Positions 1-64,000 of a DNA stretch of 64,000 nt are shown here, in pieces. Source of the DNA: an uncultured delta proteobacterium (GTDB taxonomy: Bacteria; Desulfobacterota; Binatia; UBA9968); NCBI GenBank assembly GCA_963745035.1, contig CAVUVW010000021.1, positions 160,001-224,000 of the forward strand. The letters run 5' to 3'. The position numbers and the translations under genes are program-made. Position 1 is the stretch's first letter. Each line of letters starts with the position of its first letter. The notes beneath the pieces were generated by a model that saw only the letters and a list, made by a program, of their open reading frames with translations, did not search any database and had not been told where the DNA came from.

Positions 1-532
1 GCTTGTCGTCTTCGAAGGGGCGAAGGCTGACCGCCACGGCGCCGTTTTCCTTGGCATAGCGCATCTGCTGCACGGCCTCCGGGAGCGTCATCGCGGGGAC
101 GACGCAGGACCAGCGCAGCCGGTTATTGCCCTGCTTCCAAACCTCCGCCATCCAGCGGTTCCACGACTTGCACAGCGCGATCTCGGCGTCGGCCTTATCG
201 GCGACCCGTGCGATCCACATCGTGTTGAAAAGGATCTGCACGTCGATGCCGAGCTTGTCCATGTGCTTCAGGCGCAGCTCGACGTCGCGCAGCTCGCGCG
301 CCTCGGGCGCGGTCTTGAGCTCGCGGCCGGTTTCCTTCGAGAGCGCGATCAGTTCCTGCTCGGTCAAGGTCGGCGGGCGAAAGCCGACCGATTTTCCCTC
401 GACGAACCAGTATTGCATGTTGGGATTGTCGTTGGAGCTGAAAAGCTGCGGGCGGAACTTTTTCTCGGCTGCGTCCAGGAAGTCCCACGTGTGCTCGGAT
501 TCGACCACGTGGGCATCAGCGTCGACGATCAT
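1..532 (-). CDS. Amidohydrolase_2 family protein (runs off the window edge)
   Basis: Hand translation gives MIVDADAHVVESEHTWDFL...RLKHMDKLGIDVQILF; AGAGGAG RBS upstream of the ATG at 532. Confidence 0.85.
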   Translation of the reverse strand, partial: MIVDADAHVVESEHTWDFLDAAEKKFRPQLFSSNDNPNMQYWFVEGKSVGFRPPTLTEQELIALSKETGRELKTAPEARELRDVELRLKHMDKLGIDVQILFNTMWIARVADKADAEIALCKSWNRWMAEVWKQGNNRLRWSCVVPAMTLPEAVQQMRYAKENGAVAVSLRPFEDDK

Positions 533-640
533 GATGCACTCCTCTTTCCAGAATGATCACTCGGTGAAAGGCACGATTGATTGTACGCGAGCCAGTCGGC
601 GGATCAAGCGCATAGGCCTCGGCTGCGTGCCTGGACGCTC

Positions 641-1705
641 TTAACGCGGCGGCAGCGGGCCATGCTCGGCGATCTTTTTATAAAGGCCGACGACTTCGGG
701 GTCGCGCGGCAGTTGGCGGATCGACGCCTCGACTTCTTCTCCGGTCAGCGGCGTGGGCTCGCCGCCCATCAGTTTTTTAAATTCCTGAGGGAACCCCGGA
801 TCCTTGAACGTTTTGTTCATCGCTTCGCGGAGCGTCTTGACGATCTCCGGCGGGGTTGCCGGCGGCAAAACGTAGGGCCAGCGCGGGTACATGAATTCGC
901 GGAACAGGCTGATCAGTTGCCGTTCCTTGTCGTTTTTCGCCAGCGAGTCCGCGTCGGGCACGTTGGCGAAGCGCGGATGAAATTTGCCTTTGGGAATGGT
1001 CAGGGTCGCGTGAATGTTGAGCTCGCCCTTGGCAAGCGCCTCGCCGTTTCGGCGCACCACCGTATCGGCGCTGTTGGCGCGCGCGTCGATCTCGCCCCGA
1101 GCCAGCGCCGCGTCCATTTCCACACCGCCGAAGCCGACGATGATCTTGGGATCTTTGAGGCCCAAGAGATATGTGAAGATGCGCCCACTGACATAGACTG
1201 CGTGGCCGACGGTCTGCGCCGCGATCTTTACGCCGGAGGCGGCGCGCAGTTTTTCCAGGGTGTCGAAGCCCGCCCCTTTGCGGCTCAAGAATACGTACGG
1301 GTCGCCGTGCTCGGTGGAGCCGAGATAAATGAGCTTGTCGATATCGTATCGTGCCCCGGGCAGTCCGAGGATCGCACCCGAGGCGAGGCCCGATCCTACG
1401 GCTGTGATCGAGAGACCATCGGGTTTCGCCGTCGAGTAGATGTGATTCACCGCTTTCATGCCGGCGGCGCCGGGCATGTTCTCGATGATGATCGTCGGAT
1501 TGCCGGGAATGTATTTCCTCAAAAAGGGGATGAGCGCGCGCGCCTGCATATCTCCCGAGCCGCCGGGCTCGCCGCCGCGAACGATCGTGATCGTCTTGCC
1601 CTGATAATAGGGCGTCTGTGAAAACACCGCTTCCGGTGCGACCGCCGCGTGACTGAAGGCGAGCGCCAGTGTTGCTACCGCCATCGATTCAACTTTGAAT
1701 CGCAT
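641..1705 (-). CDS. Bug/TctC-family tripartite tricarboxylate transporter substrate-binding protein
   Basis: Signal peptide; YYQGKTITIVRGGEPGGSGD, PGNPTIIIENMPGAAG and KPDGL motifs. Confidence 0.9.
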   Translation of the reverse strand: MRFKVESMAVATLALAFSHAAVAPEAVFSQTPYYQGKTITIVRGGEPGGSGDMQARALIPFLRKYIPGNPTIIIENMPGAAGMKAVNHIYSTAKPDGLSITAVGSGLASGAILGLPGARYDIDKLIYLGSTEHGDPYVFLSRKGAGFDTLEKLRAASGVKIAAQTVGHAVYVSGRIFTYLLGLKDPKIIVGFGGVEMDAALARGEIDARANSADTVVRRNGEALAKGELNIHATLTIPKGKFHPRFANVPDADSLAKNDKERQLISLFREFMYPRWPYVLPPATPPEIVKTLREAMNKTFKDPGFPQEFKKLMGGEPTPLTGEEVEASIRQLPRDPEVVGLYKKIAEHGPLPPR

Positions 1706-1873
1706 AGATTCAACCTCCAGGTAGATTGTCGCGATGCACGATTCCGTTAAAAACCATCGGGCTGCTTGATTCCACCGGTCTATATATCAGTAATCATGGC
1801 GGAAGCTAAGCGACGAAGTCGTCGATTGGTGGTAGTGCGGCCGACAATATCGCTTGTGGCCGGCCATTTGCCA

Positions 1874-2933
1874 TCATAGCGGCGGAAGTGGGTCCGGTCC
1901 GGCAATCTTTTTATAGGTTTCCACGGTTTCCGGTTCGCGAGGAATTTCTCTGATCGCTCTTTCCTGTTCCTCCGGCATCAGCGGCGCCGCCGCGCCGCCG
2001 GTGAGCTTTTTCATATTGGCGTGGAACTCCGGATCGTTGAGACTTTTCGAAAAGCCGCTTTGAGGATATCCACCGCTTCCGGCGGACTGCCGGGCGGTAG
2101 AATATAGGGCACGCCGATGAGTCTGAAGTTCCGCGCCATGACGAGGATCTTTTTGCCTTGATCAGTTTTCGCAAAAGTATCCAGCGAAGGAATCTTACTG
2201 AAAGCCGGGTGCGGTACGCGATAGCCACGAGGGATCTCGAACAATGCCTGCCAATCGACCAGCCTCTTTTCCAACCATTCGCCGCGCCGCGTGATATCGT
2301 CCGGCACCGATGCGCGCGCATCGATCTCGCCTTGAAGCAAGGCGGCATCGAGGTCGGGTCCGGAGTATCCGGGAATGAATTTCGGCTGCTTCAGTTCCAT
2401 CAACCAAGCGAACAATCGCCCGAGAAAATATATGCTGTGGCCCACGGTCTGGCCGCCGACCTTGATGCCGGTTGCCGCGCGCAGTTTTTCGATAATTGTT
2501 CAAGCCGAGTTGGGCTCCTGGTGTAAAAAACGTAGTTGGTCTGGGAGCTGCCGGCGCCGAGATAGATGAATTTATCGACATCGTATTGTACGCCACTTTC
2601 GCCGAGGACGGCGCTCGACACAAAGCCTTCGCCGATATTGGCGATGGTCAAGCCGTCGGCGCGCGCGACACGGAACATGTGATTGGCCGCCTTGCGCCCG
2701 CCGCCGCCGTCCATGTACTCACTGATGATGGCGGGGTTGCCGGGAATATTTTTCTGCAGGATCGGCAGCAGCGCTCGCACCCGGATGTCTCCCTGTCCCC
2801 CGGGCGCCCGCCCCTGCACGATCGTGATCGTCTTGTCTTTGTAGAACGCGGACTGCGCGTTAGCCGATGCGCTGCACATGAGCGACAAGAGCGCGACTGC
2901 AATCGTTGTGGGAAACAGTTTCCAATGAGGCAT
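1874..2933 (-). CDS. Bug/TctC-family substrate-binding protein (about three frameshifts, probably assembly errors)
   Basis: Pieces FYKDKTITIVQGRAPGGQGD, GHSIYFLGRLF and YKKIAGPDPLPPL lie in different frames and are collinear with the 641-1705 paralog. Confidence 0.8.
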
Positions 2934-3040
2934 GTCAAATCTCCTTGGTGCAATTTGCTCCAAAAGTGAAACTTCTTTTCGGCCGCCACTCGCGAGATTC
3001 TTTGGCCAATAGGAAAATCGAAACAGACCTGCGGGTTCGA

Positions 3041-4048
3041 CTATTTGAGAATCTCCGATAATTTTGGAATCAATGCCTTGTCGAGGGCGAACAGCTCTTT
3101 GATGTTGCGCTCGAGGGTAACGCCGTCCAGCGGGTTCAAATCGAGTTTGGCCCTTTTGAGCTCGGCGCCGAATTCCTGATCTTTCATCGTATCCATGAAG
3201 GCTTTGCGCAGCATTTCAACGCGCGCCTTCGGAGTGCCGGGTGTGACAACATAAGGGCGCGCGGTCGCGCCGAAGTTGTTGATGACCCCTTGAACGAGCT
3301 TTTTCCCCATATCGGTTTTCGCATACTCGATCACCAGCGGTACGTTGGCCAACTCGGGATGGCGTTTGCCGGCCGCTTGCAGAAGAACTACGGCGTCGCC
3401 GTTTTGCAGCTCCTGCGGCCAAGTGGAGACCATCGACTCCCAGGCATTGGCGACGCCATCGACTTCGCCGCCGTTGAAGGCGAGGCGGATGACCGCACTG
3501 CCCTTATATCCGGACACCACTTGCAGCGGCAGGTTCAACGCTTCTTTGGCGATCTTGGGAATCGATTCGTTAGCCGAGCCGGGACCGGTGCTGCCGAACT
3601 TCACCGGCGTAGGATGCGCGAGCCATTGCTCGACCGTCCTGATGCCGGTGCGTTTATGAACGATCAGCAATTGCGTGTCCTGCGCCGGCGCGCCGATATA
3701 TTCGAATTTTCTGCCGTCGAACTCGATGCCCGGCTTGCCGATGAGCTGATCGACGAACATGGTGCCGATGGGCGTGCCGATGGTGAGGCCGTCCGGTTTG
3801 GCCGCTTTATAAACGTGATTGATGCCGATCAGCCCGCCGGCACCGGTCATGTTCTCGACGACGAAAACCGGATTGCCCGGAATGTATTTTCCCATGTGGC
3901 GACCCATCACGCGGGAGTAAATGTCGTAGCCTCCTCCAGCGGCGAAGGGCACGACAATGCGAATCGTTTTGCCCTTGAAGAATAAATCTTGGGCCCATGC
4001 CGCGTCGCTCAGGATCAGGATGAGCGCCAATGCCAACCGCCTAGCCAT
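3041..4048 (-). CDS. Bug/TctC-family substrate-binding protein
   Basis: FFKGKTIRIVVPFAAGGGYD, PGNP and VENMTGAGG motifs; signal peptide. Confidence 0.9.
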   Translation of the reverse strand: MARRLALALILILSDAAWAQDLFFKGKTIRIVVPFAAGGGYDIYSRVMGRHMGKYIPGNPVFVVENMTGAGGLIGINHVYKAAKPDGLTIGTPIGTMFVDQLIGKPGIEFDGRKFEYIGAPAQDTQLLIVHKRTGIRTVEQWLAHPTPVKFGSTGPGSANESIPKIAKEALNLPLQVVSGYKGSAVIRLAFNGGEVDGVANAWESMVSTWPQELQNGDAVVLLQAAGKRHPELANVPLVIEYAKTDMGKKLVQGVINNFGATARPYVVTPGTPKARVEMLRKAFMDTMKDQEFGAELKRAKLDLNPLDGVTLERNIKELFALDKALIPKLSEILK

Positions 4049-4168
4049 AATGGGATTCCTTTCGGGTGGCGAGATTACCCGAATCGCCGCCCATACGGCA
4101 ACCGTGACTTTTCCTGCGCACAAGGATTATGCTAGGCTTTGCGTCACCTGGACGAGTTAGGAGACGCT

Positions 4169-5635
4169 ATGTTCGACAGTTCACAAATCCAACCTCATAT
4201 CGCCTTCACCGATTTGCGCGAATGGATCGCCGAGGCGGAAAAGCTCGGCGAGGTCAAAACCGTTCTCGGCGCCTCGTGGCAGGAGGAGATCGGCTTGGCG
4301 AGCGACGTCGTGGTGCCGCCCGACGACGGACCGGCGGTGATCTTCGATGAAGTGCCGGGTTGTCCCAAAGGATTTCGCCTGCTGATCAATTGCTTCGCCG
4401 GCAAGCGGCGCGCGATGACGCTCGGTTTCCCGCAAGGCCTCACCAAGCAAGAGCTGAGCGATGCCTATTTCGCGCACTACCAGAAGGAACCCAAGCATAT
4501 TCCGCCGGTGATCGTCGATAGCGGGCCGGTTTTCGAGAACGTTCTCAACGGCGACGCCGTCGATATCATGAAATTTCCCACGCCGGTGTGGCACGTGAAC
4601 GACGGCGGGCGCTACATCGGCACCGGCTGCTATTCCGTGACCATGGATCCCGACGAAAAATGGATCAACGCCGGCTGCTACCGCGCCATGGTCCAGGATC
4701 AGAAAAGCGTGAGCCTGCTGATGGTGCCGGGCAAACACGGCTACATGCACCGGGAGAAGTACTTCAAGCGCGGCGAGAAAATGCCGCTGGCATTGGTCGT
4801 CGGCGGCGACCCGCTGTTTTTCTTCATGGCCGGCACCGAGCAGCCCTACGGCCTGTGCGAATACGACATCGTCGGCGGCATGCGCGGAAAACCGGTCGAG
4901 TGCGTGCGCGGCAAGATCACCGGCTTGCCTTTTCCCGCCAACGCCGAGATCGTCTTCGAAGGCTTCCTGAACAACGACAATCGAAAATTCGAAGGGCCAT
5001 TCGGCGAATGGACCGGCTACTACGCCTCGGACGAAAGCGCGCAGCCGGTACTGGAAATCGAAGCGGTCTATCATCGCAACGACCCGATCATTCTCGGCGT
5101 CCCGCCGATTGGCGGCGGCTCCGATGAAATGGCGCGTTATCGCGCGATCATGCGCTCCGCCATGCTCAAGCAGCAGCTTCAGAGCGCGGGTGTGCCGGAC
5201 GTGACCCAGGTGTGGTCGCACGAGATCGGCGCCTCGCGCATGCTGATCGCGCTCGCGATCAAGCAGCGCTATGCCGGCCACGCCAAACAGGTCGGCGTGC
5301 TCGCGGCGAGCTGCGGCGCGAGCGTCTATGGCTGCAAGATGGTGATCGTGGTCGACGACGACATCGACGCGTCGAATCTCGATCAGCTCATGTGGGCGAT
5401 GCTGTCGCGCTACGATCCGGCGACTTCAGTGGACATCCTGCGCCGCATGCGCAGTACGCCGGCCGACCCGCGCCTCACGCCCGAGCAGCGCAAGGTGCGC
5501 GACTTCACCAATTCGCGCATGGTCATCGACGCCACCCGGCCGTACGAATGGCGCGATAAGTTTCCCAAGGTCAACGCGCCGAGCCAGGAGGTCGCGCGCA
5601 AGGCGCGCGAGCAATTCGGCTACCTGCTGAAATAG
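4169..5635 (+). CDS. UbiD-family (prFMN-dependent) decarboxylase
   Basis: DLREWI, DGGRYIGT, EGPFGEWTGYY, VVDDDID and IDATRP motifs; AGGAG RBS. Confidence 0.92.
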   Translation: MFDSSQIQPHIAFTDLREWIAEAEKLGEVKTVLGASWQEEIGLASDVVVPPDDGPAVIFDEVPGCPKGFRLLINCFAGKRRAMTLGFPQGLTKQELSDAYFAHYQKEPKHIPPVIVDSGPVFENVLNGDAVDIMKFPTPVWHVNDGGRYIGTGCYSVTMDPDEKWINAGCYRAMVQDQKSVSLLMVPGKHGYMHREKYFKRGEKMPLALVVGGDPLFFFMAGTEQPYGLCEYDIVGGMRGKPVECVRGKITGLPFPANAEIVFEGFLNNDNRKFEGPFGEWTGYYASDESAQPVLEIEAVYHRNDPIILGVPPIGGGSDEMARYRAIMRSAMLKQQLQSAGVPDVTQVWSHEIGASRMLIALAIKQRYAGHAKQVGVLAASCGASVYGCKMVIVVDDDIDASNLDQLMWAMLSRYDPATSVDILRRMRSTPADPRLTPEQRKVRDFTNSRMVIDATRPYEWRDKFPKVNAPSQEVARKAREQFGYLLK

Positions 5636-5670
5636 CGGTTAAGTTTCGGTTTGAAGATCAAAGAGCTTGG

Positions 5671-5690
5671 ATTCCCACGTGCGCGGGAAT
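5671..5690. repeat. REP-like palindrome ATTCCC-N8-GGGAAT
   Basis: GGATTCCCACGTGCGCGGGAATGA between convergent genes. Confidence 0.55.
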
Positions 5691-5751
5691 GATGGCTAAG
5701 AGTTGACTGCCAGTTTTTCGCAACCGGTTGGAAAGTGGATGCGTCGCTTTC

Positions 5752-6934
5752 TCAATCCAAGCGAAAGAAGTCCAGAGCGTTGCCGCAGACCATCTTGTGT
5801 TTTTCGTCGCCCGGCACTCCGGCGAAATTTTTCTCGATAATTTTCAGTGACTCGGGCCAGTCGGATTCCTGATGGGGGAAGTCGGACCCCCACATGAGGC
5901 GATCGACGTTGATCTTGTGGCGCAGCTCGACGCCGACGCGGTCGTATTGAAAGCCCCAGAGAAAATGCTCGCGAATATATTCGCTAGGCGGGCGCTTCAG
6001 CGGTTTGAGACCGAGCAGGCGCTCGGCCCAGCGGTGATGGCGGTCGTAGCGCACGTCGGCAGCCTGCAGAAAGAAGGGAATCCAGCCGATCTGATTTTCG
6101 GCGAAAAAGATCTTCAGATCGGGAAAGCGATCGAAGAGGGCGGATAGCACCCACTGCGCCGCGGCGACCGCGCCGTTCCCGCGCACCGGCCCGAAGCGGC
6201 TCACCTGATCGACGAGGTCATGGGTAAGCTTCTTCATGACGTCGTCGGGTTCTTGCGGATACTTGAAAAGCGGTCCCTTGCGCTCGCCGGTCCGGTCGAG
6301 GTCGACGTGGACGCTGATGGGCATTCCTATTTCCTGGCGCGCGCGACCAGAAATGATCGTCCTCATCCGATGGATGAGCTTTACTCGACGGAAAGCCTTG
6401 AAGTAGTACAGTTTTGAACCCTGCCGTGGCGCAATACTCAAGCTCTTCTAGAACATCATCGAGGGCGCATCCCAGCGGCAAGATGCCCACGCCGATCAAA
6501 CGCTCGGGAGCTGTGGCGCAGTATTCCTCTGCCAGCCAGCTGTTATAGGCGCGCACCACGGCCTTGTATGCCGCATTGTCGTCGATGCGCCGCCACAATT
6601 TCGGTCCGCCTTGCTGCGACGGAAAAAGCACCTCGGCGTCGATGCCGTCCTGGTCCTGTTCCGATACCCGCTGTTGCGCGCTGCCGGTGCCGGGAGTGCC
6701 TTCATATCTGCCGCTGAACGGGACGTATTGATCGCGGCCTTTGCCGCCGTAGAGATCGGCCGCGGCGGCGGGACGAACAATTTTGCCGGCGATCGCCCAA
6801 GCGTCGCCGCCGTCGGCTTGGCGCACGAGACGAGGCGCCAGCGCGCGATATTTTTCCGGCACGCGCTCGAGCCAGTGCTTGGAGTCAATTTCCAGGTGCG
6901 AGTCGGCGGAGATGTACCGATAAGGGCGTAGCAC
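5752..6934 (-). CDS. Amidohydrolase_2 family protein (one frameshift near 6335)
   Basis: ISADSH and QDQDGIDAEVLFP in one frame; FDRFPDLK and LMWGSDFPH in another. Confidence 0.85.
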
Positions 6935-6983
6935 TGAACAATCGCCTCCTATGACCAGGGTCACTGGGTCACGGTCCTCGCAA

Positions 6984-7017
6984 CACTCCAGTACTCAATG
7001 CTCCATCACTCCAATTC
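6984..7017. repeat. Degenerate roughly 8-nt tandem repeat (ACTCCA core)
   Basis: cactccag tactcaat gctccat cactccaa; CTCCA/CTCAA cores at 6986, 6994, 7001 and 7009. Confidence 0.5.
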
Positions 7018-8013
7018 TCAACGATACAGCGCATCGATATATCCCGCGCGGTCCAGCTCCTCGAGCAAACTGGTATCGATGAAATCTTTTGGATTGGCGT
7101 TCCGAGCCGCAGGTAAGCGGTCGCTTGCGTCTTGAATGATGGTCTTGAAGCCGTCGATGGATGGATACGGCTTGGGCTTGGCCATCTCGCGCAGCGTCTG
7201 GTAAGCGTCCTCGGTCTGCTTTTCGTCTTTGCTCTGGCGATATCTTGACAGCGCTCGCTTCGACAGCGCCGGATTGGTCCGCACGACGTGAATGGCTTCG
7301 ACGAAGGACTTCAATGTCCGTCTTGCGAGATCGCGGTTGCGCGCAATCAAGCGCTGGGTCGTGACCAGACCGGTGCCCTGATAGGGCACGTTCAAGTCGC
7401 GCAGGTTGAGCAGGATCTTCATGCCCCTGCGGGTTGCTTCGAAGTGGTCCGGCGGCGACAGCAGAGTCGCGTCGATGGAGCCGCCGTGCAGCGCGATCAA
7501 TCGTTCGGGCGTGTCGCCGACCTGTAGGAAAGTCACGTCCCGCTCGCCCATGCCATATCTCGGCAGCACGTTCAGCAGGCGCATGTGGGACGCCGACCCG
7601 AATCGAAAGACGCCGACCCGTTTGCCTTTGAGCTCTTCGACGGAATTGATATTGGGGCGGACGATCAAACGGTCGTTAAGAACATCCTGAACGCCGGCCA
7701 CCATCACGGGATCGGCGCCCTGCAGCCTGGCGGAAAACATCAACGCGCCCGTCATCTGTCCGAACTGGACCTCTCCCGCAACTAACGTTTCGATGGCGGC
7801 ACGCGTGTAAATGATTTCCGCGTTGATGCCGTTCTTGGTGAAAATCCCGCCCACGTCGGCGACCCACAACACGCCCTGAGTTGGAGAAACTGCGGAAAAG
7901 GCCACGCGGACCTTGTCGGCGGCGAGGCCATGCGTCTGGAAGAGAACAAGGAAGCCTATGGTGATGGCAATGAGCGAAGGCTTTTTTTGATCATGAGCTC
8001 TTACGAATTTCAT
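7018..8013 (-). CDS. ABC transporter substrate-binding protein, NMT1/THI5/SsuA-like
   Basis: Signal peptide; ELKGKRVGVFRFGS motif; C-terminal DFIDTSLLEELDRAGYI. Confidence 0.88.
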   Translation of the reverse strand: MKFVRAHDQKKPSLIAITIGFLVLFQTHGLAADKVRVAFSAVSPTQGVLWVADVGGIFTKNGINAEIIYTRAAIETLVAGEVQFGQMTGALMFSARLQGADPVMVAGVQDVLNDRLIVRPNINSVEELKGKRVGVFRFGSASHMRLLNVLPRYGMGERDVTFLQVGDTPERLIALHGGSIDATLLSPPDHFEATRRGMKILLNLRDLNVPYQGTGLVTTQRLIARNRDLARRTLKSFVEAIHVVRTNPALSKRALSRYRQSKDEKQTEDAYQTLREMAKPKPYPSIDGFKTIIQDASDRLPAARNANPKDFIDTSLLEELDRAGYIDALYR

Positions 8014-8045
8014 TCGCGTTGCCTACTTGTCAGGTTCTGCGTTGA

Positions 8046-9098
8046 TTATCGGATCTCTGCGCCCCACAGTTCCTTGAGAAAGCCGCTTTTCGATAATTGC
8101 TCGACGTAGCTGTTGTCGTAAAGCTCGGCAGGCGTCTTGCGCACGTTGGTGCCGTTCTCACGCGCGACTTCGATGGCATCGCCCAGCGCACCGGCGGGAA
8201 CGATCATCGAGCGATTGATGAGCGAAACGGCGTAGGCGTCGTACGCCGATTGAAGAATTTCCGAGTCGTTGATCTTGAGTACTTTGGCGAGCGAGGCTTT
8301 CGCCTTGTCGGGATTCTTTTCGGCGAAATGGAGGGACTCGGCGATGGCGGCGACGAAGCGCTGCACCAGTTGGGGTTTCTCTTTCATGGTTTTTGCATTG
8401 GTATGAACGGAGCTGTAAATGAATGGCAGGTTGAGCTCCTTGAGATTGTAAATGAGATTGAGCCCATCCTTCTTGCCGCGCGCATCCAGCGGCGGCGTCA
8501 CCGGTGCCGCTTGGATGATTCCTGCGATCATCGCGTTGTAGCGTTCAGGCTGGCTGCCGCCCATGGGCCTGATCGTGACATCGGCGCTTAGGTTGAATTT
8601 CTTGAGCATGGTTTTCATCAGCCGGTCATCCAGATCGCCGGCCCGGGACACGCCGATGTTCTTTCCTTTGAGATCCTCCATACGTTTCACGTCTTTTTGC
8701 GCGAGCAGAACGTAGGGGAGGCCGATGAGCGGCGAAGCGACGAGCTTGCCGTCGATGCCGGTCGCCAATCCAGGAATCGTGCCGTCGGCGGCGCAGTAAA
8801 GAAAGGAGATTTCATCGCCCGCCAGAGCCGTCAGGTTCATGGCGCTGCCGCTGATAAATTTATGGTCGACTTTAATGGCGTACTTATCGAAGATGCCGTT
8901 GTCCATGGCGGTGTAGAGGTGCACGAAACCTCCGGACACGGCACATGTGGCGACCCGGACGCTGGTGGGTGGTTCTCCGGCTTTGGGTAAGAATGGATTG
9001 GCGCGGCCGATTGCAGGCGCTAACAACGAGCACAACGCGAGGAATAACACTAAACGCACGACGAGCGAATCCACGAATGCTGTGGGCGGTGTTTTCAT
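8046..9098 (-). CDS. ABC transporter substrate-binding protein, NMT1/THI5/SsuA-like
   Basis: DLKGKNIGVSRAG motif; YDNSYVEQLSKSGFL C-terminus; GGAGG RBS. Confidence 0.85.
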   Translation of the reverse strand: MKTPPTAFVDSLVVRLVLFLALCSLLAPAIGRANPFLPKAGEPPTSVRVATCAVSGGFVHLYTAMDNGIFDKYAIKVDHKFISGSAMNLTALAGDEISFLYCAADGTIPGLATGIDGKLVASPLIGLPYVLLAQKDVKRMEDLKGKNIGVSRAGDLDDRLMKTMLKKFNLSADVTIRPMGGSQPERYNAMIAGIIQAAPVTPPLDARGKKDGLNLIYNLKELNLPFIYSSVHTNAKTMKEKPQLVQRFVAAIAESLHFAEKNPDKAKASLAKVLKINDSEILQSAYDAYAVSLINRSMIVPAGALGDAIEVARENGTNVRKTPAELYDNSYVEQLSKSGFLKELWGAEIR

Positions 9099-9180
9099 CG
9101 CGGCACCTCCGTCAAGCGAAGCCCTTATAGTCGAACAAAGGCTGTGGCCAAGGTAGCTCTTGGCATGCCAGCCGGCGATT

Positions 9181-10353
9181 TTATTCTTCGCGCTGCGCAG
9201 CGGCAAAAGAAAACGCGCTGTAACCTTCGTCAATGAGCTTGATGACTTCGTCGCGCCGCGGGTCGCGATTGATCCCGATGGGGTCGGCGCCGCTTTGCAC
9301 GGCGGCGATCTGTTCGCTCAGCAATTTTCTGAACATGATGATGCCGCGGTCGCCTTCGCCGAGATGTTCCCGGTCGCGGTTGGCCAGCGCACCCTGGGTC
9401 TCCCACGCCATATGGTCTTGGCTGGCGAAGTTGTCCAAGTGAAACTCACCCTCGGCGTTCTTGGTTCCTACGAACTCGATGGGCGGATCGCCGGGCTGCT
9501 CCGGAATACGTCCGTCCTTGGCGGGGCTGAAGCGGAATTGAAAGACCTGCGTGTTCAAATCGTCGATGGGCATGCGAAAGTGCATGGCGTAACCGGCGCG
9601 CACGGGGACGAAAAGGATGTTGGGGAAAATCAGAGGGTGGGGCGCCTCCGCTATTTCTTCTTCTCCGGCGAAGGTCCGGCGCTTTTGAATGCCCGCCCAG
9701 GTCGGTTCAATCACCAGCTCAAAATCGATTTTGCTGAGATGCTGATAATGAAACGGCACATAATCTTTGCTGCCTTTGAGCTTCAGGGTATGCGAGTGAA
9801 GGTAGTAGGTGTGGGTGGGGTCGACGGAGTTTTCCATCGCCTGTAGCCAGTTGCAGCACAGCACTTCGCAGATATCGATCTTTTTGATGCCGTCTTTTCT
9901 GACGAGCAAGTCCCACTTCGGCAGGATCGGCTTGCGGTCCGGCGGTCCCATGTACGCGAACAAAAGTCCGGCAAGTTTTTCCACCGGATAGGCGGGATGT
10001 TGTATCTTATCCTTGAAGCCTGCGGCGGGATTCTCGAAGGGCTGTTCGAGGCACCTGCCGCAGGCGTCATATTTCCAGCCGTGGTAGGGGCAGCGGATGC
10101 CGTCGTCTTCGACAAAGCCGTAGTAAAGCGATGCGCCGCGGTGCGAACAGTGTTCGCCGACCAGCCCGTAGCCGCCGCTGCGGTCGCGGTAAACCAGCAG
10201 ATCTTCGCCCAGTACCCGAACGCGCTTCTTCGGCTTGGTATCCGTTAGCTCGACGGCCGCCGCGATGGGTTGCCAGTAGCGCCTGAGAAGTTCGCCCGCC
10301 GGTGTACCCGGACCGACGGCGGTGAGCAACTGATTTTCTTCTTTACTGAGCAT
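9181..10353 (-). CDS. Rieske aromatic oxygenase alpha subunit (phthalate 4,5-dioxygenase/LigX-like)
   Basis: CSHRG and CPYH Rieske ligands; ENSVDPTHTYYLH mononuclear iron motif; GPGTPAGELLRRYWQP N-terminus. Confidence 0.9.
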   Translation of the reverse strand: MLSKEENQLLTAVGPGTPAGELLRRYWQPIAAAVELTDTKPKKRVRVLGEDLLVYRDRSGGYGLVGEHCSHRGASLYYGFVEDDGIRCPYHGWKYDACGRCLEQPFENPAAGFKDKIQHPAYPVEKLAGLLFAYMGPPDRKPILPKWDLLVRKDGIKKIDICEVLCCNWLQAMENSVDPTHTYYLHSHTLKLKGSKDYVPFHYQHLSKIDFELVIEPTWAGIQKRRTFAGEEEIAEAPHPLIFPNILFVPVRAGYAMHFRMPIDDLNTQVFQFRFSPAKDGRIPEQPGDPPIEFVGTKNAEGEFHLDNFASQDHMAWETQGALANRDREHLGEGDRGIIMFRKLLSEQIAAVQSGADPIGINRDPRRDEVIKLIDEGYSAFSFAAAQREE

Positions 10354-10433
10354 GGCGCTCGACCCTCGCGGGAAGATGATTATTAGCGACGATATTCGAA
10401 GCGGCGGCGCACTGTCAAATTGTCGTCGGTGAG

Positions 10434-11258
10434 TTAAGAATGCTTCACGCTGTTCACGTGGCGAGCATAGACGTCGGTGCGGCGGTTTTTGAGCAGCGGC
10501 AATTTTTCGCGCGTTTCTTTAACTAAGCTCAAGTCGAGCTCGACAACTTCCAGTCCTTCCTTTTCACCGAGATCGATAAGCGCGCGGCCGAGTGGATCGA
10601 CGATCATGCTGTGGCCGATGTAAATGTTGCCGACTTGGTCGGGCGCGATCACGTAGGCGCCGTTTTCCAGCGCCCGCGCTTTGATCATCGTCTGCCAATG
10701 ATCGACTTTGAGATCGCCTTGCACCCAACCCGACGGGGCGACTAACACATTGGCGCCTTCGAGCGCGAGCATGCGCGCCATTTCCGGGAAGCGCAGGTCA
10801 TAGCAGATCATCATGCCGAATTGGCACTCGCCCGACTGGACCAGCGGCGCGATCGCGGTGCCGGGATGAAATTTATCCGATTCTTTAAAGCCGAAGGCGT
10901 CGTAGAGATGGAGCTTGCGATAGACCGCGGCGACGTTTCCCCCTTTATCGATCCAAACCGAAGTGTCAAACACTCGATTCGGAGTAGTGGATACTTCGTA
11001 AATTGTCGCGACGACCGCAATGGCTGCTGTTCTCGCCGCATCCCGAAGCGTGGAGATAAACGGCCCATCCACTGACTCGGCGATTCGCGCCAGCTCTTCA
11101 GCGCTCTGACTGGCAGGAGAGAAGGCCATCAAGAACTCCGGAAAAGCGATGAGCTCGGCGCCTGTGCGCTCGGCGTCATGAATCAAGCTGACTGCTTTAC
11201 GGAGATTCGCTTCCTTGTCCGTGGATGATTCGACTTGTGCGATTGCGACCCTATTCAT
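10434..11258 (-). CDS. Carbon-nitrogen hydrolase (Nit1/deaminated glutathione amidase-like)
   Basis: FPE, YRKLHLYD and ICYDLRFPE catalytic triad motifs. Confidence 0.9.
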   Translation of the reverse strand: MNRVAIAQVESSTDKEANLRKAVSLIHDAERTGAELIAFPEFLMAFSPASQSAEELARIAESVDGPFISTLRDAARTAAIAVVATIYEVSTTPNRVFDTSVWIDKGGNVAAVYRKLHLYDAFGFKESDKFHPGTAIAPLVQSGECQFGMMICYDLRFPEMARMLALEGANVLVAPSGWVQGDLKVDHWQTMIKARALENGAYVIAPDQVGNIYIGHSMIVDPLGRALIDLGEKEGLEVVELDLSLVKETREKLPLLKNRRTDVYARHVNSVKHS

Positions 11259-11363
11259 GAGAGCTGGCTTTCCCGATCAACATCGGCGGCGCACTGACTG
11301 GAATAATTTTCATCGCCAAGCTATCCAAGTAAGGAAGCTCCGTCAATCCGTCCAGATCACCAG

Positions 11364-12791
11364 ATGCCGCAGCCCGCAATCACCCCAAGACTGCAACGCC
11401 TGGCGCTGCTCAACGTCTGTCTCGGCCAGTTCATGAGCGCGCTCGATTCCCGCTCAGTGAACGTGGCGTTGCCGACCTTGTCAGCCTACTTCGACGTGTC
11501 GATGGCCTACGTCCAATGGGTGCCGCTCGCTTATCAATTGACGCTCGTCGGGTTGGTCCTGAGCATGGCGCGGCTGGGCGACAAACTTGGCCGCAAGAAG
11601 ATCTACGCCCTCGGTTTTGTTCTTTTGGGCGCCGGCTCGGCCGCCTGCGGGCTGAGCCCGCAATTATGGCAGATCATCATGTTTCGCGTGGTCGAAGCGA
11701 TCGGCGGCGCGCTGGTGCTCGCGAACGGCCGCGCGATCGCCTCGGCCCTTTATGCCAAGGAAGGGAGAGGGCGCGCGCTCGGCATGATGTCGATGTCGTT
11801 TCATCTGGGCTACATCACCGGCCCGTCGCTGGGCGGTTTCCTGGTCGATACCATCGGCTGGCGCTGGATCTTTTTCATGAACATGCCGGTGGCGATCGCA
11901 GCCTCCGCGATGGCGTGGAAGATCCTGCCCGAGAGCGTGACGGAGAAGCGCGACTATTCGCTCGATCCGATCGGCATGATCACGCTGCTCTTGACAATCG
12001 TTTCGTTGATCGTCGGCTTGCAGCAAGTCGCACGGTCGGGTTTTAGCCTATTTTCGCTCGGCTTGTTTCTCGCGTCGGCAACTTTCCTTTTTCTGCTGCT
12101 GCATTTCGAGCGCAAGTCCGCGGCGCCTTTGCTCGACCTGTCGTTGTTTAAGATCAGGCTTCTCACCGCTGGAATTTTGAGCCACTTCTTTGTGTCGATC
12201 TCGCATACCTCGACTTTTTTTCTTTTGCCGTTTTATCTGCAAGGCATTCTGCGCTTTACCCCGACGCAGGTGGGCATCACGGTCATTTGTTTCTCTCTGG
12301 TCATCGTCGTGTTGGCTCCCATCGGTGGCTGGCTTGCGGACCGGCTTGGGTCGAGAATGTTGTGCACGGTAGGTTCGGTACTGACCGCGCTCGCCATGAT
12401 CGCCTTCGCGCGCCTCGGCGCGAACAGCACTCAGGTTGACATTATAATTCCGTTGATGCTGCTGGGACTGGGCTGGTCGTTGTTTCAATCGCCCAACCTG
12501 AGCGGCATGTTCAATGCCGTGGATTCGCGTTACGTTGGCGCCGTGAGCGGCTTGTCATTGACCTCGGCAAATATCGCCAACGCCATGGGCGTGGCCGTGG
12601 GCAGCGTGTTGTTCCTGCGCTGGCTGCGATTTCATGGCCTTACCGATTCGGTAGTTCCGCCTTACACGGAGTGGGGGAGGGCACCGCAAATTTTCGTCGA
12701 GTCGTTCCAAAGCTCGTGGACGGTGATCGCCGGGCTGGCGGCGATCGCGATCGTTACGTCGGCGATGCGAGGGAAGGATGAGAGGAAGTAA
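11364..12791 (+). CDS. MFS transporter, DHA2/EmrB-QacA type
   Basis: LDSRSVNVALP, LGDKLGRKK and WRWIFFMNMP motifs; many hydrophobic segments. Confidence 0.9.
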   Translation: MPQPAITPRLQRLALLNVCLGQFMSALDSRSVNVALPTLSAYFDVSMAYVQWVPLAYQLTLVGLVLSMARLGDKLGRKKIYALGFVLLGAGSAACGLSPQLWQIIMFRVVEAIGGALVLANGRAIASALYAKEGRGRALGMMSMSFHLGYITGPSLGGFLVDTIGWRWIFFMNMPVAIAASAMAWKILPESVTEKRDYSLDPIGMITLLLTIVSLIVGLQQVARSGFSLFSLGLFLASATFLFLLLHFERKSAAPLLDLSLFKIRLLTAGILSHFFVSISHTSTFFLLPFYLQGILRFTPTQVGITVICFSLVIVVLAPIGGWLADRLGSRMLCTVGSVLTALAMIAFARLGANSTQVDIIIPLMLLGLGWSLFQSPNLSGMFNAVDSRYVGAVSGLSLTSANIANAMGVAVGSVLFLRWLRFHGLTDSVVPPYTEWGRAPQIFVESFQSSWTVIAGLAAIAIVTSAMRGKDERK

Positions 12792-12871
12792 AAGGAGTAA
12801 AAGGAGTGTTGAGCATTGAACAGGCAGATAAAGCGAATGTACGACTAATCGGTCCACACACTCCAGTATCT

Positions 12872-13927
12872 TCAGTAGTTGAGTTGCTGGCCGGCTTTTT
12901 TCTTCTGGACGTTGTCGAGAACCTTGGCGCCAAGCGCGACGTCGGCGACGCCTTGGCCGGCGTTGTTTTTGTAGAAGGTGATCTGATCGGCCTTGGTGCG
13001 GCCTTCCTTTTTGCCGGCGAGGATCTCGCCGATCTCGATCAACTGTTCCCATCGGATGACGCCGCGCTCCACCGGGTCGAAGATATCGGCCTGCTCGTCC
13101 TGCCGCGCTTGCTCGACGGAGACGATGCCGTGCACGTCGCTTCGCGCCAGAGTGGCATCGTCGATCTCGCGCCGCTTGGCGGCGGCAAAGCCGTTTTTCA
13201 CCAGGCCGACATTGCTGCCGACGATGGTGGTGACGTGCTGGCCGGGTTTGAGCCAGTTGCCGTCGAACACCGGCACGCTGGAATTGGTCGCGGTCAAAAT
13301 AATATCGACGCCGCGCACGGCCTCTTCGGCCGATGCCACCGGCTCGATATCGAGCTGGGTGAGCGGCGCCATTTCCTCGGCGAATTTTTTCCGGTTGTCC
13401 GGATTGCGGCTGTAGACTTTGACCTTCTTCAGTTTTCGCACCTGCATCAGTGCCAGCAGATGGTTCTTGGCCTGGCCGGCGGCGCCGAACAGGCCGAGGC
13501 TCGTGGCGTCGGGCCGCGCCAAGAGATCGGTGCCGACGGCGCTGGTCGCGGCCGTGCGCAGGCCGGTGACGGCGATATTGTCGGGCAGCTCGGCGCAGGT
13601 GATCTCGCCGACGATGATGCCTTTGAGCTCGCCTTCGGCGGAATCGTAGAGCACGATCACCGGATGATTGAGGCGCGGGTAGACCTGCTCGGAGGCCATC
13701 GGCTTTACCCATTCGCAGTGCGTCATCAAGCCGGTGGCCTTGGCCGCCGGCACGCCGCCCTGGTGCACGCTCACGCGCACGCCGGTGGGAATGTGGATCC
13801 GGCGGCGCGGCGCGTTGAGAAGCGCATTCTCGCCCCACTCGCGAAATCCGAGGCGCACCGCTTCGACGGCCTCCGACATGCTGACGATGCCGCGGATTTC
13901 TTGTGGGCTCACAAGCAAAGGTTGCAT
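12872..13927 (-). CDS. Ornithine cyclodeaminase/mu-crystallin family protein
   Basis: TGLRTAA, GLFGAAGQA, DIILTATNS and YKNNAGQGVADVA motifs. Confidence 0.88.
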   Translation of the reverse strand: MQPLLVSPQEIRGIVSMSEAVEAVRLGFREWGENALLNAPRRRIHIPTGVRVSVHQGGVPAAKATGLMTHCEWVKPMASEQVYPRLNHPVIVLYDSAEGELKGIIVGEITCAELPDNIAVTGLRTAATSAVGTDLLARPDATSLGLFGAAGQAKNHLLALMQVRKLKKVKVYSRNPDNRKKFAEEMAPLTQLDIEPVASAEEAVRGVDIILTATNSSVPVFDGNWLKPGQHVTTIVGSNVGLVKNGFAAAKRREIDDATLARSDVHGIVSVEQARQDEQADIFDPVERGVIRWEQLIEIGEILAGKKEGRTKADQITFYKNNAGQGVADVALGAKVLDNVQKKKAGQQLNY

Positions 13928-13940
13928 GCGAACGTCTCTT

Positions 13941-14501
13941 TCAGATGGTCGGCGCGACCCGCGGCCGCGCGATCAGGTCTTCGCCCCAGCGCTTGAGATT
14001 GGGATAGCGATCGTCGATGGTCACTTCGTAGCGCTCGCGACGCGTGTAAAACGGAATGAAGCTCACGTCCGCGAGCGAGTACTCGCCGACCAGATATTTC
14101 TTGCCGGACATTTCTTTATCCAACGCGGCAAGATGTTGCTCCATGCGCTGCTGCGCTTTCTCGGGCTCGCGCTTGTGCGTGATGTCGGACGCCGCGGCGT
14201 GGAGCCGGGTGCTCATGTAATCGACCCAGATGCGCGCCTTGGCGCGAAGCAGGAGATCGGCGGGCATCAGCCGGACCTGAGGAAACTTCTCGTCCAAATA
14301 TTCGTCGATGATCGCCGACTCATAAATCACGCCCTCGCCGTCGACCAAAACGGGAACTTTGCCGTAAGGATTGCGCTGCACGAGGTCGGAAGGCTTGTTC
14401 TTCAAATCCACTTCGATGAGCTCGTAGGGAAGTTGCTTTTCCGCCAGGACAATCCTTGTCCTGTGGGCGTAGGGTCAGGTGTGGCTGGAATAAAGCTTCA
14501 T
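13941..14501 (-). CDS. Glutathione S-transferase family protein, predicted selenoprotein (Sec9, UPYA)
   Basis: ATG at 14501 with AAGGAGG RBS reads MKLYSSHT-TGA-PYAHRTRIVLAEK and continues in frame to NPYGKVPVL...IYESAII. The TGA (14475-14477) sits at the CPY catalytic position. Confidence 0.82.
14445..14463 (-). promoter_or_regulatory. Bacterial SECIS-like hairpin of the Sec-GST
   Basis: mRNA reads UGA + 11 nt + CAGGACAA-GGA-UUGUCCUG: a perfect 8-bp stem with a G-first loop 19 nt after the UGA. Confidence 0.75.
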
Positions 14502-14533
14502 GGCGTGCCCTCCTTCTCGGTTTGAATATCAAC

Positions 14534-14650
14534 TGGGTTCAAATCGTTCAAGTCGTTCAAATAGTTCAAATCGTCAGATGAAGAAGGCGAACGCGTCTTT
14601 TCTTCTTACACGGCTTGAACGTTTTGAACGGCTTGAACTACTTGAACCCA
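14534..14650. repeat. Inverted-repeat element with arms of 9-nt tandem units (GTTCAANNN / NNNTTGAAC)
   Basis: GTTCAA at 14537, 14546, 14555, 14564; TTGAAC at 14615, 14624, 14633, 14642; ends TGGGTTCAA and TTGAACCCA are complementary. Confidence 0.85.
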
Positions 14651-14652
14651 CT

Positions 14653-15460
14653 CTATCGAGTGCGTGCGGTTAGTCGTTCCTGCAGCGTGTCGCCGACGAT
14701 ATTCAAGGCCAAAACGGTAAACATCAAAGCGAGTCCGGGATAGGTCGTGAGATGCGGCGCGACGAGCAAGAATTGCCGGCCATCGTTCAACATGGAGCCC
14801 CACGACGGCGCCGGCGGCTCCACGCCGAGGCCGAGAAAGCTCAGGCTGCCTTCGGCGACGATGGCCGCCGCCAAGCCGAACGTCGCTTGAATCAGCAACG
14901 GCGCGAGCAGATTGGGGATCAGATGGCGGATGATGATTCGCCTCGGTGAACAGCCGAGGCCGCGTGCCGCCTGCACGAACTCGCGCTCGCGGAGCGACAA
15001 GATTTCGCCGCGGACCAGGCGCGCGTAGCCGGTCCAGCCGATCAGGCAGAGCGCCAGGATCACATGATCGAGTCCGGGACCGAGCACGGCCGTCAGCGCT
15101 ATGGCGAGCAGGATGCCGGGAAACGCCATCAAAATATCGACCAGGCGCATGAGCAGGAGATCGAGCCAGCCGCCGAAATAGCCGGACAATGAGCCGGCGG
15201 CGACCCCGAGCGAGAGCGAAATGAGCACGGTGGCGATTCCCGTGAGCAGCGAAATCCGCCCGCCATAGATTGTCCGGCTCAAGACGTCGCGGCCCGAGTT
15301 TATCAGTGCCGAGCGGATGATCGGCGGAATAGGCGAGCAGATCTTTGTCGAGATCTTGGCGGAGCGGATCGTGGGGCGCGATCAGCGGCGCGAACAGCGC
15401 GGCAACGGCGAGCGCAAGCAGGACCGCCAGGCCGGCGTAGAACCACACTCTATTCGCCAA
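14653..15460 (-). CDS. Peptide/nickel ABC transporter permease, DppC-like (frameshift near 15295)
   Basis: HPLGTDKLG, then SRTIYGGRISL; EAA loop REFVQAARGLG; LSFLGLG. Confidence 0.88.
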
Positions 15461-16373
15461 AGCGCACCCGCGGATCGACCAGCTTGTAGAGCAGGTCGGT
15501 GAAAAAATTGATCAACACGTAGGACGCGGCGATCACCAGCACGCAGCCCTGGACGAGCGGATAGTCGCGCGTCTGGATCGCCTGGATGGTCAGCCGGCCG
15601 ATGCCCGGCCAGCTAAAAATCGTCTCGGTGATCAACGAGCCGGCGAGCAGACCGCCGAATTGCAAGCTCATGATCGTGACCACGGAAAGCAGGGCGTTGC
15701 GCAGCACGTGCTTCACCCACACTTTGGCTTCGCGCAAGCCCTTGGCACGGGCGGTCTGGACAAATTCCTGATGCGCGGCCTCGATCAGGCTCGCGCGCAG
15801 GATGCGCACGAGGATGGCCGCCATGCCGAGCCCGAGTGTGACGGCCGGCAGAAACAGATGGCCGAGACCGCCGCGTCCGGACACCGGCGTCCAGCCGAGC
15901 TGGATCGAAAAGACGATCATCAGGAGCGGGCCGAGCCAGAAGTTGGGCAGCGAGAGCCCGAGCAAGGAAAACGCCAGCGCCGCGCGATCGATCCAACCGC
16001 CACGGTGGAATGCCGCCAGCGCGCCGAGCGGAAACGAAATCAAGATCGCCGCGATCATGGCACAGAGCGCGAGCTGGAAGGTGGCGGGGAAGCGCGCGCC
16101 GATAATTTGCGTCACTCCTGCCGGCTCGTAGAGAGAACGGCCGAGGTCGCCGGCGGCGAGATTCACGAGAAATGACCGGTATTGGGTCAGGAGCGGGCGG
16201 TCAAATCCCAAACTTCGACGCAACGATTCCTTGTCGGCCGCGGTCGCGGTTTCGCCGAGCATGACTTCCACGGGATCGCCGGGGATCAGATGGATCAGCA
16301 GAAATACCAGCGAGACCGCGCCGAGCAGGGTGGGCAGCAACAGTAACAAGCGCCGGATCAAAAATCGCTTCAC
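15450..16373 (-). CDS. Peptide/nickel ABC transporter permease, DppB/NikB-like
   Basis: PGDP, TARAKGL, TETIFSWPGIG and RDYPLVQG motifs. Confidence 0.92.
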   Translation of the reverse strand: MKRFLIRRLLLLLPTLLGAVSLVFLLIHLIPGDPVEVMLGETATAADKESLRRSLGFDRPLLTQYRSFLVNLAAGDLGRSLYEPAGVTQIIGARFPATFQLALCAMIAAILISFPLGALAAFHRGGWIDRAALAFSLLGLSLPNFWLGPLLMIVFSIQLGWTPVSGRGGLGHLFLPAVTLGLGMAAILVRILRASLIEAAHQEFVQTARAKGLREAKVWVKHVLRNALLSVVTIMSLQFGGLLAGSLITETIFSWPGIGRLTIQAIQTRDYPLVQGCVLVIAASYVLINFFTDLLYKLVDPRVRFGE

Positions 16374-16383
16374 GGGCGCGCCG

Positions 16384-17982
16384 CTAGCCGAATGCGGCCT
16401 TCTTGAAGGAAATCAGCTCGCCGTCGGGATAGGGGACGAAACCGCGTAGGTTGGGTTTTTTCACGATCACGTTCTTCCACCACCAGAGCGGCACGTAGGG
16501 CAGATCTTCGGCGAGGAGCCTTTGCACCTGCGCGTAAATTTCTCGGCGCTCTTGCCGATCGACTGTCGCACGCCCCTGGTCGAGCAGGCGGTCGACTTCG
16601 AGATTGCGATAGCGGCCGCGGTTGTCGCCGTTGGGCGGCGTGCTGGAGGAGTGAAAAATCTGATGGTAGATGTCCGGATCTTCGATGCCGACCCATGCGA
16701 GCGAATAGAGATGGAAGTTGCCGCTCTTCACGTCGCTAAAAAAAGTGCCCCATTCGTAGGTGCGCAGCTCGAGCTCGATGCCGACCTGTGATAGCTGCTC
16801 TTTGAGCGCTTCGGCGATGCGCCGGCGGAGGTCGATGTTGGTGGTCTTGAAGGAAAGACGAAAACGCGGGCGCGGTCCGTCGCCGTCGGGATCGATAAAG
16901 CCCGCCTCGTCGAGCAGTTGTTTGGCGCGCGCCCGATCGTAGGGCCAGCGCCGCGCGTTGCCCTCGTAGGCCCAGCTGTGCGGCGAAAGCAGGCCGCTGG
17001 CTTCCGTGGCGATGTTCTTGAGCAGATGGCGGATGATGCTGTCACGATCGATAGCGCAGGCGAGGGCCTGGCGGACTTTCCGGTGGCGCAAGATCGGATG
17101 CGTCAAATTGAATCCGATGTACTGAAACGTCGTGCCGTTTGCCGTCTCCACCCGGGCGCTGGTGTTTTTCTCGAGCCAGGGGAGCATCTCCGGCTCCAGA
17201 TCATTTTGCATGAAGTCGACGGCCCCCTGCTTGAACTCGAGCACCCGCACCAGCGCATCGGGAACAATTTTGAAAACCACACCTGGCAGCGGAGGGCGCC
17301 CCTCCCAGTACTCCGGGTTGGCTTGCAGCGTGACCTTCTCTCCCGATTCCAGCGCTTTTAAACGAAACGGTCCCGAGCCCGGCGGCGGGCGCGGGTTGGA
17401 ATTGCCAGCCTTCGGCGCGCCCGCGGGCACGATGCCGAGAGTGAATTGCTCGATGAAAGGCGCGTGCGGCGCACGCAAGCGAAAGCGCAGTTGGTGAGCG
17501 CCGGTCTGCTCGATGCTCTCGAGCGGCAACAGCGGGCCGCGTTTGGGCGAGAGAGCGGCGGGATCTAAAATCGATTCGTAGGTGTACTTCACATCGGCGG
17601 CGGTGAGGCGCGCGCCGTTGTGAAAAACCGCATCGGCGCGCAGATCGAAATGATAGGTGCGGTCGTCGAGCATGCGCCAATCTACCGCTAGCTCGCGCCG
17701 CAGTTGCGATCGTTCGTCGTAGCGCAGCAGCGAATTGTAGATCAGATTACCGATGCGCACGGAGTTGGCGTCGGTCGAGTAGCGCGGATCAAGCTGGAGC
17801 GGGTTGCTCTCGATGCCGGCGACCAGATAGCCGGGCGGGCGCCCGTCGGACGAGCGGCAACCGGAACAAGCGGCGAGCAATAGGGCGACGGAATACAATC
17901 GCAGAGATCGGTGGCGGCGCAACGACAAAAACTCTCGCGCGAAAATTTTCCTGAAAATAGCCGGTTTGCTGGACTCGGTCAA
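16384..17982 (-). CDS. ABC transporter substrate-binding lipoprotein, family 5 (DppA/NikA-like); start uncertain
   Basis: LDPR, FHNGARLTAADVKYT, GSGPF and VRQALACAIDR motifs. Confidence 0.88.
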   Translation of the reverse strand: MTESSKPAIFRKIFAREFLSLRRHRSLRLYSVALLLAACSGCRSSDGRPPGYLVAGIESNPLQLDPRYSTDANSVRIGNLIYNSLLRYDERSQLRRELAVDWRMLDDRTYHFDLRADAVFHNGARLTAADVKYTYESILDPAALSPKRGPLLPLESIEQTGAHQLRFRLRAPHAPFIEQFTLGIVPAGAPKAGNSNPRPPPGSGPFRLKALESGEKVTLQANPEYWEGRPPLPGVVFKIVPDALVRVLEFKQGAVDFMQNDLEPEMLPWLEKNTSARVETANGTTFQYIGFNLTHPILRHRKVRQALACAIDRDSIIRHLLKNIATEASGLLSPHSWAYEGNARRWPYDRARAKQLLDEAGFIDPDGDGPRPRFRLSFKTTNIDLRRRIAEALKEQLSQVGIELELRTYEWGTFFSDVKSGNFHLYSLAWVGIEDPDIYHQIFHSSSTPPNGDNRGRYRNLEVDRLLDQGRATVDRQERREIYAQVQRLLAEDLPYVPLWWWKNVIVKKPNLRGFVPYPDGELISFKKAAFG

Positions 17983-18006
17983 TTTTTTTCATTACCTTGG
18001 GAAGCA

Positions 18007-19212
18007 ATGCTCCGCTTGGCTCGATCGCTGCCGCCGGCACTCGCGCTCGCATTGTCCCTTCTGGTTACGCCGGCGCTCTGCGCGCAATCGCGTCCGTTTC
18101 CCATGCCGGCCGGCTTGGAGGGCGCGGTGGAATTCTGGAAGCGGATCTTTACGCGCTACAGTTTCGCTGAAGTCGTGCTCTTCGATCCGATGGACCCCGC
18201 CACGATCTACAGCGTGGTGCGCGCGCCCGACACCGAAGAGGGACGGGCGCTGGTGGAAAGGGAGCGCGCACGCGTCGCCGCCGAGTACGATCTGGCCGAC
18301 GCGGAGAACCGGCTCCGCAGCCAGCGCGGCGCCAAGGAGCACTTTGCCGAAGGGCTCAGAATTTCCGGGCGTTATATCTCCGAGATGAAAAAAATCTTCC
18401 GCGCCGAAGGCGTGCCCGAGGAGCTGACGTATTTGCCGCTGGTCGAGTCGTCTTTCAACATCCGGGCGCGCTCGTCGGCGGGCGCGGTGGGCATGTGGCA
18501 ATTCATGCCTGACACCGGAAAGAAGTTCCTGCGCATCGACGCGACGGTCGACGAGCGGCGCGATCCCTTCACCTCGACGCGGGCCGCGGCGCGGCTGCTG
18601 AAACAAAACTATCGCCTGTTCGAGAGCTGGCCGTTGGCGATCACCGCGTACAATCACGGCACGGAAGGGATTTTCCGGGGCATGAAGGCGGTGGAGTCCG
18701 ACGATCTGGTGGAATTGATCAAACGCTACCAGTCGCCGACCTTCGGCTTCGCTTCGAAAAACTTTTACGCGGAGTTTCTCGCGGTGGTGGATATCGCCTC
18801 GCGGCAGGAAGTTTACTTTCCGTTTTTGCGTGCCCATCGGCCCGTGGCGCTGCGCGAAGTCGAAGTCAAACGGCAGACGCCGCTGCTCGCGGTGCTGAAG
18901 CCGGCGGCGATTGCGCACGACGATTTTTTCGAATGGAACCCGGCCCTCGAGCGCGACTTAAAGGCGCTGCCGGTGGGCTACCGGATCAAGCTGCCACCGC
19001 AAAAAGTCGACGCCTTCTCGCTGGCCGAGCGCCGCGCCTGGGACGTCGTTTCGAAGAAACCCAGGACTGTAAAAGCGAGCGGCGGCGGACCCAAAAGCGC
19101 TGGCGCCGCCGCTCCAACGCCGGCGCGGTCATCGAGAAAGAGCGTTGCCGCTTCCGCCGCCAAGGCTTCCGCTCCCGCCGTCCGTCGTACGCCCACCAAG
19201 GCCGGTCTGTGA
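18007..19212 (+). CDS. Lytic transglycosylase (MltD-like SLT domain)
   Basis: LPLVESSF, AVGMWQFMPDTG, DERRDP and AITAYNHG motifs. Confidence 0.9.
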   Translation: MLRLARSLPPALALALSLLVTPALCAQSRPFPMPAGLEGAVEFWKRIFTRYSFAEVVLFDPMDPATIYSVVRAPDTEEGRALVERERARVAAEYDLADAENRLRSQRGAKEHFAEGLRISGRYISEMKKIFRAEGVPEELTYLPLVESSFNIRARSSAGAVGMWQFMPDTGKKFLRIDATVDERRDPFTSTRAAARLLKQNYRLFESWPLAITAYNHGTEGIFRGMKAVESDDLVELIKRYQSPTFGFASKNFYAEFLAVVDIASRQEVYFPFLRAHRPVALREVEVKRQTPLLAVLKPAAIAHDDFFEWNPALERDLKALPVGYRIKLPPQKVDAFSLAERRAWDVVSKKPRTVKASGGGPKSAGAAAPTPARSSRKSVAASAAKASAPAVRRTPTKAGL

Positions 19213-19403
19213 CGAAAGATTGGCAAGCATTCTTCAGAGCTAGGTTCGTGGCGACGCTCTTAACTTCGTTTTGAATCTCATTGGAATCAAATTCCCGCAG
19301 TTTGCTGCGTCGCCTACAATAACCTGCGGAGGATTGCGCCGATTCTAGCGGGGTTTGCGTTGGCTTGAAGGCGGGTTGCGTTGTCATATAATGACCGTGC
19401 TTT

Positions 19404-20222
19404 ATGGACGCGGTGTTATTCACGCTCACGGCGGTCGCGTATCTAGTTGCCGCCGGGAGTTTTTTCCTCTATCTGTTCCGCGGCGAGACCGCCGCGCGTC
19501 TGCCGACGGCGCTGTTGTTCGCCGGCTTTCTGGTTCATTCGTGCGCCTTGCTCAGCCGTTTTCTCCAGGACGGTTTCGCCGCGGTGGCGGTGATGGGCTA
19601 TGCGCTGCTGTTTTACGGCTGGCTGATGGTCGGCATCTATTTGCTCGTCCAACTCAGATACCGCCTCGCCATCCTCGGCGGCATCATCGCGCCCTTGGCG
19701 TTTCTCATGACGCTGTCGCCGTTGGTCGTCGGCCGCGGCGCGGGCGAAATTCCCCCGGCGCTGCAAACCTACTGGCTGCCGGTGCACGTGACGCTCGCGT
19801 TTCTCGGCAACGCCGTGCTCGCGCTGGCGTTCGGCGTAAGCCTGATCTATGTGCTGCAAGAGCGCCATCTCAAGAATAAGAAAATGACCGCGTTAATGAA
19901 GCGCTTTCCGCCGCTGGAGTCCTTGGATCGGCTCAACTACGTGCTCCTGGTCTGGGGCTTTCCTTTGATGACCTTGGGAATTCTCACCGGCAGCCTGTGG
20001 GCGGGCATTCACTGGGGCAATTACTGGTCGTGGGATCCGCGGCAGATTTCCTCGGCCGCCGCGTGGCTGCTCTACGGCGCGCTCCTGCACGCGCGCCTCA
20101 CCGCGGGCTTGCGCGGCAAGAAGGCGGCGCTCCTCACCATGTTCGGCTTCTGCGTCGTGCTCGGTTATTTTCTTTGGGGAGAGGCGCTCTTTCCCAGCCG
20201 GCATGGGGGCCGGTTCGAATAG
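19404..20222 (+). CDS. ccsA: Cytochrome c biogenesis CcsA/CcsB (HemX-like) membrane protein
   Basis: WLPVHV motif and WWD-type motif GSLWAGIHWGNYWSWDPR; lies upstream of hemA. Confidence 0.8.
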   Translation: MDAVLFTLTAVAYLVAAGSFFLYLFRGETAARLPTALLFAGFLVHSCALLSRFLQDGFAAVAVMGYALLFYGWLMVGIYLLVQLRYRLAILGGIIAPLAFLMTLSPLVVGRGAGEIPPALQTYWLPVHVTLAFLGNAVLALAFGVSLIYVLQERHLKNKKMTALMKRFPPLESLDRLNYVLLVWGFPLMTLGILTGSLWAGIHWGNYWSWDPRQISSAAAWLLYGALLHARLTAGLRGKKAALLTMFGFCVVLGYFLWGEALFPSRHGGRFE

Positions 20223-20224
20223 GC

Positions 20225-21511
20225 GTGCGCAAGGACATCGTCATCGTCGGGCTGAACCACCGCAGCGCGCCCATCGATGTGCGCGAAGGCGTCGCATTCG
20301 AGCATTCCTACGTTCGCACTGCGCTCACGCGCCTGCGCCAGTATCCGGCCATGGAAGAAGGCGTCATTCTATCGACGTGCAACCGGGTGGAAGTGGTTGC
20401 GGCGTCGGGCGACTGCCGGGCGGCTGGCGATGCGATCGGCGCCTTTCTTGACGGCCAGCGAGCCGAGCGCCACGGCGCGGCGCTCGACGGTCATATTTAT
20501 CGCCATCAAGGAAGCGAAGCGGTGCGCCATTTGTTTCGCGTCGCCGCCAGCCTCGACTCCATGGTCGTCGGCGAGCCGCAGATCCTCGGCCAGCTCAAGC
20601 AATACTATGACGCGGCGCAGGAGGCGGGCACAGTGGGGACGATTCTCCACCGGCTGTTTCATCGCGCATTCTCGGTCGCCAAACGGGTGCGCACCGAAAC
20701 CGGCATCGGCGCCGGCGCGGTATCGGTCAGCTCGGTGGCGGTCGATCTCGCCAAGCGCATCTTCGACCGCTTCGACGACAAGACCGTGATGCTGATCGGT
20801 GCCGGCAAGATGGGCGACCTGATGGCGCGCTACCTGCGGGGCAGCGGCGTGCAGAGCATGATGGTCACCAACCGCACCTTCGAAAGCGCGGTCGAGCTGG
20901 CGGAAAAAATTCAAGGCAGCCCGATTCGCTTCGAAGACTTCCCACGCTATCTCAAGATGGCCGATCTGGTCATCGGCTGTGCCGGAGCGCCGGACGCGGT
21001 GATCGACGCGCCGACGGTGGAGCGGGTGCTGCGCGAGCGCAAGCAGAAGGCGATGTTTTTCATCGATATCGGTGACCGGCGTAACTTCGACGCCAAGATC
21101 AACGATCTCGACAACGTCTATCTCTACAACATCGACGACTTGAAGAGCGTCGCCGAGGACAACCGGCAGGGACGCGCGAGCGAAGCGGAGAAGGCCGAAG
21201 AGATCGTCCAGGATGAAGTGCAGAGTTTTCTGCGCTGGATGGGGTCGCTGGATCAGGCGCCGACGATCGCCGCTTTGCGCGGTCGCTTCGAAGAGATTCG
21301 CCGCCAGGAAATCGAAAGATCGCTGGGCCGCGGCCTGAAAGACCTGTCGGCGGAGCAGCGCGCCGCGCTCGACGATCTCACCACCGCGATGATCAACAAG
21401 CTGCTGCACGGTCCGATCTCCCAGCTCAAGAAGAGTTCGCCGGACGAGGACGGGGACACGACGCTTTACGTCGCCGCGCTCAAGCGGCTCTTCGATCTGG
21501 AGGGCAAGTGA
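20225..21511 (+). CDS. hemA: Glutamyl-tRNA reductase
   Basis: VGLNHRSAP, LSTCNRVE, SLDSMVVGEPQILGQ and GAGKMG motifs. Confidence 0.96.
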   Translation: MRKDIVIVGLNHRSAPIDVREGVAFEHSYVRTALTRLRQYPAMEEGVILSTCNRVEVVAASGDCRAAGDAIGAFLDGQRAERHGAALDGHIYRHQGSEAVRHLFRVAASLDSMVVGEPQILGQLKQYYDAAQEAGTVGTILHRLFHRAFSVAKRVRTETGIGAGAVSVSSVAVDLAKRIFDRFDDKTVMLIGAGKMGDLMARYLRGSGVQSMMVTNRTFESAVELAEKIQGSPIRFEDFPRYLKMADLVIGCAGAPDAVIDAPTVERVLRERKQKAMFFIDIGDRRNFDAKINDLDNVYLYNIDDLKSVAEDNRQGRASEAEKAEEIVQDEVQSFLRWMGSLDQAPTIAALRGRFEEIRRQEIERSLGRGLKDLSAEQRAALDDLTTAMINKLLHGPISQLKKSSPDEDGDTTLYVAALKRLFDLEGK

Positions 21512-22419
21512 CGCGCCTGCGCATCGGTACGCGCGGCAGCGCCCTGGCGCTGGCGCAGGCAAACTGGGTGAGGGCGCAGCTTATGGAAAACCAGCCGGAG
21601 CTCGAAATCGAGCTCCGCATCATCAAGACCAGCGGCGACCGGTCGCTGGACACGCCGATTGCGGAGCTCGGCGGCAAGGGAGTCTTCACCAAAGAAATCG
21701 AGGAGGCGTTGCTCGCCGATGAAATCGATCTGGCGGTGCACTCGATGAAGGATTTGCCGCCGAAACTGCCGGACGGGCTGGTGATCGCCGCCGCGCCCAA
21801 AAGAGAAGATCCGCGCGACGTGCTGGTGACGCGGGGAAAGAGCGCTCTTGATGATCTTTGCGCCGGGACAAAGATCGGCACGGGCAGCCTACGCCGCCGC
21901 GCGCAACTGCTGCACGCCCGTCCCGATCTCGCCATCGTGCCGATCCGCGGCAACATCGATACCCGGCTGAAAAAGCTCGACGGAGGCCAAGTCGAGGGTC
22001 TGGTGATGGCGGCGGCGGGCTTGAAGCGCATCGGCCGTGAGGATCGCATCGGTGAATATCTCGCGGATGAGATTTGCGTAAGCGCAGCGGCGCAAGGCGC
22101 CCTCGGCATCGAGACCCGGGAGCAAAGTCCGGCGCGCGCTTATCTGGGGTTTTTGCATGACGAGGAGACATGGTCTGAAGTTGCCGCGGAGCGGGCCTTG
22201 CTCGATTGTCTCGGCGGCGGTTGTCATGTGCCGATCGGCGCACGCGCCCGGCGCAGCGCGGATAAGCTCAGCCTCGTCGGCATCGTCGCAAGCGCTGACG
22301 GGCGGCGTCTTTGCCGGAGCGAGCTCGCCGGCGCTGCCGGCGCGGCGGTGGAGCTGGGCCGCCGCGTGGCCGAGGAATTATTGCAGCAAGGAGCGGCGGA
22401 GCTGGTTGCCGCCGGGTGA
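21508..22419 (+). CDS. hemC: Hydroxymethylbilane synthase
   Basis: IGTRGSALALAQ, KGVFTKEIE, AVHSMKD and GGCHVP motifs. Confidence 0.96.
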   Translation: MTRLRIGTRGSALALAQANWVRAQLMENQPELEIELRIIKTSGDRSLDTPIAELGGKGVFTKEIEEALLADEIDLAVHSMKDLPPKLPDGLVIAAAPKREDPRDVLVTRGKSALDDLCAGTKIGTGSLRRRAQLLHARPDLAIVPIRGNIDTRLKKLDGGQVEGLVMAAAGLKRIGREDRIGEYLADEICVSAAAQGALGIETREQSPARAYLGFLHDEETWSEVAAERALLDCLGGGCHVPIGARARRSADKLSLVGIVASADGRRLCRSELAGAAGAAVELGRRVAEELLQQGAAELVAAG

Positions 22420-22435
22420 TTTTTTGAGCGGATCG

Positions 22436-23270
22436 GTGGAGCAAGACAACAGAACGGCGGGCGAAGACGCGCCGGAAAAACCGCTGGCGGGCGTGCGCAT
22501 CGTCATCACCCGGGCCGGAGCACAGGCCTCCGGGCTGGCGCGGCAGATCGAGAGCGCCGGCGGCGCGGTCATCGAGTTTCCGACCATCGAGATCCAGCCG
22601 CCCGAAGATTTTGCCGCTTTCGATGCCGCGATCGAGAATATCGAGCAATACGACTGGCTGATTTTTACCAGCGTCAACAGCGTCGCGCCGTTCCTTGCGC
22701 GCCTGCGCCGCGCGGGAAAAGTCGTCGGCGCGCTCGCTTCGCTTCACGTCGGCGCCATCGGTCCGGAAACCGCGCAGCGGCTGTCGTCGGCCGGCATCAC
22801 GGTTTCGCTGGTGCCCGAGCGCTATCAAGCCGAAGGTATCCTCGACGCCGTCAAACCCGAGCTGATGAAAGGCAAGCGCGTTTTGATTCCCCGCGCCGCC
22901 GAAGCGCGGGAAGTCCTGCCGGAAACGCTGCGCTCCTGGGGCGCCGCGGTCGAGGTCGTGGTCGCGTATCGCACCGCGCTTGCGCGAGTGGACGTCGCGC
23001 CGCTGGCCGATTTGCTGCGCGGGCGCGCAATCGACGCCATCACGTTCACGAGCTCGAGCACGGTGAAAAACTTTGTTCGTCTTTTCGACGGCAAGAGTTT
23101 GGCGGAGATTGCTGCGGCGGAGCGCGATCGCCTGCATCGGGCCGATCACCGCGCGCACCGTGGAAGAGGCCGGCGGGCGGCCGGCGATCGTCGCCGAAGA
23201 ATTTACCATCGCGGGGCTCACCCGCGCGATCGTCGCGCATTTTCGATCGGGAACGGTGCGCCGGACATGA
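22436..23270 (+). CDS. hemD: Uroporphyrinogen-III synthase (frameshift near 23120)
   Basis: [23 protein letters not shown] and FTSSSTV; CIGPITA appears in the shifted frame. Confidence 0.88.
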
Positions 23271-23304
23271 GCCCGCGCGCGGAATTGACAGGCTGGAGCG
23301 CTCT

Positions 23305-24288
23305 ATGAATTTTCCGATCTATCGGCCGAGACGCTTACGCCGCAACGAGAAGCTGAGAAACCTGATCCGCGAAACGACCTTGGAGCCGCGGAATTTTATC
23401 TACCCGCTGTTCGTCGGTCCGGGCAAGGACAAAGCGCAGCCGGTTTCTTCGATGCCCGGAATCGCGCAGCTCACCGTGGATCGCGTCGTGGGCGAATGCC
23501 GCGAAGTCAGCGCGCTCGGCATTCCGGCGGTGATCTTGTTCGGCATCCCGGAGCGCAAAGATGCGGCGGGGAGCGAAGCCTACGACGATCGCGGCATCGT
23601 GCAGCAGGCGATTCGCGCCATCAAAGAAACGGTCCCCGAATTGCTCGTCGTCACCGACGTTTGTCTGTGCGAGTACACCGATCACGGCCACTGCGGCGTG
23701 GTCCGAAACGGCGACGTCGATAACGACGCGACCTTGGAGCTGCTGGCGCGGGAGGCGCTGTCGCACGCGCGCGCCGGCGCCGATATCGTGGCGCCGTCCG
23801 ACATGATGGACGGGCGCGTTGCCGCGATCCGCAAGATCCTCGATGAGAATGATTTTGCCGGGACGCCGATCATGGCCTACGCGGCAAAATACGCCTCGGG
23901 TTTTTACGGTCCGTTTCGCGAAGCCGCCGAGTCCACGCCGCAATTCGGCGATCGCCGCTCCTATCAGATGGATCCCGCCAACGCCGAAGAAGCCCTGCGC
24001 GAAGTCGAGCTCGATATCCGCGAAGGAGCCGACATCGTCATGGTCAAGCCCGCGCTCGCGTATCTCGACGTGATCTACCGCGTGAAGCAGAAATTCGGCT
24101 ATCCGCTCGCCGCCTACAACGTGAGCGGCGAGTACTCGATGATCAAGGCGGCGGGTCAAAACGGCTGGATCGACGAGCCGCGCATCATGATGGAAGTTCT
24201 CTACGCCATCCGGCGCGCCGGCGCGGATATGGTGATCAGCTATTTCGCCAAGGAAGCCGCGCGGCTGATTGCGGACGGTCGAGGATAG
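23305..24288 (+). CDS. hemB: Porphobilinogen synthase
   Basis: [29 protein letters not shown] and MVKPAL motifs. Confidence 0.97.
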
Positions 24289-24346
24289 AAGATGGAGGAT
24301 GGAAGATAGCCCGCGATCCTCTATTCTCGATCCTCCATCCTCGACC
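24277..24346. repeat. Hairpin with arms of four 7-nt units (GARGATR / NATYCTC), possibly a bidirectional terminator
   Basis: GGTC-gaggata-gaagatg-gaggatg-gaagata...gatcctc-tattctc-gatcctc-catcctc-GACC between convergent genes. Confidence 0.75.
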
Positions 24347-24360
24347 CATTCCGAGCAGGG

Positions 24361-24621
24361 CTAAATCAGGTTCCACAGATCTTTGATCTTGCGCTGAAGG
24401 GTGCGCTCACATTCCGCCTCACGGCCGTCGCCGTGGACCTGGGAAGCGGACAGGCGGAAGATCAGCACGCGTGGCTCTTTCACCAAACGCACGATGTAGG
24501 TGTTTGAATCGGTCTCGAACTCCACGGTGACGCCGATGGCCGGATCGACGCGTTGCGCGATCTCCTGGGCCCACGACTGGAGTTCCGGAGACGCCGCGTC
24601 GCCGCGTTGCGCGCTCAACAT
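24361..24621 (-). CDS. Hypothetical protein
   Basis: 86-aa ORF filling the gap, with globular-looking composition; no motif recognised. Confidence 0.6.
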   Translation of the reverse strand: MLSAQRGDAASPELQSWAQEIAQRVDPAIGVTVEFETDSNTYIVRLVKEPRVLIFRLSASQVHGDGREAECERTLQRKIKDLWNLI

Positions 24622-24641
24622 CGATGGTTCGGCGCGTGCGG

Positions 24642-25640
24642 TTATTTCTTTTTGTAGAGCCCGTCGATAAAGCCGCTTTGATCGAGCTCTCGGATGAAGC
24701 TTGCGTCGATGAACTGCTCGGGCTTGGCGGTCTTGGCTCGCGGGTCGCGCTCGGCGATATCTTCGAGCACGGTCTTGAGCCCCTCGACGCTGGGGTATTG
24801 CTTTTTCGGATACATGGTCTCGGTCATGACGTTCTCGTAGCTTTTCTCCAGAGTCTCGCGATCGAGCCCGCTGCCCATGTACCGGCTCAATGCCTTGATC
24901 GTAATCTCTTTATCCGTCCACATTCTGTGCACGGCTTCGACATGCGAGCGCACGTAGCGCCGGACGATGTCCGGATGTTCTTTGATATATTTGCGCGTGG
25001 TGGCGGCGCCGGTATGCTGGAAAACCAGCCCCATTTTTGCCACATCGGCAATAGTCGCCAGCCCCTTCTTTTCGGCAATGAAGCTTGACGGTGGGTTAAT
25101 GACGGAGGCGCTCACTCGGCCGGTCAAGGCGGCGCTGAGCCTCTCGGGGCCGCTGCCGACTTGCACCAGGGTCACGTCTTTTCCCGGGGTCAAACCGATT
25201 CTTCGCAGCGCGAACCGGGCGATGGAATCGGTCGCCGACCCGAAGCGGCTGATCGCCACCGTGCCGCCTTTGAGCTGTTCAGCGGATTTGATTCCGGGCT
25301 TGCCCATCAAAACGTAGTTTAGCGAAATTATCCCCGCCGCGACAAAGACCGTATCGGAGCCGGCGAAGGCGCTGTTCACCAGGCCGGGTCCGGAAACCTG
25401 GGTGATCGGCACATCGCCGGAAACCAGCGCCAAAATCGCCGTGGTTCCGCCGGTGAAGAAAATCAATTGCGGATCGAGGCCGTTCTTGGCGAATATGCCG
25501 GACTCCTTGGCGACCCACGCGGGCAATTGATCCGCGCTCGCGGCGCTGTAGCCGACGTTGATCCGGGTTGTCTGGGCGTTAGCGGAGGCGCACACTGCGA
25601 GAAGCGCAATTCCGGAGCATAAGGAAACTATTTTCTTCAT
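24642..25640 (-). CDS. ABC transporter substrate-binding protein, NMT1/THI5/SsuA-like
   Basis: Signal peptide; QLKGGTVAISRFGS motif; QFIDASFIRELDQSGFI C-terminus. Confidence 0.88.
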   Translation of the reverse strand: MKKIVSLCSGIALLAVCASANAQTTRINVGYSAASADQLPAWVAKESGIFAKNGLDPQLIFFTGGTTAILALVSGDVPITQVSGPGLVNSAFAGSDTVFVAAGIISLNYVLMGKPGIKSAEQLKGGTVAISRFGSATDSIARFALRRIGLTPGKDVTLVQVGSGPERLSAALTGRVSASVINPPSSFIAEKKGLATIADVAKMGLVFQHTGAATTRKYIKEHPDIVRRYVRSHVEAVHRMWTDKEITIKALSRYMGSGLDRETLEKSYENVMTETMYPKKQYPSVEGLKTVLEDIAERDPRAKTAKPEQFIDASFIRELDQSGFIDGLYKKK

Positions 25641-25702
25641 GTTTATTCCCTGGGACGACTCTGATTTCATAAAAGATACTACAGGAGGGGCAGGGCACAG
25701 AC

Positions 25703-25736
25703 AAGAAAGCCCCAGCCGATGGGCCGGGGCTTTCTT
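25703..25736 (-). terminator. Intrinsic terminator downstream of the cytochrome c gene
   Basis: AAGAAAGCCCC...GGGGCTTTCTT GC-rich hairpin with a T-rich tail. Confidence 0.65.
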
Positions 25737-25763
25737 GAACACGACATTTCTCGTTCGAAGAAT

Positions 25764-26214
25764 TTACTCAGAATACTTATCGGCACGAAATGCTTTATGG
25801 CAAGAATTGCAGGTCTCGCCGAGTGCTTTGACCTTCGTGCCCACGTCGGCGTCGTTGCCGGCTTTCGCCGCCGCCGCGAGCTCACTTGCGTTCTTGCTCA
25901 GAGTCTTTGGCTTGCTTAACAAATTCTTCGTTCTTTTCCCAAATTTCGTCTTTAGCTTTGGTTTTGCCCGTGGTACTGCCTTTCGGGAATGCACTCGGAA
26001 TCTGATCCGCCGTGCCCATGATGTCTTTGGCTTTGGCTTCCACAGTGGCGTAGTTTTTCGATTCAACGGCCGCCTTAATTTCTTTCGCTGCGGCGCTTTG
26101 CGCTTTCATCAGCTTCTGCCGCTTCTCGATGGCGTCCGCCTGGGCAAACGCTTGAGTTGAAAACGCCAGAGCCGCAGCGCCAAACAGCGCTCCCGTCAAA
26201 AGTTTTCGCACCAT
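25764..26214 (-). CDS. Class II cytochrome c (c556/c-prime family; frameshift near 25900)
   Basis: Signal peptide; KRQKLMK, FPKGS and AKDEIW motifs; C-terminal CNSCH heme motif. Confidence 0.88.
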
Positions 26215-26252
26215 CGAAGAATTTCTCCTTTCCTGTTTGCTGCCCCGATTTT

Positions 26253-26811
26253 TTAGCTGCCCTTGTTGACTTTCTTCACTTCGTTCAAAAGTGCTTCGTT
26301 GAAAGCAGATCCTTTTCGCTATTGCTCGGCCGGATGTCCAAAAAGCGCACGATGCCTTCCTTGTCGATGATTACATAGGAACGCTTGGCGATGCGCCGCG
26401 GCTCATCGTATACACCGAATGCCTGCATCATTTTGGACTACGTGCGTCGCGGTCGCTCCAAAAGCGGATAGTTGATCTTGGCAAAGTCGGCAAAGGCTTT
26501 TTGCGAAAACAGCGCGTTGGCGCTGATGCCCAAAACTTCGGTATTCTCCGCTTGGAACTAGGGATAATTGTCTCGAACCGGACATCTGCAAATCCTTGAT
26601 TCATGTGGGGCTGAAATCGAGCTCGTAGAAGTTAATCAAGACGTTTTTGCCCTTGAGACTGCTGAGTTTCAATTTGCCGCCCTTGGAGCTTTCCAGCTCG
26701 AAGTCCGGCGCCTTTTCACCCACCTGAAGCGCATTGGCCAGTCCCGCCGACGGCAAAGACCAGCGAAAAGGCCATCGCAAGTACTGATAACTTTTTCCTG
26801 TTTGGCGTCAT
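26253..26811 (-). CDS. Secreted peroxiredoxin (AhpC/TSA, AhpE/BCP-like), predicted selenoprotein; several indels and one TAG
   Basis: Hand translation: signal peptide, LQVGEKAPDFEL, LKGKNVLINFYELDFSPT-TGA, EVLGISAN, INYPLL, AKRSYVIIDKEGIVR. The TGA at 26601-26603 is the peroxidatic position. Confidence 0.72.
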
Positions 26812-26892
26812 GGCGCTCTCCTTTTATTGGACGTGTATGGCTGGAATATATTCTACAAAGTGGATGCTTTATCTCGTACAAACCCAACAGTG

Positions 26893-27597
26893 TCAATCCC
26901 CCAATTTGGAGCTGTCCTTGTCCGCCCCATTTGGGGCAAGATCGAGTCCCTCGCGTACCGCGAGCACGGCGGCTTCGGTGCGGTTCTTGACGTCGAGCTT
27001 GCGAAAAAGCGTTTTCAGATGTCCTTTGACGGTCTCCTGGGCGATGCCGGTGAGATCGCTGATCTCCTCGTTGCTCAGCCCTTCGGTCATCAAACGGAGG
27101 ATTTTTACCTCCAAATCCGTCAATCCGAGGCGGGTAGCGGAGGTCGTCGCATGCGACGGCTTGTCGGTTGGGCTGAAAGGCTCGAACCCCTGTAATGACA
27201 GTTGCGCCAAATAGGGAGAGACTTGCGCCTTGCCCGCGTAAGTTTGCCGGATGATATCGATAAATTCGTCGCGATCGGCGTCTTTCAAAACATAGCCGAC
27301 CGCGCCGGCGCGAATCGCCGATCTGATCTTGTCGTCTTCGTGGTGTACGGACAGCATCAGCATTCTGGTTCGTGGCGAGATCGCGCGGATCAGCCGGATC
27401 GCCTTGATCCCGTCCATGCGCGGCATGTCCACGTCGAGAATCGCCAGATCCGGTTCGGTGTCGCGCGCGAGCGCGACCGCCTCCTGGCCGTTGGCGGCTT
27501 CCGCTACGACTTGAATGTCGGTGCCGGTTTCGAGCAGAATTTTGAGGCTCTGGCGAAACAGCCGTTCATCGTCGGCGATGAGGAGTCGGATCGGCAT
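26893..27597 (-). CDS. NarL/LuxR-family response regulator
   Basis: IADD, LDVDMPRMDG, GYVLK and HTH GLSNEEIS...TVKGH motifs; no adjacent kinase. Confidence 0.92.
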   Translation of the reverse strand: MPIRLLIADDERLFRQSLKILLETGTDIQVVAEAANGQEAVALARDTEPDLAILDVDMPRMDGIKAIRLIRAISPRTRMLMLSVHHEDDKIRSAIRAGAVGYVLKDADRDEFIDIIRQTYAGKAQVSPYLAQLSLQGFEPFSPTDKPSHATTSATRLGLTDLEVKILRLMTEGLSNEEISDLTGIAQETVKGHLKTLFRKLDVKNRTEAAVLAVREGLDLAPNGADKDSSKLGD

Positions 27598-27623
27598 AGG
27601 ACGCAAGCCCGAGCGAGTTGTTA

Positions 27624-30063
27624 TTATAAAGCCGCGCCCGGTTCAAGAACCAAATCGCCGCCGTGCTCCGCGCCGGTCTCCGCGGCCGTCAGGCTGATTG
27701 TTTTCCCTTCCGTCCACAGCCGGGTCTGATCCGCATAGTGAGTGGACCAGGGATGACCCGACTGCCCCGAGGGCAGGACAAAGTCGGAGCTTTGGCGAGC
27801 GCCCATCTCCGCGATGAAGCGCATCGAAGCGCCGACCGTTTGCGTGTAGGGGTTGGAATGGCGATAGAAGCCCAAGTTGACGGTCATGCCGTCGCCCGGC
27901 GCCGGCAGCGGGCCGATGGCCAGCAGGTTCTTGAGCACGGGAACGCGACCGAGCGAATGATTCAAATACAAGCTGTGAACCTTGCCCCAACGCCATCGTC
28001 CGAATATCTTCGCCCAACGCCTGCGCCAGCTCGGCGCACGCTTCGCGCAGCGCGAGCCTGACCAATGCGGCGCGCGAACGTTTGGCAAACCAGGGAGAGT
28101 CCGGGTCGGCCAGGATCCGATCGGTCGGCGCGATGCACTGATTCAAAATCTCGACGTAAGCGGGAAAAAGCTCTTCGCCCAAATCGGGAACGAGGAGATT
28201 AAAGAGCAGACGATGATGGAACACGTGAAAGATCGCCGCGGGTACGCTTGCCGTAGAGCAGCGCCCGTCCCAGGAAAGCAGAGCGTCCGCCGCATCGGCC
28301 AGCGCGGGAAGCTCGGCGCCGATTTGGGTCAGCTCGGCCTTGAGCGCGGCGATCAGCTCGCGGGCGTGGAGCGAGAGATCGTCGAGCTGCATGGCGCCGA
28401 GATCCTCGACCGTATGTTGCTCGCGCGACTGCAACAACTCGCCGATGCGGCGAAAGCGGTAGGGCGGTTCGAAGAAGTGAGAGAGATAATGCGGATAAGC
28501 GCCGTCGGCGATGCGGTTGTTGGCGGTGGCGATCCATCCCTCCGGCGGATTGTAAATGCGCGGCAGCTCGTCGAAGGAAATATAGCCGCGCCACTCGTTT
28601 TCTTCGCTCCATCCCGCCAGCGGCCGCAAAGTCGGAACGTGGGCGCGGCGCGGAATTTTTCCCGCCAGCGCATAGCCTATGTTGCCGGCGTGGTCGGCGT
28701 AGACGAAGTTCAAGCTCGGCGCGCCGTGGTGGCGCAGGCTTTCGCGAAACTCGCGCCAATCGGATGCGCGGTTGACGCCGTAAAGACCGCGCATCTCCTC
28801 GCCGGGCTCGTGCGCCGTCCAGCGCACGGACAAGACTTCTTCGCCGCGCCGCGGCATTTCGCTGAAGTCGCTGATCACTGGTCCGTGGCGCGTGCGGCGG
28901 ACGAGCCGCTCGATCGGCGCCGACCTCCTCACGGCGATCACTTCTCGGGTTATTTCGAATCTGCGCCACTCGCTGCCGACCAAGTAGCGGTCGGAGTCGA
29001 CGCGGTGCAGGCGCTCGCGGTAAATCTCGACGTCGTCGCAGACCGCGGCGGTGATGCCCCAGGCGATAGCGCGATTGCGGCCGATCTGAATCAGCGGGCA
29101 GCCGGCGATCGATGCGCCGCAGACTTCGTAGCCGTCCGCCGCGCCTGAGCGCTCCGCGCTTTTGAGATGCATCAAGTACCAGATCGACGGCAGGGTCATG
29201 CGTAGATGCGGATCGTTGCACAAGATCGCGCCGCCGCTTCGAGAGCGGCCTGGGGCAATTGCCCAGCTATTGCTGCCGCCGCCCGCGGGATGCCAATCTC
29301 CCGCCAGCCGCCATGCCGGTTGAGAAACGCCACACGGCTTGCGCTTGATCCCACAGTGGCGCGGGCGATAACCGGCGCGCCGGCCGGATAGCCGGGAAAC
29401 AGCGCTTGAAGCTTTGCCGGTTGGTCGCCGAGCTTCTCGGCGACGGCAAAAAAATTCAGGCGGCTGTAAAGTGCGGTCGAAAGCAGCAGCGCCAGACCCT
29501 TGCCGATGGTCAGCGTATCCTCAGCGCGCCAGGGCTCGGGTTGGTGGCGCAGCAGGCGAAACTCCCAGGGGAGCTTTTTGCCGCATTGCTCGATATAGCG
29601 GTTGACGCCGGCGCAGTAGGCGTCGAGCCGGGCGCGGAGATCTTCGCGAAAGAAGCGCGAGCGAACCCTGCGCGGCGACACGGATGCCGAGGAGCCGCAT
29701 GAAATAATCGAGGTCGGCGGAAGTGCGGCGGCGAAACTGCACCGATAGATCCTGCCAGGGCAACGGCAAGTCGCCGAAAATCTCCGCCATGCGCCCGCCG
29801 AGAAAGCGGCGGCTCAGCTCCATTTGCCAGAGCCGCTCCCGGGCGTGCAAAAATCCCTGGACAAAAAAAAGATCGGCTTCGTTGGCGGCCGACACCCGCG
29901 GGATGGCGAAGCGATCAAAGCGCACGGTCGCCGTCTGCTTGAGTCCCCGTAGGACGAGCTTGCCGCGATAAGTCGGCAGGGCCGGTTTGTCGAGACGGCG
30001 AAGATACGGGCGAAGGAGCGCCGCGCAGAGGGATGCGAAAAACCCGCTCCTGGGCAACTCCAT
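27624..30063 (-). CDS. Penicillin acylase family Ntn-hydrolase (several frameshifts)
   Basis: ARERLWQMELSRR, GSNSW nucleophile, NDPHL, TRHGPVIS and GQSG motifs across frames. Confidence 0.85.
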
Positions 30064-30095
30064 CGCCGGAAAATTCGTCTGGTAAAAAACTTCGC

Positions 30096-30698
30096 TCAGA
30101 GCACGGCTTTGACGGAGGGGCGCGCTTTCATTCTTTCCATATATTTGCCGAGACGGGGCAGCGACGGGTCGGGCAGAACGCCGAAGCCTTCCAGCCGGGT
30201 GAAGCGCGGCAGCAAGTCGGCGTCGACCAGCGAAAACTCGCCGGTGAGGTAGGGGTTGTCGCCGATCTCGGATTCGAACCGCTGCAGCAGCTTTTTGATC
30301 TCGCCTTTGGCGCCGTCGATCACCTGCTGGTTTTGCTCCTTTGCGTCTTTCATGAGCTCCATGCGAAGTTTTTGATACGGGCCGTCGAAGTGCGCCATGC
30401 CGTAGTCGACCAGGATGCGCGCGTTGGCTTTTTTCGCGGGCTCCTTCGGCAGCAGCGGCGGGTTGGGATACTTTTCCTCGAGGTATTCATTGATAATACA
30501 GGACTCGTAGAGCACGGTGTCGTCATCGGTCAACACCGGGACCTTGCCGTACGGATTGAGTTTCAGGTAGTCCGGCGTCTTTTGTTCGTGCGCGCGCAAG
30601 TCCACCGGAACGATTTCGTACTGCAGGTTTTTTTCCGCGAGAACTATTTTGACCCGCTGGCAGTTGGGCGACGATTTGAAATCATAAAGCTTGATCAT
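30096..30698 (-). CDS. Glutathione S-transferase family protein (SPNC type)
   Basis: KLYDFKSSPNCQRVKIVLAEK, NPYGKVPVL and LYESCII motifs. Confidence 0.92.
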   Translation of the reverse strand: MIKLYDFKSSPNCQRVKIVLAEKNLQYEIVPVDLRAHEQKTPDYLKLNPYGKVPVLTDDDTVLYESCIINEYLEEKYPNPPLLPKEPAKKANARILVDYGMAHFDGPYQKLRMELMKDAKEQNQQVIDGAKGEIKKLLQRFESEIGDNPYLTGEFSLVDADLLPRFTRLEGFGVLPDPSLPRLGKYMERMKARPSVKAVL

Positions 30699-30837
30699 GA
30701 TCCTTCTCCTTGCGCGTATTTTTCTGCCGCACTTATACTAAGATTTCATGCAAAGGAAAAGCGCACCAAAGCGTGCGATTTGCCTTGATCTGCCGGTGGA
30801 TTGATGTTAAGCGGATAGCACTGTTTTTCCTCGGCGG

Positions 30838-31365
30838 TTGTCCTTGAATTCCACTGAAGCGGCGCACGCTATTGTCGGCGCGCTGCGCGGCGCCGGCATC
30901 GATCTCGTCGCCACGCTGCCCGACATCAATCTCGCGGAGCTCTTGCGCGCGGTCGAAGAGTCGCGCGGGCTGACGCACGTGCCGGTCTGCCGCGAAGAAG
31001 AGGGCATCGGCATTTGCGCGGGCGCCTATCTCGTCGGTAAGAAGTGCGCGGCGATCATGCAGAACGGCGGCTTTTTCAACAGCAACAATGCAATCGTCAG
31101 CACCTTGCTGCAATACCAGATTCCGTTGCTGCTGTTGATTTACTATGCCGGCGACGTCGGCGACCGCACTTTCAGCACCACCGGGAGCTTGACCGAGCCG
31201 GTGCTGCAAGCTTTGGGAATCCGTTATTACGTCGCGCGCGAAACCGAAGACGCAGTGGAATTGATTCGCCGCGCGCAAGTCTTGACCGAGGACGCGAAGC
31301 GCCCGGTCGCGTTGCTCTTGACCAAGGAGTTCCTCGGCCGCCGTTCAGCGCTCAAGGGGCTGTAG
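30838..31365 (+). CDS. ThDP-dependent decarboxylase alpha subunit (sulfopyruvate decarboxylase ComD-like)
   Basis: REEEGIGICAGAYL and MQNGG motifs. Confidence 0.85.
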   Translation: MSLNSTEAAHAIVGALRGAGIDLVATLPDINLAELLRAVEESRGLTHVPVCREEEGIGICAGAYLVGKKCAAIMQNGGFFNSNNAIVSTLLQYQIPLLLLIYYAGDVGDRTFSTTGSLTEPVLQALGIRYYVARETEDAVELIRRAQVLTEDAKRPVALLLTKEFLGRRSALKGL

Positions 31366-31402
31366 CGAAGGAGAATTTTTTCCGCCTGGATTCGTCGGAG
31401 CC

Positions 31403-32008
31403 ATGCAGAGATTTGAATGTCTGAAAATCCTTGCCCCGTTGTCCGGCGATGCGCTCGCCGTGAGCTCGGCCGGGGCGGTGACCCTCGAATGGCATGCGCT
31501 GCGGCCGGGGGACGGCAACTTTCGGGTGCGCACCCTCGGGCTCTGCTCCTCGATCGCTCTCGGCATGGCGCTCGGCTTGGCGGAGCGCAGGGTCATCGCG
31601 CTCGACGGCGACGGCTCGCTGCTGATGAATCTGTGCTCGCTCCCGACCATCGCGCGCATGAAGCCGAAAAATCTGCTGCACGTGGTTTTCGACAACGAAG
31701 TCTATGAAGCTTCGGGGAGCAAAAAGACCGCCACCGGCGCGGGCGCGGATCTGGTCGGGCTGGCGCGCGCCGCCGGCATCGAAAATGCCCATTGGGCAAA
31801 CTCGCTCGAAGCGTTTGCGCGCGCCGCAGAGCGAGCCCTCGTGAGCGATGGGCCGTCTTTCATCGGCGTCAAGGTCGGCGTCGAGCGCGCCGCGGTCGCG
31901 CCCTATCCGATCGACGAAGTGGAAAACAAGTATCGCTTCATCCGCTACGTCGAAAAGAGCGCCAAGATCGATATTCTCAAAACCAGCTTGCCGGCGAGCT
32001 ACGATTGA
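31403..32008 (+). CDS. ThDP-dependent decarboxylase beta subunit (ComE-like)
   Basis: DGDGSLLMNL...DNEVYEASG ThDP-binding motif. Confidence 0.85.
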   Translation: MQRFECLKILAPLSGDALAVSSAGAVTLEWHALRPGDGNFRVRTLGLCSSIALGMALGLAERRVIALDGDGSLLMNLCSLPTIARMKPKNLLHVVFDNEVYEASGSKKTATGAGADLVGLARAAGIENAHWANSLEAFARAAERALVSDGPSFIGVKVGVERAAVAPYPIDEVENKYRFIRYVEKSAKIDILKTSLPASYD

Positions 32009-32033
32009 GCGCGGCGGCCGATTATCGCATCGC

Positions 32034-33050
32034 ATGAAAATCGATATCGAGTTCAATTCGGGCGCGCAGTTGCCGATGGACGCAATCCCGGAGCTCGCTC
32101 AGCTGGCCGAGAGCCATGGCTTCGATTGCGCCTGGGGCGGCGAGGCTAACAACAAGGATCCCACGGTGATGCTTTCGGCGATCGCCGCGGTCACCACACG
32201 ACTCAAAGTCGGTTCCGCCGTGTATCACATTCTCGGCCGGACGCCGGCGACGTTGGCGCTGCAAGCCGCGGGCTTGGACGAGCTCTCGTCGGGCCGGTTT
32301 CTCCTCGGCATCGGTTCTTCCAATCCGACGATCGCCAAGTGGCACGGGCAAAGCATGGATCATCCGCTCGGCCGGGTCGAGGAGTACGTCGAGATCACGC
32401 GTGCGGCGTTGCGCGGCGAGAAGCTGAGTTTTACCGGCAGATTCTTCGCCGCGCAAAATTTCAAAATGGCCTTCAAGCCCTCCGGCCGCGCGATTCCGAT
32501 TTACCTCGCCGCCTTCGGACCGAAGATGACGCGGCTTGCCGGGCGCATTTCGGACGGTGTGTTGATCAACATGGCCAATCCGGCGGAGATTCGGCGCATC
32601 GCCGCGGAAGTAAAGGCCGGCGCCGCGGAAGCGGGTAAAGATCCGGCCGCGATGGAAGTCATCTGCAAGATTCGCTGCTCCATCGCGAACAACTACGCAA
32701 CGGCGCGCGACGCGCTCAGCCACGCGCTTGCCTATTATGCGCTGGCGGATTACTACCGCGAGCTGCTAGGTCGCATGGGCTTTGCCGGCGAAGTCGAAGC
32801 GATGCGCGCCGCCTGGAAGGTGGAAGGATTTCACGCTGCGCGCCGCTTGATCACCGATCGCATGTTCGATTCCTTGCCGCTCGTCGCCGCGACTTCCGCG
32901 CGCGAAGTCGTCGAGCAAATCCGGCCCTACGCGGAGGCCGGCGCGACGCGGATCATCTTGCCCTACGTCGCGGCATCCGAGGACCTGGTCAACGAGATGA
33001 AGAGCTTCATCCGATACTGGAGCCCGGCGACCACCGGCGGAGACTTCTAG
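32034..33050 (+). CDS. LLM-class flavin/F420-dependent oxidoreductase
   Basis: LDELSSGRFLLGIG and IYLAAFGPKMTRLAGRISDG motifs. Confidence 0.88.
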   Translation: MKIDIEFNSGAQLPMDAIPELAQLAESHGFDCAWGGEANNKDPTVMLSAIAAVTTRLKVGSAVYHILGRTPATLALQAAGLDELSSGRFLLGIGSSNPTIAKWHGQSMDHPLGRVEEYVEITRAALRGEKLSFTGRFFAAQNFKMAFKPSGRAIPIYLAAFGPKMTRLAGRISDGVLINMANPAEIRRIAAEVKAGAAEAGKDPAAMEVICKIRCSIANNYATARDALSHALAYYALADYYRELLGRMGFAGEVEAMRAAWKVEGFHAARRLITDRMFDSLPLVAATSAREVVEQIRPYAEAGATRIILPYVAASEDLVNEMKSFIRYWSPATTGGDF

Positions 33051-33061
33051 GAGGACGCGGC

Positions 33062-33463
33062 ATGTCATTTGAGCTGATCGATCCCGCTGGGTTGGAGTCG
33101 CCGGTTGGCTATGCCCACGTGGCAAAGATTACTGGAGGCACGATCGTTCATATCGCCGGCCAGGCGCCGTTCAACGAAAAAGGCGAGGTCGTCGGCAAGG
33201 GAGATTTCGTCGCCCAGTTCACTCAGGTCATGCGCAATCTAAAAACCGCCGTGGGAGGCGCGGGAGGAACGCCGACGCAATATGCGGTGCTGACAATCTA
33301 CATCACCAATCTGGAAGCCTACTGGGACAACAAAAAGCCGTTGGGAAAAGCCTATCGAGAAGTGTTCGGTAAATATTTTCCGGCGATCACGTTGGTCGAA
33401 GTGAAGCGCCTTTACAATCCAGATTGTATGATCGAGATTTCCGGGATCGCGGTGCTGGACTAA
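33062..33463 (+). CDS. RidA/YjgF family protein
   Basis: GYAH, IAGQ, FPAITLVEV and IEISG motifs. Confidence 0.88.
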   Translation: MSFELIDPAGLESPVGYAHVAKITGGTIVHIAGQAPFNEKGEVVGKGDFVAQFTQVMRNLKTAVGGAGGTPTQYAVLTIYITNLEAYWDNKKPLGKAYREVFGKYFPAITLVEVKRLYNPDCMIEISGIAVLD

Positions 33464-33604
33464 AGCTGCAATGACATCCTCGGCGGGATTTTCCTTCACG
33501 AACCGCCATTTTTTGCGTCGAATTCGACAATCTTTGCTCAACTTACCGACAGGCCATGTCGATCAAACCTGATGAAATTCAGAAAATTCAATAGATTAGC
33601 ATCG

Positions 33605-33620
33605 TGGCACTTCTCTTGCT
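33605..33620 (+). promoter_or_regulatory. Sigma-54 -24/-12 promoter
   Basis: TGGCAC-TTCTC-TTGCT matches TGGCAC-N5-TTGCW; about 40 bp upstream of the 33663 ORF. Confidence 0.7.
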
Positions 33621-33662
33621 TTTCTAAAGCGCATCAATCGAGAAGGCGGTTATCAACCGACG

Positions 33663-33872
33663 ATGATTCCAATGAACACGCTATCAGCCCTGGACAGAGA
33701 ACGAGATCAGGATCTTTTCGAAAGTGTCACTGAAGAAGAGATCATTCATCTATGGCGTTCGATTAAGGGTCGCGGCCTTTCCGAGGATGAGGCTTGGCAG
33801 GCGGTTGTCACCGGGATTGCTCTGGATATGGCCTTCGCCAAAAGCCGAAACTCCACTCAAATCGAGCACTAG
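33663..33872 (+). CDS. Small hypothetical protein (69 aa)
   Basis: ORF downstream of the sigma-54 motif; helical-looking sequence. Confidence 0.55.
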   Translation: MIPMNTLSALDRERDQDLFESVTEEEIIHLWRSIKGRGLSEDEAWQAVVTGIALDMAFAKSRNSTQIEH

Positions 33873-34038
33873 ACCGAAGCTCCCGGGCGCGCGGAGCATA
33901 TTCAATCCTTACCACGCGGCAAAGCTCAGTTTTTGAGTTTTGTCGGTTCTTTCGGCGGGGCGGCCAAGCTCCCGCTACATTGACTCCCACGAGAAAATTT
34001 GGTTGAATCGTCGCATATTTGCTTCTCTGGGGGCCTTC

Positions 34039-34233
34039 ATGTCACGGATCACGGTAGAAGATTGCCTGCAAAAGGTGAACAATCGATTCGAACTGGTCAT
34101 GCTGGCCTCGAAGCGGGCGCGGCAACTCTTCAAAGGAGCCAAGCCCTTGATCGACTCCGATAACCGCGAGGTTGTGGTGGCACTACGCGAAATCGCGGAC
34201 GGAAAAGTGCGAAAGGCTGACGGCCAGACTTGA
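34039..34233 (+). CDS. rpoZ: RNA polymerase omega subunit
   Basis: [10 protein letters not shown]...[16 protein letters not shown]...VALREI. Confidence 0.95.
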
Positions 34234-34375
34234 TCCGCACCGCGCGATCGCAGTCGCGCGTGCTGTCCCTGATTGCCGACTATTGCTCCGCTGCACGTCA
34301 CGTTCGCTCGCTTATTCAACTGAAGCATCCGTTCCTCACATCTCGCTCTTTGGCGCGGGGTGACTGAAGCCGCTC

Positions 34376-35335
34376 ATGGCCGAAGAAGACAACAACGCCG
34401 AGCTCAACTTTTCCCTACCCGAAATCGCTCTGCCTCAGCTTGCCGGGGATGAGGACGGCGCCGACGGCAGCCGGCGTAAGGCGCTCGTCCCATTCGACCC
34501 GTTACAGCGCTATCTTTCGGAAATTCGCCGGTTCGCCTTGCTCAGCCGCGAGGAGGAGCATCGGCTGGCCGTGCAGTACAAAGAATACGGCGATGTCGAA
34601 GCCGCCTACAAGCTCGTCACGGCGAATCTCCGACTGGTAGTGATGATCGCCCGCGAGTACCAGAAGGCGTTCAAGAACCTGTTGGATCTGATCCAGGAAG
34701 GGAACATGGGGTTGATGGAGGCGGTGAAGAACTTCGATCCCTATCGCGGTGTTCGGTTTCCCTCTTACGCGGTGTGGTGGATCCGCGCCTACATGATTCG
34801 CTACATCATGAACGACTGGCGCATGGTAAAGATCGGCACCACGCAAGCGCAGCGCAAGCTTTTTTTCAATCTCCAGAAGGAGAAGGATAGGATCGAGGCG
34901 GAAGGGCTCACGCCCGGTCCCAAGCTGTTGGCGCAGCGTTTGAACGTAAAGGAGGATGAAGTCGTCGAAATGGAACAGCGGCTGGCAAGCCGCGATCTTT
35001 CAGTCGACGTACCAATCGGCGACGACGAAGAAGCGACCATGCTGAGCTTCCTGCACGACACCAAACAGACTCCGGAAGAAGAGATCGCCGAAACCCAATA
35101 TCGCGACCTGCTGCGCGACAAAATGGAGCAGTTCGCCAAGGGACTCAAGGACAAGGAGCTGGTGATTTACCGCGAAAGGCTGCTCAACGAGGATCCGCTG
35201 ACTTTGCGCGAGATCGGCGAAAAATACGGTATCAGCCGGGAGCGCGTCCGGCAAATCGAAGAACGGGTCAAGAAAAAACTCAAGAACTATCTGAAAGACT
35301 TTAAAGACGTCACCGACGTCTCGGATGCGAACTAA
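34376..35335 (+). CDS. rpoH: RNA polymerase sigma-32 factor
   Basis: DLIQEGNMGLM; RpoH box TTQAQRKLFFNL; region 4 SRERVRQIE. Confidence 0.88.
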   Translation: MAEEDNNAELNFSLPEIALPQLAGDEDGADGSRRKALVPFDPLQRYLSEIRRFALLSREEEHRLAVQYKEYGDVEAAYKLVTANLRLVVMIAREYQKAFKNLLDLIQEGNMGLMEAVKNFDPYRGVRFPSYAVWWIRAYMIRYIMNDWRMVKIGTTQAQRKLFFNLQKEKDRIEAEGLTPGPKLLAQRLNVKEDEVVEMEQRLASRDLSVDVPIGDDEEATMLSFLHDTKQTPEEEIAETQYRDLLRDKMEQFAKGLKDKELVIYRERLLNEDPLTLREIGEKYGISRERVRQIEERVKKKLKNYLKDFKDVTDVSDAN

Positions 35336-35480
35336 TCTCGACCGGCAAACCGGCCGCTGCCTTCGTCTTCTCCTCATCGCACAGCTCGCTTAATCGTCCG
35401 GCGCGCATGACGTCGCGCTTTGCTTGCGCGCTCCGAACAGTTCTGATACCAAAAAAGGGACAGCGATTCGGAGGAAAATC

Positions 35481-35933
35481 TTGCAATTTCAAAAAGAAGT
35501 GGAAATTCTCGCGCCGCGAGAGAAGGTTTGGAATTTCATCTGGGACGTGGATCGATTCATCGCCTGCGTGCCGGGCTGCAAGGAGGCGAAGACGATCGAG
35601 GCGGGAAAGAAATACTCCGCGACGATGGTCGAAAAGGTGGGGCCATTCAAAGTCGAATTCCCGACCCAGATCGAGGTCCTCGAGCGCGAGGAATTATCGC
35701 ACATCAAGGCGCAGGCTTCCGGAGCGGACAACAAGATCGGCAGTCGCATGAAAGTGGATCTGGACGTCAACTTACGTGAGCAGGACGGCCGAACCGTGCT
35801 CGGCTTCGTGGCCGGCGTCGATATCCTGGGAAAACTCGCGGCTCTGGGTCACGGCATCATCAAGCGCAAAGCCGATCAAGTGCTCGATGAATTTGCCCAG
35901 GCGGTCAAGAAGCGGATGGAAGGAGACGCTTGA
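35481..35933 (+). CDS. CoxG/SRPBCC family protein
   Basis: VWNFIWD...CVPGC and KVGP motifs; TTG start with GGAGG RBS. Confidence 0.82.
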   Translation: MQFQKEVEILAPREKVWNFIWDVDRFIACVPGCKEAKTIEAGKKYSATMVEKVGPFKVEFPTQIEVLEREELSHIKAQASGADNKIGSRMKVDLDVNLREQDGRTVLGFVAGVDILGKLAALGHGIIKRKADQVLDEFAQAVKKRMEGDA

Positions 35934-36784
35934 TGCTGCGCCGATTTCGGCTGGAAGAACCGGAAACGGTCGGCGAGGCTTCCGAGCTCTTAGGCCGGTT
36001 CGGCGAAAGCGCGAAAGTTTACGCCGGCGGCACCGAGTTGCTCCTGGCGATGAAAGAGGGATTGGTACAGTACGAGCGCCTCATCAATGTGAAAAAACTC
36101 ACAGGACTCAGCGAGGTCGCCGCAGCGGATGGGGTGATCAAGATCGGCGCATTGTGCACGCACCATGAGCTTGAAAAATCGGAGCTGCTTCGAGACAAAC
36201 TGCCGGCCTTATACAAGCTCGAACAAAACGTCGCCAACGTTCGCGTGCGACAATCGGGGACCCTGGGAGGCAATCTCTGTTTCGCCGAGCCGCATGCCGA
36301 TCCCGGCACGCTCTTGATGGCGCTCGGCGCCAAGTTGGTTGCCGAAAAGTCTTCGGGCAAGCGCGAGATTGCCGCAGAGGACTTTTTTGTCGACGCCTAC
36401 GAAACTTCACTGCAAGCGGACGAAGTGCTCACCGAGATCCGCATACCCGCTCCGACCGAGCACTCGCGCAGCGCCTACTTGAAATTCGGCTATCTCGAAC
36501 GACCGAGTGTGGGCGTCGCCGTGGCGTTTCACAGGAACGGCGGCGGCCTGAGCGAAGTCAAAATCGCCGTAGGCTGCGCCGGACCCGCGCCGCGCCGGGT
36601 TCCGGAGGCGGAGGCGCTGCTCAACGGCAAGAGCAGGGAAGAGGCCGAGCGCAGCTTGGCGCAGGCGGGCGCGGTTGCCGGGCGTGAGTCCCAGGCGATC
36701 AGCGACCTGCACGGCTCGCAAGAATACAAGGAGCATATCGTCGGAGTGCTTTTGAAACGCGCTTTTCAAAGCGCGGCCGCTTAG
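35930..36784 (+). CDS. Xanthine dehydrogenase-family FAD subunit (CoxM/CutM-like)
   Basis: AGGTEL, IGAL, VRQSGTLGGNLCFAEPHAD and SDLHGSQEYK motifs. Confidence 0.9.
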   Translation: MMLRRFRLEEPETVGEASELLGRFGESAKVYAGGTELLLAMKEGLVQYERLINVKKLTGLSEVAAADGVIKIGALCTHHELEKSELLRDKLPALYKLEQNVANVRVRQSGTLGGNLCFAEPHADPGTLLMALGAKLVAEKSSGKREIAAEDFFVDAYETSLQADEVLTEIRIPAPTEHSRSAYLKFGYLERPSVGVAVAFHRNGGGLSEVKIAVGCAGPAPRRVPEAEALLNGKSREEAERSLAQAGAVAGRESQAISDLHGSQEYKEHIVGVLLKRAFQSAAA

Positions 36785-36805
36785 CGCAGTGCGCGAGGAA
36801 ACTTC

Positions 36806-37315
36806 ATGGCCAGAGCGATGACCAGACATTCGGAATCTCAATTTATGCCGCTCTCGTTTACTTTAAACGGGCGCCCGCAGGAGCTCGAAGTGGAGCCGCA
36901 CGAGCTGCTCCTCGACGTCGTGCGCGAGCGCCTGGGTCTTACCGGGGTTAAGCGCTCGTGCGACGTGCAGGTTTGCGGCGCTTGCACTTTATTGGTCGAC
37001 GGCCGGCCGGTGAGCGCCTGCACGACGCTGGCTTTCGAGGTGCGCGGCCGTTCGGTGCTGACCATCGAAGGCTTGGCGGAAAACGGCAAGCTCCATCCGC
37101 TGCAGCAGGCGTTCATCGACCACGGCGGTTTCCAATGCGGTTTCTGCACGCCGGGAATGATTCTCGCCGCCAAGGCGCTCCTCGATGAAAATCCCCAGCC
37201 GAGCGAAGCGGAGCTCAAGCATTTTATGCACGGCAATATCTGCCGCTGCACGGGTTATAAAAAGATCATTGAGTCGATCATGGCGGCGGCGAAGGAAATG
37301 CGCGGGAACGCTTAA
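36806..37315 (+). CDS. Xanthine dehydrogenase-family 2Fe-2S subunit (CoxS/CutS-like)
   Basis: CDVQVCGACT, QCGFCTPG and GNICRCTGY motifs. Confidence 0.92.
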   Translation: MARAMTRHSESQFMPLSFTLNGRPQELEVEPHELLLDVVRERLGLTGVKRSCDVQVCGACTLLVDGRPVSACTTLAFEVRGRSVLTIEGLAENGKLHPLQQAFIDHGGFQCGFCTPGMILAAKALLDENPQPSEAELKHFMHGNICRCTGYKKIIESIMAAAKEMRGNA

Positions 37316-37319
37316 AGAA

Positions 37320-37488
37320 GTTCAAGTCGTTCAAATAGTTCGAGCCGTTCGAAGAAATCCGCTTTCTCGCCGGAATGACCAAGGAGTCGACCGATTCGTT
37401 CTCAAATTCGCGGAAGCTCGCAGATTGGAGCCGACGGTTGTTTAGCCTCAATCCGATAAACGTTTTGAACAGCTTGAACGATTTGAAC
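37320..37488. repeat. Second 9-nt-unit inverted-repeat element
   Basis: GTTC(A/G)A at 37320, 37329, 37338, 37347; TTGAAC at 37465, 37474, 37483; between convergent genes. Confidence 0.8.
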
Positions 37489-37496
37489 GTGCCAAG

Positions 37497-38917
37497 TCAG
37501 TCTTCGATCCCGTAATCCCTCCACCGGCTCGCGACTAAATCCAGATGCTCCTTCGGCGGCAGTGAAATCGCCGGGTAGGCGTGCTTGCGCGTGGCATCGA
37601 TCGCCACGCGCGAACCGACGTAACGGGTCGGGTGATGCTGCGGCACGTCTGCCGGCGCCTGGGATGGGTCGAGGCCGACCGCTTGGACGTCCCTTTCGAT
37701 GTAGATGTCCTTGTCCGGCCGGACGTGCCAGCTTAGCGCCCAATCGACGGCGAAGTCGTCCCAGATGTCGATATCGTCATCGACGACCACTGTAAATTTT
37801 CCAAAGCCGGTGCGCATCGACCACGCGCCGTACATGAGCTGGCGCACCTGGCCGTCGAACTGCTTTTTGAGCGAGATGACAAGATAAGCGCCGCTGCCGC
37901 CGGCTTCCTTGAGGCGCACGTCTTTGATCGGAATGCGCAGAATGTCTCGCACGTGCTTGATCAGCGGCCACTCGCGGCCGACGGCGCGGATGCAGCTCGA
38001 CTCCGACGGCGGCATCTGACTGATGAACGCCTGATACCATGGGTTGTTGCGAAAGGTCATGCACGTGATGTTGAAGAACGGCTCATTGCCCGCCGGACCC
38101 ATATAGCCGGTATATTCGCCGAAGGGTCCTTCCGGTTCGATGCTGTTGGCCGGGATCTCGCCTTCCAAAACGATTTCCGCGCTCGCGGGAACTTCCAGCG
38201 GCACGGTCTCGCACGGCACCAAGTCCACCGCCTCGCCGCGCAGCGCGCCGGCCACGGCGAACTCGTCCAACGTCTCCGACATCTTGGAAACCGACACGTA
38301 GCCGATGGTGGGATCGGCGCCGATCACGACGGCCATCGGCGTCGGCTGGTTCTTCGCGTTGTTTTTGAGAATATGCCAGGAGGCGTCCTGGCGCTTGCCG
38401 ATCAGCAGACCGGTTTTGTTCGGCCCTTTGACCTGCATTCGATACGTTCCGACGTTGCGCACGCCGGTCTCGGGATCTTTCGTGATCAAGTAGGGCGAGG
38501 TGAAAAACGGCCCCGGATCTTCGCCCACCGTCCAAATCGGCACCGGCAGCTTGGTGATGTCCACGTCCTTGCCGTGCAGGATGTTGTCTTTGCACGGCGC
38601 GTTTTTACCATGCGCGGCGCGATCGGATTGCCGAGCGCGTGGTCCCATTTGCGGTTGATGCCTTCGATCGAGTCGGTTTCCAGCCCGAGCGCGTAGATCT
38701 CCCGCGATGCGCCGAGCACGCCGGCGACCACCGGTATTTTGAAGCCCTTGACGTTTTCGAACATCAGCGCCGGCCGCTTGTGCGGCGCGATCTTTTTGAA
38801 CAACTGCCGGCAGACTGCGGCGATCTCCCAGTCCTTGTCGACTTCCTTGGTGACGCGCTTGAGTTTGCCTTTTTCTTCGAGGGTCGCGACGTAGTCGCGC
38901 AAATCGCGGTAAGCCAT
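37497..38917 (-). CDS. UbiD-family decarboxylase (frameshift near 38605)
   Basis: YRDLRDY, RNVGTYRMQV, EGPFGEYTGY, VVDDDID and IDATRK motifs. Confidence 0.9.
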
Positions 38918-39081
38918 GAATCCTCCGCCGATCACGAAAAAATTTTTCGTATACTAAGCAGAAATACTTTACATATCAACGATCGCGTTGTGAAAGTCTG
39001 CTGAGCAGCGAGTTGACCGCACGGACGCGATTGTCCGGTGAAGAGAAAAAACGCGAAAATCGCGCGCGACGGACGCGCGGT

Positions 39082-40005
39082 CTATGCCCTGATCTCGGCG
39101 CGCATGAAGATGATGTAGGAAATACCGAAGCAGACGGCCACCAGGCCAAAGATCGTCGTGATGTGCGGCCAGATGAGAATCAAACTCTGCTCGAGGGCCA
39201 GCGGCGTCGGCAAGATGCCTTCGGCTTGGCTCTGCAGCGCCATGCCGAAGACCCGCGCCGCGGGGTTGAGCAGCACTCCGACGCTCTCGTTGAAAAGAGT
39301 GCTGGGCGAGATCCGATCAATCACGTTCTCGACATCCGCCCGGCGCGAAAGCGCTTCAGGAGTCGTCGCCTCTGGCACGATCAAACCGGCGATTCCCGCG
39401 CTGATGAGGGAGATAAATAGCGATAGGAACAGCCACACCGCCATCGAGGCAAGAGCCGCGGTAACCGTTTTTTGGAAAAGCAACGAAAATAGCATGGCCA
39501 GCGCGAGCCAGAAACCGACGTAGAAGATCCCCACGGTAGTGAAAATCAGCATACGCCAAATTTCCTCGTTATTCGGCGGAAAGCCGAGAATCGTTGTCCC
39601 CAGGCCGATGACCAGAAGCAAGATAGATCCCCACAGCACGGCGACGGTGGTCAGACCCGCAAAGAACTTTCCGTTGATGAAACTATCGCGATAGATCGGT
39701 TGCGAGAGTACGCGGCTGAGTGTACCGCGGGCATATTCGCCGCTGATCGAATCGAATCCCAGCGTAATGCCAACCAGTGGCCCGAAAAAACCGAGAAAGG
39801 TCGCAAGCGAGAAAATGGATTCACCGCTCGATGTCAGCAGAAGCAAGAACGCGTACTGCGGAGGAACGGTGTCGGTGTTTTGCCGAATCGCTTGTCCGGT
39901 AGCGTAGGCGGCCCACAGGCCCGAGAAGACGATGAGGATCAGCAGGATCATGAAGCGGCGGCTGCTGAAATGGTCCGCCAATTCCTTCCAGAACACGACA
40001 CTCAT
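39082..40005 (-). CDS. ABC-2 type transporter permease
   Basis: KELADHF and LGFDSISGEYARGTLSRVLSQPIYR motifs. Confidence 0.88.
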   Translation of the reverse strand: MSVVFWKELADHFSSRRFMILLILIVFSGLWAAYATGQAIRQNTDTVPPQYAFLLLLTSSGESIFSLATFLGFFGPLVGITLGFDSISGEYARGTLSRVLSQPIYRDSFINGKFFAGLTTVAVLWGSILLLVIGLGTTILGFPPNNEEIWRMLIFTTVGIFYVGFWLALAMLFSLLFQKTVTAALASMAVWLFLSLFISLISAGIAGLIVPEATTPEALSRRADVENVIDRISPSTLFNESVGVLLNPAARVFGMALQSQAEGILPTPLALEQSLILIWPHITTIFGLVAVCFGISYIIFMRAEIRA

Positions 40006-40007
40006 GT

Positions 40008-40940
40008 TTAGGCCTCGCGGAAATACTTCAGATAGATCTCTTCTAAGGTCGGGTCTTCCGAACGCAGCTGCAACAGTTGCAGCCCTTTGCGCGAAACCAC
40101 CGACACGACTTCGGGGCGGACATCACTGGTGCAGCGGAGAAACAGGCCGTGAGGACGCTTCTCGATCTCGTCGACGCCGGGAATGCTTTGGAGATCACGC
40201 TCAAGACCATTGGCGTCACCCCTTACTTCCAGCAGAAAATTCCACTGGCGGCCCTTTAAAATCGATTTGCCGAGCGTATCCATCTCGCCCTGAACGATCA
40301 TCTTGCCTTTGACGATGATACCGACCCGGCTACAGATTTCCTGGACCTGTTGGAGCTGATGCGAAGACAGCATGACGGTCAAACCATGCTCGCGATTCAA
40401 GCTCTTGATCATTTCGAGAATACGGATGGCGCCGTCGGGATCGATGCCGAGAGTGGGTTCGTCGAGAAACACCGCTATCGGCTTTTTAACCAGAACCTCG
40501 GCGATGCCGAGGCGCTGCTTCATGCCGCGGGAAAACTCCTTGACCAAGCGCCGCCCGTCGTCGGCAAGGCCGACTTGTTCCAACACATCAGCGGTCTTCT
40601 TGCGCGCCTCATCTTCGGGAATGCGATTGAGCCGCGCCATGTACAGCAGATTTTCTTTGGCGCTGATGTCGTCGTAGAAACCGGGATTTTCGGGCAAGTA
40701 GCCCACCCGGCGTTTCACTTCCAGCGATTCGAGCGTCGGATTGAATCCACACACGGAGACTTGACCCGCAGTCGGTTCGGTCAAACCCAGGAGCATCAGG
40801 ATCGTCGTGGTCTTGCCCGCGCCGTTCGGCCCGAGGAAGCCAAAAATCTCACCCTCCTCGATCGTCAGGTTGAGCGCGTTCACCGCGAGCTTTTCGCGAT
40901 AGCGCTTCGAGAGATCCTTGGTTTGAACGACGGTGCTCAT
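40008..40940 (-). CDS. ABC transporter ATP-binding protein
   Basis: GPNGAGKTT, FSRGMKQRL and LDEPT motifs. Confidence 0.93.
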   Translation of the reverse strand: MSTVVQTKDLSKRYREKLAVNALNLTIEEGEIFGFLGPNGAGKTTTILMLLGLTEPTAGQVSVCGFNPTLESLEVKRRVGYLPENPGFYDDISAKENLLYMARLNRIPEDEARKKTADVLEQVGLADDGRRLVKEFSRGMKQRLGIAEVLVKKPIAVFLDEPTLGIDPDGAIRILEMIKSLNREHGLTVMLSSHQLQQVQEICSRVGIIVKGKMIVQGEMDTLGKSILKGRQWNFLLEVRGDANGLERDLQSIPGVDEIEKRPHGLFLRCTSDVRPEVVSVVSRKGLQLLQLRSEDPTLEEIYLKYFREA

Positions 40941-42191
40941 CGGCGACCCAAGCGGAAAAACACCACGGCCAAGCCGAGCACGACCAAGCCGACGATGGCA
41001 AAACCGATCCATCCCCAGATGGTCGGCGTCGACACGGTCACACGGAAATCCACCGACTTGTTGGCTTCGGGCGAATTGGACGTCAACGTCATCATATAGT
41101 CGCCCGCGATGGTGCGCTCCGGCGCGAGGATTTCCATCTTGATCTGGCGCACTTCGCCTGGGCCGAGCGAGTCGATCTTGTCGGGCCGAAATTCCACCGT
41201 CCATTTCTCGCTCGGCTTCTTGGTGACGAAGTTGAGGTTGCGCACCGGCGCCGTGCCGGCGTTGCCGACGACAAAGTCGATCGGCGTCTTCGTGCCGGCG
41301 ACGACCGTGGTATTGAGCGTGCCGGCCAACGAGCCCATCTTCAAATCTTGCGTGCCTTTTAGGGAGACTTTGACGCTTGTCGAAGCTTCGAAACCGCCGG
41401 CGCGGGCCTGGATTCCGACAGGATACTCTTTAGCTTCCGCGGTGGCCGGCGTGTCGACCTCCACGCTCAGCGTTTCCGAGCCGTTTTCCTTCAACTGAAT
41501 CGACGAGATCTGCTGGTCGCCGAATTGCGGTTTGAAACGAACCGTCCAGCCTTGAGGCGCTTGGGCGACGATCGAAGTCGGCAACGGCTTATTCGTTTCG
41601 TTTTTGAGATCTACGGTGAATTTGAGCGTCTGTCCCGAAGCCGTGGTCAACACCGGATATTGGCTGGTGAGCTTGATGCCGCCGGTCTCGATCTTTTTGG
41701 AAGTAACCCGGTAATTGATGGTCTCAGCGTACTGCGTAACTCCCTTGGTATCTTTGGCGGTTACTTTGATCGGATAAGTTCCCGGTTTGGTGTTCTCGGG
41801 AATTTTTGTTTTGAACTCAAGAGTCGTGGATTTGTTGGAGTTCTGATCGCCGCCCTGCACCGTTACAGAGCGCACCGGAAAGCTGGGATATCTGGAGTTG
41901 AAATTCACGTCCCATCCTTTCGGGATGGAATCAATGCTCAAAATAACTTCCACCGGGTCTTTGGTTCGGTTCACTACCTCGGCGTCCATCGTCGCTTCCT
42001 GCCCCTGACCCACAGTAAGATCCTTGAACGGCAGGATCAAATTGAATGATTCTTTGGACGGCGGACCGCTATCGGCCTTTTGTCGTTTCCGCGGCAAAGG
42101 CGTTGGCAGCCAAGCCCGTAGAGGAAAGCATGCTTACTGTGACGAGCAGTAAGAAACCTCTCAGGCACCGTCCCGTTGGACCGACCCTCAT
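40937..42191 (-). CDS. NEW3/NPCBM-associated repeated beta-sandwich surface protein with C-terminal TM (frameshift near 42075)
   Basis: Signal peptide; three repeats with N...P-x-GW...G-x-Y features; C-terminal WGWIGFAIV...FRLGRR anchor. Confidence 0.75.
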
Positions 42192-42273
42192 ATTCAACCC
42201 CCTTTTTAAAATGGCGAAAATTGGTTGCAGATAGATAATCATAAACTGTTCGACGGTCAAGGCCTTTTGCTAT

Positions 42274-42726
42274 TTATGCTTTTCCAAGCTGGCGCAATCC
42301 TTCGTAGAGCACGATGGAGACGGCATTGGAAAGATTCAAGCTGCGCACGCCCGAGCCCATCATCGGAATGCGCAGCGCGCGCTCCGCGTTGGCATCGAGA
42401 ATTTCCTGCGGCAACCCACGCGTCTCCCCACCAAAAACGAGAAAGTGGGTATCGTCGTAGCGCACAGCGGTATAGGACTTGGTCGCCCGTTTGGAAAAAA
42501 ACCACAGCGTTTTCGGTCCAGCCGTTTCGATAAAGTGACTCCACGATTTATGGACGCGCAAATCGACAAACTCCCAGTAATCCAAACCGGCGCGTTTGAG
42601 ATGCTTGTCGTCGATCTTGAAGCCCAGCGGCTCGATCAAGTGCAGCGGCGTCAAGGTGGCGGCGCACAGGCGCGCCACGCTGCCGGTGTTGGGCGGAATC
42701 TCCGGTTCGAACAAGACGATCTGCAC
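42274..42726 (-). CDS. trmL: tRNA (cytidine/uridine-34 2-O)-methyltransferase
   Basis: PEIPPNTG, KRAGLDYW and RSLNLSNAV motifs. Confidence 0.93.
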   Translation of the reverse strand: MQIVLFEPEIPPNTGSVARLCAATLTPLHLIEPLGFKIDDKHLKRAGLDYWEFVDLRVHKSWSHFIETAGPKTLWFFSKRATKSYTAVRYDDTHFLVFGGETRGLPQEILDANAERALRIPMMGSGVRSLNLSNAVSIVLYEGLRQLGKA

Positions 42727-42825
42727 GACGATTTTCGGGTCTGATACTTTGTTAGAGACTTTTTGTCGCGAAAGGTTCGCGTTCGCGCTGCCGCCGTTGA
42801 GACTCTCCGCTTCGATTGCGGCAGC

Positions 42826-43267
42826 TCAAGCGTTATCCAAAATCAAAGTCACGGGACCGTCATTGACGAGGGCTACTTTCATGCGCGCCTGGAAGCGGCC
42901 GGTGGCGACCTTCAAGCCCGCGTCGCGCAGTCGTTCGATGAAATATCGATACAGCCGATCGGCCTGATCGGCCGGCGCGGCGCCGGTGAACGACGGGCGA
43001 TTGCCCCTGCGGCAGTCGCCGTACAACGTGAACTGGGAAATCACCAGGACTTCGCCGCCGCGATCGATGATCGAAGCGGTTCATCTTGCCTTGGTCGTCT
43101 TCGAAGACGCGAAGATTTCTGAGCTTGTCGGCGAGTGCTTCGGCGTTTTTGTCGCCATCGTCGCTGCCGACGCCGATGAAAACGCATAGCCCGGCGCCGA
43201 TCTCGCCGACGATCTCTTCACCCACAGCGACGCGGGCTTCGGCGACTCTCTGCACGACGGCTCGCAC
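42826..43267 (-). CDS. dtd: D-aminoacyl-tRNA deacylase (frameshift near 43070)
   Basis: MRAVVQRV, LRVFED, SQFTL, GNRPSF and NDGPVT motifs. Confidence 0.9.
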
Positions 43268-43437
43268 GGCAATTCAACGGGTTCGCAAGCGGGGTGGGTG
43301 ACATTTTGTCATTGGCGAAATACACTCGGCTGTGTTCCATCGTCTAAAGCGTCTTTGCTTACGTGGTTAACAGAGAATGGCGACGCGCTCAACACGTCCG
43401 CGCTGAGGAACCTAGTCTATAGATTTGGATTACGCCG

Positions 43438-44186
43438 ATGCTCAACGCCACTCGTGTTCTGGTTGTGGTGACGCCGATCTTGTTAGCGGCGGGTTCGTCC
43501 GCGCTATGTGCGGCCGAACCGCGGAGCCGTGTCGCCGGCGGCGTGCCGGTTGCCGAAGTGCTGGCCAGCGTCAGCGGCACCGTGAGCGTCGCAGGGAATC
43601 ATCAACGCGCGAAGCCGCTGCCGGTTTTCAAAAACCGGTCATTCTGCGGCGCGCAAGTGCCGAACGAAACTTTGCTGGTCGGACGACACGGCGGTTTGCG
43701 AAACGCTGTTCTTACGTTCCATCCTCTCCATAGGAAGGCTGCCGCGCAGCCCATGAAGCTGGTCCTAGACAATAAACAATGCGCATTCGCGCCGCACGTG
43801 CAGGTCGCCGCCTTGGGTAGTGATTTGCTGCTCAAGAATAGCGATCCGATTCTTCACACCGTGCACGCGCGCCTGGGCAAAGAGACTTTGTTCAATGTCG
43901 GCTTGCCGAGATGGCGCCAAGTTACAAAACGGCTGGACCGGGTCGGCGTCATCAGAATCGACTGCGATGTCCTCCATACATGGATGAGCGCTGTCATCAT
44001 CGTTACCCGGACTCCATACTTTGCGATTAGCGACGAAGATGGAAAATTCATCGATCGATCAGTTGCCTGCCGGCCCATACCAAGTGGAAATCTGGCATGA
44101 AAAGCTCGGTATGAAGTCGATGAGGATGGCGGTGGATGGTGACACTATCACTCGACGTCGTCTACGCTCTGAACGGAAAATCTTAA
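43438..44186 (+). CDS. Secreted cupredoxin-like/carboxypeptidase-regulatory-domain protein (frameshifts near the 3-prime end)
   Basis: LDNKQCAFAPHV, NSDPILHTVH, CDVLHTWM, PYFAISDEDG and WHEKLG motifs. Confidence 0.7.
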
Positions 44187-44259
44187 CAGGTCGCCGTAGT
44201 GCCAGGGCCAGGGCGTCAGCACGATCTAGCCAACATCTTATCTAGATCTCATAAACGTA

Positions 44260-44272
44260 AATCAATAACTTA
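44260..44272. promoter_or_regulatory. IHF consensus site
   Basis: AATCAATAACTTA matches WATCAANNNNTTR exactly. Confidence 0.55.
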
Positions 44273-44295
44273 TAGCCTGCCGTATCTCAATATCT

Positions 44296-44434
44296 TACAG
44301 CTCTCGATTTTTATTGAACAGCTGTCTTCGAAATTCTCGTAAGCTGTACAAAATTAATAATCAGCTGTTTATCTATTGAATAAGAGCTGATTGGTTGATA
44401 GAAAACAGCTCGTGCATTGATGTTGAGAGCTGTG
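44296..44434. repeat. Phased array of seven palindromic (C/G/A)AGCT(G/C) boxes, 21-22 bp period, upstream of dndB
   Basis: AGCT at 44299, 44320, 44342, 44363, 44385, 44407 and 44428; AT-rich non-identical spacers; no off-phase AGCT. Confidence 0.88.
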
Positions 44435-44442
44435 AATAGAGT

Positions 44443-45552
44443 ATGAAACTTACTTTTCCTGTCATAAAGGGAAACATGGGCGGGCGACAGTACTATTCGC
44501 TCCTGGTTCCGCTCTCAGAGATTCCTCATTTATTCAAATTCAACGACTGGACAGGCTGTACTCCCGAATTGCAGGCGCAAAGGGTTCTGAATAAGGCGAG
44601 GGTTCCAGACATCTCAGAATACATACTCGATAATGAGAACGGATACTTGTTCTCGTCGATCACTGCTTCGTATTCGTGTCCGGTAAAGTTCGTTCCATCA
44701 GCAGATAACGCCGAAGTTGGAACTTTAGAGATGGAGCTCGAAAACCTGGAGTTTATCATCAACGATGGCCAGCATCGGTGCGCGGCGATTGCTGCGGCAC
44801 TCAAGGAGAATCCCGCGCTTGGGAAGGAAAAAATCTCGGTGCTTCTCTTTGAGACGGAAAGTTTGGAACGGCTTCAGCAGATGTTCTCGGATTTAAATCG
44901 ATTCGTGCAGCAAACATCAAAATCGTTAGGCATGCTCTATGATCGTCGAGATAATCTTTCTGCGCTCACAATGGAGCTGGCCGACCAGGTCGACGTATTC
45001 CGAGACATGGTGGACAAAGAGAAGGTGACGATTCCGCGGAGGTCCCCCAAACTTTTTACCATCTCCGCTTTATATGAAGCGAACGAAGAATTGCTGGGTA
45101 AAAAAATCGCTGAACAGGGATCATCGGTCTACGCAGAAATTCTCAGCAGGGCTGTCGACTACTGGACGGAGCTTTCGAAGGTCATTGGCGACTGGCAGAA
45201 AGTCAAGAATGGAGAACTTGGCGCTTCCGACCTCCGGCAAGAGAAGATCAATACTCATGCGGTGGTTTTGCGCGCGCTGGGAGGCGTCGGAAGGATTTTG
45301 TTCGAAAAATATCCCGGCAACTGGCGGGAGAAACTCAAGCTCCTAGAACGGCTTGATTGGCGGAAATCCGTGGATGGTAGCGCGAATCCTCTCTGGGATG
45401 CCGTATGCATCACAGCAGGCTCAGTTGTCTCCAATAGGCAGGCGCGAGCAGCTACGTTGGCAGTCTTGTTGAGAGAAATAGGCGAATCGCCAAATGGAAA
45501 AATGGCACACAAGGAATTTGCGGAGGTGACTAGTGCGCAAGCGGCTCAGTAA
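44443..45552 (+). CDS. dndB: DndB-like DGQHR-domain protein (orphan)
   Basis: AQRVLNKARVPDI, YLFSSITAS, INDGQHRCAAI, QQMFSDLNR, LYDRRD and KLFTISALY motifs. Confidence 0.88.
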   Translation: MKLTFPVIKGNMGGRQYYSLLVPLSEIPHLFKFNDWTGCTPELQAQRVLNKARVPDISEYILDNENGYLFSSITASYSCPVKFVPSADNAEVGTLEMELENLEFIINDGQHRCAAIAAALKENPALGKEKISVLLFETESLERLQQMFSDLNRFVQQTSKSLGMLYDRRDNLSALTMELADQVDVFRDMVDKEKVTIPRRSPKLFTISALYEANEELLGKKIAEQGSSVYAEILSRAVDYWTELSKVIGDWQKVKNGELGASDLRQEKINTHAVVLRALGGVGRILFEKYPGNWREKLKLLERLDWRKSVDGSANPLWDAVCITAGSVVSNRQARAATLAVLLREIGESPNGKMAHKEFAEVTSAQAAQ

Positions 45553-47467
45553 CGGAAAGCAGCGAAAAAATTCTGCCGTTGCCGATCAGCAGAAGCCTGC
45601 AGGCAGCGTTCAAAGTTCGACCGATGGCGAAATCGCGAGTCCGAGCCCAACCGAAGATTCAACCACAACTCGCCTGCGGCAATTGCTCCCTACTGCATGG
45701 AACATGATTCGACCCTACTGGTCCTCGGAGGATCGATGGGCGGCTTGGGGGCTGGTCGTCGTCGTTATAGGACTCACTCTAGCGATGGTCCACATGAGTG
45801 TTCTGTTTAATCACTGGAACAACGCCTTTTACACCGCTCTGCAGGAGAAGAACCATACAGTTTTTTCCCAGCAGCTGATCGGTCTTTCCTGGCTTGTGGG
45901 TCTGACAATTGTCTTCGCTGTTTATCAGCTTTATCTGAACCAGATGCTCGAGATCCGCTGGCGGCGCTGGCTTACGGAGCGATATCTCCGGGCCTGGCTG
46001 AGCGACGGCGCCTATTATCGGATGCAACTCGTGGCGCATGAAACGGACAATCCCGACCAGCGCATCGCTGAAGACGTTCACCTGCTCATTTCTCATACCC
46101 TGACGCTTGTCATCGGAGGCCTGCGCGCGCTGGTAACTTTGGTTGCCTTTGTGGCGATCCTCTGGGGGCTGTCCGGAACGCTCACCGTTCCGCTTCGCGG
46201 GTGGTTCTCCATTATGCTGCCCGGCTACATGGTATGGGCGGCGATCTTGTACGCGATCGGCGGCACTTGGCTCACCCACTGGATTGGCCGTCCGCTGGTG
46301 CGGCTGAATTATGACAAGCAGCGTTGTGAAGCCGACTTCCGGTTCGGCCTGGTACGCTTCCGGGAGAATACCGAAGGAGTGGCGCTCTACCGGGGCGAAG
46401 CAGATGAACTTCGCGGTTTTCGGCAACGGTTCGAGGCGGTGGCGATGAACTGGTGGGACATCATGCGTCGCCAGAAGCGGCTGACCTACTTCACTTCGGG
46501 CTACCAACAAGCGGCTTGGATTTTTCCATCGCTTGTCGCGGCGCCACGTTACTTCAGCGGCGTTCTTACTCTGGGTGGGCTCATACAAACCATCGGCGCT
46601 TTCAGTGCGGTACAGGCTTCGCTTAGCTTTTTTATCGACTCGTATAAGGTGATCGCTGAATGGTGCGCGGTGGTTGAGCGGCTCTCCGGTTTCGAGCTGG
46701 CGCTTGACCGCGTGCGCATCCAGGCGGAGACTGGCGATGGTGTCCGGCGCATCGACGGAGACGCCACCCATCTGACAGTTGAGGGTGTGGATCTCTATCT
46801 ACCCGATGGTCAGCCGCTTATCGCGGATGTGAATCTCTCGCTCTTGCGTGGAGACACAGTCCTCTTGGGGGGAGCTTCCGGTTCGGGAAAGAGTACGCTG
46901 TTCCGCGCGGTCGCCGGCATCTGGCCGTTTGGGCGTGGCGAGATTCGCGGACCCAGCGGCGCCCAAGTCCTCTTTCTGCCGCAGAAGCCCTACCTGCCGA
47001 TTGACACCCTTCGGCAAGTGGTGAGTTATCCGATGCCGGCGGGTGGGGTGGATGACGTGACAGTGCGCGAGGCTTTGGAGGCCGTGGGACTCCGTGACTT
47101 AGTCGTTCGACTCGACGAAGTTGGCCATTGGGCGCTCCAACTCTCTCCAGGTGAGCAGCAGCGCATCGCCTTCGCGCGAGCGCTGGTTCAGAAACCCGAA
47201 TGGCTCTTTCTCGACGAGGCGACATCGGCGGTTGACGAGACTACAGAGGCACGGCTTTATCGACTGGTGCGCGAACGGCTCGCGGGAACGACGGTATTCA
47301 GTGTGGGCCATCGCGCGACGCTGCGTCCGTTCCATGCTCGCCAGCTTCTGGTGCGGACCAATGGCAACGGGCCCGCCTCCATCGTGGAAGTGACGGCTGT
47401 GCCAGAGTTGGTTCGACGTGGGCCTGGCGTTTCTACGCAGGACGAAACGGTTGCGATGGCTGGATAA
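45533..47467 (+). CDS. Fused ABC transporter permease/ATPase, YddA/SbmA-BacA (ABCD-like) family; start uncertain
   Basis: IRWRRWLT, DNPDQRIAED, EADFRFGL, GASGSGKST, LSPGEQQR and LDEATSA motifs. Confidence 0.9.
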   Translation: MRKRLSNGKQRKNSAVADQQKPAGSVQSSTDGEIASPSPTEDSTTTRLRQLLPTAWNMIRPYWSSEDRWAAWGLVVVVIGLTLAMVHMSVLFNHWNNAFYTALQEKNHTVFSQQLIGLSWLVGLTIVFAVYQLYLNQMLEIRWRRWLTERYLRAWLSDGAYYRMQLVAHETDNPDQRIAEDVHLLISHTLTLVIGGLRALVTLVAFVAILWGLSGTLTVPLRGWFSIMLPGYMVWAAILYAIGGTWLTHWIGRPLVRLNYDKQRCEADFRFGLVRFRENTEGVALYRGEADELRGFRQRFEAVAMNWWDIMRRQKRLTYFTSGYQQAAWIFPSLVAAPRYFSGVLTLGGLIQTIGAFSAVQASLSFFIDSYKVIAEWCAVVERLSGFELALDRVRIQAETGDGVRRIDGDATHLTVEGVDLYLPDGQPLIADVNLSLLRGDTVLLGGASGSGKSTLFRAVAGIWPFGRGEIRGPSGAQVLFLPQKPYLPIDTLRQVVSYPMPAGGVDDVTVREALEAVGLRDLVVRLDEVGHWALQLSPGEQQRIAFARALVQKPEWLFLDEATSAVDETTEARLYRLVRERLAGTTVFSVGHRATLRPFHARQLLVRTNGNGPASIVEVTAVPELVRRGPGVSTQDETVAMAG

Positions 47468-47800
47468 TCTTACTAATATTGCGACTCTTACGATCCTGGG
47501 TCCAGTGCTGAATTCCTCGCTAGTGGGGAGTTTGCAATTCCTAAATGCACCTTTTCTGAGTGCCACTTAACGCTTCGATCGCTCTCCATAGATCCTCTGT
47601 TTTAAATTCTGGTACGTTTCGGGAGCCTGGGATACAATTTTCTAGCGGCCTGAGCTTGGAATCCAGCCGATCAGACGCATCAGAATCTTTTATGGAACAT
47701 CTATTGCCATTTCTGCTCGATTGCCGATTATGGTATAGGCAGCTATTAATCACGAGGTCGACAGTCTAGAGATTATTGGATCGAGAGGCGAAATCAACGA

Positions 47801-48790
47801 ATGAGAAGTCGGTGGTCGAGTTCATTGCGAAGATATCTACAAGGCTTCCTTGTCTGTGCGCTGTTTCCAGTTCCTTACACGTACGGAGCGGACGCACCTC
47901 AGCGTCTTGAGCCATTTCTATCTAAGAACACCCGACTGATGGTCTTTTCCCCGCATCCAGACGATGAGAGTCTGGCAGCTGCAGGTCTTATCCAGCGGGT
48001 GCTCCGCCTCGGGGGGGCGGTGAAGGTTGTGTTTATGACCTCCGGCGACGGTTTTCCTGAAGGGGTGGAAAAAGAAACCCGCATAGCCCGCCCCACTGCA
48101 CAGGATTATCGCAACTATGGAAAGCTGCGCAAAAGGGAAGCACGTCAGGCGCTTCGCACTCTGGGAATGAAGAAGGAGGATGTAGTTTTTTTGAACTTTC
48201 CTGATGGCGGCCTGCGCAATCTTCTGCAGAAGCATTGGATTGACAGGCGCCCTTATTTTCGATCTCCTTTTACACTGGAGGATCGACCTCAACTTGAGGA
48301 TACCTTGCTACCGAACATCGAATTCAACGGCGAGGACGTGAAGCGAGAAGTGGAAAAATTGCTGCTGGACTTTTATCCGTCGCTTATCGCGGTCGCTGAC
48401 GCAAGAGATCAACACCCCGATCATTGTTCAACGTACTTTTTTGTTAGCAAGGCTCTAAAGACATATAGGAAGAACTATCCCACATTTGATCCCAAGATCC
48501 TCAATTTTTTAGTTCACTTTCGTCAGTGGCCGCTTGCCAGTGGGGCAGGCAAGGGAGCCCGGCTAAATCCTCCCGAGGGCTTTCCCCAGGAGGCATCCGA
48601 ATGGGCCTCCTTGGCACTATCTGATGAGGAATTGGCCAACAAGCGAAGATGCCTCATGGAATACAATACGCAGATGCTTGTCATGGGACGCTATCTCATG
48701 AGCTTCGCTCGAGCCAACGAACTTTTTCTCATCGATCAGGAAAACGCGAACGCAGGGCCGGCGAAGATGCAATGCTTAGGTTTAAGGTAG
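47801..48790 (+). CDS. PIG-L/LmbE family deacetylase, probably exported
   Basis: SPHPDDE, FPDGGL and HPDH motifs. Confidence 0.87.
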   Translation: MRSRWSSSLRRYLQGFLVCALFPVPYTYGADAPQRLEPFLSKNTRLMVFSPHPDDESLAAAGLIQRVLRLGGAVKVVFMTSGDGFPEGVEKETRIARPTAQDYRNYGKLRKREARQALRTLGMKKEDVVFLNFPDGGLRNLLQKHWIDRRPYFRSPFTLEDRPQLEDTLLPNIEFNGEDVKREVEKLLLDFYPSLIAVADARDQHPDHCSTYFFVSKALKTYRKNYPTFDPKILNFLVHFRQWPLASGAGKGARLNPPEGFPQEASEWASLALSDEELANKRRCLMEYNTQMLVMGRYLMSFARANELFLIDQENANAGPAKMQCLGLR

Positions 48791-48885
48791 ATTACGACAG
48801 TACTCGCAATTTAATTAGTCATGAGAAAGACACAAAGTGAGTAGCGGGTGTCGCAATCCAGAAATGTTATCTTCTTTCGGCCGCA

Positions 48886-49632
48886 ATGAAATTCACAAAA
48901 GCAAATTGTTTCTGGTGGTTTTTGTTGGCCATCATTGCATGTGTTGGCTTGTTGGCCATAAGCGATGTTCGGAACATAGCGAGCGATTCTTATCGGCATT
49001 GGATCAGGGACCCGAGAGTCATTCGCGATTATCTCGAATCACATTCGGTTCGCAAATTGCACCTTGGAGCCGGTGGTAACGACCCGCGGGGATGGTTGAA
49101 TACCGATATTTTCCCCACACGTGAAGAGGTCTATCTCAATGCTAGCAAACCATATCCATTCTCAGATGGATCCTTCCAGTATGTTTTCGGCGAGCATATG
49201 ATCCAGGCGCTTCCCTGGGAAAGCGGCGTAGCAATGCTAAAGGAGTGCTATCGCGTACTTGCACCAGGTGGAAAATTGCGCGTCGTAACGCCAAACCTGG
49301 CGAAATTTTTTCAGTTGTTAATAGGGAACCCGGATGCCGACGCAAAGCAGTTCATGGAGGCGAAGATGCGATTCCATGGCTGGCCGGAGAATCCCGTGAC
49401 CGGTGCATATATCGTTAACCGACAAGTCCGTGATTGGGGTCCGTTCCTCTACGACCCGGCAACGCTACGGAAGAGTTTCGAACTGGCGGGATTCAAGCAG
49501 ATCACCGAACACCGGGTTGACGAGAAGACCGATCCTGTTTTTCGCGAGGTAGAAATTCGTACACGTAACGAAGGCTCGGATCTTTGGCTGATCAACCGTT
49601 GGGAATCGATGGCCTTCGAGGCGGTGCGTTAA
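48886..49632 (+). CDS. Class I SAM-dependent methyltransferase with N-terminal TM
   Basis: KLHLGAG...GWLNTDI and ECYRVLAPGGKLRVVTP motifs. Confidence 0.82.
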   Translation: MKFTKANCFWWFLLAIIACVGLLAISDVRNIASDSYRHWIRDPRVIRDYLESHSVRKLHLGAGGNDPRGWLNTDIFPTREEVYLNASKPYPFSDGSFQYVFGEHMIQALPWESGVAMLKECYRVLAPGGKLRVVTPNLAKFFQLLIGNPDADAKQFMEAKMRFHGWPENPVTGAYIVNRQVRDWGPFLYDPATLRKSFELAGFKQITEHRVDEKTDPVFREVEIRTRNEGSDLWLINRWESMAFEAVR

Positions 49633-49846
49633 ACTCTCACGCCACCCCAAATCGCCGACCAGACGCCAAAGGGCTGTTTCCTATTAACCGAGTTCTCGGT
49701 TGTCGCCTAGAAGGAGGTTGAATCTGAAAATAGTACATAGTGTTTCAAAGCTCGGTACGGCGGCGGAGTTCAGTGCTTACTTTGCTGACGCGCGCGGTCG
49801 GTGTCGGCTCATGCGCTTTCAAAATCGGCAGCCCGGAGTTATGGCG

Positions 49847-51539
49847 CTAGAGTGATGCTCGTTTAATGTAGGTTTCCTCCAGTTTAATTAAACCTTCTTG
49901 ATCATTGGTCAGATCGTAGACAAAAATCGAGTAGCCGATCTTTGCTATCGGTCGGCGCGTCCAAAGCCACCGAAACAGCGGATCGTCGGCGTTCGAAACA
50001 TCCTGCAAATTGTAAGCGCTGATCGCAAGGATCTTGCGGGGTGCATCGGCCGGAACCTTCTCAGGCGGGGGCGGTCCCAGGATACCTTTACTAGCGACAT
50101 CCTGGTAGCGAATGCCGTAATAAGACGGCGGAGCCGTTCCGAAATAGGACAAATAGATAATCGGCAGCTTTTCCTTTTCGATGTATGCCTTCAGTCCTTT
50201 GAGGTCTTGCCCCCAGTCCAGATTCGAATCGCTTAAGTAACGGTAACCCCGCTCCGGGCCTCCGACCGATTCATTGAAGTACGCAAGCTGATGCGGCGCA
50301 ACTGCGCAAAGAAGAGATAGCCGTCCAGACAAGTGACGATCCCAAGCAGAGACGGCGCGAGCAAAGTAGCGGCTGAAAGCGAAACGTTGCCATACGCGAA
50401 GCCAGAACGAAAAGAAACGGATAAACGGGAAGAATATGGCGGAGGCCGATATTGATCTTCGCCTGCGATATGGCAAGAAAGATCAGGATAACCGGCAGCA
50501 GAAGAAATAATGCTTCGCGCCAACGCGAGTGGACTGCCCGGCGCGGTAAAAAACCAGCGAGGCAGCGATCAGCATCAGGCTGCCCGAGCGGGTGTCTTGA
50601 TAAGAAAGACTATACAGGAAATAGCCCCACCAGCCGTGCCCAGAATACTCGCCTAACAAAAATGCCGGCACGGCCTTCTTCCGACTAAAGTCAAAAATTG
50701 CTGAAAGCCGGAAAGCCATGGCCGGAATCCTTGAAATAAATAGGCTGGCGGAATCGTCAGGCAGTGCGAAAACAAGATATTAGCGAAAGAGCCGCCGCCG
50801 CCTGGAGAAGTTTGTGCTGGGGTTTATTTGGATTCCGTGTTTCGCGGCAAGAACAGCAGGCTCACTGTTAATCAAAAGAGAAATGGTCGCGATCAGAACA
50901 ATGAGTTGGGATAACAAGAGCGCGCTGAAAATTTGGAACAAGGGCCATACCTGTAGCAGATGCCAGTGCCGACCAAAAGCTTCCAGGTGGGTGATTCATG
51001 ATACTCCCAGAAAAGATAGAGAGTAAGAAAGATAAACAGCGTGACTCCCATATCGGTTGTAACGAGGGAGGAATGGGCAACGAGATTCGGGTTCAAAAGC
51101 ACGCCATGGCCATGGCCAGTAAGCCTGCCCGACTGCCCCAAAGCCGATAAGCCCACCATCCGGTGAGCGCGATCAGAACACTCCGAGAAACAAATTAGGC
51201 AAGCGAGCACAAAGCGAGTATTTGATCGGCAGGGGGCCTCGATTTGTACAGTAAGTCCTGTCCGATCGAGTAACCGTCTGCGTCGCGCCAGTATTGGGGA
51301 TCTGGATCGGAAAGGCAGCCCGTAGGCGAGGACACCGGAAGGGCTAGAAGCTCTTTGATGAGCGGCGGGTTTCGGGCTCGATGCGAAAGTCTTTTGTTGC
51401 AAGATAGGAATAGCCTGCTGCTATATGCATCGCTTCGTCAATGGTTTGAGAGTTGGCGCGAATGAAAAACAATACCCTGCGCGAGAAAAAGGAGTAAAAA
51501 ACAAATTGCTCCGAGCAGCGCAACTTTGGCTGTGGGCAT
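49847..51539 (-). pseudogene. GT39/ArnT-PMT-like membrane glycosyltransferase, heavily frameshifted
   Basis: Fragments DEAMHIAAGYSYL, PNLVAHSSLVTTD, KFSA, GWWGYF and YFNE...DSNLDWGQDL in several frames. Confidence 0.7.
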
Positions 51540-51623
51540 CAAGCCGCTCTTAGATGCAGAGCGCGGGAAGCCGGGCTTGTGAGGGGTGGGCTGGCTGACA
51601 TCGTGACATCGTGGTCCGGTCAA

Positions 51624-53294
51624 TCAATCAGGCGCCCGCTTTAATACGTATACACTGTAGTCTAATGCTCTTAATGGAATAGACCAGGTATACCTGTGAA
51701 GTACTTCATAACCTGAAATAGGTGAAGTCGCGATCACATAGGGTTTCTTCTCGTTGGTTGTCACGAAAGGAACGTCTCTATCGGGCATGTTTCCAGGTGC
51801 TAGATTTTCCGGATGAGCATACAGGTACCAGCCATTGAGGGCGTACCCTGCGTCGATTTCTGAAAAATTGATGCCTCGATGGCGAAGCCAGCTTAGCCCA
51901 GCAGCCGCTGCGCGATTGTTTTGAGTTTCACTCCAGGTCACGAGCATGGAAATGAGAGAGAGAAGCACGATAGCAACAATCGTTGTCTTCGACGTAAGTT
52001 GGCTATTCGCGAGTATCACGATGAGCGGCGGCAATAACACGATGAAGTATCGATCAGAGCCCCAAGCATCAAAGAGCCAAACAGCCATGATCAGTACAAA
52101 TTGACCGAACGCGTACCAAACAAAGAGGCGCAATGGTTTTTCGATAGCGACTGCGTCAATCAATTTCATGATAATTCCTGTTGAGGAAAAGAGAGAAAAC
52201 GCCAACAGGGGATAGTTTAGCCAGGAAGCGAGGAAATCGGGATCTGGAAGCCCGCGTAAAAGGCGTCGCTCTTTGCCAAGCGAGATCAGATTCCACATCC
52301 CGTCTAATGGTTTCGGGATTTCAGGCGTCAACAAAACCGAGCAGGCTGTCAAAAGCAGCAACACGGCGATCACGATCCAAAACCGAATTCGCCGGTAAAA
52401 TAAGGGAATAAGAGGCAGGCTCATAGGGAAGAGCGCAAGACCAGCGTGCATAATGACGCGCAGTAAACCAGGGATGCTTAGTTCGTATTGATGGATCCAT
52501 TTGGCAAATACCCACTCCCTGGTAGTATACTGACTGGTCAAGCCAGCGGTTTGAGCAATGAAAAGGGGGACGAGACAGATAAACAGTGAAGCAGTGATCG
52601 GAGGTAAGAGATATCTTCGGGTCCTAAAAGATGGCGTGAAGATGGCGTAAACGAGCACGGCCCCGGGTATGGCAATGGCAATCTGTCGTATGAAAAAGCC
52701 AACTATTCCAAAGGCACAGCCTAACCATAGGTCCAATGGCTTCCTTTTCGAGAATGCGCGCACAATGAAAAAAAATGCGATGTTGGAAACGCTGACGAAC
52801 GGAACATCCGTCATGAAGGAAAAGCTGAGAAGAAAGAATACGGGATTGGCAATAAGGACGAGAGTTGCGATAAGACTCTCGGTGCGCGCGCGTCCCAGCT
52901 CGCGTAGCGTGCTGTAGAGCGCTAGGGCCCCAAGCCAAGCGAGCATTACGGTGGAGACTCTTAGCGCCGAAAATGAAAGCCCGAAAGGTAAACAAAACAG
53001 AGCGCCCCAGAGAATTTGGGCAAAAGGATAGTGAATGGACCAGTCAAGAACTGCTAATTTGCCGGTTTTTAGAAAGTGTTCAACGCTCCAGGCGTAAGTC
53101 CAATCGTCATGTAGGGGCACATCGGCAAACAGGTGCAGGGAGATGGCGATCAAGAAGTAGACGAGAAGTAGGATCGCACCAGGAGACGCTCTCTCCAACG
53201 CGGATACTAATAAGGTGCTCCAAGATCGAATAGCACGTTGGCCGTAAGCGGCGTCAAATAGTTCGTCAGGCTTGTTAGGGTCAGTATTATCCAT
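51624..53294 (-). CDS. GT39/ArnT-like membrane glycosyltransferase
   Basis: DDWTYAWSV, SFSFMTDVPF, IRQ and DRY motifs; many TM segments. Confidence 0.82.
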   Translation of the reverse strand: MDNTDPNKPDELFDAAYGQRAIRSWSTLLVSALERASPGAILLLVYFLIAISLHLFADVPLHDDWTYAWSVEHFLKTGKLAVLDWSIHYPFAQILWGALFCLPFGLSFSALRVSTVMLAWLGALALYSTLRELGRARTESLIATLVLIANPVFFLLSFSFMTDVPFVSVSNIAFFFIVRAFSKRKPLDLWLGCAFGIVGFFIRQIAIAIPGAVLVYAIFTPSFRTRRYLLPPITASLFICLVPLFIAQTAGLTSQYTTREWVFAKWIHQYELSIPGLLRVIMHAGLALFPMSLPLIPLFYRRIRFWIVIAVLLLLTACSVLLTPEIPKPLDGMWNLISLGKERRLLRGLPDPDFLASWLNYPLLAFSLFSSTGIIMKLIDAVAIEKPLRLFVWYAFGQFVLIMAVWLFDAWGSDRYFIVLLPPLIVILANSQLTSKTTIVAIVLLSLISMLVTWSETQNNRAAAAGLSWLRHRGINFSEIDAGYALNGWYLYAHPENLAPGNMPDRDVPFVTTNEKKPYVIATSPISGYEVLHRYTWSIPLRALDYSVYVLKRAPD

Positions 53295-53332
53295 CGAGAT
53301 CCGGCATTGCCTCGCAGTACTCTGCTTGCGAC

Positions 53333-53780
53333 CTATAGGTACACAGTCTGGGTCTGGGTCCGTTGCTCCTCGTGCAGTACATATGGCCCGCCGCAAGCAA
53401 AACGATTCTTTAGAGAGTTGATTGGGTTTTCAAGTAATTGCCATGAGAGCGCGGCTATTACTACTGTGGTTCCAACAAGCAGGCCGAACTGCAGCAGTAG
53501 CGACAGACGGGAAAAATCGACGTCTATCGCATAGAAAAGAATAGGGAGAAGAAGATATACGACCGGGTGGTAGACATAAATTCCGTAACTTATCTTGCCT
53601 GTGTACCGCACAGGTGAACTCGAGCATTTTGGCTCCAACACCGATAAATCACAATGAGGCACGATCGATCGCCCAAACAAACATCAGCGCCCAACGCACG
53701 GGTTCAATAAACCACGCATTTACCCTCACATTACCGACTTGGTCATAGTATTCTAGTGTTTGCAGGCCAAGAAGCGCGAT
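53333..53780 (-). pseudogene. OafA-family acyltransferase C-terminal remnant
   Basis: YTGKISYGIYVYH and ALSWQLLENPINSLK motifs; no N-terminal half found. Confidence 0.65.
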
Positions 53781-53986
53781 TAAGCGATCCTCGGCGGCTG
53801 AAAAAAATCGTGAACTATTACGGCGCTAACGGCGAATGCTCGCAGTCCATCAAGCTGGGGCATATTATAATCAGCTCGATCATGTCGAGTCTCGATCTGC
53901 ATCGTCAATGGATTAATCCGGAGCCTACGTAGGGCAGTCTAGCTTCCAATTCCACATTTCATTCTGTGGGGCTTTGTCGATTTCCT

Positions 53987-54675
53987 TCACCTCAACTTTG
54001 CTAAAGTACCTTTCTTGGTCGGCCGAATCACTTCGTAAATGACGTTTTGGCGGTCTGCCCAAGGCATTCTGGGACTCTTTCCCTGTTGAAGATGGATTCG
54101 GATCTCGCTAGGCACGGGCGACAGCTCGGTTGAAAGATGATTAATGAATTTTCCCAGGTCGTAGGTATGATTATAGAAATCACGCTCAAACTTCCCGTCC
54201 CGCTTGCGACCAGAAGAAAGAGGCTGAGGAGGTAGAAAAAATACAAGAATCAGTTTTTTTCTAGTGCAGGAATAAAGGTACTGAACTGCGGGGACGTAAT
54301 CCGGTAAATGCTCAAGCACGTGACGGCACACGACCGCGTCAAACTTGCGCCGCAATTTCTTTAAGTCATACAGTGACATTCCGCCGGAACCGATGAGCGT
54401 CAGCGGGAAACAGCTGGCGCGCTACCTGCAAAAGGTTTTCGGTTACATCAATTCCGAGATAGTCCAGATCGAGCCTTCTTTCGCGGATCATTTCAAACAT
54501 GACGCCATTACCACAGCCAACGTCGAGCACGGATGATAGACCTTCGAGCAAGCTCAGGACTCGCGCGCGGGATGGATGACTCTTTCCTTCCGGACCCGAC
54601 CGCAAGAAAATCTTGGCTGAGCTCGGGCGTCCAATGGCGCCAGTTTTCTTTCACTTTCAGGTTTTGCTTAGGCAT
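53987..54675 (-). CDS. Class I SAM-dependent methyltransferase (two frameshifts)
   Basis: VLDVGCGNG, YLGIDVT and FDAVVCRHVLEHL motifs. Confidence 0.75.
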
Positions 54676-54804
54676 TTTTCCTACCCTCTAGGGTTCAATA
54701 GAAAACGAGCGGCCGTTCCGTGGCGAAGGATACGGAGCACTTCAGTCGCGCGAGGTTTAAGCGGACAGCGGAGTCGCCTGATCAGAAAACGCTACGCGCG
54801 TTTC

Positions 54805-55672
54805 TCAAGTCGGTGAACCGCACTTTTGGAACAGTATATGCCCCCACAATGCCCGATCACGCCATTTCTCCATAAAACCGAGCTGTTCCATTCTGGCAAA
54901 GGTTGGGCCGAAGTCCTCCACAACGTGTTGCGGATGGCTCGGGTCTACCGCTGCGTGAATTCGCGCAAACAATAGTCCTCCCGGTTTCATGGCACGCCAA
55001 AGTCGCTGGACTACTTCTACTGGGTCGACCAGATGCTCGAACACGTCCATAGCCAGAATCATGTCGAAGCTAGACTCTGGCAGCAGGGGCGTATCTTTCA
55101 AATCCACAAAGCGCGCCGGAAGACGCCGTCGGTCAAAGCGCCAGCGTGCGAAATCAAGCAGCGTAGTGGAGATGTCCGCCAGCGTCGTGTCGATATCGGC
55201 GTGGGAGAATAACAGCCCTCCGGATCCCACACCGGAACCGAAGTCCAGGCAGCTGCGGACTCTGTGGGCGCGGGCGATCTGCAGGGCGACGACGTAGGCC
55301 AAGGGTCCGCTGTCGTCTCTCAGCGTATGCCAATTCATCAGGTCGTAGATGTGAGTCTTGGTTTCGTAGAAACTCTCGATGCTAGAGCGCTGCCGAGAGT
55401 CGACTGTTTCCTCCCACTCAGACTTCAATGTATCCACGGCCAAATCGCACGACTCGATCAATATCGGCGAGGTCCGAAACTTGATAATAGGCTGCTACTT
55501 CTTTTAGCAAGCTGGCGCGGAGGTCCGTCTCCTCGTTCCACAATAACGCTTTTGTCCATTCGGCGCGGTAAGGCTCCAACAACAATTCTTGCTGGCGTAC
55601 GCAATCTTCAGGACTCATTTGTCCTGCTTCTACACGTTGCCACAATTGGGCCATGCGGTCCGGTACCAGCAT
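54805..55672 (-). CDS. Class I SAM-dependent methyltransferase (frameshift near 55460)
   Basis: LDFGSGVG, FDMILAMDVFEHL and MKPGG motifs; GGAGG RBS at the start. Confidence 0.8.
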
Positions 55673-55730
55673 AAAGCCTCCGAATATTTCGCGTACCCTT
55701 GCACCCGCCGGCAAGAACGCGCGTTTATCA

Positions 55731-56945
55731 CTATCCCTTGTCGCCCATAGCAATCTCCAAAAGGCGATTTAACACCTTATCTGAGTCGAAATACGCTTCG
55801 GCGATATCTTGCGCGGCTTTCGCGTGCCGTTGATAGTTTGCTTCGACCTCGCGAATGCCAGCTTCAGCTTCATCAGATGTGCAGAAACCAATTACGCCTT
55901 CGCCGACCGGTAACACTTTGCTGAAGCCGGTATCTTGGACAACCACGGGACGACCGGCAGCGAGATAGCAGGCTGATCGACAACTGAACCAGCCCGATTT
56001 CCCAACGACATAGCCACCTTTGGCCACACTCCATTCCGCTTTCGACTGGTGAATATATCGACGATAAGTATAGAAGTCGGGACAAACTTCCGAAGCATCA
56101 ACAATCTTCCAACCTGATGATTCCAAGAGATCAAGAGGCGTTGAAACGGCAAAATCGCGTGAACTCTTCACTCTAGGTTTATAGAGGGCGACTTCAAGCG
56201 GGGTGGGGAAGACTTTCTGCGGCAATTCTATGAACTTCATGAATTCAGCATCTTTTTGCCCATAGCGCTTATTACGGTAAGTAAGCGAATCATAGCTTGT
56301 CCAATTCATGATGGTTGTAAATCGATTTCCGGTCACCGAGTCGTCGCGCCACTGATCGAGAACAATAGGATATTTTGTAGTATTCCACTTGTATTCTAGG
56401 TTTGGAATTTCATCGTTAGTACTCAAGCATTCACCAAGTGTAAAAAATACATCGTGCGCGTTTAAACGTTGCCTCATTATCTTTGAATCGGTGCCAGATT
56501 CCGCGCCTATTTGGCAGAATACAGGATCCGTGTCTACGTAAACTAATTTCTTTACCGTTCGATAATCCCACGGCTTTTCGAGAGTTCCGGATACATTGAT
56601 AAGCAGATCCGCCGTTTCGATGATCTCCTTTCGCTCTACGCTCGCAAGCCCAAACCATTCAGACTTCGGCGGAAACTGATAGGCCCATTTATGATCGAGG
56701 CCGAAAGCTGACAGAAGCTTACTGAGGTGCTCGACAGTTGGTCGCGGGTTCCAATCTGTCCAGTCACCTCCGGACGGACCATCCACGTCGTTGTAGGGCC
56801 AGCATCCCGAATCTTCTATGTAATAGACATCGTGTCCAAGTCGCTTCATGCCCAGTACGAAATTCAGGTAATCCCATGCGACGCCTCCTAGCAAACGCTG
56901 ATGGCCGATGAAACCCGTAACGATCACACGCAACGAAGAACTCAT
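55731..56945 (-). CDS. Uncharacterised GT-B-like glycosyltransferase family protein (paralog 3)
   Basis: GGVAW, LGHDVYYIEDSG, DTDP and GWFSCRSACYLAAGRPVVVQDTGF motifs. Confidence 0.7.
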   Translation of the reverse strand: MSSSLRVIVTGFIGHQRLLGGVAWDYLNFVLGMKRLGHDVYYIEDSGCWPYNDVDGPSGGDWTDWNPRPTVEHLSKLLSAFGLDHKWAYQFPPKSEWFGLASVERKEIIETADLLINVSGTLEKPWDYRTVKKLVYVDTDPVFCQIGAESGTDSKIMRQRLNAHDVFFTLGECLSTNDEIPNLEYKWNTTKYPIVLDQWRDDSVTGNRFTTIMNWTSYDSLTYRNKRYGQKDAEFMKFIELPQKVFPTPLEVALYKPRVKSSRDFAVSTPLDLLESSGWKIVDASEVCPDFYTYRRYIHQSKAEWSVAKGGYVVGKSGWFSCRSACYLAAGRPVVVQDTGFSKVLPVGEGVIGFCTSDEAEAGIREVEANYQRHAKAAQDIAEAYFDSDKVLNRLLEIAMGDKG

Positions 56946-57020
56946 TGTTCAAAATCGAGCCGCGGTGTCTTAGCGGCGCATGTGGCAAACTTCTATGGCG
57001 CTATACGTCTATGTTTGATT

Positions 57021-58232
57021 TTACAGACCGACAGTTTCAGTCAGACTGCCGAGAACCTTCTCCGCGGCGAAATACTCCTCGGCAATTTCACGGGCCGCGC
57101 GGCAATGTCGTTTATAATCACTCTGAATGAGGTCCATTGCGCTTAGAATGTCCTCCATACTCTGAAAAGCAAAAAGCCCGCGGTCCATTGGTAGGATGTT
57201 ACCGAAGGCGGTATCCTGGGTTACGACCGGCTTTCCCGCAGCTAGATAGCAAGCGCTTCGGTCACTGAACCATCCGCTCCGAAGACGAATGTTTTGGTCC
57301 TTCGCGACCGTAAACTCACCCCGTGAGCCGAGGATATATTCGCGATAAGGGCCGATGTCGAGTGATAACGAGATGCCATCGACGACTCTCCAGCCATAGG
57401 ACGTTAACTGCGGAATTACCTCTTCGTCGGTTTCATCTTCCCATGCCAAGGCCAGCTCGAACTCTTCTTTACTCCGTCGCGGCAGGTCGATGAATTTCAG
57501 AAACTCCACATGCTTACTCCAGGAGTACGTCTCGCCGTTCCATTCGATATCTTTGCCCGGTTGCCGCCACTTCGCTATCGTTGTGAAACAGGCCCGAACG
57601 TTAGCCTGATCGTTTAGCTCTGACGCTAAACGTGCTTCGGGTGTCCACCAATCAAGAACAATGGGCTGGCGCGTTGGGTGATAATGGAACCCAGTCAAGG
57701 GCACACTACAATCCGGCGCTCCGATGTTTTCGCCGTAGGTGAAATAATGCGTGTGAGCTTCGAGCAGGTCGATTGCTTTGCGATCACCGTGAGCGACCTC
57801 AATCTGGCGCGTGACGGGATCAGTCTCCAGATAAATACGCACAGGGACACGAGTATGCTCTTCGAGGAGCTGCGTAGAGCCGGTCAAATTAATTAACGCA
57901 TCGGCGCTTTCAAGCAAGCCCGACACCTGCGTCTTGGAGAGCCCAAAGACTCGTCCGTCAACCCGGGACTGGTAAGCCCACCGATCCTGCAGGCCGAACG
58001 AAGACATCAGCTTGGCTATGTAACTGACGGCGTACTGGCAGTTCCTGGCATAACTACATTCTGACTCATGGTCGTGCTTTTTTTGCAGGGGGTTATACGC
58101 CCAGCCTCCAGTATCCTCGATATAGTAAACGTCGTGCCCCAGCCGTCGAAAGCCTTCAAGAAAATGCAAGACCTGCCACGACACTCCTGCTAACGGCGTT
58201 CGTCCAAGTATGCCCATAACAACGAGTCGCAT
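57021..58232 (-). CDS. Uncharacterised GT-B-like glycosyltransferase family protein (paralog 2)
   Basis: AGVSW, LGHDVYYIEDTG, ETDP and GWFSDRSACYLAAGKPVVTQDT motifs. Confidence 0.7.
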   Translation of the reverse strand: MRLVVMGILGRTPLAGVSWQVLHFLEGFRRLGHDVYYIEDTGGWAYNPLQKKHDHESECSYARNCQYAVSYIAKLMSSFGLQDRWAYQSRVDGRVFGLSKTQVSGLLESADALINLTGSTQLLEEHTRVPVRIYLETDPVTRQIEVAHGDRKAIDLLEAHTHYFTYGENIGAPDCSVPLTGFHYHPTRQPIVLDWWTPEARLASELNDQANVRACFTTIAKWRQPGKDIEWNGETYSWSKHVEFLKFIDLPRRSKEEFELALAWEDETDEEVIPQLTSYGWRVVDGISLSLDIGPYREYILGSRGEFTVAKDQNIRLRSGWFSDRSACYLAAGKPVVTQDTAFGNILPMDRGLFAFQSMEDILSAMDLIQSDYKRHCRAAREIAEEYFAAEKVLGSLTETVGL

Positions 58233-58321
58233 ATTGCTGTTATTATCGACCTATGGATCTGTCCTTCAGCCGGTAGTGTGAGCTCTATCAACTACGCCCA
58301 GAGACGATTCCATGATTCAAC

Positions 58322-59461
58322 TTACGACAACGCCCGTTCTAGGAGAGCTCCGACAACTTTCCTTGCATCGAAGTACTCTTCCGCTAGAGCCCGGGCGAGC
58401 TTGCTCTGATTCTCGTAATCGACCACGACGTTCTCAACAAACTGAGCCGCTTGCTTTAGATCGCGGAACCGAAACAGTCCGGCGGAATCCGGCAGAAATC
58501 GACTCGAACCTGTATGTTGGACGACGGCTGGCTTACCGCTGGCCAAGTAGCAAAGTGTTCGGTTGCTGACCCAGGCATTTTCGAGTTTCAAACAAGCGGG
58601 TTTCGCGCAACTAAACTCACCGAAAGAGTCTTGAATGTAGCGCTGATAGTCCCATGGAGTCGCCGCAACTTCATGAGAGTCAACTACATGCCAGCCGCGG
58701 TCTTCGAGCATACACCGCTGCTCGTTTTCTGGCTTGAGGTCGAGAGCCAACTCTAGCGGATGACCTGTGAGACTTGGCATCTCCACGAAGGGTAGAAAGC
58801 CGCTCCGTTTGTCGTCCAAGTGTGCGTGTGCATCGTCCTCTAACCATCCGCCAGCATACCAGTGAGCCACGGTGGTAAACGGCGCTTTAGTTTTTGCCTC
58901 ATGCCGCGGCCACCAGTCGAGAGCCACGCATGGAGGCGTATAAATCCAATTCAATCCCAGATCAGGAATCCGTGTTCCCGACTGACCAACGGTCTCCCCG
59001 GTCGTAAAGTACACATCGTGCGGAGTCAGCCTTTTTCGTCCTTTGCTGATCCAGGCCTGCGATAAACCCGGGTCAATGTCTAACAAGGCTGACCTTGCGG
59101 AAGCGGTTTACGATATGCGGCGGAGTGTCATAGGGAAACTCTAATAAGAGATCCGCCTCTGCGGCGGCATCCAGGTCCAGACATCCCATGGCGGCTAAAT
59201 CCGGAGGCGGTGACGCCGTCAGTCGAGGAATAGAGGGCCAAGGAATTCACAAAACCATAGCGCTCTAAACGAAGTTTCAGGGCGGAAACATTGGCTCGCA
59301 GTTCGGCAGGTGAGAGAATTAGGGACTATAGCTTCGAGCCAGATTACTTTACAGCCGAATGCACGTAGCCCGAGGGCCCAATTCAAATACTCCCATAGAT
59401 GACCACCGCCCTCAGGGTACTCCAGCGTTCTTACCGGAGCGATACAGACCGTAATACCCAT
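58322..59461 (-). CDS. Uncharacterised GT-B-like glycosyltransferase family protein (paralog 1; frameshifts)
   Basis: GGGHLW, DIDP, FTTGE and WVSNRTLCYLASGKPAVVQHTG motifs. Confidence 0.65.
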
Positions 59462-59520
59462 GTGAGCTGCTTAACCCGAAGATGAGTCGCGCGTGATAGC
59501 ACCGAGGTGTCAGTGTTAGG

Positions 59521-61341
59521 TTACCCTCCAAATTTCTCTTCTCGAGACAAGGGGTACGTGTGAGGTGCCACGAAAACGGAGGGATCTCCTATGGCCTTTG
59601 AAACGTCGGACCGGATAAAGGCGATTTGGCCATGTTCAATGCCAAGGAGTAGATCGCAGTGTTTCAAGGTAGACAAGCGATGGGCGATGATAAAGACGGT
59701 GCGTCCAATGCTAAGATGCTCCATCACCTCGATAATTTCTCTTTCTGTTTTTATGTCGATGGAACTCGTCGGCTCATCCAGGATGAGAATGGGAGCATCC
59801 TTCAGAAAAGCCCGTGCGAGCGCAATCCGCTGACGCTGTCCGCCGGATAGCTGCATTCCACGTTCACCCACCATCGTACTATAGCCGTGCGGAAGCCGAG
59901 CTATAAACTCATGCGCTTTAGCGGCTTTTGCAGCCTCGACGATTTCATCTTGCGAGGCGCCCGGACGTGCATAGGCGATGTTTTCGCCGATGCTGGTCGA
60001 AAAAAGTATGGATTCTTGAAGGACAATGCCGAACTGATTGCGAAGCTCCGCTAGTTTGTAATCCCGGAGATTAACACTGTCGAGCAGGATTTGGCCTTGA
60101 GTCGGGTCATGGAACCTGGTCAACAAACTAACAAGCGTTGACTTCCCCCCGCCGGTCATACCCATGATACCGACTCGAGTGCCAGGCTTGATTGCGAACG
60201 AGATGTCACTCAACACCGGGCTCTCGCCGTTATAGGCAAAGCAAACGTTCTGGAAGGTTATCGCTCCGCTCGCATGAGATATCGGCACTCCATTTTTATT
60301 TTCAACGACGTCATGGGCTTCATCCAAAAGCGCGAATGCGCGCTCCGCACTGGCAAGTGAGCGTTGCGCACGTGCCGTCATCTCGCTCAGTGACGCCAAG
60401 GGTCCGAATAGCTGCGCCAAGTAGGACATGACCATCATCAATTCGCCCAGTGTTAAGCTCCCTGACTGCACATGTCGTATGCCCAAAAATAAGACTGCAG
60501 CTGTTCCGGCTGCCGTCGTAGTGCCAATCAGAAGATCGAAAGCCCCTTCTGACCATGCAGCCCGGACTCGTGCAGAAAAGCCCTCGTTAGAGTGACGAAC
60601 GAAACGCGCTTGTTCTCGCTCCTCTTGACCGAAGGCTTTAACCACGCGCAAGGCACTTAGGGCTTCCTGCACCACTGAAATAGCGGAACTTTCCACGTGC
60701 ATAATATCGGTCCACTGGTTGCGAAGCCGCGAATTAAACGTGCGCGCGCCAAGGTATAAAACTGGTGTAACTGCGATCGCAATCAGCGCCAACTGCGAGT
60801 CGAGCAGGGCGACAATGTAAATCATCCCGGCGACAGTCAATGCTGAAGCGACAAAAGGTATCAAACCATCGACAGCGATCCACTGAATCGCAGGAGCATC
60901 ATACTGGATGCGATAGGTGGAATCAGTTGTACCTCTCGTATCGTGATATGAGACCGAAAGCCGCTGGACGTGGCGAAACAGTTTGTTTCGAAACGCCAAT
61001 GTTAACTTTTCACCCGTATAGGTGCGCAACAAGTTACTTGCGACGCGTTGAAGCCCACTGAGAAGGGCGACGAGTATCGTTAGAGTCACGACGAACATCA
61101 CCATGCCATTAGGGGAGCCGGTGACAGCCTCGGGTACCAACTGGTGTAGAAACGCTGGTATCGGCTGCGAGCCAAGGACGCTATCGACCGCAATTTTCAA
61201 AGGCAATGGGATCAGCAGAGCGAGGGGGGGCGATAACAGGGTTATCAGCAGAATCCCGCCTATATGCGTGTAATAAGGCCTTACTTCAAGTAAGAGCCGA
61301 CGGTAAAGCTCAAAACTACTGTATCTCTTTTTGCTTATCAT
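59521..61341 (-). CDS. Fused ABC exporter (MsbA/NdvA-like)
   Basis: TM domain; GMTGGGKST, LSGGQRQR and LDEPTS motifs. Confidence 0.92.
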   Translation of the reverse strand: MISKKRYSSFELYRRLLLEVRPYYTHIGGILLITLLSPPLALLIPLPLKIAVDSVLGSQPIPAFLHQLVPEAVTGSPNGMVMFVVTLTILVALLSGLQRVASNLLRTYTGEKLTLAFRNKLFRHVQRLSVSYHDTRGTTDSTYRIQYDAPAIQWIAVDGLIPFVASALTVAGMIYIVALLDSQLALIAIAVTPVLYLGARTFNSRLRNQWTDIMHVESSAISVVQEALSALRVVKAFGQEEREQARFVRHSNEGFSARVRAAWSEGAFDLLIGTTTAAGTAAVLFLGIRHVQSGSLTLGELMMVMSYLAQLFGPLASLSEMTARAQRSLASAERAFALLDEAHDVVENKNGVPISHASGAITFQNVCFAYNGESPVLSDISFAIKPGTRVGIMGMTGGGKSTLVSLLTRFHDPTQGQILLDSVNLRDYKLAELRNQFGIVLQESILFSTSIGENIAYARPGASQDEIVEAAKAAKAHEFIARLPHGYSTMVGERGMQLSGGQRQRIALARAFLKDAPILILDEPTSSIDIKTEREIIEVMEHLSIGRTVFIIAHRLSTLKHCDLLLGIEHGQIAFIRSDVSKAIGDPSVFVAPHTYPLSREEKFGG

Positions 61342-63985
61342 GAATGCCATCCGAGTTCTGGAAGGTGTGAAGGACTGCGGCAAGAGCGCTCCCGCAGCCA
61401 CGCAAACTGTGGATCGTCAGAAAAAGGCTCAGCAGGGCCAAGATAGCGGAAGCCACCCACGCGTTATCCAACGCTGCCGCAGCCGAAAGCGAAATTAATA
61501 AGATGGGAAGCAGGAGTTCTAACGGCGAACACTTAGGCCAGAGCCGAAGGCGCACAAATTGGTTACCAGCACCATGATCCTCCACTGCCATGAGCAAGCG
61601 CGCGAAGCCGAGCAGCCCCGCGCGTACTTCCAAGTCCCAGCGATCGTAATCTCCTCCCCGCCGAACGTAGACGCCCGCCTTGCGCAAATCCGCTTCGAAA
61701 GCTTTCAATCTTTCATTGGGATCGCGCCAATGTTCGGTCCAAACCGCGAATTTCCGCGGCCAGGGCATCACAAAGCCGGACCCCTTGTATCTCCAGAAAG
61801 TGAGTCCGGAACGCAAGCGTCCGCTAAGGCGCGCAAGAGGTTGGAGTAAATGAAGCAAGGCTGTCACGGTGCGCAGTTTAACCCATTCAAGAGGGGACCT
61901 TCGCGAGGTTGAAAAGCAGACTCGTGCGGAGCTAATCACGGCTTGGAAAATGGGTGCGTAAAGTACGAACCCTAGGAACGGCAGAGCATAGAACAAAGGA
62001 AACCAAAGGAAGCCGAGCGCAACAATCGGCAGAAGCGCGGCGACAGCCAGGTACCATTCCGGCATGGACAACCAAGATTCTAAGGCCCCGGCGGGTGATT
62101 GGTAAATGGATTGGAAGGGCGCGCTGCCCCACACGCCATGATAAATCCGTCCTTGGCTCCATGCCTTATATTGGTGGCCATTCCCGTAGACTCGGCCCGC
62201 CCAAGTGACATGGCCGGCGAGATTATATTTCTCCGGCCATTTTTTCTCAAGGAAAGATTCCGCTTTGCCGTAATTATGCTGCTGCTTCCAATAGGCTCGA
62301 ATCGAATTCCGGCGGTGGTGCCAAACCATTGCGCCAGGGCTATATCCTAGAGTCCATCCTTTTTGCTGAAGGCGCCAGCAAACATCCACATCGTCTCCGG
62401 CGATGCGAAATTGCGGATCGAATCCGCCGATGGCTTCCAGTGCGGTTTTGCGAAAGGCCATATTGCAGCCGGGAATATGTTCAGCCTCCGTATCTGAGAG
62501 CAATATGTGAACCGGGTTTCCCGGGGAATGGGCGACGCATTCTGCAATAGGTCCATCGTCAGCGGGTGCGATATTCGGCCCGCCGACCCCAACATGCGTC
62601 GTAGTCATGAATGCGCTGGCAAGATATCTCAACCAATGCGAGTCGGGGTACGCATCATCGTCAATATACGCGACGATTTCTCCTGTGGCTGCGTTCAATC
62701 CTGTATTGCGAGCGGAGGAGAGTCCCCGATTTTCAGTGGTTATCACACGAAAACCGTAGCTAGAGGCGATCTTTGCCGTGTTGTCGGTAGAACCGTCGTT
62801 CACCACGATCACCTCGTAGTTAGGATAGTCCAGCCTCAACAAACTCTCGAGACATGCCGAAAGAGTGTGGCCGCCATTGAAGGTACATACGACGACTGAA
62901 ATTTTGGGCCACGACAATTCTTTTGAGACAGGAACTTTCGTGAACGCTTCTCGAACTACTTTGAGAGCAGGTTTGGGACGACGCTCACGCGTGGTAATGC
63001 CAAATGCCCAGTCTTCGACCTCGGCCCCCGCTCGATGCCACTCATCAGTCCAAGAAAAAATGAAAGCTCCCGCGCAACCTGCGTCGAACGTAGCCCGCAG
63101 TTGCCAATCTAGCGCCTGCGCCTGGGTTGCTTCTCCGTTGCGCAGACTATCGAGGCCGATCTCACTCATAAGCAAAGGTCGGTCTCCCGCAATATTGTGA
63201 AGTCTCCCCAAATAGGACTCGAGACGCTCTTCGGATTCTAGATAAACATTGAAAGTGACGAGATCCAGGAAAGGAAGATGAAGATATTCGGTGGTGGGAT
63301 AATTTACGTAAGTGACGAGGCCGTCCGGGTCTTCTGCTTTCACCGCCCTATACAGGCGCTCGAGATAACTCTCAACTCGCCCGCGACCCAGCCACCGCAC
63401 AACCGGTGCTGCGATCTCATTTCCCAGGGCATAACAAAGAAGTGCGGGGTGTCCAGCGCAAGAACGCACTTTTGAGCATATCAATTCTTCAACGTCAGGA
63501 GCACCTTTTCTGTCAATCAAAAAGCCCGCATACTGTTCTGCGGATAGCCCGACCATGACACGGAGGCCATGTTTTTGAGCGATGTCGAGAAGCTCCCGCG
63601 GCGGCATCGTATGTGGAATGCGGACGGCATTGAGTCCGTTCGCGGCCATCAGAGAAAAGTCTCTCTCCAGGACCATTGGGTCATGATACTCTTGACCGTC
63701 TGGACCTGGTCTGAATGCTCCATAGGTAACGCCACGGACCCAAAATTTATCGTTGCCAACAAACAAAAACTTACCACCCACGCGTGGTCGTTCAATTTTC
63801 CCATCGGTGAACTCGGCGAGCTGAACTCCATTGCGCAGTGGCCGATAGGGGACGCGAAATCCTTCCTTTAAAGAAAAGGTTTCATCGTCTAGAAAGAAAG
63901 ATCTTCTATCTGGCGAAACGCTTTCCTCCAGTTTGATCGACGGCACATGACGTGGCTCGACGAATGAGGCCAGCGGTTTATTCAC
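61316..63985 (-). CDS. GH2-like TIM-barrel + GT2 glycosyltransferase fusion with C-terminal TM segments
   Basis: GVTYG, NAVRIPH, LGNEI (acid/base), MSEIG (nucleophile) and WTDEW; then VVVCTFN, VNDGSTD, YIDDDA, GCNMAFR and GDDVD. Confidence 0.85.
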   Translation of the reverse strand: MNKPLASFVEPRHVPSIKLEESVSPDRRSFFLDDETFSLKEGFRVPYRPLRNGVQLAEFTDGKIERPRVGGKFLFVGNDKFWVRGVTYGAFRPGPDGQEYHDPMVLERDFSLMAANGLNAVRIPHTMPPRELLDIAQKHGLRVMVGLSAEQYAGFLIDRKGAPDVEELICSKVRSCAGHPALLCYALGNEIAAPVVRWLGRGRVESYLERLYRAVKAEDPDGLVTYVNYPTTEYLHLPFLDLVTFNVYLESEERLESYLGRLHNIAGDRPLLMSEIGLDSLRNGEATQAQALDWQLRATFDAGCAGAFIFSWTDEWHRAGAEVEDWAFGITTRERRPKPALKVVREAFTKVPVSKELSWPKISVVVCTFNGGHTLSACLESLLRLDYPNYEVIVVNDGSTDNTAKIASSYGFRVITTENRGLSSARNTGLNAATGEIVAYIDDDAYPDSHWLRYLASAFMTTTHVGVGGPNIAPADDGPIAECVAHSPGNPVHILLSDTEAEHIPGCNMAFRKTALEAIGGFDPQFRIAGDDVDVCWRLQQKGWTLGYSPGAMVWHHRRNSIRAYWKQQHNYGKAESFLEKKWPEKYNLAGHVTWAGRVYGNGHQYKAWSQGRIYHGVWGSAPFQSIYQSPAGALESWLSMPEWYLAVAALLPIVALGFLWFPLFYALPFLGFVLYAPIFQAVISSARVCFSTSRRSPLEWVKLRTVTALLHLLQPLARLSGRLRSGLTFWRYKGSGFVMPWPRKFAVWTEHWRDPNERLKAFEADLRKAGVYVRRGGDYDRWDLEVRAGLLGFARLLMAVEDHGAGNQFVRLRLWPKCSPLELLLPILLISLSAAAALDNAWVASAILALLSLFLTIHSLRGCGSALAAVLHTFQNSDGIHDKQKEIQ

Positions 63986-64000
63986 GAAGTATCGCTCCTT

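Follow-up and report, generated by a model that had tools for sequence, protein, structure and literature searches.

A glutathione S-transferase-like gene with a probable selenocysteine codon and a conserved SECIS-like hairpin in Candidatus Binatia

A gene whose product resembles glutathione S-transferases (GSTs), located on the minus strand of a 64-kb stretch of DNA (in its entirety referred to here as the window), carries a TGA triplet as its ninth codon. Does this triplet end translation or does it encode a residue of the enzyme? The ATG (14501-14499) is followed by codons 1-8, MKLYSSHT, and then by the in-frame TGA, beyond which the frame continues as PYAHRTRIVLAEK and meets its next stop only at the TGA at 13943-13941. 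An earlier reading made from the sequence alone (the sequence-only reading) had proposed that a selenoprotein is hidden here by a truncated entry in the ORF track, and its description of the gene was accurate. The gene is listed only in a short form that begins at a GTG, a good ribosome-binding site and the ATG precede MKLYSSHT-TGA on the minus strand, and there is no frameshift in the gene, which consists of one frame of 186 residues with a single internal TGA (Table 1). In upstream sequence shown for related loci, GGAGG again lies ahead of the initiation codon. On the comparative data set out below, a selenoprotein is the clear best reading. We consider it very probable that the gene encodes a 186-residue cytosolic selenoenzyme of the GST fold, in which UGA codon 9 is recoded to selenocysteine (Sec) with a downstream hairpin; the catalytic residue of this GST-like enzyme is almost certainly the Sec encoded by the in-frame TGA.

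Table 1. Positions of the GST-like gene, its proposed recoding elements and its neighbours in the window.
Feature	Position	Strand	Remarks
Sec-GST, full coding sequence	13941..14501	-	186 residues (one U) and TGA stop at 13943-13941
Ribosome-binding site AAGGAGG	14509..14515	-	7 nt ahead of the ATG
Proposed selenocysteine codon TGA, codon 9	14475..14477	-	kept in relatives; aligned with Cys in homologues
Truncated ORF, 156 aa from GTG	13941..14411	-	sole entry for the gene in the standard ORF list
SECIS-like hairpin CAGGACAA-GGA-TTGTCCTG	14445..14463	-	starts 11 nt past the TGA (gap 14474-14464); CAGGACAA 14463-14456, GGA loop 14455-14453, TTGTCCTG 14452-14445; perfect 8-bp stem
Opp/Dpp/Nik-type ABC importer genes	14653..17982	-	upstream of the GST gene; Pfam SBP_bac_5, BPD_transp_1; NCBIfam matches
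Substrate-binding protein gene	16384-17982	-	part of the ABC importer
Permease gene 1	15450-16373	-	part of the ABC importer
Permease gene 2, apparently frameshifted	14653-15460	-	part of the ABC importer
Ornithine cyclodeaminase/mu-crystallin family gene	12872..13927	-	14 nt past the GST stop; OCD_Mu_crystall, E 6.7e-44
Intergenic inverted repeat, four 9-nt GTTCAANNN units per arm	14534..14650	.	between the permease and GST genes

For comparison, 80 related loci were drawn from the genomes of other organisms, the majority of them metagenome-assembled genomes (MAGs) of Candidatus Binatia; protein identities are 57-87%. Codon 9 is TGA in 79 of these loci and TGT in one (L017); the 79, together with the window gene, are referred to below as the 80 TGA genes. 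Judged from these loci, Sec use would be the rule in this clade, and near-universal. In the 80 TGA genes the amino acids of codons 1-8 and 10-30 are conserved and their third positions vary, with a third-position entropy of, for example, 1.90 bits at Leu3 and 1.64 bits at Ala12. The encoded peptide is conserved, with free synonymous change, either side of the TGA, and both sides are therefore translated in one frame.

This bears on the possibility that the UGA ends an eight-residue leader peptide and that the functional protein is shorter and started downstream, for example at GTG 14411. Standard ORF calling does yield the short form, and 118 of the 120 best database homologues are annotated with the same truncation, at lengths of 136-168 aa. 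Their start residues are scattered, however (V31, L29, and an M or L somewhere around residues 19-24), which indicates gene-caller behaviour after a stop and not a conserved start. Moreover, the stretch between the TGA and the GTG (codons 10-30) is protein-conserved with free synonymous change outside the hairpin, and encodes helix α1 and strand β2 of the thioredoxin fold in a model of pLDDT 96; a product from residue 31 would be without β1, α1 and the catalytic residue. We regard a leader peptide as extremely unlikely. For the selenoprotein reading, the cutting of these database proteins at the TGA has a further implication: since no NCBIfam model reaches its cutoff for the window protein either, the selenoproteome of this widespread soil and groundwater lineage is under-counted.

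The TGA could in principle also stand for a Cys codon, TGC or TGT, that was misread in sequencing or assembly or has recently mutated to a stop, which would make the gene an artefact or a pseudogene. Base accuracy in the window is imperfect because several of its genes appear to be split by frameshifts, namely those for penicillin amidase (four ORFs), UbiD (two ORFs) and a DppC-like permease (two frames), and this speaks for such an explanation. Against it, the TGA and the conserved hairpin recur in other species, in 79 of the 80 assemblies, which are independent of one another, and the remainder of the GST gene is intact. Of the explanations weighed here, error or inactivation is the one to which we give the least credence.

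The only residue other than Sec seen at codon 9 is Cys. It is found in L017, which has the same gene context as the TGA loci, and at the equivalent position of two full-length database proteins (P0003 and P0022; CPYAHRTR), and the Cys of the TCPF motif in the structures 6v91, 4qq7 and 4hoj is aligned with U9. The TGA therefore lies, as the sequence-only reading had it, where Cys-type GSTs have CPY or CPF. The three Cys forms occupy two places in the tree, both nested among Sec forms, and the assembly bearing L017 also has a Sec paralog, L061. The gene thus has the Sec/Cys pair of a bacterial selenoprotein gene, and its UGA is conserved in orthologues with coding conservation on both sides. The Cys protein of L017 and the Sec protein of L014 are 93% identical, yet four of the seven hairpin codons differ between them, and the two genes constitute a natural Sec/Cys orthologue pair.

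The sequence-only reading had described a perfect 8-bp stem with a GGA loop 11 nt downstream of the TGA; this hairpin is present and falls within the codons for H13-R-T-R-I-V-L19. Like the Escherichia coli fdhF SECIS, it is an in-coding stem-loop directly 3' of the UGA with a G starting the small apical loop. Unlike that element, with which it shares no sequence similarity, it has a GGA or GGC triloop and no bulged U is seen. The minimal E. coli SECIS has an 11-nt UGA gap and a hairpin of ~17 nt, as here. The bSECIS model, as outlined in PMC13188914, specifies an apical loop of 3-9 nt with a G in its first two positions, a stem of 4-16 bp, a UGA-to-loop distance of 16-37 nt and a minimum free energy (MFE) of -7.5 kcal/mol or lower. 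In the window gene the loop of 3 nt starts with GG, the stem is 8 bp, the UGA-to-loop distance is 19 nt and the MFE is -9.2 kcal/mol or lower, so that the description of the hairpin as SECIS-like, with a G early in a small loop just 3' of the UGA, fits the published bacterial model. The folding energy is -9.2 kcal/mol for the isolated hairpin and -14.1 kcal/mol for a 45-nt segment starting at the UGA; in five relatives the stem is only 6 bp long, and their isolated 19-nt hairpin has -6.4 kcal/mol. The folding energy of the 61-nt stretch is ordinary (z = -0.62; 52 of 200 shuffles fold as well). Both strands of the window together hold 26 perfect 8-bp hairpins with loops of 3-9 nt, 12 of them with a G in the first two loop positions. 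Such hairpins are rare enough that the chance of finding one at a permitted distance behind any particular TGA is ~0.2%.

The real significance of the hairpin comes from its conservation across the 80 loci. Codons 14-18 (AGG-ACA-AGG-ATT-GTC) admit almost no nucleotide change: among the 80 TGA genes the counts are AGG 75, ACA 72, AGG 80, ATT or CTT 78 and GTC 80. These are not favoured codons: AGG makes up 4.6% of the Arg codons and ACA 6.6% of the Thr codons in the window's genes, and of the 1029 Arg codons that these GST genes contain elsewhere, 7.1% are AGG. Across the 80 TGA genes the folding energy of the hairpin averages -8.5 kcal/mol (range -9.6 to -6.4); it has decayed to -0.7 kcal/mol in L017, the one Cys orthologue with DNA on which this relaxation argument draws. 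Pairing holds in 96.5% of the stem's cells, whereas slid controls reach 25-50%. Alignment of homologues had been suggested as a check of both Sec/Cys pairing and hairpin covariation; the pairing was borne out, whereas the stem proved to be mostly invariant. Compensatory changes are seen from A-U to U-A (L036) and from A-U to G-C (L054), and double changes are confined to two of the eight pairs and three cells. Because five of the eight pairs never vary, the RNA argument rests on conservation, not covariation. An outer helix in the MFE fold (columns 12-15 with 36-39) was rejected as part of the element, being only 78% paired, with one pair unpaired in 38 of 75 distinct sequences.

Conservation of a hairpin after a translated UGA could also reflect read-through without a Sec system, in which a near-cognate or suppressor tRNA inserts Trp, Cys or Arg and the hairpin merely promotes read-through in a general way. 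Consistent with this, Pfam found no SelA, SelB or SelD domain among 61 window ORFs and 21 representatives of flank gene clusters, and ARAGORN found no tRNA, tRNA-Sec included, in the 64-kb window or in L001-L060 (60 of the 80 loci). The hairpin likewise has no Rfam match: no family reached the gathering threshold anywhere in the window, and at E values up to 10 the interval 14380-14520 gave no SECIS family and only a chance match to snoZ6 (E 3.7). However, read-through by such tRNAs does not sit well with Cys as the only other residue at the site, a classic Sec/Cys pair at a catalytic position, nor with a hairpin that agrees with the bSECIS model on every point, loop GG and UGA-to-loop spacing included. 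Furthermore, 14 of the 38 genes in the window, the GST gene among them, end with TGA as a normal stop codon, and hence the code is not reassigned. We judge read-through of this kind to be very unlikely and retain Sec as the residue encoded by codon 9.

No second selenoprotein gene was recognized among the in-frame-TGA candidates of the window, judged from sequence context; these are inter-gene stops, frames inside the frameshifted amidase and non-coding frames. The flanks of the 80 loci gave 166 candidates and no second selenoprotein, the recurrent ones being shadow frames that lie antisense to conserved genes such as the permease gene.

The protein belongs to the GST superfamily, with a thioredoxin-like N-domain and an all-helical C-domain evident from Pfam, AF2 and Foldseek. 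Pfam assigns GST_N_3 (E 1.9e-21), GST_N_2, GST_N and GST_C; the match to PF13409 scores 75.1 bits over residues 8-71 and includes U9. The AF2 model is of high confidence (pLDDT 96.1, pTM 0.91), and Foldseek aligns it to many GSTs with TMq of 0.85-0.94. U9 immediately precedes helix α1 (residues 10-21) in this model, at its N-cap, and the predicted catalytic thiol or selenol would thus lie at the N terminus of the helix. Among 39 sequences, P50, E61 and S62 do not vary, and conservation of V49 is 90% or higher. These residues form the predicted glutathione-site motifs of the GST fold, VP (with its cis-Pro) before β3 and ES at the start of α3. At position -3 from the Sec the window protein has Ser (SxxU) and many relatives have Cys (CxxU), so that in the window protein glutathione itself would be the resolving thiol.

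These observations suggest how the enzyme may be made and may work. Translation would start at ATG 14501 and UGA codon 9 would be recoded to Sec, presumably by SelB with Sec-tRNA(Sec), SelB being recruited by the 17-19 nt hairpin inside the helix α1 codons (His-Arg-Thr-Arg-Ile-Val-Leu). Sec9 would then cap helix α1 of the thioredoxin-like domain beside an intact predicted glutathione site (VP, ES). The catalytic residue at this position is a Cys in GSTs of the Omega-class, SspA-like and glutaredoxin-like types and a Ser in tau GSTs. From there Sec9 would most likely support glutathione-dependent redox catalysis through an enzyme-Se-SG selenenylsulfide. This would mean that the enzyme transfers thiols or reduces disulfides and glutathionylated substrates, and/or that it reduces hydroperoxides, rather than catalysing conjugation; the choice between thiol transferase and peroxidase is a matter of inference.

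The closest relatives of known structure are SspA-like Cys GSTs, 4qq7 and 6v91 from Burkholderia and RegF of Neisseria gonorrhoeae (4hoj), which are the best matches in sequence (E 1.6e-35 to 2e-34) and also in fold (TMq 0.89-0.90, as for 4hoj and 4qq7; 34-36% identity). The titles of the 4hoj and 4qq7 entries describe glutathione-bound structures. These proteins differ in having Cys instead of Sec and in being 20-25 residues longer. Identity with SspA itself was rejected: the NCBIfam equivalog NF007016 gives 109.6 bits against a cutoff of 314 and matches only profile positions 11-172 of 209. With a score so far under the cutoff the protein is not an SspA orthologue, and no role with RNA polymerase is implied. 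Human GSTO1 of the Omega class (1eem) matches at E 5.8e-24 (query residues 2-182 with chain residues 25-212) and ~30% identity; its Omega-specific N-terminal extension is absent here. By alignment offset, U9 corresponds to residue 32 of GSTO1, provided that the start of the alignment is ungapped; residue 32 is the CPFA motif's catalytic Cys. By analogy with Omega GSTs and glutaredoxin-like thiol transferases, the same chemistry would be expected, a mixed disulfide or selenenylsulfide with glutathione.

The same offset places U9 at residue 13 of 2vo4, presumably the soybean enzyme of the Ser13-to-Sec study, whose match begins at query residue 9 and chain residue 13. Engineered seleno-GSTs of the tau, zeta and theta classes, in which Sec replaces the catalytic Ser, have Sec at the equivalent active-site position; they are artificial, obtained by chemical modification or auxotrophic expression, whereas Sec is here genetically encoded and conserved in nature. 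In the tau enzyme, the Ser13-to-Sec change is reported in PMC10812501 to raise the hydroperoxidase kcat 177-fold and kcat/Km 2746-fold, a gain that makes peroxidase activity plausible for the natural protein. Since engineered seleno-GSTs are strong glutathione peroxidases, the natural enzyme is, by analogy, a candidate in which to look for a selenium-dependent activity of a new type, antioxidant or thiol-exchanging.

Natural selenoproteins of this kind have been described before. A GST-like family was published from the Sargasso Sea in 2005 and from GOS in 2008 and figures in the prokaryotic selenoproteome reviews of 2022 and 2026, with MEK9676863.1 and PPR62222.1 as review representatives. 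The published members are presented in PMC13188914 as bioinformatic predictions only, none of them characterised, and according to the reviews no natural Sec-containing GST has been characterised biochemically; the statement of the sequence-only reading that Sec-GSTs are known mainly from metagenome predictions agrees with this literature. Like the Sargasso family, the window protein has a GST fold (COG0625/PF13409) and a single Sec at the published position, the Sargasso position having been placed by eye. In four Sargasso sequences in PMC1088965 the Sec is at this same place, before Pro-Trp or Pro-Tyr at the start of α1, and the motifs given in supplement S1 of that paper are VTuPW and RRuPY/W. 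The window protein nevertheless appears to belong to a different subfamily: judged by eye, about one-third of the ~46 residues that follow the Sec agree with one Sargasso sequence. The DNA beyond the TGA differs as well, and hence the SECIS is different. Habitat and lineage also distinguish the two, the present genes being mostly from Candidatus Binatia MAGs, as does frequency: the GOS marine Sec-GSTs are reported as rare (12 Sec against 1,036 Cys), whereas Sec is predicted in all but one of the loci here. Among the papers listed for this lineage, none dealt with its selenoproteins, judged by titles and the opening lines of abstracts, and deep-Sep (PMC12013277) does not mention GST.

The gene is accordingly of a kind already known from marine metagenomes, of which it represents a soil-bacterial branch. 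With such proteins published as early as 2005, the finding is well founded but no surprise. What is new comes as extras, namely the near-universal Sec use predicted for the clade, the invariant mini-SECIS and a conserved site behind a peptide ABC importer. The short gene, the high-confidence fold and a SECIS of 17-19 nt make the clade well suited to study.

The position of the Sec-GST gene behind the peptide ABC importer is conserved in the clade. The importer arrangement recurs, with clusters 1, 2 and 3 in 54, 50 and 47 of 81 loci, and an ornithine cyclodeaminase (OCD)/mu-crystallin gene usually follows the GST gene, lying directly downstream in 28 of 81. We infer a functional link between the Sec-GST and the transporter. 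A wider proposal, which we think unlikely, is that in Binatia and relatives the Sec-GST serves as the redox enzyme proper to a conserved module that takes up glutathione-like or thiol-conjugated peptides and breaks them down with the help of selenium chemistry, made up of the peptide-type ABC importer, then the Sec-GST and then the OCD/mu-crystallin-type reductase. The same doubtful proposal has a minimal, almost sequence-invariant SECIS lying wholly in synonymous sites of the α1 motif HRTRIVL, which would explain the interconversion of Sec and Cys by few changes.

Two further features of the neighbourhood were observed. The importer cluster is without an ATPase gene of its own, and a gene for a deaminated-glutathione-amidase-like nitrilase is nearby, which would take part in the proposed module. 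A consensus scan gave no promoter or terminator between the permease and GST genes, where the inverted repeat is located. Its 41-nt arms are 83% complementary and fold at -53.2 kcal/mol (z -7.6), and at least three copies of the GTTCAANNN motif lie upstream of the GST gene in 15 of 81 loci.

The glutathione S-transferase (GST) gene very probably encodes a genuine selenoprotein, with selenocysteine (Sec) inserted at an in-frame UGA. The frame opened by the ATG continues beyond the TGA of codon 9 as PYAHRTRIVLAEK and stays open until the stop TGA at 13943–13941 on the minus strand, so the uninterrupted, frameshift-free coding proposed by an earlier sequence-only reading is borne out. Decoding this TGA as U gives a 186-residue product whose only U is residue 9 (U9). 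The gene is also truncated in the ordinary ORF list, as that reading had held, since only a 156-residue entry is present. TGA is otherwise a normal stop in the window (38 genes: TGA 14, TAA 13, TAG 11).

Table. Features of the Sec-GST locus and of the surrounding window
Feature	Position	Strand	Remark
Ribosome-binding site AAGGAGG	14515-14509	minus	sequence reading
Sec-GST start codon ATG	14501	minus	sequence reading; opens MKLYSSHT
In-frame TGA, codon 9	14477-14475	minus	directly after MKLYSSHT
Hairpin 5' arm CAGGACAA	14463-14456	minus	starts 11 nt after TGA
Hairpin loop GGA	14455-14453	minus	sequence reading
Hairpin 3' arm TTGTCCTG	14452-14445	minus	perfect 8-bp pairing with 5' arm
Sole Sec-GST entry in ordinary ORF list	13941..14411		156 aa from GTG
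Inverted repeat, four 9-nt units (GTTCAANNN) per arm	14534-14650		intergenic, between permease and GST gene
DppC-like permease	14653-15460		typical N-terminus in one frame, BPD_transp_1 domain in another; apparent frameshift
Haem biosynthesis cluster	19404-24285	plus	cytochrome c assembly protein, then glutamyl-tRNA reductase, porphobilinogen deaminase, uroporphyrinogen-III synthase, ALA dehydratase
Penicillin amidase, split in four ORFs	27627-30063		consecutive Pfam profile ranges; apparent frameshifts
Second GST, 200 aa	30099-30698	minus	Ser in place of Sec (KSSPNCQRVKIVL)
TPP-binding N- and C-terminal domains	30838-32005	plus	one domain each in neighbouring ORFs of 175 and 201 aa
Second copy of inverted repeat	37320-37488		between convergent CoxS-like and UbiD genes
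UbiD	37500-38935		N-domain in separate overlapping ORF; apparent frameshift
Low-GC3 stretch	about 43000-64000		DndB-family gene (44443-45549), ABC transporters, glycosyltransferases, several ORFs without Pfam match

A protein search with the Sec-GST gave 1642 matches. Among the best 120, which were inspected, 118 are 136–168 aa long and begin past the TGA position at varied residues, as expected of gene callers after a stop. The two full-length proteins, P0003 (74% identity) and P0022 (70%), both read CPYAHRTR. A scan of genome contigs yielded 489 confirmed stretches; the best 80 (57–87% identity) were retained, mostly from MAGs labelled Candidatus Binatia or 'delta proteobacterium', labels that were taken as deposited and are partly inconsistent. 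Codon 9 aligns with TGA in 79 of these 80 loci and with TGT in one (L017), which, together with the Cys of the two proteins, provides the Sec/Cys pairing that had been suggested as a check. Across the 80 TGA genes (79 loci plus the window), amino acids of codons 1–8 and 10–30 are kept while third positions vary (entropy 1.90 bits at Leu3, 1.43 at Pro10, 1.64 at Ala12), and hence both sides of the TGA are translated in one frame. The position three residues before Sec is occupied by Cys in 32 of 80, by Tyr in 25, or by Ser, as in the window. Apparent frameshifts in other window genes indicate imperfect single-base accuracy, which cannot explain a TGA common to 79 other assemblies.

The perfect stem and GGA loop described from the sequence alone are present downstream of the TGA; the hairpin folds with −9.2 kcal/mol by itself, and the 45 nt from the UGA with −14.1 kcal/mol. 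The bacterial SECIS model of a 2026 review (PMC13188914, Fig. 2 legend) has a 3–9 nt loop with G in its first two positions, a 4–16 bp stem, 16–37 nt from UGA to loop and an MFE of −7.5 kcal/mol or lower. The hairpin lies within all four of these ranges, its loop being 19 nt from the UGA. Perfect 8-bp hairpins with 3–9 nt loops are scarce in the window (26 on both strands, 12 with an early loop G). The energy of the 61-nt region is not unusual against shuffles (z = −0.62; 52 of 200 as stable). SelB with Sec-tRNA would bind the hairpin when the ribosome arrives at the UGA, allowing Sec insertion. No Sec machinery genes were found within the 64-kb window, nor any tRNA in 60 of the related loci (L001–L060).

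The hairpin-forming codons 14–18 are fixed at the nucleotide level in the 80 TGA genes: AGG (75 of 80, CGG in 5), ACA (72), AGG (80), ATT or CTT (78) and GTC (80), whereas other invariant four-fold residues carry 1.3–1.6 bits at the third position. The loop is GGC instead of GGA in the 20 sequences with Leu17. These choices oppose the codon bias of window genes (AGG 4.6% of Arg, ACA 6.6% of Thr, ATT 22.5% of Ile), and among the remaining 1029 Arg codons of the same 80 genes AGG makes up 7.1%. Stem positions pair in 96.5% of cells, against 25–50% in slid controls. The covariation envisaged for the hairpin is seen only in part: two pairs show double changes (3 cells), with clear compensation to U-A in L036 and G-C in L054, but five of eight pairs are invariant. 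Conservation, rather than covariation, dominates the signal.

L017, the only Cys ortholog for which DNA was at hand, has the same gene neighbourhood as the Sec loci; its protein shares 93% identity with that of the Sec gene L014. The two differ synonymously in 57 of 173 identical-residue codons overall and in 4 of 7 hairpin codons, and the L017 hairpin folds with −0.7 kcal/mol versus a mean of −8.5 across the 80 TGA genes (range −9.6 to −6.4). A maximum-likelihood tree (83 rows), computed with the Sec/Cys position masked, requires two changes to account for the three Cys rows, both nested among Sec rows. DAIRFP01, the assembly of L017, is the one genome whose transporter-linked GST is a Cys form, and it also has L061, a Sec copy of the second paralog with TGA and hairpin. 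TGA genes of the family have therefore not been abandoned there, and the Sec-to-Cys change is gene-specific.

The protein has the GST fold. Pfam assigns GST_N_3 (E 1.9e-21), GST_N_2, GST_N and GST_C; all NCBIfam models stay under their cutoffs, with SspA scoring highest (109.6 bits, cutoff 314). The top sequence matches among solved structures are the Cys-containing SspA-like 6v91, 4qq7 and 4hoj (E 1.6e-35 to 2e-34), followed by tau-class GSTs and human GSTO1. The TCPF cysteine of the first three aligns with U9; the TGA thus occupies the Cys site of CPY/CPF GSTs, as had been claimed. In GSTO1 (1eem; query 2–182 on chain 25–212), the counterpart of U9 is residue 32, provided that the alignment begins without a gap. 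An AlphaFold2 model from a 39-row alignment (pLDDT 96.1, pTM 0.91) has β1 at residues 2–5 and helix α1 at 10–21, so that U9 caps α1 in the model. Foldseek returned 4hoj, 4qq7 and 6v91 at TMq 0.89–0.90, two of them glutathione-bound by entry title. P50, E61 and S62, invariant in the alignment, are presumably the VP and ES glutathione-site motifs. The match to 2vo4, which we take to be the soybean tau GST of the PMC10812501 study, pairs query residue 9 with chain residue 13 at its start.

The specific chemistry proposed is somewhat favoured. Sec9 would be a selenolate beside bound glutathione, cycling via an enzyme-Se-SG intermediate in thiol transfer or reduction, and/or hydroperoxide reduction. 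Peroxidase activity is made more plausible by an engineered Ser13-to-Sec soybean tau GST, for which a 177-fold higher kcat and 2746-fold higher kcat/Km for cumene hydroperoxide are reported, together with H2O2 reduction (PMC10812501).

GST selenoproteins are a known kind. They form one of the new families of the Sargasso Sea study (four sequences; PMC1088965), are counted in the GOS table (12 Sec versus 1,036 Cys) and appear as 'GST-like', with representative accessions, in reviews of 2022 and 2026 (the latter PMC13188914), which call such families uncharacterised. These sources fit the sequence-only view that Sec-GSTs are mainly metagenome predictions. The window Sec-GST is a new member of this kind, in another subfamily. 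In supplement S1 (PMC1088965), the Sargasso GSTs have Sec directly before PW or PY, the same structural place as U9. Visual comparison with one Sargasso sequence shows about one identical residue in three. The SECIS sequence differs, and the gene belongs to a soil and groundwater lineage with Sec as the rule and has a conserved gene context. Our literature search found no publication linking Binatia with selenocysteine.

Flanking ORFs were clustered for 81 loci (the best 80 of 489 plus the window). The GST lies directly behind a same-strand SBP_bac_5 gene (47/81) and two BPD_transp_1 permeases (50/81 and 54/81), with an OCD/mu-crystallin (28/81) or DUF3105 gene (14/81) downstream and CN_hydrolase (26/81) and EmrB-like MFS genes (17/81) close by. 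In the window, the binding protein is under the NCBIfam cutoffs for Opp4A, NikA and GsiB, one permease reaches that of Opp2B (351.8 versus 350; GsiC, 305 bits), and the nitrilase-family gene stays below the cutoff of 'deaminated glutathione amidase' (257 against 355 bits). A Pfam scan of window ORFs found no ATPase gene in the transporter cluster. The neighbourhood hints at peptide or glutathione-related metabolism. A second GST branch (N-termini such as LRLLSYGPU and MKLYSYQPU) sits in other neighbourhoods, and seven assemblies among the best 80 loci have two copies. The second GST of the window, with Ser at the Sec position, is therefore a conventional Ser-type paralog. Some 30 relatives keep the first genes of the haem cluster in synteny with the GST locus.

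The repeat upstream of the GST resembles a REP-like or stabiliser/terminator-like element (RNA −53.2 kcal/mol, z −7.6); a consensus scan between permease and GST gave neither a terminator nor a promoter. In 15 of 81 loci the 200 nt preceding the GST contain at least three copies of its motif, and such repeats also stand just upstream of the GST in L001, L003, L005, L007, L012, L016, L025, L030 and L058. The split penicillin amidase, UbiD and permease genes are either real pseudogenes or assembly indel errors; for the TPP-binding pair, a natural decarboxylase of two subunits is a possible alternative to a frameshift. Third-position GC of long ORFs falls from ~0.75 to ~0.55 past ~44 kb, and the low-GC3 stretch may be a horizontally acquired island. 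GST genes almost identical to those of Binatia occur in some MAGs labelled as other phyla: L024 and L064 (DASPXM01, Verrucomicrobiia), L010 (Chloroflexota), L063 (Acidiferrales) and L080 (Eisenbacteria). In the tree L024 lies beside L006 and L008, and L064 beside L060, on very short branches, which points to mis-binned or mislabelled MAGs rather than to wide transfer.

Follow-up and report, generated by a model that had tools for sequence, protein, structure and literature searches.

The 64,000-nucleotide stretch of DNA analysed here (the window) carries seven AGCT-core palindromes in helical register directly upstream of a dndB-like gene. This array is real, unique in its genome, under selection, overlaps promoter elements and is inherited with one clade of DndB proteins. 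Because the same layout accompanies the DndB family in many phyla, the boxes are most likely DndB's own multi-site operator; we give a probability of roughly 70% to the reading in which the seven boxes form an autoregulatory operator bound cooperatively by DndB, the predicted binder.

Seven phased AGCT boxes precede a dndB-like gene

The array (44298..44432, no strand assigned) is defined by the exact positions of its boxes, its uniqueness in the genome and its conservation. The AGCT cores lie at 44299-302, 44320-323, 44342-345, 44363-366, 44385-388, 44407-410 and 44428-431, giving core-to-core gaps of 21, 22, 21, 22, 22 and 21, and the hexamers from box 1 to box 7 read CAGCTC, CAGCTG, AAGCTG, CAGCTG, GAGCTG, CAGCTC and GAGCTG. 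A first-pass annotation of this DNA had listed these seven positions with their gaps and flanks, all of which are exact, and had described the spacers as all different, as indeed they are. It also placed the last box 11 bp before the ATG correctly: the box ends at 44431, the ATG begins at 44443, and 11 bases lie between. Its estimate of about 0.5 AGCT by chance agrees with the 0.45 expected per 147 bp from local composition.

Across 300 simulated 64-kb sequences (Markov-1), the longest chain of AGCT with 21/22-bp gaps was 1 in 68 runs, 2 in 229 and 3 in 3, compared with the 7 observed; the analytic expectation for a 7-chain in 7.43 Mb is 7e-9. The genome (7.43 Mb in 28 contigs, 58% G+C, 92.6% complete) contains 29,494 AGCT in total, and its 21/22-gap chains comprise one 7-chain, which is the window array, one 5-chain and five 3-chains, leaving the window array as the sole chain of six or more. 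The 5-chain (C13:138816) falls in coding sequence for a coiled coil whose Q/K/E-L codons follow the heptad.

Base composition changes across the region. G+C is 44% in 44000-44399 and 42% in 44200-44599 (400-bp windows over the array), against 58% for the genome. Between 44000 and 45000 it falls from about 60% to 42-48% over the array and the 5' half of dndB, and values of about 46-55% persist through much of the downstream glycosyltransferase/methyltransferase region. The low G+C across the array, dndB and the downstream region fits acquired DNA.

Boxes are conserved within the genus while spacers drift

We compared orthologous loci to assess the conservation of the array. An ortholog at 81-90% identity occurs in 12 of 31 genomes of the genus, the window genome included, and the 11 of these 12 loci that have upstream DNA formed the basis of the comparison. 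Boxes in the 22-bp register were found in all 11: eight loci have seven boxes (gaps 21-23 bp), one has six, and the remaining two have, respectively, five in register with one slot lost and four with one more in register. In a MAFFT alignment, identity to the window was 0.96 over 28 box columns and 0.54 over 105 spacer columns. Judged by this alignment, the array is a conserved cis element under selection.

A degenerate 'box 0' region (44256..44276, no strand assigned) emerged from comparison with relatives. Six relatives carry AAATCA-N2-3-AGCTT at this place, 24-66 bp upstream of box 1, which in three of the six reads AAATCAAAAGCTT; the window has AAATCAATAACTT, in which the AGCT is gone.

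In two genomes (G003:C2:117704-118806 and G044:C8:301520-302624; L006/L009 and L015/L016) the dndB ortholog is present as two overlapping pieces, and the seven-box array is intact despite the split. The split could reflect an assembly error, a frameshift or other recent break, or a need for the boxes by another factor as well.

Promoter-like elements lie within the array

A candidate promoter, TTGAAT-N17-TAGAAA at 44376-44404, had been described as straddling box 5, and this description stands: TAGAAA occupies 44399-44404 and box 5 lies in the spacer. The -35-like hexamer TTGAAT (44376..44381, + strand) is identified by consensus match and conservation, and the putative extended -10-like element TGaTAGAAA (44396..44404, + strand) by conservation. 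In the same-genus loci a TATTGA block is conserved just before box 5, the -35 reading TTGACA in 7 of 11, and TGnTA is present in 11 of 11, just before box 6 and 17 nt after the -35. As a pair, TATTGA and TGnTA resemble a -35 and an extended -10. Transcription beginning about 7 nt past the -10 would start at box 6, which would put the boxes at about -112, -91, -69, -48, -26, -4 and +18.

A simple promoter and terminator scan of the region found no site; the promoter scan was negative because the scanner requires T as the last -10 position. That the -10 TAGAAA is without this usual final T counts against the best reading. Beyond the genus, the -35 is immediately preceded by one box (AGCTcTTGACA) and the -10 by the following one (AGCTgTATAnT), with a final box 20-30 bp before the ATG. 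Relative to the promoter, the box register in this genus is about 7 bp off from that of the other phyla, a further point against the best reading.

The dndB gene lies outside a Dnd operon

The gene behind the array (44443..45552, + strand) encodes a 369-aa DndB-like protein of an orphan clade that lacks dndC, as judged from Pfam, PADLOC, TIGR03233, a tree and a structural model. It matches PF14072 at 2e-102 (343.2 bits, cut-off 29.1), is assigned to DndB by PADLOC, and passes TIGR03233 narrowly (331.9 bits, cut-off 328). The DGQHR motif (D108-R112) is invariant across an alignment of 20 sequences, and the TIGR03187 DGQHR domain scores 223 bits. The genome holds a second, weak DndB/DGQHR-family match (38.8 bits; L018, G000:C14:498229-498615), which lies in a 376-aa open frame and covers just profile positions 36-164.

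A search of the 92.6%-complete genome for DndC (TIGR03183) gave no match, nor did one for DndE (PF08870), for which the control was likewise without a match anywhere, so that the DndE negative carries little weight. The gene next after dndB is an ABC transporter gene and not part of a dndCDE operon. Since the protein passes the DndB models and lacks this operon context, it is a family member by sequence that stands outside the Dnd system. The label of orphan given to it earlier is thus supported as far as it is testable, by the absence of DndC from the genome search.

The ABC transporter gene (45533..47467, + strand; 644 aa, with an ABC_membrane_2/SbmA_BacA permease and an ABC_tran domain by domain matches) overlaps the 3' end of dndB by 20 nt at its start, and is presumably co-transcribed with it from the array promoter. 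Contrary to the proposal of a stand-alone DndB-plus-array unit, the unit does not stand alone in this genus: the ABC gene overlaps and trails dndB in 9 of 9 assessable loci (9 of the 11 same-genus loci, the two remaining ones stopping at a contig edge). The ABC gene is followed by genes for a PIG-L deacetylase, methyltransferases and glycosyltransferases, and housekeeping genes lie upstream of the array; the neighbours include a SpoU methylase and a D-Tyr deacylase fragment. The latter is a D-Tyr-tRNA deacylase ORF of 135 aa (42860-43267, - strand) that matches positions 1-63 of a 144-position Pfam model, and the gene may be truncated or frameshifted.

Arrays recur upstream of one DndB clade in many phyla

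Using an alignment of 20 diverse homologs, we scanned one genome per species and kept the best 80 loci, at 38-91% identity. A chain was defined as at least four AGCT with gaps of 20-24, or 42-46 for one missing box, and 588 kb were scanned. Eighteen chains of at least four were found, in 18 of the 80 loci, all of them within 200 bp upstream of the DndB start; elsewhere in the 588 kb there were none. The carriers belong to Binatia, Alphaproteobacteria and other Pseudomonadota, Gemmatimonadota, Methylomirabilota, Nitrospirota, Chloroflexota, Verrucomicrobiota and Vulcanimicrobiota, a count of eight phyla that follows submitters' labels, mostly of metagenome-assembled genomes. The expectation that orphan DndB homologs would have periodic palindromes at 21-22 bp upstream was therefore borne out, and the proposed tie between array and DndB holds, the array being kept in orthologs while the spacers drift and recurring upstream of one clade.

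The arrays contain 4-8 boxes with the consensus a-S-AGCT-S-t. Among 107 boxes, C or G precedes AGCT in 105 and follows it in 106, with a weaker preference for A at -2 (52) and T at +5 (58). The 88 single gaps measure 22 bp in 64 cases, 23 in 15 and 21 in 9, with a mean of 22.07 bp.

In a quick maximum-likelihood tree of 78 proteins (L053, L055 and L063, whose frames are broken before 300 aa, were omitted), all 19 carriers, the window included, fell within one 31-row clade (SH-aLRT 99), which joins a 12-row sister group in a 43-row clade (SH-aLRT 99). The next downstream gene was DndC in 31 of 62 tested loci and DndD in one more; all 32 are outside the 43-row clade, on one side of a branch with support 99 that has the window on the other. 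DndC was the next gene in 0 of 29 clade loci tested. The clade's next genes instead encode a soluble protein of about 750-860 aa, an ABC transporter (Binatia only) or small ORFs of 80-117 aa, or no same-strand gene follows. The array is not obligatory, as six of the 31 clade members (L026, L031, L033, L034, L036 and L042) have no periodic array.

We also scanned metagenome contigs blindly for four SAGCTS boxes at exactly 22 bp, which returned at least 109 stretches, of which 80 were fetched. Ten of the 80 adjoin a DndB homolog, whose start is 14-125 bp from the array, and their neighbouring spacers are 0.27-0.56 identical. In the other 70 the spacers repeat too, with a consecutive-unit identity of 0.56-1.0 in 69, while the seventieth (L171, 0.33) looks on inspection like a compound repeat of about 44 bp; none of the fetched loci with repeated spacers adjoins DndB. 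Among the 80 fetched loci, therefore, recurrence of the boxes alone was seen only beside DndB. Three metagenome contigs, L109 and L141 (about 1456-1570) and L137 (1501-1570), contain whole-unit 22-bp tandem repeats with GAGCTG or CAGCTG that resemble iterons; they lie away from DndB and are unrelated to the array finding. A scan of viral contigs yielded three canonical-type DndB loci only (38-40% identity), with the orphan clade absent, and the 15 phage records listed of 43 matches were all at most 39% identical.

A 15.4-kb plasmid of Neorhizobium sp. SOG26 (NZ_CP025514.1, L208) carries an orphan-clade DndB at 48% identity with an array at 3817-3974 that spaces seven AGCT boxes and a degenerate AGATCT at 22 bp. 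The locus is flanked by a divergent TIR-domain gene and, on the opposite side, by CopG and two N6 DNA methylase genes; these surroundings are a defence-island setting.

Variant boxes keep the spacing of the array

Several loci have other boxes with the same period of about 22 bp and the same promoter overlap: GATGTC (L021), CAACTC/AGTTGC (L022) and AGASTCT (L040), with GAGCGG (L037) and a degenerate CAGYTG (L028) as further variants in the clade. ACGTC boxes at about 22-bp spacing, which likewise abut the -35 and -10, lie upstream of DndB in L044. ATAAACA boxes (L047) have the same layout, but this locus is in the 12-row sister group. Variant boxes at unchanged spacing suggest that the operator's specificity has switched between lineages.

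When the 220 bp upstream were autocorrelated for 5-mers in either orientation, the counts at lags 21/22/23 were 66/135/70 for the 18 AGCT loci (background about 14), 30/40/32 for 18 close homologs without an AGCT array (background about 11) and 71/49/31 for 44 more distant, mostly canonical loci (background about 30). As a null, 387 downstream 220-bp windows gave a best 5-mer chain of 3 in five windows and of 4 in none, compared with a best chain of at least 4 in the upstream DNA of 21 of 80 loci. Among canonical dndB-dndC promoters (L062-L098), many proteobacterial loci have two to five GTTTG/CAAAC boxes, and archaeal loci repeat CTTCCA at intervals of about 21 bp, in two or three copies.

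A different palindrome, TGAGCG-N3-7-CGCTC, occurs in the leader of a number of loci, 20-70 bp before the DndB ATG, where it fills one 22-bp box slot (L029, L030, L031, L034, L036, L037, L038, L039, L043, L046, L050, L057, L058 and L078; also L208:3943-3961). In the L050 and L058 copies, and in that of the Neorhizobium plasmid, the central bases are AGCT. Three Verrucomicrobia loci without an AGCT array carry the palindrome as well, and the window lacks it. Its role could be that of a second operator or of an RNA hairpin.

In nine loci a soluble protein of 754-858 aa is encoded directly after the orphan dndB (L021:3842-6289, L022:4620-6995, L023:2533-4932, L024:4548-6890, L025:4601-7015, L028:4649-7030, L057:4545-7121, L059:4612-6957 and L063:2119-4383), with 31-82% mutual identity. 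It matched no Pfam, NCBIfam or PADLOC family, and PADLOC found nothing among the small ORFs of the clade. HATPase_c_3 occurs in 26-30% of the members of look-alike clusters of this protein in the Atlas, pointing to a GHKL-type ATPase. Four of the loci have a convergent gene of about 300-360 aa after it. Orphan dndB and the gene for this protein may together form an undescribed module.

DndB has a putative ParB/Srx-like domain and a candidate DNA-reading motif

The AlphaFold2 model of the window's DndB (pLDDT 85.1, pTM 0.73) has two parts, an N-terminal alpha/beta domain at about residues 7-156 and a helical domain at 157-350 that had no clear structural match. With VIA-align, the N-domain gave PadC (6ryk) at Z 7.7 (rmsd 2.9, 99 aligned), KorB (8qa8) at Z 6.2 (94 residues), pNOB8 ParB (5k5d) at Z 6.0 and sulfiredoxin (6ky4) at Z 5.6; all are below the level for a clear match, Z 8, and they are mutually consistent and at the top of the list. 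Foldseek on the model returned nothing at E <= 0.001, with ParB N-domains as the top weak matches, and a PDB sequence search found no relative. As modelled, the N-terminal domain is a candidate ParB/Srx-like domain.

We searched for residues that covary with the box, and a single column emerged, S330, with counter-examples. It lies in the motif G-S-V-V-S-N-R-Q-A-R (residues 326-335), at the start of a helix. All 19 of the 19 AGCT-array proteins have Ser330; L021 (TH) and L022 (GN), the lineages whose boxes diverge most, do not. In L040 and L037, however, the boxes differ and yet the SNRQ(A/S)R motif is unchanged, and the covariation between protein and box consequently rests on two lineages. 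In canonical DndB the equivalent stretch is a variable patch, G-R-V-S-K-x-x-x-N. We regard the 326-335 motif as a candidate DNA-reading element, a lead and not a result.

A proposed model for autoregulation and its alternatives

We infer DndB as the binder, together with its stoichiometry, its cooperativity, the direction of regulation and the nucleotide response, in the following model. DndB, a predicted ParB/Srx-fold nucleotide-binding repressor, would bind each 6-8 bp palindrome a-S-AGCT-S-t as a symmetric unit; these units are probably dimers, because the box is palindromic. With a 21-22 bp spacing, consecutive units would face almost the same side of the helix, which would let neighbours make contact and bind cooperatively. 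Two 10.5-bp turns fall somewhat short of the mean gap of 22.07 bp, and alignment on a single face would thus need slight unwinding or a gently winding protein array. Spanning about -112 to +21 of the TTGAAT-N17-TGaTAGAAA promoter, the bound array would occlude RNA polymerase, and covering the promoter in this way would repress both dndB and the overlapping SbmA/BacA-type ABC transporter gene. If this DndB behaves as canonical DndB does, nucleotide (ATP or GTP) binding would be expected to release the protein. A preprint reports that a DndB-like protein binds ATP and GTP (10.1101/2025.10.10.680097).

The strongest competitor, which we nevertheless consider unlikely, is that another regulator or a nucleoid protein binds the boxes and that DndB is merely the regulated gene. 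Conservation inside the genus does not by itself identify the bound protein, and the two orthologs with a split dndB retain their arrays. However, the array tracks the DndB clade through eight phyla in which the neighbouring genes are otherwise unrelated. In an all-versus-all comparison of ORFs of at least 50 aa from 16 non-redundant array loci, DndB was present in 16 of 16 and the next real family in 4 of 16, the families found in 11-13 loci being shadow frames inside dndB. DndB is therefore the only common ORF family, and nothing else travels with the array. A factor shared by Binatia, Alphaproteobacteria, Nitrospirota, Chloroflexota and Verrucomicrobiota and yet specific to dndB is improbable, and the box sequence also switches among closely related DndB lineages.

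Somewhat less probable again is that AGCT is a target of DNA modification such as methylation, so that the array reports modification state, with or without DndB as the reader. AGCT, GAGCTC and CAGCTG are classic restriction-modification sites, and the DndB family belongs to DNA-modification systems. The Neorhizobium plasmid array lies beside N6 methylase genes, and a paper reports an effect of phosphorothioate sites on dndB expression in Streptomyces (PMC8569181). Against this explanation, the array loci have no methyltransferase or Dnd modification gene in common, and DndC was not found in the genome. A modification target would need neither strict 22-bp phasing nor overlap with the -35 and -10, and variant boxes such as GATGTC are not palindromic.

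We think it very improbable that the array acts without a bound protein, as a bent or easily melted promoter scaffold. The spacers are A+T-rich in a 58% G+C genome, as such a scaffold would have it, but they drift, and the conserved part is a G+C-containing palindrome with near-invariant C/G flanks, not A-tracts. The switching of boxes between lineages under a constant layout fits sequence-specific recognition instead. That the region works through folding of the self-complementary boxes, as an RNA leader or a DNA cruciform, can be practically dismissed: the window strand does fold beyond its shuffles (-48.4 kcal/mol, z = -4.9), but the consensus fold of the 11 orthologs is box-on-box pairing only (-10.6 kcal/mol) with no helix past the boxes, its covariation term of +0.81 adds nothing, the best Rfam score is 19 bits against an 84-bit threshold, and boxes 1-5 would stay untranscribed because the conserved promoter sits inside the array.

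The first-pass annotation had likened the array to a centromere or a set of iterons. Only the period fits, and we rejected this idea: the whole unit is not repeated or conserved, a repeat search of the window array gave short partial matches between units only, and no Rep initiator, ParA or partition genes were found near the array.

Autoregulation by DndB also admits a wider reading, possible if rather doubtful, in which an orphan DndB and its phased SAGCTS array make up a self-contained switch that moves horizontally. Here 4-8 units would polymerise over about 150 bp of the promoter of dndB in a ParB-like, nucleotide-gated manner, and the filament would be the sensor of an undescribed defence or stress module with outputs swapped between lineages. 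If so, the outputs would be the GHKL-like ATPase of about 750-860 aa in nine loci, the SbmA/BacA-type ABC transporter in Binatia and small ORFs elsewhere, and S-N-R-Q-x-R (330-335) would be a reprogrammable specificity element.

Significance and comparison with known systems

A literature search found no description of phased DndB arrays or of the orphan clade in the sources that it covered, which exclude most subscription journals. DndB has been characterised as repressing the phosphorothioation operon, from two footprinted sites in a single organism. The orphan clade is large, spans at least eight phyla by submitters' labels, is abundant in metagenomes and lies outside the dnd operon. Close proteins number 2,642 in metagenomes, and hits in genome contigs roughly 600 or more. 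It appears to have retained the operator and expanded it into a phased array, with 6-8 bp constrained in every 22. The array would offer a clean setting in nature for studying how a putative ParB/Srx-fold nucleotide switch binds cooperatively and in helical phase, and provides a simple sequence signature for finding such cassettes, one that is sharp, widespread and directly testable. Cultured carriers include Sphingomonas sp. Leaf21, Bradyrhizobium sp. LTSP849, Sandarakinorhabdus rubra MO-4 and the 15-kb Neorhizobium plasmid, and the unnamed partner genes may form a new defence or stress module.

By analogy, the array would work like the autoregulation of Salmonella DndB and, more loosely, like ParB-family repressors such as KorB. 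The DndB of Salmonella enterica Cerro 87 (DptB) shares the family (TIGR03233 and PF14072) and the use of very short palindromes that overlap the promoter; according to the published account, it was footprinted on palindromic TACG/CGTA motifs in its own promoter, which it represses (PMC4507180). A Salmonella dndB locus (L209:270-313) has four ACGT cores and an upstream TACG, 8-11 bp apart and within about 45 bp upstream, with TACGTA-like boxes among them, in agreement with the footprinted motifs as given there. The same account describes two footprinted regions close together that control the dndCDE modification genes. In contrast, the array described here has 4-8 AGCT-core boxes at a strict 22-bp spacing over about 130-150 bp, to which DndB is predicted to bind, and its clade lacks an adjacent dndC (0 of 29 downstream genes tested) and has other cargo, in this genus an ABC transporter.

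The likeness to KorB of plasmid RK2 (PDB 8qa8) would lie in the putative ParB/Srx-type N-domain, matched at Z 6.2 over 94 residues. KorB is a ParB-family transcriptional repressor that acts at palindromic OB operators. Its 13-bp operator palindromes occur one at a time at dispersed places on the plasmid, and KorB forms a CTP-dependent clamp that works with KorA. The sites described here, unlike those known for KorB, form a local phased array, and the C-terminal domain of DndB is without a clear match. Multiple sites at whole helical turns with cooperative binding are also known from F sopC/SopB, R1 parC/ParR and the 22-bp iterons of Rep proteins; SopB is in the ParB family, and a 22-bp period is typical of iterons. 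In iteron and centromere arrays the whole unit is repeated, whereas in the array upstream of dndB 6-8 bp in every 22 are conserved and the spacers between them are unrelated.
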